In this document: positions 1 through 50,581 of the stretch, in pieces
How the letters are laid out: every line of letters starts with the position of its first letter
Numbering within the stretch: position 1 is the stretch's first letter
Assembly (NCBI GenBank): GCA_964236265.1
Contig: CAXSDE010000013.1
Span: 7,737 to 58,317, forward strand
Direction of reading: 5' to 3'
Source: an uncultured bacterium
Lineage (GTDB): Bacteria > Actinomycetota > Actinomycetes > JAVEEB01
Length of the DNA: 50,581 bases
Position numbers and translations under genes: made by a program
Notes under the pieces: generated by a model
Database searches by the model: none
Seen by the model: only the letters and a program-made list of their open reading frames with translations
What the model was told of the DNA's origin: nothing

Positions 1-1210
1 CCGCCTGCAGGTCGCTGACTTGCGTGTCCGACTGCTTCGGCTGCGCGAACGACTTCTGGGCGATCGACGGCGCGGCAACCAATGTGTAGGTCCCGAGCAC
101 CGACAACTTCGGCTCATCAGTGGCGGGGGGGGTCGGTGCAGGCTTCTTCGGGGGCACCGGCGTCGGTGGCACAGCAGGCGGCTTCGGAGCGCCCGCGCCG
201 TTGGTGTCGGCGGGCCCAGTCTCGGGCGGCAACACCGGCTTGGACAGCTCCAGCTGCGGCACGGTCGGCCACTTCGCCGAGCCGACCGGAGTCGCCGGAG
301 CGCCCGGCTGGCCCGGCGTCACGGACCCAGCCGCACCACTTTGGGCCGTGTTGACGCCGGCCGACGGCTGGCCGCCGGTCGCGCCGTCCGTCGCGGCAGT
401 GTCTGCCGAGACCGTCGTCAGCGGCAGGGACGAGGTCACTGGCGCTGGCAGCGCCGCGGTGCGCGACGGCGTCGGGCTGCCACCACGCGAGATGAAGGGG
501 AGCGAGACGAGGATCGCCAGGATCAGCGCGAGAGCGGACTTGACGCCCTGCCCCGACTCGGCCCAGAGGAGGGCGAGCGTTCGCCGGAGCGAGCGCCGGG
601 CCCGGTGCAGCGTGTGCTTCACGGCCGTCTCCGGGATGCCCATCTCCGCGGCAATCTGGGCGAGCGACTTCTCCTCGACCTCGCGCTTGATGAGCGCGTC
701 TCGGTGCGTCGGCGACAGCAGCGCGAGCGCCTCGCGGACAATCGCCGCGTCCTCTGCCGCGTAGATCGGATCGTCGATGTTGCCGTCGTCCATCAGATCC
801 GTGTCGGTCGCCTCGTCGTAGCCGACAAGCCGCGGTCGGCGTGCCTGCGCGCGGAAGCGGTCGATGCAGAGGTTGGTGACGGTGCGGCGGCAGTAGGACA
901 GCGCCTGCAGCTCGGTCTCGAGCTCCGGCAGGGCGAGGAACAGGCGCAGGAGAGCTTCCTGGACGACCTCGTCGATGTCTCGCTGGTCGTTGAGGTAACG
1001 GCGCGCGTGGGCGACGAAGGAGGAGCGGTGGCGCACGTACAGGGAGGAGAAGTCGTGGGGGTCACGACCGACTGGACGATCAAGGACTCCGGGCATCGTC
1101 GACGCGTCGCCGGCGATGGCGTCGTCAACGGCGTCGGCAAACAGCGGGTCTGCCTCGATGCCGGGCAGAGCGACCGACGTCGGTCGCGACGAACCAGGGC
1201 CTGAAGTCAT
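1..1210 (-). CDS. ECF-type sigma-70 factor with C-terminal transmembrane helix and Pro/Ala/Thr-rich extension (3' end beyond window)
   Basis: Manual translation from ATG 1210 (RBS GGAGG upstream) is open to base 1. Region 2: FSSLYVRHR..DIDEVVQEALLRLF..RRTVTNLCIDRFR. Region 4: ALALLSPTHRDALIKREVEEKSLAQIAAEMGIPETAVKHTLHRARRSLRR. Then ALALILAILVSLPFI and a Pro-rich tail. Confidence 0.88.
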   Translation of the reverse strand, partial: MTSGPGSSRPTSVALPGIEADPLFADAVDDAIAGDASTMPGVLDRPVGRDPHDFSSLYVRHRSSFVAHARRYLNDQRDIDEVVQEALLRLFLALPELETELQALSYCRRTVTNLCIDRFRAQARRPRLVGYDEATDTDLMDDGNIDDPIYAAEDAAIVREALALLSPTHRDALIKREVEEKSLAQIAAEMGIPETAVKHTLHRARRSLRRTLALLWAESGQGVKSALALILAILVSLPFISRGGSPTPSRTAALPAPVTSSLPLTTVSADTAATDGATGGQPSAGVNTAQSGAAGSVTPGQPGAPATPVGSAKWPTVPQLELSKPVLPPETGPADTNGAGAPKPPAVPPTPVPPKKPAPTPPATDEPKLSVLGTYTLVAAPSIAQKSFAQPKQSDTQVSDLQA

Positions 1211-1587
1211 CCAGTTACCTCCCTTCCTTCTAGTAGGACGACGGAGTCACCGTCCGGTCGCGCTCTGCAGTCGAGAAAGTTTGCACGAACGAAACACTGT
1301 GCCCTTTACAACGCGGCAGTTCCGGGCACACCCGGACGAGAACCCTAACGCCTCGTTTATCAGATTCCGACACGCCGTGCTGACCGAAGCGATCTTCGAC
1401 CACGCGCAGTGGGTACGCACAGATTCGCCCAAAACCGACGAAAGCGTCTCATGTCGGGCACGGGACGCACAAGAGGCGCAGCTACGCTGCCGCGTGGCGA
1501 CGCTGATTCCCCTGTCGCGCAGAAAGAAGCACATCGCGGCGCTGGGTTTGCCAGGCAGGCGACGGGACTTCCCTGGACCCATGATCA

Positions 1588-2236
1588 TCACGGGTCTCGC
1601 CGGATCCGGCCAGCCGCGGTCGACGGCTTGCGCGTGGGTGAGGACGTCGACTGCGAGGTAGCGGCGCCCTTCGACCCACTCGTCGTGCTGCTCGGCGAGG
1701 ACGGCGCCAACGAGCCGGATGATCGAAGCCCGGTCGGGAAAGCCCGACGACGTCGGTGCGCCTGCGGATCTCGCCGTTCAGCCGTTCCTGGGGGTTGTTC
1801 GACCAGATCTGTCGCCAGAGTTCTTTCGGGAACGCGGGTGAACGCGAGGATGTCAGCGCGTGCGTGGTCGAGGTGCTCGGCCACTTTCGGGAGCTTGTCG
1901 TGCAGGGCGTCGCAGGCCCCACCCACCCCGGTGTTCGACTTGGCCGTGACGCACGCCGCGGCCGATGTCATTGGTCAGACAGGACACCCGGGGCTGAGCC
2001 GGTCGGCAACGCGTTGACGAACGTCGCGAGCAGCTCACGCATCAGATCACGACTGGCCTGGGCGAGCTCTCGCTCAGGAAGCGGGCAGGGTCGATACTGG
2101 GCACAGCGGTCATCGTTGGTGTCCTTTTTCGAGTCGGTTGTCACAGGTCACTCGAAGGATCCACCCGGTGGCCGCGCCTACGTCGCAGGCACGCGCTCAC
2201 TCAGGTCCTTCGTACATCACTCTGTTGGACTCCACT
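1588..2236 (-). mobile_element. Degenerate, internally deleted IS256-family element
   Basis: Transposase N-terminus MTAVPSIDPARFL../LAQASRDLMRELLATFVNAL from ATG 2113. C-terminal pieces lie in three frames: [80 protein letters not shown]. An IS256-like end AGTGGAGTCCAACAGAGTGATGTACG occupies 2236-2211. Confidence 0.85.
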
Positions 2237-2291
2237 CCAGCCACTGGCTCCCGGCTCACCGGGTTGCCCATCCCGCGCGCCACAGTTCCCG

Positions 2292-3554
2292 TCAGTTGTA
2301 GCCAATGAAGGCATAGGAATTGAGGATCTGGCGTCCCCACAGATGCGCACGCTCGTTCGCAGTGAGGCCGACCTCGTCGGCAGCACGTGTCCACTCCGCT
2401 CGGATGGTCGAGACCTGGTGGTCGACGATGTCACGAGCTTCGTGCTTCGACAGGCCGTACGAGCCGGCCGCGCCGACGCACACGCTGAATTGACTGTCTC
2501 GGCGGCCGTCGCTCGTGATGTCCATGGCCTGTCGCGATTCGGTGCCCGACCGCAGTTGCGGGCAGATGTCGTAGGCCGGGGTCAGCTCGAGCTCCCTCCC
2601 GTCCCAGAATGCCGCGTGGTTGCGGGCGTGGTCGTCGATGTTGCCAACCGCGATGTTGAAAACGATCCGTTCGAAGAGCCGGCGTCCCATCAGGTCACCG
2701 TCTCGGCCCCGGCGACGAAGCACGTCGAGGACATCCACGTAAGAGGAGTAGCGCGCCCCGAGGAAGTCGTCGAAGCCGAGCATCGTCAGCGCGGAGACCA
2801 TCATCAGGCGGTCCCCGTGCGCTGACCGGTCGAACCGCTGCACGAGCAGGACGTCACGGCCGAGCGAGGTCGTCACACGGGTGGGGGGAACGTCGATGCC
2901 GACGTGCCGAGCGAGCTCCATCGCGACCGCCTCAGCCTTGACAACCGGGTAGGTGTCCGATGACACAGACAACTTCGCGATCCAACTGGTTTCGTCGTCA
3001 TAGACGAGCACCTTCGGGCGGGCGCCACCCACCGCGGTGGCGTTGACCAGCGCGTCACCGAGGACCGCCGAGAGGTCTCCCCGCTCCACGGCCTGCGCGG
3101 CGGCATGCAACTCGTCCAGGCTCGCGTGCTCCACTCGCGGGACGTACTCGTCGGCGGTGGCCTGGAAGTCCAGGGCGCCGATGCGGTCGGATCCGGACTC
3201 CAGGAGGTAGGTCAACTTGGTGGCCTCGACTCGGTCTGCGGCGTCGCCGTATCGCCCGCCCGCCAGCCGCGCGTTGATGACGCGCTGACCCCATGAGTCA
3301 GGACTCGCATCCCACAGGCAGCCAGGCATGTCCAGGCCGACGGGAGGGTCCTGCCACCCCGCCCGCAGCGGAAGCTCCGCCCCGTAGAGGCTGATGGCAT
3401 CGGAACGGTTGAGATATGTGCGACCGTAGATGAACTGGTGCCGGCTGCCGACCCGACGCAGTCGTCCGGCGGGCACGGGGTCGGCCGCTCCCGGCAGCCA
3501 GACCCACACGAATGCCTCGCCGGGAGATGAGGCGAGCCGATCAGAAGTCGTCAT
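2292..3554 (-). CDS. hipA: HipA-family Ser/Thr kinase toxin
   Basis: AFVWVWLPG N-terminal segment, PDSWG, DRIGALDF, GGARPK, NIDDHARNH and LTPAYD motifs; overlaps the upstream HTH gene. Start re-assigned to ATG 3554. Confidence 0.92.
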   Translation of the reverse strand: MTTSDRLASSPGEAFVWVWLPGAADPVPAGRLRRVGSRHQFIYGRTYLNRSDAISLYGAELPLRAGWQDPPVGLDMPGCLWDASPDSWGQRVINARLAGGRYGDAADRVEATKLTYLLESGSDRIGALDFQATADEYVPRVEHASLDELHAAAQAVERGDLSAVLGDALVNATAVGGARPKVLVYDDETSWIAKLSVSSDTYPVVKAEAVAMELARHVGIDVPPTRVTTSLGRDVLLVQRFDRSAHGDRLMMVSALTMLGFDDFLGARYSSYVDVLDVLRRRGRDGDLMGRRLFERIVFNIAVGNIDDHARNHAAFWDGRELELTPAYDICPQLRSGTESRQAMDITSDGRRDSQFSVCVGAAGSYGLSKHEARDIVDHQVSTIRAEWTRAADEVGLTANERAHLWGRQILNSYAFIGYN

Positions 3555-3891
3555 CAGCATCGCCCTGCGTGCGGACGGCGAGCGTTGGCCGGATGTGCTT
3601 CGGGAGCAGGGCAAGGGTCTCCTCGCCGCGGCGCCGTGCCAACGTGAGGTCGTCACCTTCGAGACCGAATAAATTCACACCCACCGTGAAGGCGGCGTTG
3701 AAGGCCGTCCCGATGGCGACGTTCGGCGACCCGTTCTCGACCGCCGCGAGGGTGCGGGCGTCGACACCGATGCGGCCGGCAAGATCGCTCTGGGTCCAGC
3801 CATGCTCAATCCGCGCGCGCTTCACTTGCCCGCCCAACACCGCCAAGGCGTCGCGGGCAGCGCGAGACATCGCCACACTGTGCTTTGCCAC
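3541..3891 (-). CDS. hipB: XRE/HipB-like HTH antitoxin
   Basis: VKRARIEHGWTQSDLAGRIGVDARTLAAVENG HTH_3 signature; 14-bp overlap with hipA; GTG 3891 follows AAGGTG. Confidence 0.85.
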   Translation of the reverse strand: MAKHSVAMSRAARDALAVLGGQVKRARIEHGWTQSDLAGRIGVDARTLAAVENGSPNVAIGTAFNAAFTVGVNLFGLEGDDLTLARRRGEETLALLPKHIRPTLAVRTQGDADDDF

Positions 3892-3900
3892 TGTCACCTT

Positions 3901-3941
3901 CAATAAAACGCGTCTATTGGCTGGTTGAATGCGTTTTATTG
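3901..3941. promoter_or_regulatory. Inverted repeat, probable HipB operator
   Basis: CAATAAAACGC (3901-3911) and GCGTTTTATTG (3931-3941) form a perfect 11-bp AT-rich inverted repeat just upstream of the antitoxin start. Confidence 0.65.
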
Positions 3942-3983
3942 TAGGAGTTCAGTTGACCTCAAGCTAGTGGCGCGGACTATCCG

Positions 3984-4538
3984 TTAGAACTGCACCTGAA
4001 CGGGCGCCCGGACCGCGGCGTCCTCGACCTCGAAGTAGTCGGCCTTGCTGAAGTGGAACGCCGACGCGATGACCGAGGAGGGGAACGCCTCGACGCGCGT
4101 GTTGAGCGCGCGGACGTTGCCGTTGTAGAAGCGGCGGGCGGCGGCGATGCGGTCCTCGGTCTCAGCGAGCTGCGCCTGCAGCGCCACAAAACTGCTGTCC
4201 GCCTTCAATGTCGGGTAGTTCTCGGCGACGGCGAACAGGCCGCCGAGTGACCGGCCGAGCGAAGTCTCCGCCGTTGCCTGCGCCGTCACGGTGCCGGCCT
4301 GCTCCGCCGCGGTGCGGGCGGCAGTCACGGCCTGCAGGACGCCCGCCTCGTGGGCGGCGTAGCCCTTGACGGTCTCGATCAGATTGGGGATGAGGTCGTA
4401 CCGCCGCTTCAGCTCGACGTCGACCTGCTTCCACGACTCCTGGACGAGGTTGCGCTGGCGGACAAACCGGTTGTACGACGCGATGACCGCGATGACGAGC
4501 ACCACCAGGATCGCGACGATGACCGGGACGACCTTCAC
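3984..4538 (-). CDS. lemA: LemA family protein
   Basis: N-terminal TM, then YNRFV..SWKQVDVELKRRYDLIPNLIETVKGYAAHE, AVAENYPTLKA and TEDRIAAARRFYN. Confidence 0.95.
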   Translation of the reverse strand: MKVVPVIVAILVVLVIAVIASYNRFVRQRNLVQESWKQVDVELKRRYDLIPNLIETVKGYAAHEAGVLQAVTAARTAAEQAGTVTAQATAETSLGRSLGGLFAVAENYPTLKADSSFVALQAQLAETEDRIAAARRFYNGNVRALNTRVEAFPSSVIASAFHFSKADYFEVEDAAVRAPVQVQF

Positions 4539-4615
4539 GTTTCCTCCTTACGCGCAGGCAGCGCGTGTCCAGCACTATGACTGATATCGGCACCGCGCGC
4601 GGGGAGATGAACGGC

Positions 4616-5281
4616 TCACGCGGTCGGCGGCGGGAGCGCCCCGACGTCCTTCCACACGAAAGCGGGAATTCCCGCGAGGACCTGCTTGGCCGTGTCGAGC
4701 TGGCTGAGCAGCACCGAGGGGCTCAGGTCGCCGCGGGTGAAACAGACCAGCCACGGGCCCTCGAAATGCCACGCCAGCGGGGGACGCGACAGGAGCAGCT
4801 CCATGGTGCGGGCGGTCAGCACGTCGTACGCGAACTTGGGCACGTCCGCTGTGACATGGAAACCGCGGTTGAAGTCCTCGCTCTCCAGCTTGACTCCCCC
4901 GCCGCTGAAGATCCGCGCCACCGGGCCCGTGGGCCGGACGCTCAGCGGCGGCATCGGCACGGCGAGCTGGAGCGCAGTGACGGCGGAGGAGTGGGTGGTC
5001 GAGTCGTCGCCGTTGTGGGTCGTGTATTGGTAGTCGAGCCCGACGAACGGCCAGCCGCCGGACGATCCCTGGATGACGTTGCGGCACTGGCGGCTCGACC
5101 CCTCACCGAACGGGTCGAGGCGCCACGTCCGGGCCCATTCGTCCTGCCGCTTGCTGAACGTCCAGCCGTTGGCCTTGGCCACGTTGGCGAGGCCGTCCCG
5201 CAGCTTGGCGTTGCGGCGCCAGCTGTAGATCAGCGCAGCTGCACACACAAGGACGAAGATGATGATCTTGAACGAGGGCAC
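4616..5281 (-). CDS. Membrane-anchored hypothetical protein (DUF3137-like), LemA partner
   Basis: N-terminal TM, PFGEG and VKLESEDFNRGFHV motifs; sits directly upstream of lemA. Start (GTG 5281) uncertain. Confidence 0.65.
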   Translation of the reverse strand: MPSFKIIIFVLVCAAALIYSWRRNAKLRDGLANVAKANGWTFSKRQDEWARTWRLDPFGEGSSRQCRNVIQGSSGGWPFVGLDYQYTTHNGDDSTTHSSAVTALQLAVPMPPLSVRPTGPVARIFSGGGVKLESEDFNRGFHVTADVPKFAYDVLTARTMELLLSRPPLAWHFEGPWLVCFTRGDLSPSVLLSQLDTAKQVLAGIPAFVWKDVGALPPPTA

Positions 5282-5437
5282 GCGCTGAGCATGGCAGTCA
5301 CCGGGCGCCGGCGCGGGACAATGCGGCCTGTTCACCCATCAGGCAGGCCTCAAATCGCGGGTCGGCGGCCACGATAGGCTGCCCCCAACGCTGCCAACGA
5401 GGGGTTTTGCCATGACCGCACGACAGACGGCCCGCGC

Positions 5438-6498
5438 ATGAAGGCGCTGGTCCTCTCCGGCGGCGCCGGCACCCGGCTCCGGCCGATCACCTACACGTCC
5501 GCCAAGCAGCTCGTCCCCGTCGCCAACAAGCCGGTGCTGTTCTACGGCCTCGAGAGCCTCCGCGACGCCGGGATCAGCGACATCGGCATCGTCGTCGGCG
5601 ACACGGCCGCGGAGATCCAGGCGGCGGTCGGCGACGGCAGCGCACTCGGCATCAACGTCACCTACATCCAGCAGGACGCGCCGCGCGGGCTCGCCCACGC
5701 CGTGATGATCGCTCAGGACTATCTGGGCGACGACGAGTTCGTCATGTATCTCGGCGACAACTTCATCGTCGGCGGCATCGGCGACTTCATCGACGAGTTC
5801 CACGCGACGAAGCCCGACGCGCAGATCCTGTTGACCCGCGTGGCCAACCCACGGGAGTTCGGCGTCGCGGAGCTCGACGCGAGCGGCCGCGTCGTCGGGC
5901 TGGAGGAAAAGCCGCAGGAGCCCAAGTCGGATTTGGCGCTCGTCGGCGTCTACCTCTTCACGCCGGTCGTCCACGAGGCCGTGCGCTCGATCAAGCCGTC
6001 GTGGCGCGGCGAGCTCGAGATCACGCACGCGATCCAGTGGCTCATCGACAACGGCAACGACGTGCGCTCGCGGCAGATCAGCGGCTATTGGAAGGACACG
6101 GGCAACGTCAACGACATGCTCGAGGTCAACCGGTCGATCCTGGAGACGCTCGAGCCGTCGGTCATCGGTCCGGTGACGGACAGCGAGCTGATCGGACGCG
6201 TCGTCGTACCGGCTTCTTCGTCCATCACCGGCTCGCGCGTCGTCGGCCCCGTCATCCTCGGCGAGAACGTCCACATCGACTCGGCCTACGTCGGCCCGTT
6301 CACCTCCATCGACGACGACTGCACCATCACCGACAGCGAGATCGAATACTCGATCGTGCTCAAGGGCGCGTCGATCCGAGGGGTGCGCCGCATCGAGGCG
6401 TCCCTCATCGGCCGCGAGGTCGAGGTCACCCCGTCACCCCGCATGCCGCACGCGCACCGGCTCGTGCTCGGCGACCACAGCAAGGTGCAGATTTCATC

Positions 6499-6502
<4 letters not shown>
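5438..6502 (+). CDS. rmlA: Glucose-1-phosphate thymidylyltransferase (long form)
   Basis: MKALVLSGGAGTRLRPITYTSAKQLVPVANKP, YLGDN, EEKP, RGELEIT and YWKDTG. Confidence 0.96.
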
Positions 6503-7481
<979 letters not shown>

Positions 7482-7485
<4 letters not shown>

Positions 7486-8342
7486 CCCGGTTCGCGGTGC
7501 TCGGCGCGCAGGGCATGCTGGGCGCGGATCTCGTGCCGGTGCTGGAAGCTGCGGGGCACTCCGTCGCGCGGTTCGGCAGGGTGGACTGCGACGTCACTGA
7601 CCCTTCGTCGGTGGCGGCGGCCGTGACCGGCGCGGACGTCGTGGTGAACTGTGCGGCGTACACGAAAGTCGACGACGCCGAGTCGGACGAGGGGACGGCG
7701 CTCGCTATCAACGGGATCGCTCCGGGGATCGTCGCGGCGGAGTGCGGCGAGGCTGGGGCTCGGCTCGTGCACATCTCGACCGACTACGTGTTCCCCGGGG
7801 ATGCGACTGAGCCCTACGACGAGGACGCGCCGACGGGGCCACGGTCCGCCTACGGGCGCACGAAGCTCGCCGGCGAGCAGGCCGTGCTGGGCGCGTTGCC
7901 GGAGCAGTCGTGGATCGTGCGGACGGCGTGGCTGTACGGCGCGTACGGACCGAACTTCGTTGCCACGATGCGGACGTTGGAGGCGTCGCGCGACACCGTC
8001 GACGTCGTAGAGGACCAACGTGGACAGCCGACGTGGACGGTCGACCTGGCGTCGCAGATCCTCGAGCTGGTCGAGGCGGACGCGCCGTTCGGGATGTACC
8101 ACGGAACGTCGTCGGGCGAGACGACCTGGCACGGGCTGGCGCAGGAGGTGTTCACGCTCGCGGGCGCCGACGCGTCGCGGGTGCACACGACGACGAGCGC
8201 GGCGTTCGTGCGGCCGGCGCCGCGGCCGGCCTACAGCGTGTTGGGTCACAAGCGCTGGGCTGACGCCGGCCTCGCGCCGATGCGTGACTGGCGCGACGCG
8301 CTGCACGCCGCATGGCCCGTCATGTTCGGCAACACCGCTTGA
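7482..8342 (+). CDS. rmlD: dTDP-4-dehydrorhamnose reductase
   Basis: TTG 7482 overlaps the rmlB stop; GAQGMLG, NCAAYTKVD, HISTDYVF, YGRTKLAGE and PAPRPAYSVL. Confidence 0.94.
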
Positions 8343-8393
8343 TCGAGTGGACCACCCTTTCGCACCAGTAAAGGGTCGAGCGACGCACGGGAG

Positions 8394-8726
8394 TTGGTCC
8401 GGGGATGGGGTCTGCTGACCACGGAAGTGGCACCACGCGTGGCGCCGATGCTGTTGCTCGTGCGAGCCGCGGCAGCGCACGACCCCGAGATGATCGGGCT
8501 GGCCGCGGAGCTCGATGCAGCACGCCGCACGCGCATGACCGCCAATGCGAGGCGACTGCACAAGACGGGACAGCTGCGCCGCGGGCAGACGGTCAGTGTG
8601 ACGACAGGCGTCCTGTGGACCTACAGCTCCCCCGAGCTCTTCGACCTTCTCGTTCAGCGCAGTCAGTGGCCTGTCGCGCGCTACGCGGCCTTCGTCACCG
8701 AAGGGATCACCGCACAACTCTTCTGA
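8394..8726 (+). pseudogene. C-terminal fragment of a TetR-family regulator (HTH missing)
   Basis: RVAPMLLLVRAAAAHDPEM..LWTYSSPELFDLLVQRSQWPVARYAAFV resembles actinobacterial TetR C-domains; there is no room for an N-terminal HTH after rmlD. Confidence 0.6.
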
Positions 8727-8730
8727 CTCG

Positions 8731-9120
8731 TCAGAACTCCGGCGAACGACGGACCGTCCGCAGCATGGTCGCCATTCCCGCCAGGCAGCCGATGAACGCG
8801 AACATGCCCACCGTTTTCACGTTCGGCGAGACGAGCATGCTCGCAATGACAACGACCACTGAGAAGATCGACGCGGCGATGGATGCACCCCTTGCGGCGC
8901 GTGCTCCGGTCCGCCCACCGAACGTCAACGCGATGAGCGCGCCGACCGCCGCCCCACCAACGGTGCCGGCCACGCACGACCACCAGACGAGCTTCGACGC
9001 GTGACGCGAGGCGAGATCCACGCCGAACACAACTGCGCACAACCCGAAAAACGTCACGCCGATCGCGGCGGGATGGTCGTATAGCCAAGCGCGGCGAACC
9101 ATCTGGCGAGCTCCTGTCAT
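8731..9120 (-). CDS. Small four-TM hypothetical membrane protein
   Basis: ATG 9120 with a purine-rich RBS; four hydrophobic segments. Confidence 0.5.
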   Translation of the reverse strand: MTGARQMVRRAWLYDHPAAIGVTFFGLCAVVFGVDLASRHASKLVWWSCVAGTVGGAAVGALIALTFGGRTGARAARGASIAASIFSVVVVIASMLVSPNVKTVGMFAFIGCLAGMATMLRTVRRSPEF

Positions 9121-9262
9121 CGATTTGCCCTTCCAAAGCATTTCGTGACGCCGGCCACGAGAGTTTTGCGGTTGGCGGCCGACCGACCCGGAGTTCCCCG
9201 AGGCGCAGGCGGCCGCCCTGCGCAAGCTGCTGATGGAACGCGCGGCCCGCTGGGAGTCCGCC

Positions 9263-9982
9263 TCAGGTCCCGATGACCCCGCGCAGTGACGCTTCGACAG
9301 CGGCCTCGACGTGCAGGCGGGTGGTCGAGAACACGGGCACCGGGCTGTCCTCCTGCGCGACCAGCAGCTCGATTTCGGTGCAGCCGAGGATCACGCCCTG
9401 CGCGCCCGCCTCGACGAGCCGCTCGATCACCCGCCGATAGACGACCCGCGACTCGTCGCGGATGACCCCGAGGCACAGCTCCTCGTAGATGATTCGGTGC
9501 ACCTCGGCGCGGTCGGCCGCCTCAGGGACGAGCACCGCCAGGCGGTGCCTCGCGAGCCGGTCCCGGTAGAAGTCCTGCTCCATCGTGAAAGCGGTGCCGA
9601 GCAACCCGACCGTCGACACCCCGGCGGCCACGACAGCGAACGCGCTTGCGTCGGCGAGGTGCAGCAACGGGATCGACACCGCGGACTGCACCTGATCCGC
9701 CACCTTGTGCATCGTGTTGGTGCACAGCAGCAACAGGTCCGCGCCCGCCGCCTCCACACCGACGGCGACCTCGGCGAGCGCTCGCCCGGCCTCGTCCCAA
9801 TCGCCCGCGGCCTGCAGCTGCTCGATTTCCGCGAAGTCGACCGACGCGATCACGCAGCGCGCGGAGTGCAGACCACCGAGCCGCTCCCGCACGAGCTCGT
9901 TCGCGAGGCGGTAGTAGAGAGCCGTCGACTCCCAGCTCATGCCGCCGACCATCCCGATAACGCGCGGCCGGACATCACTCAT
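9263..9982 (-). CDS. Aspartate/glutamate racemase family protein (YgeA-like)
   Basis: IGMVGGMSWEST, CTNTMHKV, GLLGTAFTM and ILGCTEI. True start ATG 9982; the longer ORF is read-through of the repeat region. Confidence 0.93.
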   Translation of the reverse strand: MSDVRPRVIGMVGGMSWESTALYYRLANELVRERLGGLHSARCVIASVDFAEIEQLQAAGDWDEAGRALAEVAVGVEAAGADLLLLCTNTMHKVADQVQSAVSIPLLHLADASAFAVVAAGVSTVGLLGTAFTMEQDFYRDRLARHRLAVLVPEAADRAEVHRIIYEELCLGVIRDESRVVYRRVIERLVEAGAQGVILGCTEIELLVAQEDSPVPVFSTTRLHVEAAVEASLRGVIGT

Positions 9983-10017
9983 GCGCTCATCGTCGCTCAA
10001 CCCGTCGCGGCCGGTGC

Positions 10018-10442
10018 AACGTGGGAGCGGCAGCCGCCCCAGAGCCGGGCCAGCGCTCCACAAGTAAACCGGGTTGCTCCAACGTGGGAGCGGCAGCCAC
10101 CCCAGAGCCGGGCCAGCGCTCCACGCCGCGGGTTGTGGGGCCGGGTTGGGGGGCGCCGGGTGGGGGGCCGGAACGGGTTGCGGCCGAGCGGATCTAACGT
10201 GGGGCGGCAGCCGCCCCAGAGCCGGGCCAGCGCTCCACACCACGGGTTGGGGGGCCGGGTTGGGGGGCCGGGCCGGGTTGGCGCTCGATAACCCGGGTTG
10301 GGGGCCTGGCCAGCCTCAATCCGTCTCGGCCGGTGCAACGTGGGAGCGGTAGCCGCCCCAGGGCCGGGTTAGCGCTCCACAAGTCGGCCGGGCGGAGCGG
10401 CCGTGGAGCGACAGCCGCCCCAGGGCCGGGCTAGCGCTCCAC
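10018..10442. repeat. Five copies of a 40-44 bp palindromic repeat (REP-like) with irregular G-rich spacers
   Basis: Consensus AACGTGGGAGCGGCAGCCGCCCCAGAGCCGGGCCAGCGCTCCAC at 10018, 10081, 10196, 10337 and 10403; the ends GTG(G)GAGCG and CGCTCCAC are complementary. Confidence 0.9.
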
Positions 10443-10515
10443 ACCCCGGTTGGGGGGCGCCGGGTTGGGGGGCGCCGGGTTGGGGGCCGGGCCGGGTCCC
10501 GGGTTGGCGTGGACG

Positions 10516-11109
10516 TTACGGGGCGAGGGTGGCCCGGTAGGAGACGCATTCGTCGTACGACGGAAGGAGTCCTTGCTCCTTGGCCTCAGCCAGAGTGGGC
10601 GCCGCCGCGTCCTTGTCCGACAGCAGCGGCTCCACCTCCGACGGCCACGCGATCGCGAGGCCCGGGTCGAGCGGGTTGATGCCGTGCTCGCCGGTCGGGT
10701 CGTACGGCGTCGAGCACAGGTAGACGACGGTCGCGTCGTCGGTCAGCGCGAGGAACCCGTGGCCGAGGCCTTCCGACAGGTAGACCGCGTGGTGGCCGGA
10801 ATCGTCCAGGGGGACGAAGGTCGACCGCCCGTACGTCGGGGAGCCGACGCGGATGTCGACCACCACGTCGAGGACGGCGCCGCGGACACACGTGACGTAC
10901 TTGGCCTGGCCGGGTGGGATGTCGGCGAAGTGGATGCCGCGCAGCGAGCCGCGCTTGGAGACCGAACAGTTGGCCTGCGCGAGCGACAGGTCGTGCCCCG
11001 TTGCGCCACCGAAGTCGGCCCCCCGGAACCACTCGAGGAAATGCCCACGGTCGTCGGCGAACACGCGCGGCTTGACGACCCAGGCGCCTTCGATGTCCAG
11101 CGGTTCCAC
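10516..11109 (-). CDS. rmlC: dTDP-4-dehydrorhamnose 3,5-epimerase
   Basis: FADDRGHFLEWF, QANCSVSKRGSLRGIHF, GQAKYVTC, EGLGHGF and LSDKD. Confidence 0.95.
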   Translation of the reverse strand: MEPLDIEGAWVVKPRVFADDRGHFLEWFRGADFGGATGHDLSLAQANCSVSKRGSLRGIHFADIPPGQAKYVTCVRGAVLDVVVDIRVGSPTYGRSTFVPLDDSGHHAVYLSEGLGHGFLALTDDATVVYLCSTPYDPTGEHGINPLDPGLAIAWPSEVEPLLSDKDAAAPTLAEAKEQGLLPSYDECVSYRATLAP

Positions 11110-11513
11110 TAGTGCTCCCTCGTCTCGGCGGCGCCCAGTCTAGGCGACGCATCGGGGACCGCCGCTGCCCGCCGCTCCCGCCGAGCGACCCACAAGAGTC
11201 CCGCCGCGAGCGCGAGGCACGGCAGCGCGATCATGTCGGCGACCGTGATCCCGTGATTCTGCGCGAGGACCTCCAGCACCGTCCCCTCGACCGGCCGGCT
11301 GACGCGCAGCCAGATCCCACTGACGACGACCAGTTCGGCGGCCATCCACACGAGGTGCCGCAGCTGCCGACGCTGGGCGACGAGCACTATCACCGCCGCA
11401 AATGACGACAGCAGGAGCAGCAGCAGCCACACCTTGATCTCGAAAGTCGCCGGTGACGGCCGGAAGCGCTCGAAGAAAGGACTCGGGGCGACGAGGGACA
11501 GCAGCAGCTTCAT
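11109..11513 (-). CDS. Hypothetical membrane protein
   Basis: Three hydrophobic stretches and an EGTVL..HGITVAD motif; stop abuts the rmlC start. Confidence 0.6.
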   Translation of the reverse strand: MKLLLSLVAPSPFFERFRPSPATFEIKVWLLLLLLSSFAAVIVLVAQRRQLRHLVWMAAELVVVSGIWLRVSRPVEGTVLEVLAQNHGITVADMIALPCLALAAGLLWVARRERRAAAVPDASPRLGAAETREH

Positions 11514-11689
11514 ACGCCGAATCTAGCAACGGCTCACCCCGCAGACCCGCCACGAGCCTGACCACGCGCGCCCCGCCGAGGCCACCTCTAAGGTGGCCGC
11601 ATGCGCGCGCCCTGGACCGAGGTTGGCGGCACGTGCGCTTCGCTGCATCCCCGCTCCCTCATCATCGCCGTCGCCTCGTTCGCAACGAG

Positions 11690-12055
11690 GTACGTCGAGT
11701 CGCGCGAAGGGCTCCCGCGTCTGGCCGCTGCCGGGCTGGGCGCGCACTTCCCGTACACGCAACTCATGCCGTTCTTCGGTCGCGGCGGTGTCGGGCTCTT
11801 CGCGCGCGTGCCGCGGTCGGAGGTCGGTGGCGTGGCCCGGAGTGGACATCCGGCTCCGCGGCGGCAACCGTCGACCTCGGGCCCGGCGTGCCCGCGCCGG
11901 TGGTGCTGGCCGCGCACGTGCCGGGCCCACTCGTCGTCGCCGGCGATTTCAACTCGACGCTGGACCAGGCACCATTCCGCACGATGCTCGCAGACAGCGG
12001 GCTGACTGACGGTGCCGACCCGGCACCGACCACCGCGCCGTCGTCGCGACGCTGA
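11690..12055 (+). pseudogene. Relic of an endonuclease/exonuclease/phosphatase-domain gene
   Basis: AGLGAHFPY..GGVGLFARVP in one frame and PLVVAGDFNSTLDQAPFRTMLADSGLTD in another; GDFN is the EEP motif. Boundaries approximate. Confidence 0.55.
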
Positions 12056-12092
12056 CACTCCAGCCCTGACTGACTTTTTCTGGGATCGAGGT

Positions 12093-13055
12093 CTACCGAT
12101 CGCCGAGGCGTTCGCCCGTGCGAAACTCCCACGCGTCGGCGACGATGCTCTCGATGCCGTGCGTCGGCCGCCAACCCAGCTCGGCGGCGATCTTCTTGTT
12201 CGAGGCGACGAGTCGTGCGGGGTCGCCGGCACGGCGCGGCCCGACCTCGTACGGCACCGTGCGGCCCGACACCCGCTCGACCGCGTCGATCAGCTGCAAC
12301 ACCGAGAATCCGGAGCCGTTGCCGAGGTTGAAGATGCGGTGCCTGCCCTCTTCGGCACCGTTGAGCGCGAGGATGTGCGCGTCAGCGAGGTCGTCGATGT
12401 GCACGTAGTCGCGGACGTTCGTGCCGTCCTCGGTGTCCCAGTCGGAGCCGAACACGTGCAGCTGGTCGCGCGTGCCGGTGGCCGCGTCGATGATGAGCGG
12501 CACGAGGTGGGACTCGGGATCGTGGCGCTCGCCGCGGTCGCCGTGCGCGCCGCCGACGTTGAAGTAACGCAGGCTCACGGCGGCGAGGTCGAACGCCTTC
12601 GCATAGCCGCCGATCATGAGGTCGACGGCCAGCTTCGAGGCACCGTAGGGGTTGGTCGGGCGCGTCGGCGCGTCTTCCTCGATGGGCACGGTGTCCGGCT
12701 CGCCGTACGTTGCGGCACTCGAGGAGAAGACCAGCCGCTTGACGTCGTGCGCGACGAGCGCGTCGAGCAGTGCCATCGTCCCGGCGACGTTGGTGCGCCA
12801 GTAGAGGTCGGGCTTGCCGACCGACTCCGCGACCTGCGACTTGGCGGCGAAGTGCAGGACGCCGTCGAAGCCGCCCGCGAGGACCTTCCCGGCCTGCGTG
12901 ATGTCGGCCTCGACGAAGGTCGCCCCGTCCGGCACCGCGTCGACGAAACCGGTCGAGAGGTCGTCGAGCACCACGATCTCGTGGCCCTGCTCGACGAGGA
13001 CCGTCCCGACGCAGCTGCCGATGTAGCCGGCGCCGCCTGTCACGAGCAGTTTCAC
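12093..13055 (-). CDS. galE: UDP-glucose 4-epimerase
   Basis: [46 protein letters not shown] and VRDYVHI. Confidence 0.95.
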
Positions 13056-13122
13056 GGGTGCCTCCGGTCTGCGGGCTACGGCGCCAGTCTATTGCGGACG
13101 CCCCGCGTGCGACGCTGGGGCG

Positions 13123-14118
13123 GTGACCTGCGCAGATCCCGCCGTCGCCGCGCAGCGGGAGATGCAGGCCACCGGGCTGCTGCTCGGTTGGCATCGACCG
13201 CGGACCGGCCGTTGGCGTACGCCGACAGGCGAGGCGTGGATGCCCGCACTGATGCTCGAGTCCGTCCTTGCTTCGTATCCGCGCACGCGTTCCGACGACT
13301 ATCTGCGCGTCGTCGACCGGTCGTTCGGGCGCTATCGCAACCGGCGGTCCCGCTACTACGACGACAACGGCTGGTATGCCAACGTGTGGATCAGCGCGTA
13401 TGACGCCACCGGCGACCGCCGCTACCTCGACGAAGCGCGCGCCGTGTTCCGTGACATGACGGCCGGTTGGGACGACCATTGCGGCGGCGGACTGTGGTGG
13501 CGCACCAATCGGGACTACAAGAACGCCATCACCACCGCGTTGTTTCTCCGTGCGGCCGCGCGACTGGCTCGGCTCTGTCCGGACGGTTCGTACGGGGATC
13601 GGGCGGGGCGCGCGTGGACGTGGGTCGACGCGTCCGGTCTCATCACCCCCGCGTCGCTCGTCGTCGACGGGCTCGATGCGGCGTGCGCGCCCACCGGTCC
13701 CGCGTGGACCTACAACCAGGGCGTCCTCGTCGGCGCGCTCGTGGAGTTGTCTGCCTGCACCGGCGACGGCGAGCTGCTCGTCCGCGCGCGGTCCATCGCC
13801 GACGCCGCGATGGCCACGCTCGTCACTGCGGACGGAATCCTTCAGGAGCACTGCGAAGTGACGGCCGCCTGCGATGGCGACCAGCGGATCTTCAAAGGCG
13901 TCTTCGCCCAGGCTTTGGGACGGTTGTACGACGTGACGCAGCATCTCGCGTACCGCGCCTTCCTCGTCCACAACGCCGACGCCGTGTGGGACCACGCGCG
14001 GACGCGGGACGGCGTGATCGGCTTGCACTGGTCGGGTCCGCCCGGTCACGCCGATGCGGCGACGCACGCCTCGGGCGTGTTGCTGCTCGGCGCGGTCGCA
14101 CGAGTCGTCGCTGGCTAG
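13123..14118 (+). CDS. Glycoside hydrolase family 76 protein
   Basis: YYDDNGW catalytic DD motif, CGGGLWW, YKNAIT, WTYNQG and FKGVF. Confidence 0.88.
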   Translation: MTCADPAVAAQREMQATGLLLGWHRPRTGRWRTPTGEAWMPALMLESVLASYPRTRSDDYLRVVDRSFGRYRNRRSRYYDDNGWYANVWISAYDATGDRRYLDEARAVFRDMTAGWDDHCGGGLWWRTNRDYKNAITTALFLRAAARLARLCPDGSYGDRAGRAWTWVDASGLITPASLVVDGLDAACAPTGPAWTYNQGVLVGALVELSACTGDGELLVRARSIADAAMATLVTADGILQEHCEVTAACDGDQRIFKGVFAQALGRLYDVTQHLAYRAFLVHNADAVWDHARTRDGVIGLHWSGPPGHADAATHASGVLLLGAVARVVAG

Positions 14119-14174
14119 CCTTGTGGGCTTGCTGCGCGACGGGCGCTGTGCACGGAGCGCGGCTTGCACGGAGT

Positions 14175-14220
14175 GCGGCCTGCTTGCCGCGCGGAGAGCG
14201 GCCTGCTTGCCGCGCGGAGA
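14175..14220. repeat. 23-bp direct tandem repeat x2
   Basis: GCGGCCTGCTTGCCGCGCGGAGA at 14175 and 14198. Confidence 0.8.
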
Positions 14221-14282
14221 GCCGCTTGCGCCGGATCAGCTCCTGTCCGGTGGCGCCCCGGCGGGGCGGGGGCTGCTACGCG

Positions 14283-14475
14283 GGCGCTATGCCCTGAGGA
14301 CGCACATGTCCTCAGGGTGATGACTCAGCCGTCATCACTGCCTAGCGGGCGTCCAGTGGTCCACGGGCGCCGAGGGTCCACGGAGCCGACGCAGACGGAG
14401 TGCTCGCCCGCGGCCTGCGGTGGTGACGTCCGCGTCCTCGCCCTGAGGACAGGCGCGTCGTCAGGGCATAGCGCC
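14283..14475. mobile_element. MITE/REP-doublet-like element with 21-bp terminal inverted repeats
   Basis: GGCGCTATGCCCTGAGGACGC (14283-14303) pairs with GCGTCGTCAGGGCATAGCGCC (14455-14475) at 20/21 positions; each end also forms its own CCCTGAGGAC hairpin. Confidence 0.55.
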
Positions 14476-14529
14476 GGCCGAGGGACACCTTTCCCGGACC
14501 GACGGGGGAAGGATCGCGTCGTTCGCCGG

Positions 14530-17130
14530 CTAGCGGGCCGCCGCCTGACGATCCGCCGCGACCGTCAGCCCCGACCGGTCCTCCGCCACGTCCACGACCA
14601 CCGTGTCGCCGTCCGTGATCTCCCCACTCAGCAACGCCCGCGCCAGCTTGTCGCCCACCGCGGTCTGCACGAGCCGTCGCAACGGGCGCGCGCCATACCT
14701 GGGGTCATAGCCCGTCAGCGCCAGCCACTCCCGCGCCCCCGGCGTGACCTCCAACGACAACCGCCGCGTCCGCAGCCGCGCAGCCAGCCGGTCCACCTGC
14801 AGATCGACGATGCGCGTCAGCTGCTCGGTGCCGAGCGCCCGGAAGACGACCACATCATCGAGCCGATTCACGAACTCCGGCTTGAAAGATGCCCGCACGA
14901 CCGCCAGCACCGCCTCCTCGCGGGCCGCGTCGTCGAGGGCCGGATCGGTGAGAAACTCTGAGCCCAGGTTGGATGTCAGGATCAGGATCGCGTTGGTGAA
15001 GTCGACGGTGCGGCCCTGCCCGTCGGTGAGTCGTCCGTCATCGAGCACCTGCAGCAGCACGTCGAACACGTCCGGGTGCGCCTTCTCGACCTCGTCCAGC
15101 AGGATCACGCTGTAGGGCCGCCGGCGCACCGCCTCCGTCAGCTGACCGCCCTCGTCATAGCCGACGTAACCCGGAGGGGCGCCGACGAGCCGCGACACGG
15201 AGTGCTTCTCGCCGTACTCGCTCATGTCGATGCGCACCATCGCCTTGTCGTCGTCGAACAGGTAGGACGCGAGGGCCTTCGCCAGCTCCGTCTTCCCGAC
15301 GCCCGTAGGCCCGAGGAACAGGAACGACCCCATCGGCCGGTTCTCGTCCGCGATGCCGGCGCGCGACCGTCGCACCGCATCGGAGATCGAGCGCACCGCG
15401 GCGTCCTGCCCGACGACGCGCTGCTCCAGCTCGTCCTCCATCCGCAGCAGCTTCGCCGTCTCACCCTCGAGCAACCGGCCCGCGGGGATGCCGGTCCACG
15501 CCGCCACCACGTCCGCCACGTCGTCCGGCCCGACCTCTTCCTTCACCATCGCGTCCGCCGACTCCGCGTCGACCGCCGCCTCCGTCAGCTCGGCCTCGGC
15601 GGCGGGAATGTCGGCGTACATCAACCGTGACGCCGCCTCGAAGTTGCCGTCTCGCTGTGCGCGCTCGGCCTGCCCGCGCAGGTCGTCGAGACGTTCCTTC
15701 ACCTCGCCCACGCGGTTGAGGCCGGACTTCTCCTTCTCCCAACGGGCGTTGAGCGCGTTGAGCTTCTCACCGTCGTCGGCCAGCCGCGCGCGCAGAGCCT
15801 CGAGCCGCGCCACCGACGCCGGGTCGTCCTCACGTCCGAGCGCCATCTCCTCCATGCGCAGCCGGTCGACCGAACGCTGCAGCTCGTCGATCTCCACCGG
15901 ACGCGAATCGATCTCCATGCGCAGCCGCGACGCGGCCTCGTCGACGAGGTCGATCGCCTTGTCGGGCAGGAATCTCGACGTGATGTAGCGGTCGGACAGC
16001 GTTGCCGCGGCGACGAGCGCCGCGTCGCTGATCGACACCTTGTGATGCGCCTCGTAGCGGCCGCGCAGCCCGCGCAGGATGCCGATCGTGTCCTCGACCG
16101 TCGGCTCGCCGACCAGCACCTGCTGGAAGCGCCGTTCGAGCGCCGGGTCCTTCTCGATGTGCTGGCGGTATTCATCGAGCGTCGTCGCGCCGACCATCCG
16201 CAGCTCCCCGCGCGCGAGCATCGGCTTGAGCATGTTGCCCGCATCCATCGCGGAGTCGCCCGTCGCGCCCGCCCCGACGACCGTGTGCAGCTCGTCGATG
16301 AACGTCACGACCTGACCGTTCGACTCGCGGATCTCCGTCAACACCGCCTTGAGCCGCTCCTCGAACTCGCCACGGTATTTCGCGCCCGCCACCATCGCGC
16401 CCAGGTCCAACGACATCAACCGCTTGCCCCGCAACGATTCCGGCACATCCGCGGCGACGATCCGCTGCGCCAACCCCTCGACAACAGCGGTCTTGCCGAC
16501 GCCCGGTTCGCCAATGAGGACAGGGTTGTTCTTCGTACGACGAGAAAGCACTTGCACCACCCGGCGGATCTCGGCATCGCGGCCGATGACCGGGTCGAGC
16601 TTGCCGTCGCGGGCCTGTGCGGTGAGGTCGACCGCATACTTCTCCAACGCCTGGAACGTCGCTTCCGGATCGGCCGTCGTCACCCGCGTGTGGCCGCGGA
16701 CGCCCTCGAGCGCATCGAGCAGCGCGTCCGGGGTCGCGCCGAGCTCTCGCAACGCGTCTGCCACCGGGCCGCCCTTGTCGGCGAGCCCCACCAACAGGTG
16801 CTCGGCCGAGACGTAGTCGTCGCCGAGCGAGCGGGCGCGCGCGTTCGCGTCATCGAGCACGAGCATCGTGGGACGCGCCATGCCCGGCGCCTGCACCGAC
16901 GATCCGCTCGCCGACGGCAACCGGTCCAGGAGCTCCTGCGCGCGCAACCGTGTCTTGTCCGCACCAGCACCGACCGCGTCCAGCAGCGGCCCGACGGTCG
17001 TGTCGGTCTGCGCGGTCAGCGCGGCGAGCAGATGCGCCGGCTCGACGTGCGCGTGCCCGGCAGCCGACGCTCGCCGGACCGCGTCCGAGAGCGCCTCCTG
17101 GCTGCGGGTGGTGAGCTTGTGTCCGTCCAT
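14530..17130 (-). CDS. clpB: ATP-dependent chaperone ClpB
   Basis: Two AAA+ modules ([16 protein letters not shown]), [11 protein letters not shown], middle coiled coil and [13 protein letters not shown]. Confidence 0.98.
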
Positions 17131-17199
17131 CGGAACCTCCGAAACTGAGTGTCACCTGCCGGCAGCGGCCATTCCTCAGCGCTGCGCTGCATACCCCAC

Positions 17200-17616
17200 C
17201 TATGCCAGCGGCTGAGCCGCGCGCCACAGGACCAGCTCGCCGCCGGCGAACGGGGTGACATCGCGGCGACGCGCGCGGGCCACATCGCGCTGTGCCTGGA
17301 TCGTGGCCACGGCCAGCTCGTGCTGCAGCTCGCCGATCCGCCGGCGAAGTGCGTCGACGGCGACCTCGATCTCGAGGATGCGCTTGATGCCGGCGAGGTT
17401 GACGCCGTAGTCCTGGGACAGCTCCTGCACCGACCGCAGGAGGGCCACGTCACGCGCCGAATAGCGCCGGCCCCCGCCTGTTGCGCGCCCCGGCGTCACG
17501 AGCCCGAGCCGGTCGTACTGGCGCAGCGTCTGCGGGTGCATCCCCGCCAACTGGGCCGCCACGGAGATGACGAACACCGGGGTGTCGTCGCCGGGCAACG
17601 TCCCGTCGACCGTCAC
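17200..17616 (-). CDS. hspR: Heat-shock repressor HspR (MerR family)
   Basis: PVFVISVAAQLAGMHPQTLRQYDRLGLV and GVNLAGIKRIL; follows dnaJ. Confidence 0.95.
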   Translation of the reverse strand: MTVDGTLPGDDTPVFVISVAAQLAGMHPQTLRQYDRLGLVTPGRATGGGRRYSARDVALLRSVQELSQDYGVNLAGIKRILEIEVAVDALRRRIGELQHELAVATIQAQRDVARARRRDVTPFAGGELVLWRAAQPLA

Positions 17617-18794
17617 GCCGTCGTCCCCACTCTCGAGAAGAGGCTCGCGCGCGGGTCGGCCGGAGCCGCTGCCGCGAACTGCTCCAGCGCGGTGCGCGCC
17701 GCGTGGCTCAGCTCGGCCGGGACGGTGACCTCGACCGTCACGAGCAGGTCGCCCATCGTGCCGTCCTTGCGCCGCACGCCCTTGCCGCGGACGCGGAAGG
17801 TGCGCCCCGAGGGGGTGCCGGGCGCCACCTTCAACGACACGGGGAGCCCGCCGAGCGTCGGCACGCTGACCGTCGCCCCCAGCGCCGCCTCGGCGAACGT
17901 GATCGGCACCGCCAGCTTGAGATTGTCGCCATCGCGCGAGAAGAGAGGATCACCGCTCACATGTACGACGACCAGCAGGTCGCCCGACACTCCGCCGGCC
18001 GCGCCCGGCTGACCCTTGCCCTTGAGGCGGATGCGCTGACCGTTCGCGACTCCGGCAGGGACGCGGATCTGCAACGTGCGCTGGACATTCACGTCGCCGT
18101 CGCCGCCGCACGTGGGGCATTTCTCGTCGATGACCACCCCTCGGCCGCGGCACTCCTTGCACGGCTCGGAGAAACCGAAACCGCCGAGGTTGCGGTTGTT
18201 GACGCCGGTGCCCGCACACACCGGACACACCCGCGGCATGGTGCCCGGCTTCGCGCCGTTGCCGTGGCACGTCGGGCACGTCTCGCTCACGGTGAGACGC
18301 AGTGGGATCGTCACGCCCTCCGCCGCCTCGAGGAAGGACACGGTGATCTCACTTTCGAGGTCGTCGCCCTTCACCGCCGCCGAGCGACCGCCGCGGCTGA
18401 ACAGGCCGCCGAAGAGGTCGCCCACACCGCCGGCCTGCGCCGCGCCACCGCGGCCGAACAGGTCGTTGATGTCGAAGGAGAACCCGCCCGCGGTCGGCCC
18501 GGTCCCGGTGCCGGTGCCTGGGCGCGCGGCGCCGCCGCCGGGCCGCAGGCCACCGGACCCGAACAATGATCGGGCCTCGTCGTACTCCTTGCGCTTCTTG
18601 TCGTCCGAGAGCACGTCGTACGCCTCGGACACTTCCTTGAACCGGTCCTCGGCGGCGGTGTCACCCTTGTTGGCGTCGGGATGATGCTTGCGCGCGAGGG
18701 ACCGGTAGGCCTTCTTTATAGCGGCGGCGTCCGAGTCCTTCGGTACACCGAGGACCTTGTAGAAGTCCTTCTCGATCCAGTCGCGCGCGCTCAC
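17613..18794 (-). CDS. dnaJ: Chaperone DnaJ
   Basis: DWIEKDFYKVLGV, HPD motif and four CxxCxGxG repeats; start GTG 18794. Confidence 0.96.
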   Translation of the reverse strand: MSARDWIEKDFYKVLGVPKDSDAAAIKKAYRSLARKHHPDANKGDTAAEDRFKEVSEAYDVLSDDKKRKEYDEARSLFGSGGLRPGGGAARPGTGTGTGPTAGGFSFDINDLFGRGGAAQAGGVGDLFGGLFSRGGRSAAVKGDDLESEITVSFLEAAEGVTIPLRLTVSETCPTCHGNGAKPGTMPRVCPVCAGTGVNNRNLGGFGFSEPCKECRGRGVVIDEKCPTCGGDGDVNVQRTLQIRVPAGVANGQRIRLKGKGQPGAAGGVSGDLLVVVHVSGDPLFSRDGDNLKLAVPITFAEAALGATVSVPTLGGLPVSLKVAPGTPSGRTFRVRGKGVRRKDGTMGDLLVTVEVTVPAELSHAARTALEQFAAAAPADPRASLFSRVGTTA

Positions 18795-18795
18795 A

Positions 18796-19503
18796 TCAGC
18801 CTTCCGCCGTGCCGTCGTCCGTCGCGGCGTCGTCTGTCGTGCCGCCGTCTGTCGTGGCAGCGCTCGGCTCGACCAGCGAGTCGGGTTCGACGACACCGAC
18901 GCGGGCCGGACGCAGCACCCGGTCGCCGAGCCGGTAGCCCGGCTGGTAGATCTGCGCAGCCGTCGGCTCCGTGACGTTGTCGCCGTACGCGTGCGTGAGC
19001 GCCTCGTGCACCTGGGGGTCGAACGGCTCGCCGGCCTCGCCGAACGGCGTCATGCCGAGCTTGACCGTGACTGCCTCCAGCGCCTCGGCCACGGACTTGA
19101 AGCCGCCCTCGAGCTCACCGTGCTCGCGTGCGCGGCCGATGTCGTCGAGCACCGGCAGCAGGTTGGCGAGGACCGTCGCGAGGGCGAGATCGGCGGTGGC
19201 CTGCCTGTCGCGTTCGATGCGTCGCCGGTAGTTGTCGAACTCCGCCTTCACCCGTTGCAGATCACCCGTGCGCTCGATGAGTTGCACCTCGAGGTCGTCT
19301 GCCCGCAGGTCGCCGCTCGCCTGCCCGCTCTTCCCTTCTTCTTGGTTCGGTGCGCCGACCGTGGCCGCGGGGCCGGCGCCGGCCGGCCCCGCAGGTGTCG
19401 TCGTACCGTCGAAATCTTGTGTCGTGGCACGCACTTCGCCGGTGACGGGGTCGACGCGCCGCTTGTCGCGGATCACCGTCTCGCCCTGGTCGAACTCGCT
19501 CAC
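18796..19503 (-). CDS. grpE: Nucleotide exchange factor GrpE
   Basis: [23 protein letters not shown] and [14 protein letters not shown]. Confidence 0.95.
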
Positions 19504-21329
19504 TTGGCGCCGTCCTCGTCCACGATCTCGGCGTCGACGACGTCGTCATCACCGCTGGAGTCGCCGGACCCGGTGGAGCCGCCGGCCGTCGCCTGCTGGT
19601 TTTCGTACAGGCTGGCGCCCATCCGCTGGCTCACGGTCGCGAGGTGCTCGCTGGTGCTCTTGATGGCGTCGAAGTCGGCGCCCTCCAGTGACTTCTTCGT
19701 GTCGGCGAGTGCGGTGTCGACCTCCGTGCGGACGTCGGCGGCAATCTTGTCGCCGTTGTCCGTCAGGAACTTCTCCGTCTGGTAGACGAGCTGCTCGGCG
19801 CCGTTGCGGACCTCGGCCTGCTCGCGGCGCTTGCGGTCCTCCTCGGCGTACTCCTCCGCCTCGGCCATCATGCGGGCGATGTCGTCCTTCGGCAGCGCGG
19901 AGCCACCGGTGATGGTCATCGACTGCTCCTTGCCGGTGCCGAGGTCCTTCGCGCCGACGTGCACGATGCCGTTGGCGTCGATGTCGAACGTGACCTCGAT
20001 CTGCGGCACGCCGCGCGGGGCGGGAGCGATGCCGGTCAGGTCGAACGTGCCGAGCTTCTTGTTGTAGGTCGCGATGTCGCGCTCCCCCTGGAAGACCTGG
20101 ATCTGCACGGACGGCTGGCTGTCATCGGCCGTCGTGAAGATCTCACTGCGCTTCGTCGGGATCGTCGTGTTGCGCTCGATGATCTTGGTGAAGATGCCGC
20201 CCTTGGTCTCGATGCCGAGGGACAGGGGTGTGACGTCGAGGAGCAGGACGTCCTTGACCTCACCCTTGAGGACACCGGCCTGCAGGCTCGCGCCGACGGC
20301 GACGACCTCGTCCGGGTTGACGCCCTTGTTGGGCTCGCGGCCGCCCGTCAGCTCCTTGACCAGGTCGACGACGGCCGGCATGCGGGTCGAGCCGCCGACG
20401 AGCACGACGTGGTGGATGTCGGCGACCTTGATGCCGGCGTCCTTGACCGCGTTGAGGAACGGCTTGCGGCACCGCTCGAGCAGGTCGGCGGTCAGGCGCA
20501 TGAACTCCGCGCGGCTCAGGCTGCGCTCGAGGTGCACCGGGCCGTTGGCAGTGGCGGTGATGTAGGGAAGCGTGATCGTCGTCTCGGTCGACTGGCTGAG
20601 CTCGATCTTCGCCTTCTCGGCGGCCTCGCGCAGTCGCTGCATGGCCATCTTGTCGGCGGCGAGGTCGACCCCGTGCTCGGACCGGAAGCCTTCGACGAGC
20701 CAGTTCATGACGCGCTCGTCCCAGTCGTCGCCGCCGAGGTGGTTGTCGCCGCTGGTGGCCTTGACCTCGATGACGCCCTCGCCGATCTCCAGCAGGGACA
20801 CGTCGAACGTGCCGCCGCCGAGGTCGAAGACGAGGATCGTCTGGTCGTTCTCCTTGTCCATCCCGTAGGCGAGGGCCGCCGCGGTGGGCTCGTTGATGAT
20901 GCGCAGGACGTTGAGGCCGGCGATCGTGCCCGCCTCCTGGGTCGCCTGGCGCTGCGCGTCGTTGAAGTACGCAGGGACGGTGATGACGGCGTCCGTCACC
21001 GTGTCGCCGAGGAAAGCTTCGGCGTCGCGCTTGAGCTTCTGCAGGATGAAGGCGCTGATCTGCTGCGGGGTGAAGTCCTTGCCGTCGATCTTCTCGGTCC
21101 AGTCCGTGCCGATGTGGCGCTTGACGGAGCGGATGGTGCGGTCGGGGTTGGTGACCGCCTGGCGCTTGGCGACCTCCCCGACGAGGACTTCGCCGTTCTT
21201 CGCGAACGCGACGACGGACGGGGTGGTGCGAGCGCCTTCGGCGTTGGCGATGACCGTGGGCTCGCCACCTTCGAGAACGCTGACGACGCTGTTGGTCGTA
21301 CCGAGGTCAATTCCGACCGCACGGGCCAT
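19500..21329 (-). CDS. dnaK: Chaperone DnaK
   Basis: [38 protein letters not shown] and [15 protein letters not shown]; start ATG 21329. Confidence 0.98.
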
Positions 21330-21363
21330 GATGGTTGCTCCTTGAACTGTGATGGGTGCCTGA

Positions 21364-21436
21364 CTTGAGTCTCTTGCACTCAGGTTAACGCTGCGGCCCA
21401 CCCTGTCAATTCCACGTTGCGCGAAGTCGGCTCAAC
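21364..21436 (-). promoter_or_regulatory. dnaK promoter with two HAIR (HspR) operators
   Basis: CTTGAGT-N7-ACTCAGG (21364-21384) and GTTGCGC-N7-GCTCAAC (21416-21436) versus consensus CTTGAGT-N7-ACTCAAG. Minus-strand TTGACA (21409-21404) and TAACCT (21387-21382) are 16 nt apart. Confidence 0.88.
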
Positions 21437-21509
21437 TTTCTGTCCCGGGTCTCGCGGGCCGGCCGGCCAGCTCGGCATCGGCCGGCAGATCGTCCGTTAG
21501 GCTGCGCGC

Positions 21510-23162
21510 GTGGATGTGCTGTTTGCCAGCGCCGGGTCGATGCGCCCGCTGTACGAGACAGTCGACTGGGCCGCGACGGATATCGGGCATCCGACGACGT
21601 GGAGCCCGACCCTGCGCTCGGCGGTCGACCTGATGCTGCACACCCGCTTTCCGTTGACGTTGATGTGGGGCCGGCACTTCGCGATGCTGTACAACGAGGC
21701 CTACGTGCGGCTGATCGTCGACAAGCACCCAGCCGCGTTGGGCGCTCGCGCATCGACGGTGTTCCCCGAGATCTGGGAATTCATCGGGCCGATGCTCGAT
21801 GACGTCTACCGAGGCGGCCCGGCGACATTCCAGGAAGACAACGGGATGCTGCTCAACCGTCGAGGGTTCCTCGAGGAGTGCTATTTCACCTTCTCCTTCT
21901 CCCCGACGCGAGGCAGCGACGACGCGGTCGAGGGAGTGTTTGCGATCGCGGCGGAGACGACGCGCACGACGATCGACAGACGGCGTTTGGCGCTGCTGGC
22001 AAACCTCAACGCCGGGCTGGCAGACCTGCTCGGCGCGGATGAGGTGCGCGCCCGTGCGTTGCCGCTGCTCCGCGCGGCCACGCAGGACCTGCCGGCCGTG
22101 GACATCGTGCAGGTGGGCCGCGCCGACACCGAGCCGGTCGAGGACGTTGCCATCGCACCGCGGCTGCCGGTGCGCGGCGTCCCCGTGGTGCAGAGCACGG
22201 CGACGGCCACCGTCGCGTCGTTCCGGCTCGACGATCCGAGTAACGGCGACACCACGGACAACGGGGTCCTGCGGGTGCAGCTCAGTCACCATCTGCCGAT
22301 GGACGAACCCTACCTGGCTTTTCTGGGTCTGCTTGCGTCGACGATCGGGCAAGCGGTGAGCCGCGCGCGCGGTCGCGAAAGCGAGCGGCGGGTGGCGGAG
22401 CTGGAACGCGCGATGTCGGAAACACTGCAGCGCAGCCTGCTGACGGCGCCGGCGCAGGCCGATCAGCTGCAGGTCGCCGTGCGCTACCAACCCGCGGTCG
22501 AGCAGGCTCAAGTCGGTGGCGACTGGTATGACTCGTTCCTGCACCCCGGCGGTGCGCTGACCGTCGTCGTCGGCGATGTGTCCGGTCACGACGAACACGC
22601 CGCGGCGGCGATGGCCCAAGTCCGCAACTTGCTCCGCGGGGTCGCCTACACCCTGTTCGAAACTCCGAGCCGACTGCTGACCCGTCTCGACGCAGCGATG
22701 GAGGGCCTCGCCGTGGGCGCGGGGGCGACCGCGGTGCTCGCTCAGGTGGAGCTCGAGGAAGTGGACGCGATGGTGGCGCAGCGCACGCTGCGGTGGTCCA
22801 ATGCCGGGCACCCGCCGCCGATCCTGATCACGCCCGGTGGCGCGGCCCGCCTCCTCGAAACGCCGCCGGAGGTGATGCTCGGTGTGTCGCCGCAAGCGGC
22901 GCGCGCGGACCACACGCTCATCCTCGAGCCGGGGGCCACGGTCGTGTTCTACACGGACGGGCTTGTCGAACGCCGCCACGCCTCGATCGAGGACGGCTTC
23001 GACTACCTGCGCGGTTTCCTCGACGGGCGGGCGGCCGTGGACGCCGAGGACCTGTGCGACCAGCTGCTCGCCGAGTTCGGCCCGGCGGCAGATGACGACA
23101 TCGTCCTGCTCGTCCTCCGCGCGCACCCGCGCCACCCGGCACCGAGACGCGCCGACCGATGA
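21510..23162 (+). CDS. PAS-domain / SpoIIE-type PP2C phosphatase
   Basis: N-terminal DWAATDIG..LYNEAY..KHPAALG PAS-type module; LQRSLL, VGGDWYD, VGDVSGH, NAGHPPP, FYTDGLVE and DDIVLL. Confidence 0.92.
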   Translation: MDVLFASAGSMRPLYETVDWAATDIGHPTTWSPTLRSAVDLMLHTRFPLTLMWGRHFAMLYNEAYVRLIVDKHPAALGARASTVFPEIWEFIGPMLDDVYRGGPATFQEDNGMLLNRRGFLEECYFTFSFSPTRGSDDAVEGVFAIAAETTRTTIDRRRLALLANLNAGLADLLGADEVRARALPLLRAATQDLPAVDIVQVGRADTEPVEDVAIAPRLPVRGVPVVQSTATATVASFRLDDPSNGDTTDNGVLRVQLSHHLPMDEPYLAFLGLLASTIGQAVSRARGRESERRVAELERAMSETLQRSLLTAPAQADQLQVAVRYQPAVEQAQVGGDWYDSFLHPGGALTVVVGDVSGHDEHAAAAMAQVRNLLRGVAYTLFETPSRLLTRLDAAMEGLAVGAGATAVLAQVELEEVDAMVAQRTLRWSNAGHPPPILITPGGAARLLETPPEVMLGVSPQAARADHTLILEPGATVVFYTDGLVERRHASIEDGFDYLRGFLDGRAAVDAEDLCDQLLAEFGPAADDDIVLLVLRAHPRHPAPRRADR

Positions 23163-23213
23163 CGCGGCGGCCACCACCGCCTGACCGTTGGCACGCGACA
23201 GATCAACCCGCGA

Positions 23214-23705
23214 CTAGAGGGTCAACTTCATCCCTTCATGGGATGCGGTGAAGCCGAGCCGCTCGTAGAAACGATGAGCGGCCGCGCGCGAGTTGTCCGT
23301 CGTGAGTTGCATGAGCACGCAGCCGCGCCGCCGCGACTCGTCGATCGCCCACGCCATGATGGCCTCGCCGATCCCCCGCCCGCGCAGGTCCGCCGTCACC
23401 CGCACCGCCTCGACCTGCGCGCGCCAGGCGCCGCGCCGCGCCAAGCCCGGCAGGAACGACAGCTGCAGCGTTCCCACCACCTTCGAAGACGTCTCCGCCA
23501 CGAGCAGGACGTGCGACGGATCGGCGTCGATCGCCCGGAACGCCGCTAGATAAGTTGCCAGATCCCCTTCGTTGCGTATCCCGTCGCGCTGTGCGCCCAG
23601 CTGATCCTCGGCGATCAGTCCGACGAGCGCCGCCACGTCCGCCGCCACCGCCGGCCGAAGGAGAAACGACAGGCCCGCTACCTCGAACGTCGCAAAACTT
23701 GACAC
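23214..23705 (-). CDS. GNAT family N-acetyltransferase
   Basis: VEAVRV..RGRGIG acetyl-CoA motif and AHRFYERLGF. Confidence 0.9.
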   Translation of the reverse strand: MSSFATFEVAGLSFLLRPAVAADVAALVGLIAEDQLGAQRDGIRNEGDLATYLAAFRAIDADPSHVLLVAETSSKVVGTLQLSFLPGLARRGAWRAQVEAVRVTADLRGRGIGEAIMAWAIDESRRRGCVLMQLTTDNSRAAAHRFYERLGFTASHEGMKLTL

Positions 23706-23739
23706 GCGGCCAGTGTGCCCCCCCAACCCGCGTGACCGA

Positions 23740-23799
23740 TCACACCTGGCCGGTCACACCCGGCCGGTCACACCTGGCCGGTCACAACTGGCCGGTCAC
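23740..23799. repeat. 14-bp tandem repeat x4
   Basis: TCACA(C/A)(C)(T/C)GGCCGG-type 14-mers at 23740, 23754, 23768 and 23782. Confidence 0.85.
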
Positions 23800-24054
23800 G
23801 CCTTACGATCCGCGACGCGCTCAGGAGCGATTGTCGAGATAGCTCATGGTCCGGATGAGCAGTCCGAGGCGCGGCGCGGGTCGGCGGAGGCGGATGCCGT
23901 CGGGTCGTTGTCCACGGACGTGAGTTCTGTCGTGAGCAGCTGGCCGGTATTCGTGGGGCCAGGGCTGCCGCGACCCGGCACCTGTGCGTCCGCAGACGTG
24001 CCTGACTCAGACGTGCGTGACTCAGACGCGCGGCGGCACCCAGATGTGCGGGAC

Positions 24055-24630
24055 TCAGACGTCGATGCGCGAGAAGTTGACATACGACTTCGACGGCGTG
24101 GGGCCGCGCTGGTTCTGGTAGCGGCTGCCGACCGCTGCCGAACCGTAGGGGTTGTCGGCCGGCGACGTCATCTTGATCACGCAGAGCTGCCCGATCTTCA
24201 TCCCCGGCCACAGCTTGATCGGCAGGGTCGCGACGTTCGACAGCTCGAGCGTCACGTGCCCGCTGAAGCCGGGATCGATGAAGCCCGCCGTCGAGTGGGT
24301 GAGCAAACCGAGGCGGCCGAGCGAGGATTTACCCTCGAGGCGCCCGGCGAGGTCGTGCGCCAAAGTGAGCACCTCGTACGTCGAGCCGAGCACGAACTCC
24401 CCAGGGTGCAGAATGAACGGCTCCCCGGCCGGGGTCTCGATGAGCTTGGTCAGCTCTTCCTGGTGCTCGGCAGGATCGATGTGCGGATACCGGTGGTTTT
24501 CGAACACGCGGAAGAAGCGGTCGAGCCGCAGGTCGATGCTCGACGGCTGCACCATCGTTTCGTCGTACGGGTCGACGCCGATGCGGCCGCCGGCGATGTC
24601 GGCCTTGAGGTCACGGTCAGACAGGAGCAC
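24055..24630 (-). CDS. dcd: dCTP deaminase
   Basis: [37 protein letters not shown] and YQNQRGPT. Confidence 0.96.
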
Positions 24631-24709
24631 GGGCGCAGGCTATCGCGACTGGTCTAGGATCGACCCGATCGCCATCCCGGACGACAGATTTCACGCCTGG
24701 GAGACGCTC

Positions 24710-24783
24710 GCGGGTGTGGTTCAATGGCAGAACATCAGCTTCCCAAGCTGATAGTGCGGGTTCGATTCCCGTCACCCGCTCCA
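24710..24783 (+). tRNA. tRNA-Gly (CCC)
   Basis: Acceptor GCGGGTG/CACCCGC, anticodon arm TCAGC-TTCCCAA-GCTGA, T-loop GTTCGATTC and encoded CCA. Confidence 0.97.
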
Positions 24784-25017
24784 CCGCATGGCCCCGCCCC
24801 GGCCCCGCCTCGGCGACCGTGGCGCGCGCAAGGCGCAGAGCGACCAAACATCTGTTCCGGCGTATGTATCAGACCGGGGACATGGCGCTCTGACCAGGGA
24901 CGGGCACGGCCGTGTGGGCTGTCAGATCGCCACGCGGATGCGCCTGTGCCCGACTCCAAGTGAATTTTCCGATACCTGACCGCTCAGGTCGCCTCGCTGC
25001 GCGCCCAGATCGACGGG

Positions 25018-25527
25018 GTGAGCGCCCAACGTGCCGCGATCGTGAGCACGTTGAGCACCACGACGGCCAGTGCCAAGCCGCTCACGGCAGCGCAGACCGA
25101 GCTGTCGCAACTCGTGCTGTCTAGCAGCGTCGCCGCGCAGAACTTCTCGACGCTGAGCGGGCAATACCAGCAGGCGCTGCTGGGCTCCGGTCAGAACACG
25201 GTCGAGACGATGCACATCGACAAGGCCGCGCCACCGGTGCTGCCGACGAGCCCGATCCGCTACCTCTACCTCCTCGTCGGCTTGGTTCTCGGCGCCCTGC
25301 TGTCCTTCCTGATCGTGCACGCGCGGGTGCTGCGCCGCGCCCGCGCGGCGGGCGTCATCGATGAGGCGGCCGAGGCGGCCGACACCGACGCGCCGCACGT
25401 CGGCCTCGTCAACCTCGTGGAGGCCGAAACGCCAGGCGCCTCCATTCCCGTGCAGGTGCCGTCGGTCAACGGGCACGCCGCCGTGAGCGGCAGGGAAACG
25501 CCGCCCACCGATTCCGCGGGCGGCTGA
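25018..25527 (+). CDS. Short Wzz/CpsC-like polysaccharide co-polymerase fragment
   Basis: Helical Gln/Ser-rich segment, then IDKAAPPVLPTSP plus a TM helix (LYLLVGLVLGALLSFLIV), typical of the co-polymerase C-terminal half; no N-terminal TM. Confidence 0.55.
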   Translation: MSAQRAAIVSTLSTTTASAKPLTAAQTELSQLVLSSSVAAQNFSTLSGQYQQALLGSGQNTVETMHIDKAAPPVLPTSPIRYLYLLVGLVLGALLSFLIVHARVLRRARAAGVIDEAAEAADTDAPHVGLVNLVEAETPGASIPVQVPSVNGHAAVSGRETPPTDSAGG

Positions 25528-25528
25528 C

Positions 25529-27064
25529 GTGGTGGCCGCAACCTCGCACCCCGCAACCTCGCACCCCGCAACCTCGCACCCCGCAATCACGCACCCCGCT
25601 GCCGCTGCCTCGCCCGCTCTCGCGGAGACGAGCCTCGCCCGGCGCCTGGCCGTCAGCACCGCAAGCCAGCTGATGTCGCGAGCCGTGCACCTGGTGATCA
25701 ACGTCGTGTCGAGTCTGCTCATCGTGCGCTACCTGGGACCCGCCGGATACGGCGACTACGCCAAGGTGCTTGTCGTCGTCGGGTGGACGAGCCTCATCGG
25801 CGACGCCGGCCTGCCGAAGGTCGCACTGCGCGTCGCCGCCGATGCGCAGGTGCGGATCGGGAAGGTCGTCGGCACCGTGACGATCCTGCGGCTGGCGACC
25901 TCGCTGCTCGCCGCCGTCGTGACGCAGCTCGTGCTGACGGTGGTGCACCCCACCGCGGCGGTGCGCATTGCGGCGGCCGTCGCCTGCCTGGCGTTCGTCG
26001 TCGAGGCGCTGATGAGCTGCATCATCGCGTTCCAGGTGCGGCTGCAGCAGCACTACGAGGGTTTCGTCCGCGTCGCGATGGAGCTCGTGGAGCTCAGCTT
26101 GCTGCTCGCGGTCATGGCGGCGCACCGGGGACTGGTCGCCCTGTTCGCCGCGCCGGTCATCGGCGGGTTCTTCGGCGTCGCCCTCGCCGTGACGCTGACA
26201 CGGCGGCACTTCGCGGAACGCGCGACGTACGACAAAGACCTGGCGCGACGACTCGTCCGACTGACGCTGCCGGTCGTGCCCGGTGTGCTGCTCGGGGTGC
26301 TCATCCTCAAGCTTGACGGGCTGATGGTCGCGGCGCTGGGCACCCGCACGGACGCCGGTGTCTACGTCGCGGCGTTCCAACCGATCGAATACGTTTTCCT
26401 CGGCCTCGGAATGGTCGTCGCCTACCCGTTCCTGCCCGTCCTGGTGGCCAGCCGCCGCGACAACCAGCCACTGTTCGTCTCCTCCTACCGCCACGCGACC
26501 GAGCTCGTCCTCGCCATCACGCTTCCTGTGGCCGCGATCGTGGCGGTCGTCGGCGGGCCCCTCGTCCACGCGATGTACGGCGACGGCTGGGCGAGGGCCG
26601 TGCTGCCTCTGCAGATCCTCGCCGTCGCGCTCGCCTTCATGTCCGTCTCCGGCTGGCACGGCTTCGTGCTGCTCGCGGGCGACAAGCAGATCGACAGCCT
26701 CCGGTACGGCGCGCTCGCGCTCGTTGTCAGCTTCGGCGTCTGCGTCGCCCTGATCGGCCGGCTGGGCCCGGTCGGCGGCGCGTGGGCGGCGCTCATCGCC
26801 AACGTGGTCGGCATGGTCTACTCGGCGTTGCTCGTCCACAACCGCGTGCAGGCGGCCTTCCCCGCGCGACGAGCGGCGCAGCTCGTCGCGGCCAACGCCG
26901 CCCTCGCCGGCGTCCTGTTTGCCCTGCGCTCCGCGGGCGTTGCGTGGCCTGGGCTGATCGTGGCAGCTCTTCCCGTCTACGCCGGCACGCTGTGGGCCTT
27001 CCGCATCGTCCGCGGGGCCGACATCCGCGCTCTCTCGCGCGCCGGTGACGGGAGCACCGCGTGA
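25529..27064 (+). CDS. Wzx-type oligosaccharide flippase
   Basis: About 12-14 hydrophobic segments; IVRYLGPAGYGDY, LKLDGLMV..AGVYVAAF and MYGDGW..LQIL motifs. N-terminal ATSHP x4 (15-bp repeat, 25536-25599). Confidence 0.88.
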   Translation: MVAATSHPATSHPATSHPAITHPAAAASPALAETSLARRLAVSTASQLMSRAVHLVINVVSSLLIVRYLGPAGYGDYAKVLVVVGWTSLIGDAGLPKVALRVAADAQVRIGKVVGTVTILRLATSLLAAVVTQLVLTVVHPTAAVRIAAAVACLAFVVEALMSCIIAFQVRLQQHYEGFVRVAMELVELSLLLAVMAAHRGLVALFAAPVIGGFFGVALAVTLTRRHFAERATYDKDLARRLVRLTLPVVPGVLLGVLILKLDGLMVAALGTRTDAGVYVAAFQPIEYVFLGLGMVVAYPFLPVLVASRRDNQPLFVSSYRHATELVLAITLPVAAIVAVVGGPLVHAMYGDGWARAVLPLQILAVALAFMSVSGWHGFVLLAGDKQIDSLRYGALALVVSFGVCVALIGRLGPVGGAWAALIANVVGMVYSALLVHNRVQAAFPARRAAQLVAANAALAGVLFALRSAGVAWPGLIVAALPVYAGTLWAFRIVRGADIRALSRAGDGSTA

Positions 27065-28095
27065 ACGAGGACTGGCCGACGTTCTCCGTCGTCATCCCGA
27101 CGTACAACCGCAGTGACGTCGTCGAACGCACGTTGCGCTGCCTCGACGCGCAGGACTACCCGCCCGGCAGGCTCGAGGTCATCGTCGTCGACAACTCCAC
27201 CGATGGCACGCCCGACATGGTGCGCCGCGTCGCCGCGGAGTCGGCCATCGGCATCCGCCTGCTCGAGCCGCCCGACCGCATGCCGGCCACCAAGCGCAAC
27301 ATCGGTCTCGCCGAGGCGACGGGCGAATTCGTCCTGTTCATGAACGACGACCTGTGGCTCGTGCCCCAAGCGATAAGGGAGCATGCACTCGCGCATCGCG
27401 CCCGCGGCGGTGAGCCCGTCGCCGTCCTCGGTCGCACGATCCAGTCACCGGAGATGCAGCAGACGCCCTTCATCGAGGTGTACGAACCGTTCGCGTACTT
27501 CGAGCTCGGTCCCGCGCCCCGTCGCGACCTGCGCTGGTGGTACTGCTGGAGCATGAACCTCTCGCTCCCGCGTGAGGTGATGCTGCGGCGAAACCTCGTC
27601 TTCCACACCGACTGGCGGGAGATCGGCAGCGAGGACGTCGAGCTCGGCTGGCGCTGGACGCAGGCGGGGTATCCCCTCGACTACGCACCCGCCGCGTGGG
27701 GTCAGCACTTCCACCCGCACACCCTCGATTCCGCGTCGCGGCTGCAGGCGAGCATCGGCCGCGGCGTTCGTGACCTCGAGTCGCTGGTCCACGACCCCGA
27801 GCTCCACGAGCGCTGGGGCATCTTCTCCTGGCGCAACTCCCCCCGGACGGTCCTGCGTTCCGTTGTGCGCACCGCGTTGTTCAACCGGGCCACGGTGGGG
27901 CCGGTCGCACGCTGGCTGGAGAGCCGCACGCGCAACACCGCGGCGAGCCGCTGGCTCTACTGGAAAGTCCTGCTGCACCACACGAACAAGGCCTACCGCG
28001 CGACCCCCACGCGTCAGGTGCCCCCGACGCCGACGCTGCCCGACGGCGTCCTCGTGCCCGACGGCGTCCTCGTGTCCGGGGCGGAGCCGGCATGA
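27061..28095 (+). CDS. Glycosyltransferase family 2
   Basis: FSVVIPTYNR, VIVVDNSTDGT, RNIGL, LFMNDD and SEDVELGWR. Confidence 0.92.
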   Translation: MNEDWPTFSVVIPTYNRSDVVERTLRCLDAQDYPPGRLEVIVVDNSTDGTPDMVRRVAAESAIGIRLLEPPDRMPATKRNIGLAEATGEFVLFMNDDLWLVPQAIREHALAHRARGGEPVAVLGRTIQSPEMQQTPFIEVYEPFAYFELGPAPRRDLRWWYCWSMNLSLPREVMLRRNLVFHTDWREIGSEDVELGWRWTQAGYPLDYAPAAWGQHFHPHTLDSASRLQASIGRGVRDLESLVHDPELHERWGIFSWRNSPRTVLRSVVRTALFNRATVGPVARWLESRTRNTAASRWLYWKVLLHHTNKAYRATPTRQVPPTPTLPDGVLVPDGVLVSGAEPA

Positions 28096-31000
28096 GCACC
28101 GCCGCGCTCCCGTCGACACGCCGCCAGCGCGTGACCGAGATCGGTGTGCCGGTCGTGGCCGCGACGATCCTTGCCGTTGGACTCGCGGGCGGTCACAAGA
28201 AGTCGCTCATTGCCGTGATCGGTGGCATCGCCATCATCGGCATGCTCATCCTGTCCGCGCGCCGCGAACGGGTGATGGTGGCCTTCCTCACCGTGTCGAT
28301 GGCGTTCATCCTGCACAAGTCGTTCGGCGCGATCGCGCTCGAGAACGGTGGCGCGCCCTCCATCTATATCAGCACTGTCGGTGTGTGCGTCCTCCTCCTC
28401 TACGGCTGCTGGTTCCTGTCCGGGGACATGGGCGCGGACCTGCGGCGCGGCATACGCCACTGGGTGTTGGCTGCCCCTGTTGTCGGCATGGCGTTGATGC
28501 TGCCGAGCTTGCTCATCTCGCCCGCGGTGCGCCTCGGTGTCGCCGAGGAGTTGCAGCTCGGCATCCTCTACCTGCTCTTCGTGTACGTCGCACTGCGCGT
28601 CAACCGGCGGGATGTCGCGATGATCCTCGTGCTGCTCGCGGGCGTGACCCTGCTCGAGGGCGTGGCGGCGCTCGGGCAATGGGTGACGCACGGTCCGCTC
28701 GGCCTTTCGTTCCTCGGTCTGCCGAGCGAGCTGGGTCAGCGCGTCACCGCCGACGGCATCCTCGGCCGGCCGTTCGGCACGATCACGCACCCCGTGTTCC
28801 TCGGCGCGTTCGTCGGCCAGCTAGGGCTGCTGTTCCTCTCGCTCGCTGTCGTCGCGCAGCGTCGCTGGGAGCGCGTCGCCGCTATGGCCCTGGCGACGTG
28901 TGCCGGTGCGACGATCGCGGTGGCGCAGGCCCGCTCGGCGGCGCTCGGGTTCGCGGTCGCGACGCTCGTCATCGTCGTCGTCTCCCTCGCCGTCCGGCGC
29001 ATGCAGTGGCGCACCGTGCGTCGGGGCATCGTCGCCGTGCTCGTGCTGGCAGTTCTTACCTCGCCGCTGCTGATCCGGCTGTATCACGTGTCGCTGTTCA
29101 CCGATCATTTCTCGCTCGAGGTGCAGGCGCGTGGTCAGCTGCTTGACCTCGGCTGGCACATCTTCGCGTCGCGACCGTTCCTCGGCACGGGTCTCAACTC
29201 GTTCCAGCAGGTCATGGATTCGTTCGCGACGACGTCGCTGATCTTCGATGGCAATCCTGTGCACAACATCTACGTGCTGCAGGCCGCCGAGACGGGCGTC
29301 GTCGGCGTGCTCGCGATCCCCGTCGTGGCGTTGTCGTTGTTGTGGGTCGCGGTGCGCGCGGCCCGCTCGCCCGACCGGCTCGGGTCCGGTCTCGGCATCG
29401 CTCTCATCGCGGTGATGACGTTCCTCGGCGTCGAGGAGCTGTTCGTGTTCTCGCTCCGCGAGGACCATCCCCGCTCCCTGTTCTGGTTGCTCGCCGGGCT
29501 CACCGTCGCCGCCGCACGCTTCGCCGGCCTCGTGCCGGGCAGCGACGGCGGCGAGCCCGCCGACCCCGACGCGGGTCCGCGTCTCGTGCGCCGCGCCTGG
29601 GCATGGCTCACGCCGCCGCTGGTCGGGGCCCCGGCGCGTCCGGCCCGGACGCGGCCTGCCGCCGTCGTCCTCGCGACCGTAGCTGCGCAGGCCGGTCCCA
29701 CGACGGCGAACCGGCGTGGTGCCCGGAAGCCTCGGGCCGCCGCCGCGCCGGCCTTCGTGCGCGGAATCGGGTCACAGCGACGGCGCTCGCCCTGGACAAC
29801 GCCCGGCGCCGCGTTCCTGGCCATCACCGGCCTCGTCGCCAGCATCCTCGCGGGCACAGTCACCCTCGCCCCGCCGGCAGCCGCCGCCCACCTGCAGGTC
29901 GTGCTGTCGCTCACCGACCGCGGCACCGGCGGCCAGGGTCTGTACGTCGCCAACGGCGACGGGTCCGGTCTGCACCCGATCACGGCGACGGGCGCCGGCA
30001 CGACGTACGGCTTCGCCGACTGGACACCCGGTGGGCGGCGGCTCACCTACTCCAGCGACACCCCGACGGCGCGCGGACAACTTTTCCTCGCCGCGGGCGA
30101 CGGCTCGCACAGCGTGCAGTTGACCAGCACGCCCTGGCAGAACGGGCAGCCGCACATGTCGCCCGACGGCCGCAGCCTGTTGTTCACCGCGGCGCCGCCC
30201 GACCTTCCCCTCTATGGCCTGTTCCGCATGGACATCGCGTCGGGCCTCGTCACCAACCTGTCGGCCCGTAACTCGACGAGCGCCGCGGTCGACACCGACC
30301 CCAACTGGTCACCGAACGGGCGCAACGTCGTGTTCGTCGAAGGCGCCCGCCCTCGCGACACCGGGGTATCCGCGCAGCCGTCGCAGGTCTACACGATGGC
30401 GGCCGACGGCACGGGCCGTGTCGCGGTCACTCACGACGACCACTACAACGTCGACCCCGTCTACTCACCCGACGGACGCACGATCGCGTTCTCCAGCTAC
30501 CACGGCACGCACCCGGCCAACTCATCGGGCACGCCCGGCCCGCTGACGCCGACGGTCAAACTCGACGACTTCTTCCTGGTGACGCACGACCTTGCGACCG
30601 GCGCGGAGCGGGTGTTCAACAAGGGCGACAACTGCGCTCTCCGGGACCCGGCCGACCCGTGCGCGCCGCTGGACGGCCCGGCGTATCTGCCGAAATACCT
30701 TCCTGGCGGAAAAAGCCTGGCCTACCTGGGCATCCTGGACCGGACGACGGTGTGCGTCTGCGCCGTCGACACGGACGGCGGCAACCCCCGAGTGCTGCTC
30801 GCGTTCGCCCAGCAGACTGTCAACTGGTTCGACTTCACGATCCCAGGTGACGAGCCCGCGACCGCCGCGACGCCGCACTCAGCAGACCCGACCGACCGGC
30901 TTCTCATCCTCACGCACGACGCCGCCGGCCATGCGTCCCTCACGATCTCCACCTCCGACTACTGGACGCGCGTCCCGGTGCAGCTGCCCAAGGGCCTGCA

Positions 31001-31898
31001 CGTCCTGAAGGCCCGCTGGGGATCCGACGCCCACCACGTGCTGCTCACCGCGAGGACCGCCACGGTCGATCCGGCGACCCTGGTCCCGACACCCGCGGCA
31101 CCGCGTGGCCGCGCGCGTCAACGGCACTTCACGCTCGACATGTTACCCGCGGGCACCTCGCTGGCGTTGCGCGCGCCGGCCCCGGCCGACCGCGCGCGCA
31201 TCGACCGGCAGCAGGTGTTCGACCTGGACATCATGACCGGTACCGTCGCCGCCGTCACCACTGCGGGGACCGAGGACTGGCTCGACGCGATCCCCGACGG
31301 CGCCTGGCGCGGCAACGGCGAGGCCATGCCGATCCCGCACAGCCACGCGGTGGTCTTCACCAACTATGCGAGCGACACCGCCGAGTCGTTCCTCCTGCGC
31401 AAGGACCTCGTCACTGGCGCCGTGCGCAGCCTGACCAACGCGACCTCGGGTGCGCTGCCCGTCTCGGACAGCCAACCGGCGGTCTCGCCCGACGGAAAGA
31501 CGGTCGCGTTCGTGACCGGTCACGACGGCGGCACCGATCTGGCGGTCATGTCGGCGAAGACGGGCAACGGCTACCGGCTGCTCACCGACGACGCCGAGGT
31601 GAAGGCCGCCCCGGCGTGGGGCCCTGACGGGTCGTGGCTGGTCTACGCCTCGCTGCGGGCAGGCCAGTGGTCCCTCGTCCGACTCGATGTCGCATCCGGC
31701 CGCCACACGGTGCTGGTGCAGACGTACGGGCAGGCGCAGTCGCCGGTGGTCTCGCCGGACGGCAAACGGATCGCCTACATCTCCTTCAACCACAACCCGG
31801 CGCAGCCCGACGTGCAGATCGTCGACTCCGACGGCGGCAATGCGCACCCCTTGCAGATCACGCTCCCGACGACGGAGGTCTCCCTTGACTGGCGCTGA
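28092..31898 (+). CDS. O-antigen ligase/Wzy-family membrane domain fused to TolB-like (PD40) beta-propeller region
   Basis: aa 1-480 is polytopic with RPFGTITHP, ARSA, RPFLGTGLNSF and VHNIYVLQAAETGVVG. aa 600-1268 carries about nine P-x-W/Y-SPDG-type repeats. Confidence 0.85.
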   Translation: MSTAALPSTRRQRVTEIGVPVVAATILAVGLAGGHKKSLIAVIGGIAIIGMLILSARRERVMVAFLTVSMAFILHKSFGAIALENGGAPSIYISTVGVCVLLLYGCWFLSGDMGADLRRGIRHWVLAAPVVGMALMLPSLLISPAVRLGVAEELQLGILYLLFVYVALRVNRRDVAMILVLLAGVTLLEGVAALGQWVTHGPLGLSFLGLPSELGQRVTADGILGRPFGTITHPVFLGAFVGQLGLLFLSLAVVAQRRWERVAAMALATCAGATIAVAQARSAALGFAVATLVIVVVSLAVRRMQWRTVRRGIVAVLVLAVLTSPLLIRLYHVSLFTDHFSLEVQARGQLLDLGWHIFASRPFLGTGLNSFQQVMDSFATTSLIFDGNPVHNIYVLQAAETGVVGVLAIPVVALSLLWVAVRAARSPDRLGSGLGIALIAVMTFLGVEELFVFSLREDHPRSLFWLLAGLTVAAARFAGLVPGSDGGEPADPDAGPRLVRRAWAWLTPPLVGAPARPARTRPAAVVLATVAAQAGPTTANRRGARKPRAAAAPAFVRGIGSQRRRSPWTTPGAAFLAITGLVASILAGTVTLAPPAAAAHLQVVLSLTDRGTGGQGLYVANGDGSGLHPITATGAGTTYGFADWTPGGRRLTYSSDTPTARGQLFLAAGDGSHSVQLTSTPWQNGQPHMSPDGRSLLFTAAPPDLPLYGLFRMDIASGLVTNLSARNSTSAAVDTDPNWSPNGRNVVFVEGARPRDTGVSAQPSQVYTMAADGTGRVAVTHDDHYNVDPVYSPDGRTIAFSSYHGTHPANSSGTPGPLTPTVKLDDFFLVTHDLATGAERVFNKGDNCALRDPADPCAPLDGPAYLPKYLPGGKSLAYLGILDRTTVCVCAVDTDGGNPRVLLAFAQQTVNWFDFTIPGDEPATAATPHSADPTDRLLILTHDAAGHASLTISTSDYWTRVPVQLPKGLHVLKARWGSDAHHVLLTARTATVDPATLVPTPAAPRGRARQRHFTLDMLPAGTSLALRAPAPADRARIDRQQVFDLDIMTGTVAAVTTAGTEDWLDAIPDGAWRGNGEAMPIPHSHAVVFTNYASDTAESFLLRKDLVTGAVRSLTNATSGALPVSDSQPAVSPDGKTVAFVTGHDGGTDLAVMSAKTGNGYRLLTDDAEVKAAPAWGPDGSWLVYASLRAGQWSLVRLDVASGRHTVLVQTYGQAQSPVVSPDGKRIAYISFNHNPAQPDVQIVDSDGGNAHPLQITLPTTEVSLDWR

Positions 31899-33813
31899 CC
31901 GACAGCCCGACCGCATCAGCGTCGTGGTCGTCAACTACAACGCGGGCGAGTTGCTCGACCGTTGCCTGGACAGCGTGCGCCAGCACGGGTCGCCGCACGT
32001 GCTGGAGACCATCGTCGTGGACAACGCTTCGGTCGACGGTTCCGCCGACCGGGCCGCGGGACGGGACGACATCGTGCTGGTCCGGAGCGCGACGAACGAC
32101 GGCTTCACCGTGGCCAACAACGCGGCCATCCGCCGCAGCCGCGGTGAGTTCGTGCTAATGCTCAATCCCGACGCCGAGCTGACGCCCGGCGCGCTCGGCG
32201 TCCTGATGCGCACGATGCGTGAGCACCCACGCACCGGGGCCGTCGGCCCGCGGCTCGTCTACCCGGACGGCCGCTTCCAGCGGTGGACGGCGGGCCGCGA
32301 GCCGGGAGTGCTGCCCATGCTCGCGTTCGTCACGGGCGCCGACCGGGTCGCCGACCGCGTCACCGCGCCATCGGGCCTGTTCCTCGCGCACGACGTCGCG
32401 CGACCCCTGCGGCCGGACTGGCTGTGCGACGCGGCCCTGCTGTTGCGGCGAACGGCCCTCGACCAGGTCGGCCTGCTCGATGAGGGTTTCTTCGCCTTCA
32501 TGGAGGACGTCGACCTGTGCCGACGCCTGCGCGAAAGCGGTTGGGCGGTGCGCTACGAGCCGTCAGCGACGTGCATCCATGTCACCGGCGGGAGTGCCCC
32601 CACAAAGGCCGCGGCCAAGCGTCCTGACTACGCCGTGATCAACCTCGTCCGCTACCACGCCCGCACGAGCAGCCGGCCGCGGCACGCGGCGTTCCTCGCC
32701 GTTGCCGGTCTCGGTTTCTTGTCCCGATACGCAGCCCACACCGTGCTGTCGGTCACGTCCGCCGACAAGGCGGCACACCGCACCGCCCGCACGTCCCACC
32801 TGCGCCATCTGCGCGCCCTCATGAGCGGAGGCCCGGTGCCCCGACCGGCGACAACGGACATCACGGACACTGTGACGACCACGACGACCCCCACGACCCC
32901 CACGACCAATGACCACGATGGGCACGCCGACTCCCCTCCAGGACAGGCGCACGCGCACGCGCACGGGCATGGACACGGGCATGGGCGGGACGACGGCGGG
33001 CTTTCCCCGGCGGAGCGGCACCAGCACGAGATCGACACGTACAACGCGCTGGCGATCGAACGCTGGGGCGACGTGCCCGACAGCGAACTGGTGCAGGACC
33101 CCGCGACCCCGCCGTTTCCCAACCGCGCGCACGTCGACTTCCTGACCTATGCCGTTGAGCATCTGCAGCCGCTGCAGGGTGCCCGGGCGCTCGAGGTCGG
33201 TTGCGGCAGCGGGTCGCTCGCGACGTACTTGGCCCTGTTGGGCGCCGATGTCACGGCCATCGACCTGTCGGACGGCATGGTGGCGGTCACCAACCGGCGC
33301 GCTGCCGCCAACGGCGTGGCCGACAGGTGTCACGCGATCACCGCCGCGGTCGAGGAGCTCGACCTGCCCGACGAGTATTTCGACATCATCATCGGCAACC
33401 AGGTGCTGCACCACGTGGAGCTCGAACTCGGGATGAAGAACATGGCGCGCATGCTCGCGCCGGGTGGCCGCGTCGCGTTCTGCGAGCCGGTGCTGTTGCT
33501 CCCCGAGACCGCGCGGCGCGTTCGCAACAGCCGCGCAGTGACCCGGTTGTTCCCGCTGCGCACGGACAGCCCCGACGAGCGTTCCCTCGGTCAACGCGAG
33601 CTCGACATCATCACCGGCGCATTCGACGTCTCGCACCTCGAGACATTCCAGATCATGACCCGGCTCGAAAACTTCGTGCCGGTGAACGACAGGTGGTACC
33701 GACGGCTCGAGGCCGCCGACCGCTTCCTGCTGCGCCGTCTCCCGTCGAGCGCCACGCTCGGCCGTTACGTCGTCGTCACCGCGGGGCGATCGACAGACAA
33801 GGACAACCGATGA
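31885..33813 (+). CDS. GT2 glycosyltransferase fused to a class I SAM methyltransferase via a Thr/His-rich linker
   Basis: TTG 31885 after GGAGG; SVVVVNYN, VVDNASVDGS, LNPD and FMEDVDLC; linker TTTTTPTTPTT..HAHAHGHGHGH; then LEVGCGSG, AIDLS, FDIII..VLHH and LAPGG. Confidence 0.85.
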   Translation: MTGADRQPDRISVVVVNYNAGELLDRCLDSVRQHGSPHVLETIVVDNASVDGSADRAAGRDDIVLVRSATNDGFTVANNAAIRRSRGEFVLMLNPDAELTPGALGVLMRTMREHPRTGAVGPRLVYPDGRFQRWTAGREPGVLPMLAFVTGADRVADRVTAPSGLFLAHDVARPLRPDWLCDAALLLRRTALDQVGLLDEGFFAFMEDVDLCRRLRESGWAVRYEPSATCIHVTGGSAPTKAAAKRPDYAVINLVRYHARTSSRPRHAAFLAVAGLGFLSRYAAHTVLSVTSADKAAHRTARTSHLRHLRALMSGGPVPRPATTDITDTVTTTTTPTTPTTNDHDGHADSPPGQAHAHAHGHGHGHGRDDGGLSPAERHQHEIDTYNALAIERWGDVPDSELVQDPATPPFPNRAHVDFLTYAVEHLQPLQGARALEVGCGSGSLATYLALLGADVTAIDLSDGMVAVTNRRAAANGVADRCHAITAAVEELDLPDEYFDIIIGNQVLHHVELELGMKNMARMLAPGGRVAFCEPVLLLPETARRVRNSRAVTRLFPLRTDSPDERSLGQRELDIITGAFDVSHLETFQIMTRLENFVPVNDRWYRRLEAADRFLLRRLPSSATLGRYVVVTAGRSTDKDNR

Positions 33814-34937
33814 AGATCTTGGCCACCGGCACCGCCGGCATGCTCGGCAGCGGACTGGTCCCTGCGCTCGTCGCGGCCGGTCACGATGTCGTGGCGACCG
33901 ACATCAACCTCGCTGACCCCGCACCGTTCGGTGCCGACGGGCCGGCGTTGCAGCACCTCGACGTGCGCGACCGCGGTGCGGTGAGCGACGCCGTCGATGA
34001 GGTCCGGCCGGACCTGGTGGTGCACCTCGCGGCCGTCACGGGTCTGGAGGACTGCGAGAACGACAGCGACAACGCGTGGGCGACAAACGCTCTCGGCACG
34101 AAGCATGCGGCCCTCGCCGCCAAGAGCGTCGGGGCGGCGATCGTCTACATCAGCACCGCCGGTGTTTTCGACGGCACCAAGACAACGCCGTACGACGAGT
34201 ACGACGCCGCCAACCCCATCAACGTCTACGGGGCGTCGAAGTACGAGGGCGAGCGCTTCATCCGCTGGTTTTCCGACAAGGCCTACATCGTGCGGGCCGG
34301 CTGGATGGTCGGCGGCGGGGCGAAGGACCACAAGTTCGTGGCCCGCATCCTCAACCAGGTCCGCGACGGCCGCGACACCATCTACGCGGTCGACGACAAG
34401 CTCGGGACCCCCACGTACGTGCCGGACTTCAGCGCCTGCTTGTGCCGCTTGATCGCCAAGCAGGCCTACGGTCTCTACCACATGGCGTGCGAGGGCGAAG
34501 GGAGCCGGTACGACGTCGCCTGCGCGATCATCGACGTGCTGGGGCTTTCCGACCGCGTGCGTGTCCTGCCCGTCTCCTCCGCCCACTTCGCCGAGGAGTT
34601 CTTCGCCAACCGCCCCCCGTCGGAGATCATGCGCAACCGGTCTCTCGACCTGCAGGGCGACAACACGATGCGCCCATGGCGCGTCGCGATCGCCGATTAC
34701 CTCGCGGTGCACATCGCCAGCGACCCGACGCTCGTCGCACCGCCACGCACCGTCCCCGCCCAACGGCCCGACATCGTGACCAGGCCCGACATCGTGACCA
34801 GGCCCGATGTCGTGACCAGGCCCGACGTCGTGACCATGCCCGACGTCGTGACCAGGCCGGACGTCGTGGCCATGCCGAAGGTCCCGCAGCCGATATCGCC
34901 CGCCCTCGTCACCACACCGGAGTTGAGCCAGCCATGA
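33810..34937 (+). CDS. RmlD-family NDP-4-keto-sugar reductase (divergent second copy)
   Basis: ATG 33810; TGTAGMLG, VHLAA, YISTAGVFDG, VYGASKYEGE and GTPTY; C-terminal (R/M)PD(I/V)VT x6. Confidence 0.88.
   Translation: MKILATGTAGMLGSGLVPALVAAGHDVVATDINLADPAPFGADGPALQHLDVRDRGAVSDAVDEVRPDLVVHLAAVTGLEDCENDSDNAWATNALGTKHAALAAKSVGAAIVYISTAGVFDGTKTTPYDEYDAANPINVYGASKYEGERFIRWFSDKAYIVRAGWMVGGGAKDHKFVARILNQVRDGRDTIYAVDDKLGTPTYVPDFSACLCRLIAKQAYGLYHMACEGEGSRYDVACAIIDVLGLSDRVRVLPVSSAHFAEEFFANRPPSEIMRNRSLDLQGDNTMRPWRVAIADYLAVHIASDPTLVAPPRTVPAQRPDIVTRPDIVTRPDVVTRPDVVTMPDVVTRPDVVAMPKVPQPISPALVTTPELSQP
34764..34877 (+). repeat. In-frame 18-bp tandem repeat x6
   Basis: AGGCCCGAC(A/G)TCGTGACC-type units encoding RPDIVT/RPDVVT. 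Confidence 0.9.
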
Positions 34938-36013
34938 CCGACCTGACCACGACCATCCCTTCGCAGGCAAGCCCGACGAGCCCGCGCACCGCGTCGGTCG
35001 CCGTCGTCATCCCGATGCCGAGCGACCCCGACTGGGCCCTGTTCGATCACGTGCCGGCCGACGTGCCGATCCTCGTCGTCGACGACAGCGACGGGAAGCT
35101 GGCGCCGCCGCCGCGCGACAACGTCACCTATTTCGACTACGGCTCGCAGCGTGACTACATGGGCGAGGCCAACTGGCCGGCCATCCCGCACAAGAGCGCC
35201 GCAACCCGCAACTTCGGGCACTTCTTCGCCTACAAGGAGGGCTACGACGTCATCATCGCCCTCGACTACGACTGCCGCACGCGCGAGGGCTGGCTGGCGG
35301 ACCACCTCGGCTCGCTCGGCATGGTCCTCGACGCACCCGCGCTGAAGGCGGACTGGATCAACTCGGTCGACGTGCCCGGGTGGTACGCGCGCGGCTTCCC
35401 GTACGAGTCCCGCAACACCGACTACGCGCCGGAGGTCACGACCGCGACTGGCATCGTGAAGCTCAACATGGGTCTGTGGGACCACGTGCTGGACCTGAAC
35501 GGGATCGACAAGCTGCAGGCGGAGCCGCCGTACGGTCCGCATGTTCCGGACGTCAACCGCGTCGCCTTGGGCAACATCCCGGTGTGCGGCATGAACAACG
35601 TGTTCTCCGCCGACCTGACCCCCGCATACTTCTTCCTGCCCGACCTGTCCGTCGATGGGTGGAAACTGAGCCGACACGACGACATCTGGGGCGGCTACAT
35701 CACCAAGAAACTGATGGACCTGCGCGGTGACCTGTTCACGTTCGGCAAGCCGGTCGTCGAGCACACGCGGCAGACCCCGCTCGAGCGCGTCGTCGTGATG
35801 GAGCACTGGATGCACCTCATGGCGCGCGAATTCTTCGCCGTCGTCGACGAGGCCGTCGCGACGGTGAAGGTCGCCGACTACACGACCATGTTCGCCGACT
35901 TCACCGAGGCTTACCTGTCGGTGGCCGGGCGCAGCACCGCACCGATGCACTACCGGAAGGTCTACCGGGAGCTCGGCGAGACGATGCAGCTCTGGGCCGC
36001 ATGCTTCGCCTAG
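34934..36013 (+). CDS. Reversibly glycosylated polypeptide / UDP-arabinopyranose mutase-like protein (GT75)
   Basis: Motifs colinear with plant RGP: KSAATRNFG, IIALDYDC, ARGFPYESR, NMGLWDHVLD, PVCGMNNVF, PAYFF and RHDDIWGGY. ATG 34934 overlaps the upstream stop. Confidence 0.8.
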   Translation: MTDLTTTIPSQASPTSPRTASVAVVIPMPSDPDWALFDHVPADVPILVVDDSDGKLAPPPRDNVTYFDYGSQRDYMGEANWPAIPHKSAATRNFGHFFAYKEGYDVIIALDYDCRTREGWLADHLGSLGMVLDAPALKADWINSVDVPGWYARGFPYESRNTDYAPEVTTATGIVKLNMGLWDHVLDLNGIDKLQAEPPYGPHVPDVNRVALGNIPVCGMNNVFSADLTPAYFFLPDLSVDGWKLSRHDDIWGGYITKKLMDLRGDLFTFGKPVVEHTRQTPLERVVVMEHWMHLMAREFFAVVDEAVATVKVADYTTMFADFTEAYLSVAGRSTAPMHYRKVYRELGETMQLWAACFA

Positions 36014-37177
36014 AAACGACGACCCGACCGCTGCGCGCGGCCATCGACGGCCGCGCGCTCGGGTCCGGCTGGGGTGGCGAGGAGACCTACCTGCGGGCCA
36101 TGCTGGCCGGCCTCGCCGAGGTAGGCGGACAGCTCGACCGGTTCCCCGTGTGGATGCGCCCAGGGCTCGAGCCACCCGCCGAGATCGTCGGCGCCGCCGG
36201 CATCCCCGTGCGCCGGCTCGTGACTGCCGTGGGGCCGTGGCATTACGCCGTTCGGTTGCCCCGCGCGGTGCGGCGCGGGAGCGACGACGTCGACGTTCTG
36301 TGCTCGACGACGCACGCGCCGTTGCGGTCCGCCGTCGCGACCGCATTCATCATCGGCGACCTGTCCCCGTTCCACCATCCGGAGTGGTTCCCCCGGCACA
36401 CCGTCGTCCGGCTGCGGGCCGCGTGGCCCATCCACGCACGGCAGGCGGCCGCCGTGCTCGTGCCGTCGGAGTTCACACGCCAGGATGTCATCGAGCGGCT
36501 ACGGGTCCCCGCGGAGCGCGTGTTCGTCGTACCGCCGCATTCCCTTTCTGCGACGACCTGGCGCGACGACGACGACGGCGATGTGCGGCGGGCGGCGGGA
36601 ATCGACGGGCCCTACGTCCTGTCGCTCGGCAACCTGCACCCGCGCAAGAACGTCGGCCGCCTCATCCGCGCGTTCGTCGCGGCGCGATCCGTGCCGGGCA
36701 GCCCCGTCCGTGAGCACCAGTTGGTCATCGCCGGTGGCACGTGGTGGCGCGACGGGGAGGAGCAACGGCTGGCCGCGGCGGCGCCCCCCGGCTCCGTCCG
36801 CATGCTGGGACGCGTCGACGACGCCCGGCGACGCGTTGCTCGCCGGCGCGACGGCTCTCGCCTACGTCTCGCTGTTCGAAGGGTTCGGCCTGCCTCCGAT
36901 CGAGGCGATGGCGGCGGGCACCCCGGTCCTCGTGTCGACCGCCGGCGCCTTGCCCGAGACGTGCGGAGATGGCGCCCTGTACGTCGATCCCTCCGATGTC
37001 GATGCCATCGCGGACGGGCTGACGCGCCTCTGCGAAGAGGCACCGACGCGTGCGTCCCTGCGGCTGCGCGGGTCCGCCCGAGCCGCCGAATTCAACGCCG
37101 CCCGCACCGGGCACGCCGCCCGCGCGGCCCTCGCGTATGCCGCCTTCGGCTCTTCCCCGGCAGCGGTGACGCCGTGA
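36001..37177 (+). pseudogene. GT4 (GT-B) glycosyltransferase with a frameshift near 36829
   Basis: The first frame gives AIDGRAL..GGEETY, DLSPFHHPEWF, VPSEFTR and LGNLHPRKN. The C-terminal DALL..SLFEGFGLPPIEAMAAGTPV is in the +1 frame from 36830. Confidence 0.85.
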
Positions 37178-38361
37178 CGTACGGCCCGTCGCCCCGCGAC
37201 CTCGCGCCGCCGCCCTGGCCGGCGCCCCCGTCCGTCGCCGCGCGCCCGTCGGTCGCGGCGGCGGGCCCTCCGCCGCCACAGGAACCGCCACCACACATAC
37301 CGCCACGGCAACCGCCACGGCAGCGCCCTCGTCGGTCCCGGCGCCGCCGGATCATCCTGCGCACGTTGGCAGCACTGCTGAGTTTAGTTGTCGTGCTGAT
37401 CGCCACGGCCGTCGTCATCGTCTACCGCCAGAACCACCGCGCGGTCACTCCGCTGCCGCCGCCGTTCAGCCTGCCCGCTTCGACGGCGGTGCCGGCCGAC
37501 CACCTGTTGTTCGACTCCGACCGCGCGGGCAACTACGAGATTTTCGCCATGGCCGACGACGGCACCGGCATCCGTGCGATCACCAGCGACCCCACGTACG
37601 ACTCGTGGTGGCCGCAACTCTCGCCCGACCGCACGCATCTACTGTTCTACCGCTCCCCGCGCGGCACCCACGACCGCGACGCCACCGCCAACAGCCTGTG
37701 GGTCGGCAACGCCGATGGCACCGAGCTGCACGAACTGCTGCCGGCCGGCGCGTACGGCTGGGTGCAGCAAGGGCACGCCGAATGGTCGCCCGACGGTCAG
37801 CACCTCGTGATGTTCGCGGGGTCCCGGATCAACCCGCAGCTATGGGAGACGGACGTGCAGGGCCGCAACGCGAAGGCGCTGACATCGCGGCCCGGTGTGA
37901 GCCTCGACCCGTCGTGGTCGCCGGACGGCGACAAGGTCGCGTTCATCGCGTGTCCCGCCCGCGTGTGCTTCGCCGCCGATTACGAGGTGTACGTGCTCGA
38001 TCTCGCCGGCGGGACCAGCACCCGCGTGACGACAAACACGCTGCGAGACCACGACCCCGTGTTCTCCCCCGACGGCACACGGCTGGCGTGGCTCGCGGAG
38101 ACGGCCACCGGGCCGGCCGCGGGCGTCTGGAACGTCCGTTCGGCGGCGCTTGACGGCAGTGACCTCCGCGATGTCACGCACGACGGCAACATCAACAGCC
38201 GGCCGGCCTACTCACGGAACGGCACGGTCATCTACTTCCACCGGCTCGTCTACGGTGCGGCGCCCGCGAGCTTCCAGATCTGGCGCGTATCGCCCGACGG
38301 CTCGGGGCTTGCTCCGGTGGGCGCCGAGCAGCCCGGCAACAACGAATACCCCGCGCCATGA
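37174..38361 (+). CDS. Membrane-anchored TolB-like (PD40) beta-propeller protein
   Basis: GTG 37174; Pro-rich N-terminus, Arg cluster and TM; FDSDRAGNYEIF, PQLSPD, EWSPDG, PSWSPDG, PVFSPDG and PAYSRNG. Confidence 0.85.
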   Translation: MTYGPSPRDLAPPPWPAPPSVAARPSVAAAGPPPPQEPPPHIPPRQPPRQRPRRSRRRRIILRTLAALLSLVVVLIATAVVIVYRQNHRAVTPLPPPFSLPASTAVPADHLLFDSDRAGNYEIFAMADDGTGIRAITSDPTYDSWWPQLSPDRTHLLFYRSPRGTHDRDATANSLWVGNADGTELHELLPAGAYGWVQQGHAEWSPDGQHLVMFAGSRINPQLWETDVQGRNAKALTSRPGVSLDPSWSPDGDKVAFIACPARVCFAADYEVYVLDLAGGTSTRVTTNTLRDHDPVFSPDGTRLAWLAETATGPAAGVWNVRSAALDGSDLRDVTHDGNINSRPAYSRNGTVIYFHRLVYGAAPASFQIWRVSPDGSGLAPVGAEQPGNNEYPAP

Positions 38362-39023
38362 CGGTGCCGGGCCAGCAACGGAACAGGAGTGCCAGCATGC
38401 GGGACATCTCGGTCTACACGGACCCCGATCCGAGTCTGCGGCGCATCATCCGCGCGGACCTCGTCGCGATGGCGCGGCTGAAGGGCCGCGCCTTCAGTGC
38501 GATCGCGGTGCTCGACGTGCTCGCACTCCCGGGAACGTGCGCCGTGTTGCTGTTCCGCTTGTCGCACGCGGCACATCATCACCACCTGCGGCCGTTTTCG
38601 CGGTTGTTCTACTTCCTCAACGTCGTGCTCTTCGGGGCCGACCTCGCACCGACGGCGAAGGTCGCTCCGGGCATGGCCATCGGCCATCCCGTCGGGGTGA
38701 CGATCGGCGGCAACGTCACGATCGGCCCGCGCGTCGTGCTGACCGGACAGGCGGGCGTCGGTGGTGGGCTTCGACCCGACGGCCGCGTGCAGCGGGGTCC
38801 CATCGTGGGCAGCGATGTCGTGTTCTTCTACCGCGCGATCGTCCTCGCCGACGTCGTCATCGGCGACGGCGCCGTCATCGGGGCCAACAGCACCGTGCTC
38901 CACGACGTGCCCCCGCGGAGCGTCGTCATCGGCAACCCGGCGCGCGTGCGATCGACCCGCGACGAGATGGTTTTCGACAACGAAGAGGACTGGTGGCGCG
39001 ACACCTGGGCGGCGGCCGAGTGA
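38358..39023 (+). CDS. Hexapeptide-repeat O-acetyltransferase (CysE/WcaB-like)
   Basis: LFRLSH, GMAIGHPVGVTIG and VIGDGAVIGANSTVLHDVPPRSVVIGNPAR. Confidence 0.88.
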   Translation: MTVPGQQRNRSASMRDISVYTDPDPSLRRIIRADLVAMARLKGRAFSAIAVLDVLALPGTCAVLLFRLSHAAHHHHLRPFSRLFYFLNVVLFGADLAPTAKVAPGMAIGHPVGVTIGGNVTIGPRVVLTGQAGVGGGLRPDGRVQRGPIVGSDVVFFYRAIVLADVVIGDGAVIGANSTVLHDVPPRSVVIGNPARVRSTRDEMVFDNEEDWWRDTWAAAE

Positions 39024-39949
39024 CGACCCCGCCCGACGTCTCGGTCGCTTTCGTCAGCTACGAGTGCCGCGATCTCCTGCTCGAGAGCCTGCGCCGACTG
39101 CCGGCCGCCTTCGTACACGTCACCTTCGAGGTGATCGTCGCCGACAACGCGTCGAGCGACGGCGTCGTCGCGGAGTTGCGGGCGCACCACCCTGAGGTGA
39201 CAGTGCTCGAGCAGGGCGCCAACCTGGGTTTCTCCCGCGCCAACAATGCGGCCTTCGCCGTGGCGCGCGGGCGCTACGTGCTCGTCCTCAACCCCGACAC
39301 GGAGCCCGATCCGGGTTCCCTCGCCGCGCTCGTCGCCTACGCCGACGGCCACCCGGGCAGCGGCCTGTATGCGCCCCACCTCGTCAACAGCGACGGCACG
39401 GACCAGCGCACCGCCCGCTCGTTCCCGACGATGTCGGCGGCGGTCTTCGGCCGGCGGTCGCCGCTGACGCAACTCTGGCCGGCCAACCCGTGGTCCACGC
39501 GCTATCTGCGCACGGGTATCCCCGCGGACGGCGCGACCGCGTTCGCCGTCGACTGGGTCTCGGGCGCGTGCATGCTCGTGCCCGCCGCGGCGCTCCGCGC
39601 GGTCGGCGGCTTCGACCCGCGGTATTTCATGTATTGGGAGGATGCCGATTGGTGCCGGCGGATGTGGAACGCGGGACTGCCGGTGACGGTCGTCCCTTGG
39701 GCCCGGGTTCTGCACCACGAGGGCGGCAGCCGCCGCGGCTGGCCGGCGCGGCAGGTCATCGCGTTCCACGCGGGGGCCCTGAGGTTCTGGCGGTCGCACG
39801 TGGCAACTGGCTGGGCCGCTCCACTGGCCGTCCCGGCGGCGGTGGCGCTCGCCGCCCGCGCCACGCTGACCATCTGCTGGCAGGCGGCGAGCGCGTCACG
39901 CGCCCGTGTTGCCGGCCCTCCGGCGGCCGCAGCCAGTCGCGAGCCCTAG
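39020..39949 (+). CDS. GT2 glycosyltransferase (WbbL-like rhamnosyltransferase type)
   Basis: GTG 39020; [31 protein letters not shown] and [17 protein letters not shown]. Confidence 0.9.
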
Positions 39950-41613
39950 GAGATCTCGACCGCTGCCACAGCGACCCAGAAATAGCGCGACTCGGGGTGC
40001 TTCTTGCCGGCGACCCGCAGGTGCCAGGTGTGCTCTCCCGGCAGCAGGTCGGGCGACTCCCAGAGCACCCGCTGGCCGCGGTGGTCGGCGTAGAAGTCGA
40101 CGAGGAACGGCGGCTTGTCGTCGATCCAGACCTCCGCCATGCCCTGCTGCTGGTCGTGGGTGCCGATGAAGCGCAGCTTGGTCCCGGTGAAGCGGAGCGC
40201 GATCGTGTCGCCGGTGACGCTGCTGTAGGAGTCGCCGCTGGCGTCGCTCTCGTAGCCGGCGCCGTGCACCCAGGAGCCGTCGTAGCTCCACTCGCCGAGC
40301 CCCGTGCCGAGCACGTTGTGCAGGACGCGCGTCACACCGTCGTGGACCGTCGTGCCGATCGTGTTGAGGTGGAGCTGATCGACCTCTTGCTCGTCATCGG
40401 CCTGCGCGAGGAAGACAGTGCTGTGGAATTCACCGACATCGAAGCCGTCGACGACTCCCCGCAGCCCGTCTTCCAGGAGCGCGAAGTCCTGCGCGCGCGT
40501 CGCGTCGTTGCGGGCACCGGAGTAGGCGATGTCGCGTGCCTTGTCGTGCAGCGTCTCCACCCGTTCGGAGATGTCCGACGCGCCCTGCGCGGCGACGGCC
40601 GACACCCGCCCCACCTCGCGGGTGGTGGCAGTCTGCTGAGTCACCGCCGAGGCGATGGACGCCGTGCTCTGCTGGATCCGGGACACCGTGTTGGTGATCT
40701 GGTTGATGGCGGCTGACGCGCGCGTCGAGCCTTCGTGGATGCCGGACACGATCGAGCGGACCTGCTCGGTGGCGACGGCGGTCGCCTTGCTGAGTTCTTT
40801 GACCTCGACGGCGACGACCGCGAAGCCGAGTCCCGCGTCCCCGGCCCGCGCCGCCTCGATCGAGGCGTTGAGTGCCAGGAGGTGGGTCTGCGAGGCGATC
40901 GAGGTGATGACGTTGGCGATCTCGTCGACCCGTTTCAGCGCCGCGCTCAGCTGCTGGACGTTGGTGTCGGCGACGTCGCCCTGGGTCACAGCGGTGTAGG
41001 CGATGTCGGCGGCGAGGGTGGCGTGCCGGGCGATCTCGTTGACCGTCGCGATCAGCTCCTCCGTCGACGAGGCGACGACCTGGATGCTGTCGGAGACGCT
41101 GACCGCGGAGACGCCGACGTCGTAGGCCTGACCCGCCGTGAGCTCCGCCGTCTCGAGCATCGCCTTGTTGAGGGTCGCGACGGCAACGCGTCCTTCACGG
41201 AAGAAGTCGATGCCCTCCTTGATGGTCCCGATGACGTGACGCAGCCGGGCAGCCAGCGCGTCGAGCTCCTGCTCGACCAGACCCAGTTCGTCGGTGCGCC
41301 CGGATCCGGTCGCCTGCGTGAGATCGCCGGCGTTCATGGCGGACAGAATGCCCTGCACCCGTTCCAGTCGCCGGCTCGTGCCGCGTGCGCTCAGACCGAA
41401 CCCGATCGTCGCCGCAAGGGCCGTGACAACCGTTGCCGCGACAACAGCTAGCCACGGGAAGGACGATGACAGCCGAGCGGACAGGGCGACGCCCACGGCG
41501 ACGGCGAACTGCGCCGCAGCAGCCGCCGCGACCATCACGGTGGTGCGCCTTTCGTAGGCCTTCACGCGGGTCGTGCCGTCGTTGGCACCGGGGAGCAGGG
41601 GGGATCGAGGCAT
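39946..41613 (-). CDS. Methyl-accepting chemotaxis protein with C-terminal beta-sandwich (carbohydrate-binding-like) domain
   Basis: Two TMs, HAMP (GDLT..DELG) and hairpin tip [37 protein letters not shown]; tail [30 protein letters not shown]. Confidence 0.88.
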
Positions 41614-41686
41614 ATAACGCGTATCGGCGCACTTAGTCTTTGCATGAAGACAGGTTTTGCCCTGCGCAGACGGATCGGAGACCGTG

Positions 41687-42478
41687 GTGGCCGCTCAGCA
41701 GATCGCCGAGCGCTCGGGCGAGGCGTGGCCGAGCTCCAGACGGTCGATCCGGTACGAAGTGCTCATCGTGTTCGCCTTGTCGCTCGGTGCCGCCGGCGTC
41801 CGGGCGATCCTGGACCTCATCGGCCGGCTGACCGCCCCGAAGCCCCTGGGCGGCCAGGTGGTGGTCCTCAACGGCTCCCAGGCGCCGCAGCACCCCTGGC
41901 TCGACCTGGCCTACCAACTCCTCTCGATCACCGCGTCGCTGGCACCTGTCTTCCTCGTCGCCTATCTGCTGTCGGCGCGCGGACAGAGCCTGCGGTCGAT
42001 CGGCCTCGACGGCACGCGGCGCACCGCCGACCTCCTGCAGGGCGCGGCCCTCGCCGCCCTTGTCGGCGGCGCCGGCCTCGCCCTGTACCTCGGCGCTCAC
42101 GCGGCGGGCGCCAACGTCGCGATCGTGCCGGAGAACCTGCCCGCGGTCTGGTGGCGCATCCCGGTGCTGCTGCTCTCCGCCGCCCAGAACGCCCTCCTCG
42201 AAGAGGTGCTGGTTGTCGGCTACCTGCTCTCCCAACTGCGCAGGCTCGGCTGGGGCGACAATCGCGCGTTGCTCCTCAGCGCCGTCCTGCGCGGCAGCTA
42301 TCACCTCTATCAGGGCTTCGGTGGCTTTCTGGGCAATGCCGTCATGGGCCTGCTGTTCGGACGCATCTTCCAGCGCACCGGACGCACGTGCCCGCTGGTC
42401 GTGGCACACACGCTGATAGACGCCGTCGCCTTCGTCGGCTACATCTGGCTGCACGGACACGTGTCGTGGCTGCCATGA
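41687..42478 (+). CDS. CPBP (CAAX/Abi) family intramembrane metalloprotease
   Basis: [22 protein letters not shown] and [10 protein letters not shown]. Confidence 0.92.
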
Positions 42479-42499
42479 CCACCGGCCGGTCGTGCGGGT

Positions 42500-43078
42500 C
42501 TAGAACGTGCGCGGCTCGCGGCCGGGGCGGGCGCGCGGGAAGAAGGCCCGCGCGGACCGGGTCGCCAACAGCGCGAGAATCGCCACGTCGACGGCGACGC
42601 CGAGCAGCGTGACGGCCGCCGCCAACGCGCCGGCCTGCCCGCTGCCGCCCGACACCGTCACGACGAGCGCCATCCCGGTCAGCAACAGCGTCGCGACCCG
42701 CACCCAGTTGAGTCCGCGGCGCAGCCCGAGCGAGAGCGCCAGGTTGGCCAGGAGCAGCACCCCCGCCACGACAAGGTGGAATTTCCGCAGGTCGCCGGCC
42801 AGCTTGGCAACCTGCTCCGCGGTGTAGACGGGGTAGGCAGCGGCGACCGTCGCCCGGTAGTCGGCGATGGGCGTCGCCAGCGTCACCAGCACGGACAACA
42901 GCGCCACCGCGGCGTTGACCAGCAGCAGGTAGGCCGCGAGGCGGACAGTGCGCGGCGGTTGCGGGCCAGGCTCTCTCGTCCCGTCCGCCAGGGTGCCGCC
43001 CTCGTGCTGATTACCGGGCGGTTCCGGCGTCGGGGCGGCGGGCGGCATCGGACGGTCCGCCTCCTGCTCGTCGTTCAC
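42500..43078 (-). CDS. Hypothetical membrane protein
   Basis: Pro-rich N-terminus, PRTVRLA, four TMs and RRGLNWVR; start uncertain. Confidence 0.65.
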   Translation of the reverse strand: MNDEQEADRPMPPAAPTPEPPGNQHEGGTLADGTREPGPQPPRTVRLAAYLLLVNAAVALLSVLVTLATPIADYRATVAAAYPVYTAEQVAKLAGDLRKFHLVVAGVLLLANLALSLGLRRGLNWVRVATLLLTGMALVVTVSGGSGQAGALAAAVTLLGVAVDVAILALLATRSARAFFPRARPGREPRTF

Positions 43079-43326
43079 GCCGCGTCCTCTCCGCGCGCCC
43101 GGGTGGGGCACTCGCCAGTCTCGCGCCTGGGCCCGCTCAGCCGGCGTGCGGGCCTCCCGGGAGGCTGCTGCTGGTCGTCGTACGGCGTGTCGTTCATATC
43201 GTCGTACGTGGATATTGGCTACGCCGACCAGGTGACAGTCACGTTCGGGCGACTGAAACGCGGACCGGAGGGTATCCCCCAGGTTAGCCCCGGCTGACCG
43301 CAGCCGGGCCGTTCGCAGGAGTCAGC

Positions 43327-43614
43327 ATGGGTATCGGCGTCAGCATCTTCTTGATCGCCGTCGGGGCGATCCTCAAATTTGCGGTCCACGTGCACACGAC
43401 CGGCTTCAACATCACGACGGTCGGGGTGATCCTCATGGTCGTGGGTGCGATCGGGCTTCTCATGTCCACGCTCATCTTCGGCACCTGGCGCAACCGCAAT
43501 ACGACCGGACCCGCCGTCGTCGAACGCAACAACACGGTCGTCGACCGCACGTCCTACCCCCCGACGACTCCGGTCGTCGAGGAGCGCACCACGACCTACC
43601 GCGAACAGCTCTAA
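43327..43614 (+). CDS. Small two-TM actinobacterial membrane protein (DUF6458-like)
   Basis: RBS AGGAG; MGIGVSIFLIAVGAILKFAV..VGVILMVVGAIGLL. Confidence 0.85.
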   Translation: MGIGVSIFLIAVGAILKFAVHVHTTGFNITTVGVILMVVGAIGLLMSTLIFGTWRNRNTTGPAVVERNNTVVDRTSYPPTTPVVEERTTTYREQL

Positions 43615-44564
43615 CCTCCCGCGATTCCCCCGCCGTTCGGGCCCGGCGCGGTGCCCCCACCGCTCAGGCCGGAGGCGATGCCGCCGAGACCCTTCAGCGC
43701 CTCGCCGAGCTCGCTCGGGACGATCCACAGCTTGTTGGCGTCGCCCTTTGCGATCTGCGGCAGCGTCTGCAGATATTGGTAGGCCAGCAGCTTGGGATCC
43801 GGGTTGCCGGCGTGGATCGCACCGAAGACGGTCTCGATCGCCTGAGCCTCGCCTTGCGCCCGGAGAATGGCGGACTTGGCGTCGGCCTCCGCGTTGAGCA
43901 CGTTGGCCTGCGCCGCTCCCTCGGCGCGCAGGATCTGCGACTGGCGCTCCCCCTCGGCGGTCAGGATCTGCGACTGCTTGAAACCCTCCGCCGTGAGGAT
44001 GGACGCGCGCTTGTCGCGGTCCGCGCGCATCGACTTCTCCATGGCGTCCTTGATGGACATGGGCGGGTCGATGCTCTTGAGTTCGACGCGGTTGACGCGG
44101 ATGCCCCACTTGCCGGTCGCCTCATCGAGCACGGTGCGCAAGGCGTTGTTGATGTCCTCGCGCGAGGTCAACGTGCGTTCGAGGTCCATGCCGCCGACCA
44201 CGTTGCGCAGCGTCGTGACGGTGAGCTGCTCGACGGCCTGGATGTAGTTGGCGATCTCGTAGGTGGCGGCCATCGCGTTCGTGACCTGGAAGTAGATGAC
44301 GGTGTCGATGCCGACAACGAGGTTGTCCTCGGTAATGACCGGCTGCGGCGGAAAGCTGACGACCTGCTCGCGCAGGTCGATGAGCGGCCGCAGCTTGTCG
44401 ATGAACGGCACGAGGACGGTCAGCCCCGGGTTGAGCGTCCGGTTGTAACGACCCAGCCGCTCGACGATCCCGGCCCGCGCTTGCGGCACGATGCGGATGG
44501 TCTTCGCGATCGCGATCAGAATGAGTACGACGACAGCGGCGACAGCGACGTACGCGGTGTCCAC
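43611..44564 (-). CDS. SPFH/Band 7 (stomatin-like) protein
   Basis: IVERLGRY, DLREQVVSFPPQPVITEDN, WGIRVNRVE and ILTAEG; start GTG 44564. Confidence 0.94.
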   Translation of the reverse strand: MDTAYVAVAAVVVLILIAIAKTIRIVPQARAGIVERLGRYNRTLNPGLTVLVPFIDKLRPLIDLREQVVSFPPQPVITEDNLVVGIDTVIYFQVTNAMAATYEIANYIQAVEQLTVTTLRNVVGGMDLERTLTSREDINNALRTVLDEATGKWGIRVNRVELKSIDPPMSIKDAMEKSMRADRDKRASILTAEGFKQSQILTAEGERQSQILRAEGAAQANVLNAEADAKSAILRAQGEAQAIETVFGAIHAGNPDPKLLAYQYLQTLPQIAKGDANKLWIVPSELGEALKGLGGIASGLSGGGTAPGPNGGGIAGG

Positions 44565-44611
44565 GGCGGGCTCCCTCGATTGGGGGCCGGTCGCGATGAC
44601 CGCCCCCTGTC

Positions 44612-45034
44612 CTACAGAACGTACGCTGTCGCGCCCCTGATCTCGACGACATCGACGGTCTCCCCCGCCTCGAGGGCGACAGTGGCGTCGCAGGAACGCG
44701 CGGTCCACACTTCCCCGGCGAGTTTCACGAGGCCGTGCTGGTCGTCGACGCGTTCGAGGACCACGGCCTTGGCGCCGGCGAGTGCGGCGATGCCCATCTT
44801 CACATCGGGGCCCTGGCGCAGGTGCCGCAGAGCGACCGGGCGCACCACGCCGAGCATCGCCACCGACACGACGCCGAAGACGATCGTGGAGACGAAGAAG
44901 TCGTCCGTGCCGACCGCGGTGAGGCAGGCGGCGACGGCCCCGGCCCCGAACATGGCGAAGACGAGGTCGAGCGTCAGGACCTCGATGACGCCACACGCCG
45001 CCGCGATGATCAGCCACCACACCCAGGGGTTCAC
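44612..45034 (-). CDS. NfeD-like protein
   Basis: WWLI..IEVLTLD TMs and OB-fold GLVKLAGEVWTARS..IRGATAYV; upstream of the SPFH gene. Confidence 0.92.
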   Translation of the reverse strand: MNPWVWWLIIAAACGVIEVLTLDLVFAMFGAGAVAACLTAVGTDDFFVSTIVFGVVSVAMLGVVRPVALRHLRQGPDVKMGIAALAGAKAVVLERVDDQHGLVKLAGEVWTARSCDATVALEAGETVDVVEIRGATAYVL

Positions 45035-45072
45035 ACCTGCGATTACAGCACGTTGGCGAGCGGCGCAGCGGG

Positions 45073-46041
45073 CTATGCGACGAACACTCTCGGCTGCGCC
45101 TCAGCCGGCTCAACAGGGTGGCGGCGCAGTGGCAGCCACGACACGTCGGGCGCGGTCGCCGAGTTGGAGCCGTAGACGAGGAGCGCCAGGAAAACGCCGT
45201 ACACGGGCAGGTGACCGATGAGCTCGGTCGCTCAGAACAGCAGCAGCGTCAGGTTGAACGGGATGGCGGCGACGAGCACCGCGATCTGCGGGAGCGCACC
45301 CGAGATGACGAGCAGGCCGAAGAGGATCTCGGTGGCACCCGCGACACGGATGAACAGGTCGATGTTGTCGATCCCGATCGCGCCCAACACGTTGAGTTGC
45401 GAGTGCTGCTTGATGATTTCGCGGGCCAAACCGGGGTTGGCGAGCTTCTCCGAGAACGCGAGCACGATCAGCGCACCGCCGACGAGCACGCGCAGGGCGA
45501 GCAGCGCCTTGCGCAACTCGGCCCGACCCGGGAACACCGCGCCGTACCGGCCCGTCGCGCTCGGCGGCACCAGATAGAGGAACACTGCCACGCCGAGGAT
45601 GTTCATCGACTCGAGCAACCCCACCGGCCCGATCGCAAACAGTGACACGGGACCGACGACGGCCAGGACGACTGTCGCCGGCCGGATGTTGATCCCGGTG
45701 ATGAACCACACGCCGAGCGCGCCCTCGAGCACTCCGAGCACGATCGGCGCGGGCAGGTGATGCAGCTCGATGCTCGGCGCGAGGAACTGCCCCAGCACGG
45801 CGAGGGCGAGCAGTGACACGCCGAGGTGGATGGCGAGCAAGCGCGGGATGTACGGCGCGAGGCGACCGATGCGAGCCAGCAGTTTGAGCTCGACCGGCCC
45901 GAGTTGGCGGGCGATCAACCGCCACGCCGCTGCCGCGACGACGACCGCGAAGACCAGCGTCAACGTGACGGGGGAGAAGAAGAAGCTCCAGTCGGTGGCG
46001 TAACCGTCGCGAAGGAAATACTTCTCGTGGCCGGGCAGGAT
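45073..46041 (-). pseudogene. DoxX-like polytopic membrane protein with an in-frame TGA at 45234-45232
   Basis: HEKYF..EKLANP..IPFNLTLLLF*ATELIGHLPVYGVFLALLVYG continues in frame to TAG 45075-45073. The RBS AAAGGGA is followed by ATC-CTG rather than ATG. Confidence 0.7.
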
Positions 46042-46150
46042 GGATCGTCCCTTTCGGTCGGTTGTCCTCCCACTACACCCCCAGCGGCGCGCGGCGCCCA
46101 CGGCCGGACGGACCGGTCTTCGCAGGACCAAGGTCCCGCCCGCGGCCGCG

Positions 46151-46858
46151 TCAGGGCATTGCCGACAACGCGTCGAGTTCACGGACCAGGGGATCGTCGG
46201 CCGGCACGACCACGCTGCAGCTCGATGCCGCGTGCACACCTGGTCCGTCGGCGGACCAGGTGTAGACGCGTTCCTGCCCGTCGTACGCAGCGGGGCAGAG
46301 CTCGGTGGCCCGTGGCGCGGAGCCGAGCCCGGTCGTCCGCACAGCTTCGGCCACCTGCGCCAGCTGCGCCTGATTCAGGCGGCCGGTCCGGAGGGCCGGC
46401 CCGCGCTCGAACCGCCACGTCCCGTCCCGATTCACGGTCAGCTCGCCACTGCACGGGCCCCAGGGGCACAGGCCGCCGCTCGTCGAGACGCTCGCCAGGA
46501 CGGGCCCGGGGTCGCCCGGGGTCGCGAGGACGGGTCCAGGGTAGTCCGTGCTCGCGAGGACGGGTCCGGGGTCGCCCGCACTCATCTTCGCGACCAGCAG
46601 TGCGGTCCCGGCTATCAGCAAGACGGCGGCGGCGAGCGCCAGCGCGACCTGCCGGCGCCGGCAGGCGAGCGCCAGCGCGACCTGCCGGCGCCGGCCCGGT
46701 CGCCCTTCACCCGGTCGCCCTTCAGCCGGTCGCGTGACGGCCGGCGGCGTGACGGCCCGCGGCGTGACGGCCCGCGGCGTGACCGCGTGCGGCGTGACCG
46801 CGTGCTGCGTGACCGCGTGCTGCGTGACCGCGTGCTGCTTCGTCAGCGTCCGCGGCAA
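46151..46858 (-). CDS. Hypothetical membrane-anchored/secreted protein with N-terminal repeats
   Basis: (Q/P)xAVT x7, RRRQVALALA x2, TM, PGPVLA x3, then a Cys-containing domain (GGLCPWGPC, CPAAYDG). Confidence 0.6.
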   Translation of the reverse strand: MPRTLTKQHAVTQHAVTQHAVTPHAVTPRAVTPRAVTPPAVTRPAEGRPGEGRPGRRRQVALALACRRRQVALALAAAVLLIAGTALLVAKMSAGDPGPVLASTDYPGPVLATPGDPGPVLASVSTSGGLCPWGPCSGELTVNRDGTWRFERGPALRTGRLNQAQLAQVAEAVRTTGLGSAPRATELCPAAYDGQERVYTWSADGPGVHAASSCSVVVPADDPLVRELDALSAMP

Positions 46859-46920
46859 TGACCGTCATGGTCCTGTGACGCGGCGTCAGGGTTATGGGTT
46901 GCGTCCACCGGACGGCGCCG

Positions 46921-48279
46921 TCAGCGCCAAGCGGGAAAGGCCGCCGGGTCGGACAGCATGTGCGCCAGGTCCTGCAGCACCTTGGACCCTTCCGCCCCGT
47001 CCATCATCCGATGGTCGAACGAGACCGCCACCGTGGTGACCTGCCGGATCGCGATCTCACCCTCGAACACCCAGGGCTGCGGGCGGATGACACCGAGCGC
47101 CAGGATGAGCGCCTCGCCAGGGTTGATGATCGGCGTGCCCGTGTCGACGCCGAAGACTCCCACGTTGGTGATGGTGATCGTGCCGTGCTGCAGGTCGGCG
47201 GGCGGCGTTTTGCCTGCCTTCGCCGTCTCGGCCAGCCCGCCGATCGCCTGGCACAACTCGAGCAGGCTCAGGGCCTGGGCGTCCTTCACGTTGGGCACCA
47301 GCAAACCGCGCGGCGTCGCCGCCGCGATGCCGAGGTTGACGTAGTCCTTCAGGACGATCTCCTGCGCCAGCTCGTCCCACGTCGCGTTCACGATCGGGTT
47401 GCGCCGGATCGCCTCGACGAGCACCCACGAGAAGAGCATGAGCGGGGTCGCCTTCACCCCGGCGAACTCCTCGTCCGCGCGCAGCTCCTTCACCAGCGCC
47501 ATCAGCGGTGTCACGTCGACCGTGATGAACTCCGTCACATGCGGCGCGCTGTAGGCGCTGCGCACGACCGCGTCGGCCGTGAGCTTGCGGATCCCCTTGA
47601 TGGGGATCCGGCGTTCGCGGTTCGGGTCGTACGACGGCGGCAGCGGCGTGGCCACGAACGGCACCGTCCGAGGCCCCACCCGGGCCGGGGCTGCCGCGCG
47701 TTCCACGTCGTCGCGGGTGACCAGACCGGCGGGCCCGGTCCCGGCGACCGTCGCCAGGTCGACCCCGAGGCGACGCGCGAGCTGGCGGACCGGCGGCTTG
47801 GCGAGGGCCCGCTGTGCCCCCGCCAACCGCGGCGCGGCGACGGGAGGACGACCCTGTGCCGGCACCGCGACACCCCACGCGGGGACAGCGGCCGGTCCTC
47901 CCGGGCCGGGCGGCTCCGTGGTGCGGCGCACGCGGCGGCGAGCGGCGCCGGTGCGCACCCCGTAGCCGACCAGGACGGCCTCCCGTGGCGCCTCCGCGCT
48001 GTCGGCGGCGTTCGACGCCGCCCCCGCGCCGGTCGCGTCGCCGACGTCGACCGTGAGGATCGGCGCACCCACGTCGACCGAGCGACCCGCCTCGACGTGC
48101 AGCGCGACGACGACACCGGCGTACGGCGACGGGACCTCGACGACCGCCTTCGCCGTCTCGACCTCGACGATCGGCTGGTTGAGCGCCACGGTGTCGCCCG
48201 GGGCCACGAGCCAGGTGACGATCTCGCCCTCGGTCAGGCCCTCGCCCAGGTCCGGCAGCCGGAACTGCATGCGGGACAT
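46921..48279 (-). CDS. pdhC: 2-oxoacid dehydrogenase E2, dihydrolipoamide acyltransferase (BkdC/PdhC type)
   Basis: Lipoyl domain FRLPDLGEGLTEGEI..VETAKA, E3-binding AKPPVRQLAR and catalytic FDHRMMDG. Confidence 0.93.
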   Translation of the reverse strand: MSRMQFRLPDLGEGLTEGEIVTWLVAPGDTVALNQPIVEVETAKAVVEVPSPYAGVVVALHVEAGRSVDVGAPILTVDVGDATGAGAASNAADSAEAPREAVLVGYGVRTGAARRRVRRTTEPPGPGGPAAVPAWGVAVPAQGRPPVAAPRLAGAQRALAKPPVRQLARRLGVDLATVAGTGPAGLVTRDDVERAAAPARVGPRTVPFVATPLPPSYDPNRERRIPIKGIRKLTADAVVRSAYSAPHVTEFITVDVTPLMALVKELRADEEFAGVKATPLMLFSWVLVEAIRRNPIVNATWDELAQEIVLKDYVNLGIAAATPRGLLVPNVKDAQALSLLELCQAIGGLAETAKAGKTPPADLQHGTITITNVGVFGVDTGTPIINPGEALILALGVIRPQPWVFEGEIAIRQVTTVAVSFDHRMMDGAEGSKVLQDLAHMLSDPAAFPAWR

Positions 48280-48404
48280 TGGAGCCCTCCTCGAGCGTGG
48301 CGTCCGGGGGCCGAGCCGGTCGGGGTGAGCCTGGTCGTGATGCGCCGGTGGTGCGTTGCGGACGTTGTGGGCACCTTAGTCCAGCACCCCCTCGAGCGGG
48401 ACAG

Positions 48405-49376
48405 TCAGAAGGCGAACGAGCGGTCCACCGCGTCGAGGATCCGATCGAGATCCGGCAGGTATTCCTCCTCGATGCGGGACGGTGGGTACGGGGTGTGGAA
48501 GCCGCCGACGCGCAGCACCGGCGCTTCGAGGGCGAAGAAGGCGCGTTCGGTGACGCGGGCGGCGACCTCCGCGCCCAGACCTCCCGAGACGCTCGCTTCG
48601 TGCACGACGATGCAGCGGCCGGTCCGTCGTACAGAATCGACGACCGTGTCCTCGTCCCACGGCGACAGGGAACGCAGGTCGATGACCTCCACCGACCGTC
48701 CTTCCTGCGCCGCGACTTCCGCGACGGCCAGGCAGGTGCGCACCGTCGGTCCGTAGCAGACGAGCGTGAGGTCGCTGCCGCCGTGTGCGATCGTGGCCGC
48801 GGGCAACGGCAGCACATCGTCACCGGCCTCGAGGGGCGACTTGTCCCAGTAGCGGCGTTTGGGCTCGAACACGATCACCGGGTCGGGCGACGCGATCGCG
48901 GCCCGCGTCACGTCGTAGGCGTCCTGCGACGACGCGAAGGTGACCACGCGGATGCCGGGTGTGTGGGCGAAGTAGGCCTCGGGGGATTCGCTGTGGTGCT
49001 CGACCGCGCCGATGCCGCCGCCGTACGGGATCCGGATCGTGACGGGCATCGACAGCTTGCCGCCCGAGCGGTAGCGCATGCGGGACAGCTGCGTCGTGAT
49101 CTGGTCGAAGGCGGGGAACACGAAACCGTCGAACTGGATCTCGCACACCGGCCGGTAGCCGCGCAGGGCCAGGCCGATGGCGGTGCCGATGATGCCGGAC
49201 TCGGCGAGCGGGGTGTCGAGGACGCGCGAGTCGCCGAAGTCCTTCCAGAGGCCGTCGGTGACCCGGAAGACGCCGCCGAGAGCCCCGATGTCCTGGCCCA
49301 TCAGCAGCACGTGGTCGTCGTCCTCGAGTGCGCGACGCAGCCCCAGGTTGATCGCCTTCACCATGGTCACCGTCAT
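48405..49376 (-). CDS. pdhB: 2-oxoacid dehydrogenase E1 beta (BkdB/PdhB type)
   Basis: GGVFRVTDGL, DTPLAESGIIG, EIQFDGF and EHHSESPE; start ATG 49376. Confidence 0.94.
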   Translation of the reverse strand: MTVTMVKAINLGLRRALEDDDHVLLMGQDIGALGGVFRVTDGLWKDFGDSRVLDTPLAESGIIGTAIGLALRGYRPVCEIQFDGFVFPAFDQITTQLSRMRYRSGGKLSMPVTIRIPYGGGIGAVEHHSESPEAYFAHTPGIRVVTFASSQDAYDVTRAAIASPDPVIVFEPKRRYWDKSPLEAGDDVLPLPAATIAHGGSDLTLVCYGPTVRTCLAVAEVAAQEGRSVEVIDLRSLSPWDEDTVVDSVRRTGRCIVVHEASVSGGLGAEVAARVTERAFFALEAPVLRVGGFHTPYPPSRIEEEYLPDLDRILDAVDRSFAF

Positions 49377-50443
49377 GCCGGTGCCTCGCTGACGAAGGAC
49401 GCGAGATAGGTGGCGTACGACGCGCGCTCCGCCGTCACCAACGGGTGTGGCCGCGCGTAGACGTGATCGAACATGTCGAGCGGCTCGGGGTTGCGCATCT
49501 CGAGCACACCCGCGCGCACCTGCACGGCCAGGGCGTCCGCGTCCGCGTCCAACGTCTGCGCCACCTCGTCGGTGAGCGCCCCGGTGGCGGCGAGGTATCT
49601 GCGCAGCCGCTCGATCGGGTCCTTTGCGCGCCACTCGTCGAGCTCCGTCGCGACGCGGTAACGCGTGGGGTCGTCCGACGTCGTGTGCGCGCCCATGCGG
49701 TAGGTGAAGGCCTCGACGAAGACCGGCCCGTTGCCGTCGCGCACGCTGCCCAGGAGCTTGGCCGTCACGGCGTAACAGGCGAGGACGTCGTTGCCGTCGA
49801 CGCGCACCGCCGGGATCCCGAAGCCGGAGGCCCGCTGGGCGATGGGCACCCGCGACTGCCGTTCGACCGGCTCGGAGATGGCCCACTGATTGTTCTGGCA
49901 GAAGAACATGACGGGCGCCGCGTTGGCGGATGCCCACACGAGCGCCTCGCTGACGTCGCCCTGGCTCGTGGCACCGTCACCGAAGTAGGCGACGACCGCG
50001 TCGTCCGTGCCGTCGCGCTGGATGCCCATCGCATAACCGGTCGCGTGGAGGGCCTGCGAGCCGATGACGATCGTGTAGAGCTGCAGGTGATGCTCGGCGG
50101 GATCCCAGCCGCCGAGGGTCACGCCGCGGAAGAGGCTGAGGATCTGCACGGGCGAGACGCCCTTGACGAAAGCGACGCCGTGCTCCCGGTAGGTGGGGAA
50201 GCACATGTCCGTCGTCCGCTGGGCGCGCGCCGAACCGATCTGCGCAGCCTCCTGACCGAGGCAACTGGCCCACAGGCCGAGCTCGCCCTGCCGCTGCAGG
50301 GCGGTGGCCTCGGTGTCCATGCGGCGGACGAGCACCATGTCCCGGTAGAGCCGGAGCATCTCTTCGTCGCTGAGGTCGAGGTCGTAGTCGGGGTGCTCGA
50401 CACGCAGCCCCGCGGGTGTCAGCAGCTGCACGAGGTCACTCAT
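49373..50443 (-). CDS. pdhA: 2-oxoacid dehydrogenase E1 alpha (BkdA/PdhA type; substrate not determinable from sequence)
   Basis: LQRQGELGLW, GQEAAQIG, TPP motif GDGATSQGD..QNNQWAIS and HTTSDDP. Confidence 0.94.
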   Translation of the reverse strand: MSDLVQLLTPAGLRVEHPDYDLDLSDEEMLRLYRDMVLVRRMDTEATALQRQGELGLWASCLGQEAAQIGSARAQRTTDMCFPTYREHGVAFVKGVSPVQILSLFRGVTLGGWDPAEHHLQLYTIVIGSQALHATGYAMGIQRDGTDDAVVAYFGDGATSQGDVSEALVWASANAAPVMFFCQNNQWAISEPVERQSRVPIAQRASGFGIPAVRVDGNDVLACYAVTAKLLGSVRDGNGPVFVEAFTYRMGAHTTSDDPTRYRVATELDEWRAKDPIERLRRYLAATGALTDEVAQTLDADADALAVQVRAGVLEMRNPEPLDMFDHVYARPHPLVTAERASYATYLASFVSEAPA

Positions 50444-50581
50444 CGGTTCATGGTGGCAGAAGGCCGGGCCGCACCCTACGTCAGCCGCCGGCCGACGGTC
50501 CGGCGGCGGGAGGTGCGGCGGCAGCCGGCACGCGGGCAGCGGAGGGGCGGCCGTGGCCGGCGCGGGCAGCGGAGGGGCGGC

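Follow-up and report, generated by a model that had tools for sequence, protein, structure and literature searches.

Accounts of Wzy-type polymerases and WaaL-type ligases usually have these enzymes acting alone or with Wzz, and no known Wzy bears, or is paired with, a β-propeller. The cytochrome b/c1 polyprotein FbcH of Bradyrhizobium japonicum is made as one chain and cleaved at an internal signal peptide; no other bacterial precedent is known to us for the cleaved reading considered below. A study of Pseudomonas Wzy gives a mapped topology of 14 helices with cytoplasmic ends (PMC2932511), and Tooke et al. 2017 (PMC5449189) describe dual Sec-Tat proteins such as actinobacterial Rieske proteins (Streptomyces Sco2149, Sco3746).

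The window analysed here, a stretch of 50,581 nucleotides from an uncultured member of the Actinomycetota, carries a gene (28092..31898, + strand) for a 1268-residue protein in which a Wzy_C/WaaL-fold domain is followed by a linker, a putative internal signal peptide and two propellers. With a probability of about one half, we read it as two partners of a Wzx/Wzy pathway joined by a natural gene fusion, the signal peptide having been kept as an internal export signal. A literature search found nothing on this fusion architecture, and the O-antigen ligase and TolB passages of the Lipocone paper do not concern it.

One frame here, two genes elsewhere

The open reading frame listing gives a single uninterrupted 1268-aa frame with an ATG start, which overlaps the stop of the upstream GT2 glycosyltransferase gene (27061..28095, +). 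The frame is open upstream to 27774, and 28092 is its first ATG, GTG or TTG. Its codon-position GC fits a real gene (GC3 = 0.87), and GC reaches 0.788 over 29500-29999. That ligase and propeller lie in one frame, as originally predicted, agrees with a second assembly (Logan contigs, run X1), which has 0 differences over 29000-31064; X1 is probably the source run, so this assembly is not independent. No other DNA run is listed as carrying the sequence, and no RNA run is.

An assembly or sequencing error that fused two ordinary genes into one frame is nevertheless worth weighing, given that the source is a metagenome-assembled genome at a depth of about 7x, that the GT4 gene of the same operon is frameshifted and that split ligase and propeller forms are known in other loci. 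We consider such an error extremely improbable. The closest homologues, at 64-65% identity, show the same continuous layout; the second assembler returned the identical sequence, albeit from the same reads; and the continuous layout, with a long linker that split forms lack, occurs in 22 of 27 independent, related Actinomycetota loci. Because both halves are uninterrupted in all of these 22, the fusion is, on comparative sequence grounds, a real gene and not an artefact. The pairing of Wzy_C with PD40 proposed in the original prediction recurs likewise in databases, where 17 of 19 strong homologues list both domains.

The two parts are also found as neighbouring genes. In an Acidobacteriota-type group, one protein of which is filed under Ca. 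Acidoferrales, Acidobacteriota, ligase and propeller are two overlapping genes at all eight metagenome junctions that are visible, with overlaps of 8-11 nt, and the propeller products open with signals of the type MRGNAAALAIVLFLCVGQPALA, followed by G after the predicted cut. In one Acidimicrobiia locus (L017), the ligase reading frame ends at ATGTGA, where it is overlapped by the GTG of a propeller gene whose product starts (M)KRGRAR-CARIVCAHVVLSLLLT-NRAVA; P0088, a relative of this propeller, is also stand-alone. Pfam finds Wzy_C and PD40 in separate reading frames of the split forms, whose propellers have an ordinary Sec signal peptide at the N terminus, exactly where the fusion has its internal segment. 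The metagenome scan for split forms was made with a 6-sequence alignment. The same Wzx/Wzy operon flanks fused and split forms, and on a quick tree the two labels interleave, with at least six changes forced by well-supported branches.

The original prediction held that a stop between the domains in reads or relatives would make them two ordinary genes. Such a stop is present at the eight Acidobacteriota-type junctions and in L017 but absent from the window and from the 22 of 27 Actinomycetota loci; found only in some relatives, it accounts for the fusion and does not refute it.

Occurrence is patchy among the genomes searched, which does not imply absence elsewhere: the only match among 201 genomes sampled from the class of genome G001 was G001 itself, and the only match among 61 relatives of the window genome, in a first look that was stricter than the other search, was the window genome itself. 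Cultured carriers are Humibacillus xanthopallidus, Actinopolymorpha pittospori and a Micromonospora strain. Separately, a 90% cluster places P0081 (686 aa) together with a protein of 1476 aa, and gene calls at internal starts may account for some of the 'stand-alone' proteins in databases.

A WaaL-like membrane domain and a double propeller

The membrane domain (residues 1-478; 28092..29525, +) matches Pfam Wzy_C (PF04932) over residues 269-408 (E 2.4e-11; 44.1 bits against a cut-off of 31.7), and in a six-frame genome search it was the sole Wzy_C above the cut-off, at 51.4 bits. Its structure model has two extra N-terminal helices ahead of a 12-helix WaaL-like core at residues 55-481, on which WaaL (7tpj_B) superposes with Z 26.7 and rmsd 4.4 over 379 of 403 residues; the next best fold match is RodA (Z 14.9), with related SEDS proteins at Z 13-15. 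Compared with PDB sequences as a single sequence, the ligase domain gave 0 matches, and a profile search was needed for the match to WaaL. In that profile alignment (E 1.3e-11), R226, R281, R347 and H391-N392 align with the R, R, R and H-N of Cupriavidus WaaL (7tpg_B), which we take to be its catalytic residues. The three arginines are invariant in 18 of 18 aligned homologues and H391 is kept in at least 90%, which bears out the ligase-type Arg and HN motifs noticed earlier. The conserved outer loops of the domain span residues 73-94, 200-233, 336-392 and 452-457, of which the stretches 73-91 and 202-232 are modelled with low confidence, and the family has invariant outer-loop motifs of its own, LGLSFLG.P and GRPFGT.H.

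The model thus shows a WaaL/Wzy-fold enzyme with 14 predicted membrane helices, all ahead of the linker, and with both ends in the cytoplasm. Lysine and arginine make up 23 of 129 residues in loops assigned to the inside and 6 of 135 in those assigned to the outside. Because 14 helices precede the linker and the loops follow the positive-inside rule, we infer that the propellers lie on the outer face of the membrane. This topology, together with the Sec signals of the split orthologues, supports the original proposal that the propeller is extracellular and either stays tethered to its own ligase or polymerase or is released from it by cleavage.

Propeller 1 (residues 600-919; 29889..30848, +) and propeller 2 (residues 932-1268; 30885..31895, +) are both six-bladed and TolB-like. 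The roughly two propellers expected from the PD40 repeats (Pfam PD40, E 1.7e-28) were recovered in a model of residues 595-1268 (pLDDT 87.8, pTM 0.86), on which the TolB propeller superposes twice, at model residues 1-325 (Z 31.9, rmsd 2.3, 271 aa) and 338-674 (Z 29.8, rmsd 2.4, 264 aa), with 20-24% identity to each. The paired cysteines noted before are C848-x8-C857 and C888-V-C890 of propeller 1, invariant in 18 of 18 aligned fused homologues. Propeller 2 has a conserved insertion, P1004..H1012-x-T1014, and an invariant motif, T-E1061-D1062-W-x-D1065 ... R1073-G-N1075. By score, domain content and gene context these propellers are not members of the TolB family proper: the TolB family model TIGR02800 gives 150.2 bits, below its cut-off of 343.15, TolB's N-terminal domain has no counterpart, and the neighbours include no tol or pal genes and are instead glycan genes.

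A probable internal export signal

Membrane domain and propellers are joined by a disordered, putatively cytoplasmic linker (residues 479-555; 29526..29756, +). It is Pro/Ala-rich and basic, as in the original description, with 15 K+R against 4 D+E over residues 478-568, and pLDDT is below 50 over residues 485-573 of the model. Among 18 homologues the linker is 27-162 aa long and unconserved in sequence; the split orthologues have none. It is followed by a signal-peptide-like segment (residues 556-599; 29757..29888, +) with RRR in the n-region, AAFLAITGLVASILAGTVTL as the h-region, a stretch of about 20 residues of moderate hydrophobicity, and APPAAAA as the c-region. The full order, SQRRRSPWTTPG-AAFLAITGLVASILAGTVTL-APPAAAA, then HLQ, with a predicted cut before H600, contains the AxA-type site that had been proposed; the window propeller starts 8 residues past the hydrophobic segment. 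Linker, Arg cluster, hydrophobic segment and propeller follow one another in this order in 18 of 18 aligned homologues.

We scored signal-peptide features by simple rules of our own (n-region, hydrophobicity and the -3/-1 positions), and by these the segment has the marks of a Sec signal: the RRR n-region, an h-region of signal strength and AAA before H600. The median 19-mer Kyte-Doolittle value is 1.96 for 36 fused representatives and 2.02 for the signal peptides of 16 split forms, against 2.92 for the anchors of a single-propeller protein encoded nearby. Under a loose rule, small residues stand at -3/-1 after the core in all 43 fused rows but in only 2 of 20 single-propeller anchors, and the strict A/V/S-x-A form is seen in 32 of 43 against 9 of 20; these counts are descriptive, as the rows are related and partly redundant, and the loose rule is a weak test because high-GC proteins often have tails rich in Ala, Gly and Ser. 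The segment matches split-form signal peptides both in hydrophobicity and in its tail of small residues, and differs from the strong membrane anchor of the single-propeller protein. Since split orthologues start their propeller with a Sec signal peptide at that very position, the internal segment is, by this correspondence, the propeller's retained signal peptide.

Whether the retained signal is cut is a separate matter, on which we lean slightly towards cleavage: signal peptidase I may well still cut after AAA599. The proposed course of events would be as follows. The 14-helix WaaL/Wzy-fold enzyme would be inserted with both ends in the cytoplasm; the internal segment would restart export after the basic cytoplasmic linker and bring the two propellers to the outer face; and signal peptidase I would cut after AAA599, leaving a membrane enzyme of about 62 kDa, whose 15th helix would be the signal peptide, and a free double propeller of about 72 kDa. 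The propellers would dock on the enzyme at its conserved outer loops and handle the growing or finished glycan, in the manner of a co-polymerase or of a subunit that presents the acceptor. That they sit on these loops and handle glycan seems rather likely, their function as a partner of the polymerase on the outer face being suggested by context. A complex prediction for ligase residues 1-485 with propeller 2 (residues 925-1268) scored 0.00 against a mark of 0.32, was run without controls and is evidence neither way.

It is quite possible, if less probable, that the segment is an uncleaved signal-anchor, a permanent 15th transmembrane helix that holds the propellers covalently beside the enzyme outside the cell. 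In a cell with one membrane, a free propeller that binds nothing would be lost, which argues for such a tether in Actinomycetota, where fused forms dominate (the 22 of 27 loci), the clean split clade being Acidobacteriota-type; the anchor would stand in for the periplasmic confinement of two-membrane bacteria. The first propeller strand lies only 1-29 residues past the hydrophobic core, and the h-region has a median of 19 residues in fused against 17 in split forms; a longer h-region can disfavour cleavage by signal peptidase. However, the segment's hydrophobicity is 1.9, against 2.9 for a true anchor in the same operons, its small-residue tail is retained in every one of the 43 rows, its sequence is unconserved and it shows no confident packing on the helix bundle of the model. 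Moreover, the split form with its signal peptide serves at least one lineage of Acidimicrobiia.

Two further routes to an exported propeller seem unlikely. The first is translation also, or mainly, from the GTG at 29757, the in-frame codon of V556, to give a separate pre-propeller with a 44-residue signal peptide. This codon lies directly ahead of the Arg cluster, and split-form propellers start at the equivalent place; against it, the ligase frame has no stop, and linkers of very different lengths stay open in the 22 of 27 loci. We therefore regard an internal start as improbable. The second, still less probable, is a dual route in which Sec inserts the 14 helices and Tat exports folded propellers by way of a weakly hydrophobic last helix. 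The even number of helices ahead of the segment, the low-hydrophobicity last helix after a long basic loop and the RRR in the window are what such a route would have, and in these features, as in the exported globular C terminus, the fusion resembles the Sec-Tat Rieske proteins described by Tooke et al. The criteria given there are a conserved twin-arginine directly before the last helix and positive charges after it (PMC5449189). Yet of 36 fused representatives only 18 have RR next to the h-region, 4 have a loose Tat motif, and 9 have K/R within 8 residues past the helix. Plain Sec-type signals that lack RR are found in several of the split orthologues. Unlike the Rieske proteins, the fusion has neither a conserved twin-arginine motif nor, by Pfam, a cofactor domain, and its conserved Cys pairs fit oxidation outside.

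Operon context and comparison with known systems

The fusion gene lies among glycan genes. A Wzx-type (MOP) flippase (25529..27064, +; Pfam Polysacc_synt_3) belongs to the same operon and is found upstream in 29 of 30 related loci, and the GT2 gene is present in all 30. The single-propeller PD40 protein (37174..38361, +), which has a strong N-terminal membrane anchor and a GTG start overlapping the GT4 stop, has strong matches in 19 of the 30. Relatives also encode a Bac_transf initiating transferase, and two of them (L003 and L039) have Wzz/GNVR genes. As in Wzx/Wzy/Wzz pathways, Wzx and glycosyltransferases are in the operon here, and Wzz/GNVR and the initiating transferase are in relatives. 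Because related operons have Wzx and a Wzz-type chain-length protein and no rival candidate, the enzyme is probably the Wzy polymerase of the pathway.

The window's own glycan cluster looks partly decayed, so the pathway may not be fully active in this genome: its chain-length gene is a C-terminal remnant only, and its GT4 gene is frameshifted between 36810 and 36863. A 786-aa 'GT4 + PD40' frame (36001-38361) was considered as a second fusion and rejected; the C-terminal half of GT4 lies in another frame, and relatives have two separate genes.

These results have several implications. First, a double propeller is genetically locked, as fused or overlapping neighbour, to one Wzy/WaaL subfamily, in a conserved operon found in Actinomycetota and an Acidobacteriota-type group, which makes it a concrete candidate for a new partner protein of Wzy/WaaL-class enzymes; that related bacteria encode both parts as neighbouring genes points to an undescribed partner of this enzyme class outside the cell. 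Second, the fused and split forms are a natural pair of constructs for studying how the product of such enzymes is passed on at the outer side of the membrane. Third, the fused forms offer a rare natural case of signal peptidase facing a signal peptide behind 14 membrane helices. More speculatively, the gene may encode a membrane 'polyprotein', a single translated chain from which signal peptidase releases a 14-helix Wzy-type polymerase and a secreted double propeller; the propeller would be an obligatory new extracytoplasmic subunit of the polymerase, either a co-polymerase of a new kind or a cap that handles glycan, in a glycan pathway conserved across at least two phyla. We hold this broader view only tentatively.

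Among known systems, each propeller superposes on the six-bladed PD40 propeller of TolB from the Tol-Pal system. However, the fusion has two propellers in tandem, with family-specific motifs and Cys pairs, and leaves no room for TolB's N-terminal TolA-binding domain. FbcH likewise joins a polytopic membrane protein and an exported protein in one chain that an internal signal peptide separates, as proposed here, but the proteins and the pathway are unrelated, and cleavage is shown for FbcH and only inferred for the Wzy_C/propeller fusion. With WaaL of Cupriavidus metallidurans (7TPG/7TPJ) and the Wzy_C family, the membrane domain has in common the fold and the outer-loop Arg/Arg/Arg/His-Asn set; it differs from WaaL in having 14 helices rather than 12, through the two N-terminal ones, and in its C-terminal linker, signal peptide and 670-residue double propeller. 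Unlike the setting of WaaL, the host here, a member of the Actinomycetota, has no lipid A-core acceptor. The helix count of 14 and the cytoplasmic ends are those reported for Pseudomonas Wzy (PMC2932511). Compared with Wzy and its co-polymerase Wzz, as in the WzyE-WzzE complex (PMC10030265), the propeller here would come as an extra partner and may be a co-polymerase of a second kind.

One frame for a WaaL-type enzyme and two propellers

The gene at 28092-31898 (+) is one open frame of 1,268 codons with an ATG start; the frame is open from 27774, and 28092, its first usable start, overlaps the stop codon of the GT2 gene before it. Its codon-position GC (GC3 0.87, in a genome of about 70% GC) fits a real gene in this genome. 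A word-indexed protein search returned 19 strong homologues (E <= 6.9e-167, 34-65% identity), 17 of them annotated with both Wzy_C and PD40; the JGI label of some homologues reads 'Tol biopolymer transport system component/O-antigen ligase'. Scanning one genome per species with the patterns LGLSFLG.P and GRPFGT.H, taken from the subfamily's invariant outer loops, gave 30 loci, every one in Actinomycetota, with taxa including Acidimicrobiia, Microthrixaceae, Humibacillus xanthopallidus, Actinopolymorpha pittospori, Micromonospora, Rugosimonospora, Propionibacteriaceae and Dermatophilaceae. Contig ends truncate three; among the other 27, a single uninterrupted frame spans both halves at 22 and the frame changes at five. 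Four of these five (L018, L020, L022 and L029) are MAG contigs whose changes we read as sequence errors or decay; three have extra frame changes within domains, and that in L020 lies inside the linker. Contigs from a second assembler (Logan), probably from the same source run and hence not independent, are identical to the window at every base from 29000 to 31064. The single chain put forward in the original prediction thus stands: the ligase-propeller fusion is real and no artefact.

The family is patchy, occurring in one of 201 genomes sampled from one class; a stricter first look at 61 relatives of the window's genome matched solely that genome itself. Most fused homologues (proteins P0004-P0020, loci L001-L030) begin with some 100-200 poorly conserved residues ahead of helix 1, an N-terminal extension that the window protein lacks because its start abuts the upstream GT2 gene.

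Pfam places Wzy_C at residues 269-408 (E 2.4e-11, 44.1 bits, cut-off 31.7). An AlphaFold2 model of residues 1-603, built from an 18-row alignment (mean pLDDT 70, most helical-core blocks above 85), has 14 long helices to residue 477, disorder at 485-573 and a further helix at 572-587. Exhaustive structural comparison ranked WaaL (7tpj_B) by far the top match (Z 26.7, 379 of 403 residues, model 55-481), followed by its SEDS relatives RodA and FtsW (Z 13-15), and a profile of 18 ligase domains matched only WaaL in the PDB (E 1.3e-11). In the profile alignment R226, R281, R347 and H391-N392 fall on identical WaaL residues, confirming the ligase-type Arg and HN motifs first noticed by eye. By these fold and profile matches the domain is a 12-helix WaaL-type core with two additional N-terminal helices. 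Taking the Wzy_C loop 336-392 as external would put both termini of the 14-helix domain in the cytoplasm, and all short basic loops then lie inside (K+R 23 of 129 'in' residues versus 6 of 135 'out'). Outer loops 73-91 and 202-232 (28308-28364 and 28695-28787) are invariant yet modelled at pLDDT below 50 without the propellers, and are candidate contact sites. These are the two most invariant outer loops of the enzyme, carrying HKSF...GGAPS.Y and LGLSFLG.P...GRPFGT.H.

The second half contains PD40 repeats (Pfam, E 1.7e-28), and the model of residues 595-1268 is confident (pLDDT 87.8, pTM 0.86), with tandem six-bladed propellers (LRP6) and TolB as the top Foldseek matches. The estimate of roughly two propellers was accurate: by VIA-align the TolB propeller superposes on model 1-325 (Z 31.9, rmsd 2.3, 271 aa, 24% identity) and again on 338-674 (Z 29.8, rmsd 2.4, 264 aa), which sets propeller 1 at residues 600-919 and propeller 2 at 932-1268. 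Most non-structural invariant residues sit in propeller 2 (H1012, T1014, Q1041, E1061, D1062, D1065, R1073, N1075, E1098 and N1116). A propeller is present in all 27 of the 30 relatives whose sequence runs past the ligase domain, and the propellers are genetically locked to this enzyme subfamily. Given this association and the invariant, low-confidence outer loops, we propose that the propellers would dock on the outer face of the membrane and handle the glycan.

An internal signal-like segment and its split relatives

The disordered, Pro/Ala-rich linker (residues 478-568; 15 K+R against 4 D+E) terminates in SQRRRSPWTTPG, followed by AAFLAITGLVASILAGTVTL and APPAAAA, and the first strand of propeller 1 starts at about L602. 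All 18 aligned homologues share the order linker, segment, propeller; their linkers span 27-162 aa, and sequence is conserved in neither linker nor hydrophobic segment. Helix parity predicts that the segment runs from the inner to the outer side of the membrane, which would make the propellers extracytoplasmic; four invariant cysteines (C848, C857, C888 and C890) are compatible with that location.

As a control we used the N-terminal anchors of a single-propeller PD40 protein from the same operons (19 loci plus the window). The median 19-residue Kyte-Doolittle mean is 2.92 in the anchors (n=20) against 1.89 in the internal segments of fused proteins (43 rows, some of them redundant), and the residues after the hydrophobic core are charged in the former and small in the latter. 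A loose -3/-1 rule holds for 43 of 43 fused rows versus 2 of 20 anchors, and a strict A/V/S-x-A rule for 32 of 43 versus 9 of 20. Among 50%-identity representatives, fused segments (n=36, one mis-located) have a median Kyte-Doolittle value of 1.96 and h-length of 19, close to the 2.02 and 17 of split-form N-terminal signal peptides (n=16). By these measures the internal segment belongs to the same physical class as the signal peptides of its orthologues. Cleavage after AAA599 seems, from these sequence features, slightly favoured; against it, a propeller set free would escape from a single-membrane cell, and the fused form is the rule precisely in such cells.

The fifth frame-changing locus, L017, is a clean split: its ligase frame ends ...PVSM-stop within ATGTGA, the propeller GTG overlaps that stop, and the product begins (M)KRGRAR-CARIVCAHVVLSLLLT-NRAVA-TVQ. 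With the double propeller alone as query, a full HMMER search returned 411 representatives (E <= 1e-30). Of 87 proteins taken on to a coverage check, 65 spanned 85% or more of that query: 36 fused, 21 short forms starting with Met and 8 partial. Most short forms open with classical signal peptides (for example MTRRLLAFVLAIGALCAVGDASA followed by AD, or MKILLIALIFSALLSAGLLPPAVA followed by KG). About five of the 21 look unrelated or seem to lack their N-terminus, and a 1,476-aa protein falls in the same 90% cluster as one of the short forms, so part of this set is untrustworthy. Six short forms used as queries led to 12 metagenome loci, with the junction visible in eight. At all eight the ligase ORF stops 10-20 residues past its last helix, its stop overlaps the propeller start codon by 8-11 nt with no linker, and the propeller ORF opens with a Sec signal peptide; Pfam finds Wzy_C and PD40 in the separate ORFs. 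This genomic context settles that ligase and propeller are separate genes in the metagenome group; one split-group protein is filed under Ca. Acidoferrales, Acidobacteriota. A stop between the domains in relatives, which had been named as the mark of two ordinary genes, does occur, at L017 and these eight junctions; the 22 uninterrupted Actinomycetota loci are fused.

In a quick maximum-likelihood tree of 61 propeller domains, with fused and split labels taken from gene calls, ten split forms make a single clade (SH-aLRT 99), others adjoin fused ones (for example proteins P0088 and P0070, support 100), and well-supported branches require at least six changes of state. The split forms explain the internal segment of the fused ones.

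A glycan operon with signs of decay

The fusion gene belongs to a tight plus-strand operon. Before it lie a chain-length-protein remnant (24964-25527), a Wzx flippase (25529-27064) and, directly upstream and overlapping, GT2 (27061-28095); after it come a GT2-methyltransferase (to 33813), RmlD (33810-34937), an RGP/GT75-like protein (34934-36013), GT4 (36001-37177), an anchored single propeller (37174-38361; its GTG start overlaps the GT4 stop), a hexapeptide acetyltransferase (38358-39023) and, at the 3' end, a GT2 (39023-39949). The set recurs around fused loci (Wzx 29/30, GT2a 30/30, RmlD, RGP-like and GT4 each 26/30) and likewise at split loci; relatives also have sugar-nucleotide genes and encode an initiating transferase (Bac_transf) and a complete Wzz/GNVR protein. 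This gene content points to a Wzx/Wzy-dependent pathway, with the fusion's enzyme half as its probable sole polymerase candidate; no other Wzy_C scores above cut-off in the window's genome.

The RGP-like protein (359 aa, no Pfam match) is the cluster's most conserved gene, at 48-68% identity in 26 of the 30 loci, and 60-65% at 9 of the 12 split-type loci. It resembles reversibly glycosylated polypeptide/UDP-arabinopyranose mutase (GT75; language-model features 0.98) and matches PDB 7yua 'Transglycosylse' (E 4.6e-18), which may point to a furanose in the glycan. The single-propeller protein combines a cytoplasmic, Pro-rich N-terminus with a strong membrane anchor. It has strong matches at 19 of the 30 Actinomycetota loci and none in the flanks of split (Acidobacteriota-type) loci, and would add a third propeller to this pathway. 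Genes for FabH-like, 3-hydroxyacyl-CoA dehydrogenase, MaoC dehydratase and SDR proteins stand beside glycan genes in the related clusters L003 (17737-20436) and L039 (12391-14189), suggesting acyl (e.g. hydroxyacyl) decoration or a lipid-linked product. The operon is flanked by a dnaK-grpE-dnaJ-clpB block (14530-21401, -), a methyl-accepting chemotaxis protein (39946-41613, -) and a SpoIIE-type phosphatase (21510-23162, +).

In the window, Wzz/GNVR keeps only its C-terminal part (positions 315-429 of a 498-position model, with an in-frame stop before it), against about 460-500 aa in relatives, and GT2b lies at the cluster's 3' end, not upstream; the 5' part seems lost or rearranged in this genome. 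GT4, a single intact gene in relatives, is frameshifted between 36810 and 36863, with the same sequence in the Logan contigs: the frame of 36001 holds Glyco_transf_4 and that of 36485-37177 holds Glycos_transf_1. An apparent GT4+PD40 fusion, the 786-aa ORF 36001-38361, was rejected as a by-product of this frameshift. The cluster may be decaying in this genome; the fusion gene remains intact.

Relation to known systems

Our search of full-text literature found no study of a Wzy-type enzyme joined to propellers. The component families are known, and automatic annotations already show them combined; we found no earlier description of the fused-split link, of the signal peptide retained inside the fused forms or of the operon's conservation across phyla. 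The membrane domain has 14 helices, the number also mapped for Pseudomonas Wzy (PMC2932511). Tat-dependent export of the kind described for actinobacterial Rieske proteins (PMC5449189, which also cites an online list of candidate dual-targeted proteins) was considered and is unlikely, since the fused segments do not share its defining features: of 36 segments, 18 have RR next to the helix, 4 a loose Tat motif and 9 positive charges after the helix. Each propeller superposes on the six-bladed propeller of TolB, whereas the protein scores well under the TolB family cut-off (150 bits against 343) and carries two propellers in tandem.

Follow-up and report, generated by a model that had tools for sequence, protein, structure and literature searches.

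A GT75-Family Homologue Paired with an RmlD Paralogue in a Bacterial Surface-Glycan Cassette: A Predicted Flavin-Independent NDP-Sugar Pyranose-Furanose Mutase

Introduction

To our knowledge, furanose sugars are found in microbial surface polymers and not in mammals, and the flavoenzyme Glf together with its relatives is the only well-known bacterial route to them. Furanose donors are hard to synthesise. In Escherichia coli O52 the Fcf1/Fcf2 pair reportedly combines a C4-reductase with a flavin-dependent mutase and uses dTDP as the nucleotide. In Campylobacter jejuni HS:41 the HS41.18/HS41.17 pair of C4-reductase and flavin pyranose/furanose mutase makes 6-deoxyhexofuranose donors (PMC12369002).

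In bacteria, the metal-dependent GT75 route has been established for no more than two pathways, both of antibiotic synthesis (PMC9937993). There the GDP-L-galactose/GDP-L-fucose mutase activity was demonstrated for MtdL of Marinactinospora thermotolerans (A201A) and Hyg20 of Streptomyces hygroscopicus (hygromycin A), and crystal structures were obtained for MtdL (PDB 7xpr, 7xps, 7xpt, 7xpu, 7yua, and 8hl8). Since MtdL and Hyg20 are already characterised, a plant-type GT75 protein in an actinobacterium is not new, and the original prediction for the locus studied here, according to which prokaryotic GT75 homologues are little characterised, understated the record. In the literature search on bacterial GT75 mutases PMC9937993 was the sole bacterial title among the matches listed, and nothing relevant was found by full-text search for reversibly glycosylated polypeptide in actinobacteria.

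Here we describe a GT75 homologue encoded in a stretch of 50,581 nucleotides (the window) from an uncultured actinomycete. Like MtdL and Hyg20 it belongs to this family, has an actinobacterial host, a full-length predicted fold of the same type (TM 0.82 to MtdL), and no flavin, but it lies in a Wzx/Wzy surface-glycan cassette beside a paralogue of RmlD, whereas the described enzymes belong to antibiotic clusters with GDP-sugar genes.

Identification of the GT75 Gene

The gene at 34934-36013 (+ strand) is an uninterrupted frame encoding 359 aa; its start codon shares the ATGA at 34934-34937 with the stop codon of the preceding gene, and GGAG stands at 34919-34922. Read in this frame, third codon positions have a GC content of 0.83-0.97 between 34930 and about 36010, with a switch of frame on either side, and the protein has 362 homologues at E<=0.001, which together rule out a chance frame in GC-rich DNA. 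All six motifs of the original prediction are present in the translation and in the proposed order, namely, SAATRNFG (residues 88-95), IALDYDC (residues 108-114), RGFPYESR (residues 153-160), GLWDHVLD (residues 180-187), PVCGMN (residues 216-221), and RHDDIWGG (residues 247-254). Their class-1 plant counterparts are taken as given in the original prediction; the comparison with plants made here used the alignment to rice class-2 UAM2 and the residue equivalences of PMC9937993.

The Pfam scan of this protein returned no family even at E<=10, RGP (PF03214) included, and the NCBIfam scan returned only a sub-threshold N-terminal GT2-like MftF match (18.3 bits against a cut-off of 280 bits), so the family membership is argued from PDB sequences, orthologues, and fold. 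In phmmer search of PDB sequences the single query matched MtdL at E 4.6e-18 across residues 72-280; a 40-sequence family profile matched MtdL at E 3.3e-27 and rice UDP-arabinopyranose mutase UAM2 (8cid) at E 3.9e-5. The Pfam RGP match that had been expected thus failed for the protein itself but held for its orthologues, as seven of seven scanned passed the PF03214 gathering threshold of 23.8 bits (25.0 bits for the 88% identical P0002, 34-48 bits for five others, and 32.3 bits for the orthologue at locus L023).

The AlphaFold2 model (pLDDT 87.9; pTM 0.88) has a predicted GT-A Rossmann-like N-terminal part, a GT75-specific core, and a C-terminal helical domain. In Foldseek comparison it was aligned with MtdL at full length (TM 0.81-0.82, E 1.6e-25, about 375 columns) and with rice UAM2 at TM 0.62, followed by GalNAc-T2 at TM 0.41, which is the most that generic GT-A folds reach. 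According to these sequence and model data the gene is a GT75-family (RGP/MtdL-like) homologue, as was proposed at the outset, and its product is nearer to the actinomycete MtdL than to the plant enzymes both by sequence and by predicted fold. The designation "plant-type" is therefore not retained: the similarity to plant UAM, judged by the rice class-2 UAM2, is remote (profile E 3.9e-5, TM 0.62), and the plant-shared Pro27 and Asp53 are also common to most prokaryotic members in a set of 117 superfamily representatives. Fused forms were also sought among the longer homologues; the single 805-aa protein obtained, consisting of half the query with Hexapep and GT4 domains, was rejected as a Rosetta-stone fusion, being most likely a merged gene call.

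Catalytic Residues

The catalytic positions were located by aligning the protein with MtdL in HMMER and with the members of its own family, and were compared with the MtdL mutagenesis of PMC9937993. The nucleophile Arg159 of MtdL corresponds to Arg153, the base Asp260 to Asp250, and the second aspartate Asp195 to Asp187; the phosphate arginines Arg257 and Arg289 correspond to Arg247 and Arg279, while Asp109/Asp111 of the metal motif correspond to Asp111/Asp113 and the metal-binding His287 to His277. None of the mapped residues varies among the 40 aligned family members, and they are kept in 110-116 of the 117 superfamily representatives. Arg153, the catalytic arginine of the original prediction, proved conserved within R-G-F-P-Y in all 40 and in 115 of the 117, and R-G-[FY]-P with the glycosylated arginine is likewise shared with the class-1 plant enzymes of the family (OsUAM1, AtRGP1-3).

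All residues essential in MtdL are kept except Asp87 and Gln229, which are replaced by Ala89 and Met220, while MtdL Ser228 is replaced by Gly219. Met is presumably the class-1 plant residue at the position of Gln229. According to PMC9937993, the MtdL mutants D87N, D87S, and Q229A are inactive, and class-1 plant enzymes have Ser in place of Asp87. These replacements at positions essential in MtdL, together with the ability of GT75 proteins to autoglycosylate the conserved arginine (PMC9937993), count in favour of an alternative without mutase function. The protein would then either glycosylate itself or act as an arginine glycosyltransferase, or be a catalytically silent scaffold resembling the class-2 plant RGPs, and would serve as primer or assembly factor of the cassette. 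In agreement with this, no obvious polyprenyl-phosphate priming transferase is present in the window, where no WcaJ-type initiating transferase was found by tblastn, and such a gene was found in 5 of 64 related loci; the search covered WcaJ-type enzymes, and a WecA-type initiator may be present. Autoglycosylation, moreover, is taken to be a step within the mutase cycle. Arg247 and His277 are invariant here, whereas PMC9937993 reports that inactive AtRGP5, a class-2 plant protein, has lost both, and in the alignment rice UAM2 carries T in place of MtdL Arg257 and R in place of His287. A function other than mutase is thus quite improbable, and a mutase function, supported by sequence, model, and analogy, is rather likely.

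By analogy with MtdL, Asp113 of D-Y-D and His277 would hold Mn2+ or Mg2+ on the diphosphate, and the beta-phosphate would be bound by Arg247 and Arg279. With Asp250 activating it and Asp187 keeping it in position, Arg153 would attack C1 with formation of a transient Arg-sugar adduct, after which the ring may open, O4 may close again on C1, and the NDP-furanose would be released as a donor for one of the GT2 or GT4 transferases of the surrounding cassette.

Nucleotide and Sugar Pocket

The protein is about 24% identical to MtdL in the structural alignment and falls into a separate clade. Its metal motif is D-Y-D instead of D-D-D, so that Tyr stands where the middle Asp of MtdL binds ribose O2. 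Likewise, S-A-A is found instead of S-D-N, D-L-N instead of D-V-D (the third Asp being Asn189), C-G-M-N instead of N-S-Q-N, and Pro27-Pro29-Asp53 instead of the guanine-contacting or guanine-selecting Thr13-Ile15-Asn42. In MtdL the T13P and N42D substitutions weaken GDP binding about 28-fold and about 6-fold, respectively (PMC9937993).

The D-Y-D variant, singled out in the original prediction, turned out to be a fixed feature of the clade, as it is present in 40 of 40 aligned family members and in only 8 of the 117 superfamily representatives; this invariance also excludes a sequencing oddity. The clade, characterised by D-[Y/S/N/H]-D at the metal site, comprises 21 clusters (support 100) and is separated from the MtdL-type clade of 14 clusters (support 99), which retains T/I and N-x-Q-N; the tree contains neither MtdL itself nor plant sequences, and the MtdL-type clade was labelled via P0261, which matches MtdL at 2.5e-72.

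These data bear on the reading that the protein is a functional orthologue of MtdL and Hyg20, that is, a GDP-L-fucose/GDP-L-galactose mutase fed by gmd and fcl from elsewhere in the genome. MtdL is indeed the closest solved and characterised relative, and homologues of gmd and fcl, 54-55% identical to the E. coli proteins, are located on contig C1 of the same genome; but the two clades are separate and well supported, none of the guanine positions (T13, I15, N42) or of the sugar contacts (D87, S228, Q229) is retained, and gmd and fcl occur in only 2 and 1 of the 64 related loci, respectively, which makes this reading very improbable.

The comparison with plants gives a mixed picture. With the class-1 plant enzymes the protein shares Pro in place of Thr13, Asp in place of Asn42, and, provided that the plant string of the original prediction is right, C-G-M-N near Gln229; rice class-2 UAM2 has S-G-I-N there. 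At the same time Ser88-Ala89 stands where plants have Asp-Ser, and the gene lies in a prokaryotic operon context. D-Y-D is found here in the metal motif, the second of the series, while in plants this motif is D-D-D and D-Y-D appears in the third (PMC6861824).

The Surface-Glycan Cassette

The GT75 gene is surrounded on the same strand by genes of a Wzx/Wzy surface-glycan cassette. Upstream are a Wzx-type flippase (25487..27064; Pfam Polysacc_synt_3, 2.9e-19), a GT2 glycosyltransferase conserved in 47 of 64 loci (27049..28095; Glycos_transf_2, 2.5e-21), a fusion of an O-antigen ligase/polymerase-like Wzy_C domain (2.4e-11) with PD40 beta-propellers (3.2e-28) found in 57 of 64 loci (28092..31898), and a GT2 glycosyltransferase (2.6e-23) fused to a SAM methyltransferase domain (Methyltransf_11, 2.2e-22; 31687..33813), whose glycosyltransferase and methyltransferase parts are present in 58 and 39 of 64 related loci, respectively. 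The RmlD paralogue follows at 33810..34937. Downstream, a GT4 glycosyltransferase gene (36001..37177) shares its first 13 nt with the end of the GT75 gene; its frame is broken near 36817-36830, Glyco_transf_4 being read in frame 1 and Glycos_transf_1 in frame 2, while 46 of 49 related loci have both halves in a single frame. Then come a second PD40 beta-propeller protein, which has a hydrophobic segment at its N-terminus (37300..38361, start approximate; 1.6e-16), a hexapeptide-repeat O-acetyltransferase (38358..39023; Pfam Hexapep, NCBIfam EpsC/CysE-like at 1.1e-30, below cut-off), and a third GT2 glycosyltransferase (39041..39949, start approximate; Glycos_transf_2, 3.4e-19).

The cassette with the GT75 gene is syntenic across four phyla, in at least 64 species-level genomes that include Acidimicrobiia and other Actinomycetota, Limnocylindria (Chloroflexota), Acidobacteriota, and Methylomirabilota. 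Flavin mutase Glf has no recognisable homologue in the own genome of the window, which is 90.7% complete; it exceeds the cut-off in only 2 of 51 carrier genomes and is absent from 47-49 of them. Because the own genome has no recognisable Glf, the alternative furanose supply route that had been suggested appears plausible.

Sugar Supply and the RmlD Paralogue

The window contains canonical rmlA (5438-6502, + strand; TIGR01208, 470 bits), rmlB (about 6502-7485, + strand; TIGR01181, 442 bits), and rmlD (about 7491-8342, + strand; TIGR01214, 284 bits), all over their cut-offs and also matched by E. coli RfbA, RfbB, and RfbD in tblastn; by sequence they are predicted to supply dTDP-4-keto-6-deoxyglucose and dTDP-L-rhamnose. 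On the opposite strand are rmlC for dTDP-4-dehydrorhamnose 3,5-epimerase (10516..11109; TIGR01221, 157.1 bits against a cut-off of 155.75) and galE for UDP-glucose 4-epimerase (12093..13055; TIGR01179, 367 bits against 262.3), a possible source of UDP-galactose. With the queries used no UDP-xylose pathway gene was found, and the Ugd-like match was weak (24% identity). The window has no UDP-xylose/arabinose genes and does have rmlA/B/D/C, galE, and a second RmlD gene, and the expectation of a different sugar was reasonable.

The RmlD paralogue (375 aa, + strand; Pfam RmlD_sub_bind, 2e-68) is an SDR protein of 4-ketoreductase type translationally coupled to the GT75 gene through the ATGA overlap. 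It matches the RmlD family at full length (TIGR01214; PDB 1vl0, 3sc6, and 5u9c), its best PDB matches being dTDP-4-dehydrorhamnose reductases, for example, 1vl0 at 1e-45, and passes the TIGR01214 equivalog cut-off of 224.05 bits only marginally (228.4 bits), while the cassette-linked copies in other carriers mostly score 190-224 bits, below this cut-off. At least two RmlD-family genes are present in 49 of 51 carrier genomes with a bimodal distribution of scores (260-306 bits for the canonical gene and about 190-229 bits for the cassette copy), which argues that the cassette copy is not simply the housekeeping RmlD; one carrier genome (G043, with locus L055) has a single partial RmlD-family match. 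In 50 of 64 loci the paralogue immediately precedes the GT75 gene on the same strand; in 55 it is within 8 kb, and in 5 it is about 6 kb away. Since synteny extends to the whole cassette, such adjacency argues only weakly for consecutive steps; at locus L023, however, both genes are found together outside the cassette.

The last observation speaks against the alternative that the protein, in the manner of class-1 plant enzymes, is a UDP-D-galactopyranose (or UDP-L-arabinopyranose) mutase replacing Glf as the supplier of UDP-Galf, while the RmlD paralogue feeds a separate 6-deoxy sugar into the same polymer. This alternative is consistent with the presence of galE, with the rarity of Glf among carriers and its absence here, and with C-G-M-N as the presumed class-1 string; Pro27 and Asp53, at the positions of T13P and N42D, are residues of active plant enzymes, and OsUAM1 and AtRGP2 are able to make UDP-Galf, as stated in PMC9937993. 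The similarity to plant UAM is nevertheless weak, position 88 is Ser as in MtdL and not Asp as in plants, position 29 is Pro where MtdL and plants have Ile, and arabinose is made unlikely by the weak Ugd-like match and the failure to find UDP-xylose pathway genes. A UDP-galactose or UDP-arabinose mutase is therefore unlikely.

For the activity, metal dependence, and identity of the nucleotide and sugar we infer from sequence, model, and analogy that the GT75 product is probably a Mn-dependent, flavin-independent NDP-pyranose/furanose mutase, with a pyrimidine-linked 6-deoxyhexose as the probable substrate. The co-transcribed RmlD paralogue would make a dTDP-6-deoxyhexose from the dTDP-4-keto-6-deoxyhexose pool supplied by rmlA/B/C of the same window; that its product is the mutase substrate has somewhat less than an even chance. 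The first-ranked candidate is dTDP-6-deoxy-L-talose and the second is dTDP-D-fucose. RmlD homologues such as Tll are said to make 6-deoxy-L-talose, and galacto- and talo-configured sugars form furanoses readily; 6-deoxy-L-talose was chosen on these grounds, and as a specific assignment it is tentative and more probably wrong than right. The presence of RmlC does not discriminate an L-series substrate, as it was found in 48 of 50 carriers but also in 11 of 14 control genomes.

As in HS:41, an adjacent gene pair in a surface-polysaccharide cluster would here reduce an NDP-4-keto-6-deoxyhexose and then contract its ring; the HS:41 mutase, however, is a Glf-type FADH2 enzyme with a fold unrelated to GT75, the nucleotide is CDP, and the reductase is apparently not of the RmlD subfamily (PMC12369002). 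In its widest form, the proposal is that the RmlD paralogue and the GT75 enzyme may be a flavin-free two-gene module for dTDP-6-deoxy-L-hexofuranose, for example, dTDP-6-deoxy-L-talofuranose, whose product marks an undescribed surface glycan spread both vertically and horizontally; stated so fully it is rather doubtful. The literature search found no record of a dTDP-6-deoxy-L-hexofuranose nucleotide or residue, the talofuranose matches listed being metabolomics and phytochemistry titles.

The distinct GT75 branch is fixed in a cassette of at least 64 species-level genomes from four phyla, nearly all without Glf. Should the branch prove active, these abundant soil and water lineages would depend mainly on GT75 mutases for the furanoses of their primary cell-envelope glycans, the probable use of a pyrimidine-linked 6-deoxyhexose would widen the substrate range for enzymatic NDP-furanose synthesis, and D-Y-D, S-A-A, and Pro-Pro would be natural variants for probing the proposed Arg-adduct mechanism and what governs nucleotide selectivity. 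Carriers available in culture, namely, Humibacillus xanthopallidus, Actinopolymorpha pittospori, Nakamurella leprariae, and a Micromonospora sp., make the mutase question directly testable.

With regard to the paralogue itself, it is a second copy beside the canonical RmlD, with scores at or below the equivalog cut-off across carriers, and in this genome it differs from RmlD also in a repeat-rich C-terminal tail, (R-P-D-I/V-V-T)n, encoded by an 18-bp tandem repeat of 6.2 copies (34765..34876, + strand).

The GT75 Gene and Its Family

Translation of window 34934–36013 (plus strand) yields 359 residues without stops, and the third-codon-position GC of this frame is 0.83–0.97 along the gene, falling at both ends. 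The ATG overlaps the preceding gene's stop in the tetranucleotide ATGA, GGAG is located 12–15 nt 5′ of the ATG, and the stop codon of the GT75 gene lies 13 nt within the next gene. The six motifs quoted in the original prediction of a plant-type homologue are all present in the order claimed, at residues 88–95, 108–114, 153–160, 180–187, 216–221, and 247–254. The plant class-1 strings used for comparison were checked only against an alignment of the rice class-2 enzyme UAM2 and the residue equivalences in PMC9937993.

Scanned by itself, the protein has no Pfam family even at E ≤ 10, and its sole NCBIfam match, N-terminal and of GT-A type, is far below threshold. The anticipated match to the Pfam RGP family (PF03214; gathering score 23.8 bits) thus failed for the protein but was obtained for all 7 orthologues scanned, namely, six of six close homologues (25.0 bits for P0002, which is 88% identical to the GT75 protein, and 34–48 bits for the other five) and the orthologue in the related locus L023 (32.3 bits). 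Among PDB chains the protein matched MtdL at E 4.6e-18 (phmmer), while the family profile, built from 40 members (the query and 39 of the best 120 homologues), reached 3.3e-27 with MtdL and 3.9e-5 with rice UDP-arabinopyranose mutase 8cid. The AlphaFold2 model (pLDDT 87.9, pTM 0.88; residues 1–18 disordered) has the fold of MtdL along the full length (TM 0.81–0.82, E 1.6e-25) and resembles rice UAM2 at TM 0.62 (E 2.3e-14) and ordinary GT-A enzymes at TM ≤ 0.41. Since the orthologues pass PF03214 and MtdL matches in sequence, profile, and fold, the assignment to GT75 is judged secure despite the absent Pfam match, and the predicted protein is clearly nearer to bacterial MtdL than to the plant enzyme.

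The premise that a plant-type mutase is unexpected in an actinobacterium is outdated, because this kind of enzyme is already known within actinomycetes: MtdL of Marinactinospora (A201A pathway) and Hyg20 of Streptomyces (hygromycin A) are both characterised GT75 enzymes, which interconvert GDP-L-Galp/Galf and GDP-L-Fucp/Fucf without flavin, using a divalent cation (PMC9937993, J Biol Chem 2023). Only 9 bacterial entries were present in CAZy GT75 at the time of PMC6861824, in which three DxD motifs are described.

Residue Map and Place in the Superfamily

In MtdL, Asp111 (DXD motif) and His287 bind the metal, Arg159 has been proposed as nucleophile and Asp260 as base, and activity is lost in the D87N/S, D109N, R159K, D195N, Q229A, R257K, and D260N mutants (PMC9937993). 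In the residue map, based on HMMER alignments and on the query aligned to superfamily representatives with MAFFT, R159, D260, D195, R257, D109/D111, H287, R289, R90, and S86 of MtdL are kept as R153, D250, D187, R247, D111/D113, H277, R279, R92, and S88 of the query, and the changed positions are D110 to Y112 (giving “DYD”), D87 to A89, D197 to N189, S228/Q229 to G219/M220, T13 to P27, I15 to P29, and N42 to D53. Since every mapped position, kept or changed, is invariant in 40/40 aligned family members, these residues are, judged by alignment, properties of the clade and not accidents of this gene. Less certain are Ala89 and Met220, which stand where MtdL mutants are inactive; at the Gln229 position Met is presumably also the plant residue. 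At the Asp87 position the class-1 plant residue is Ser (PMC9937993). Rice UAM2 has T at the Arg257 position and R at the His287 position, whereas the query carries the “active” residues at both, and inactive plant AtRGP5 is without His287 and Arg257 (PMC9937993).

When 1.84 billion cluster representatives were searched with the profile, 1114 clusters matched at E ≤ 0.001, of which 645 reached ≤1e-10 and 90 reached ≤1e-30. Residues were counted in 117 sequences of at least 300 aa from the query and the best 150 of the 1114 representatives, where R153 is conserved in 115, D187 in 116, R247 in 113, D250 in 116, and H277 in 111. Pro occupies the Thr13 position in 88 and Met the Gln229 position in 96 of these sequences, D-Y-D is found in only 8, and the MtdL signature (Thr, Ile, N-x-Q-N) in 16, one of which, P0261, matches MtdL at 2.5e-72. 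In the FastTree tree (107 rows, SH-like support, plant and archaeal labels absent), from which ten fragmentary or aberrant rows were left out (P0132, P0138, P0176, P0199, P0204, P0205, P0211, P0217, P0226, and P0247), the query belongs to a clade of 21 clusters with local support 100, in all of which the middle residue of the metal motif is non-Asp (Y, S, N, or H), and the MtdL-type clade of 14 clusters (support 99) is placed apart from it.

Cassette and Its Conservation

The GT75 gene is located within a one-strand block, about 24964 to 39949 of the window, which belongs to an assembly of 3.14 Mb (103 contigs, 90.7% complete). The cassette begins with a weak GNVR-like ORF, a Wzx flippase, a GT2, and an O-antigen ligase/polymerase-like Wzy_C membrane domain fused to PD40/TolB-like propellers (28092–31898), continues with a GT2 fused to a methyltransferase, the RmlD paralogue (33810–34937), and the GT75 gene, and ends with a GT4, a second, stand-alone PD40 protein (37300–38361), a hexapeptide acetyltransferase, and a GT2. 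A WcaJ-type initiating phosphoglycosyl transferase was not found in the cassette with E. coli WcaJ in tblastn, whose matches in the genome are only on contigs C1 and C75, with matches in 5 of 64 related loci.

These 64 loci, found by scanning a single genome for each species, carry GT75 relatives of 43–72% identity, mostly in MAGs of Acidimicrobiia and other Actinomycetota, with further MAGs of Limnocylindria (Chloroflexota), Acidobacteriota, and Methylomirabilota; the cultured carriers are Actinopolymorpha pittospori, Humibacillus xanthopallidus (two strains), Nakamurella leprariae, and Micromonospora sp. According to tblastn of the cassette proteins the gene order is alike in most loci, with Wzy/PD40 in 57, the GT2 of the GT2-methyltransferase fusion in 58, GT4 in 49, the acetyltransferase in 47, and PD40 in 45. 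In 50/64 loci the gene immediately 5′ of the GT75 gene, with the strand shared, is an RmlD paralogue (counted at ≥45% identity across ≥100 aa), and in 55/64 the paralogue occurs anywhere within 8 kb; of the nine loci without it, L046 and L062 have less than 1 kb of upstream sequence, and in L004 and L007 an alternative gene order would put it just past the fetched edge. In L023 (6935–9023; uncultured Acidimicrobiales) the paralogue and the GT75 gene form an isolated pair without flanking polysaccharide genes, next to an APH/kinase-like gene, a beta-lactamase-family gene, and a tryptophan-halogenase-like FAD enzyme, which may be a small-molecule glycosylation context. Because the two genes are paired there among unrelated genes, and in L063 are accompanied by just part of the cassette, they can move as a unit.

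RmlD-family genes were counted in 51 genomes (those of 50 of the 64 loci and the window's own), and at least two at E ≤ 1e-20 are present in 49. Their scores have a bimodal distribution, with a high-scoring copy near 260–306 bits and a second copy near 190–229 bits, and the low-scoring copy falls inside the cassette locus in the genomes compared (G000, G026). Given these scores and the two copies in 49/51, the cassette RmlD is, on sequence grounds, a distinct subfamily beside the housekeeping one. RmlC presence says little, since a family match is found in 48/50 carrier genomes and also in 11/14 controls. Glf (TIGR00031) is over cut-off in 2/51 genomes and matched at E ≤ 1e-10 in 4/51, with no more than 30 of the first-look candidates scored in many genomes and most of the 51 genomes being incomplete MAGs; by tblastn it is found in 0/64 loci. 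In the literature searched, the D-[YSNH]-D clade, its fixed pairing with the RmlD paralogue, and its place in a cassette of four phyla largely without Glf appear to be unreported.

Function and Substrate

With the catalytic set conserved and the fold shared, the best reading, and quite probably the right one, is an MtdL-like metal-dependent, flavin-free pyranose-furanose mutase. Guanine selection in MtdL is proposed to proceed via Thr13, Asn42, and Ser86; the Kd of 0.2 µM rises to 5.66 µM with T13P and to 1.24 µM with N42D, and S86D abolishes binding (PMC9937993). The replacement of Thr13, Ile15, and Asn42 in the query, together with these effects of T13P and N42D, argues against GDP; Pro27 and Asp53 are the residues given for UDP-using plant enzymes (PMC9937993), and Pro29 is peculiar to the query clade.

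The window contains canonical rmlA, rmlB, and rmlD (5438–8342), rmlC (10516–11109, minus strand), and galE (12093–13055, minus strand), all over NCBIfam cut-offs. With twelve E. coli K-12 queries in tblastn, neither a Glf homologue nor UDP-xylose/arabinose pathway genes were found in the assembly, the only Ugd-like match was 24% identical, and a gmd-fcl pair was located on another contig. The leading candidate substrate is a 6-deoxyhexose on dTDP, because the RmlD paralogue is co-transcribed with the GT75 gene, dTDP-sugar genes are present in the window, and there is a precedent in C. jejuni HS:41, where a reductase and a flavin mutase are paired for 6-deoxyhexofuranoses (PMC12369002). The RmlD paralogue would make the 6-deoxyhexose on dTDP and the GT75 protein would then contract its ring. 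The main rival is a UDP-Galp mutase replacing Glf, with the RmlD paralogue feeding another residue of the polymer; as the whole cassette is syntenic, the adjacency of the two genes is insufficient by itself to decide against it. For the leading dTDP reading, general carbohydrate chemistry tentatively favours dTDP-6-deoxy-L-talose, though as a doubtful choice, followed by dTDP-D-fucose. The former is made by RmlD homologues (Tll), and 6-deoxy-L-talose has the C3–C5 configuration of L-fucose, a substrate of MtdL.

Other Features of the Window

Just before the GT75 start, the RmlD paralogue carries a tail of (R-P-D-I/V-V-T)n, encoded by an 18-bp tandem repeat (34765–34876; 6.2 copies, 91% matching). 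The tail seems specific to this genome, since in the related loci there is room for a paralogue of only about 1 kb. The GT4 gene 3′ of the GT75 gene (36001–37177) has a frame change near 36817–36830, so that Glyco_transf_4, the N-terminal half, is read in the 36001 frame and Glycos_transf_1, the C-terminal half, in the 36485 frame; both halves are in one frame in 46/49 related loci, and the break reflects either a true pseudogene or an indel introduced on assembly of GC-rich sequence. A GH76 (alpha-1,6-mannanase family) gene at 13123–14118 (plus strand), with galE on one side and clpB on the other, is as far as seen unrelated to the cassette. Near the window start a HipA-like kinase gene (2292–3656, minus strand; HipA_C 5.8e-47) adjoins a LemA-family gene.
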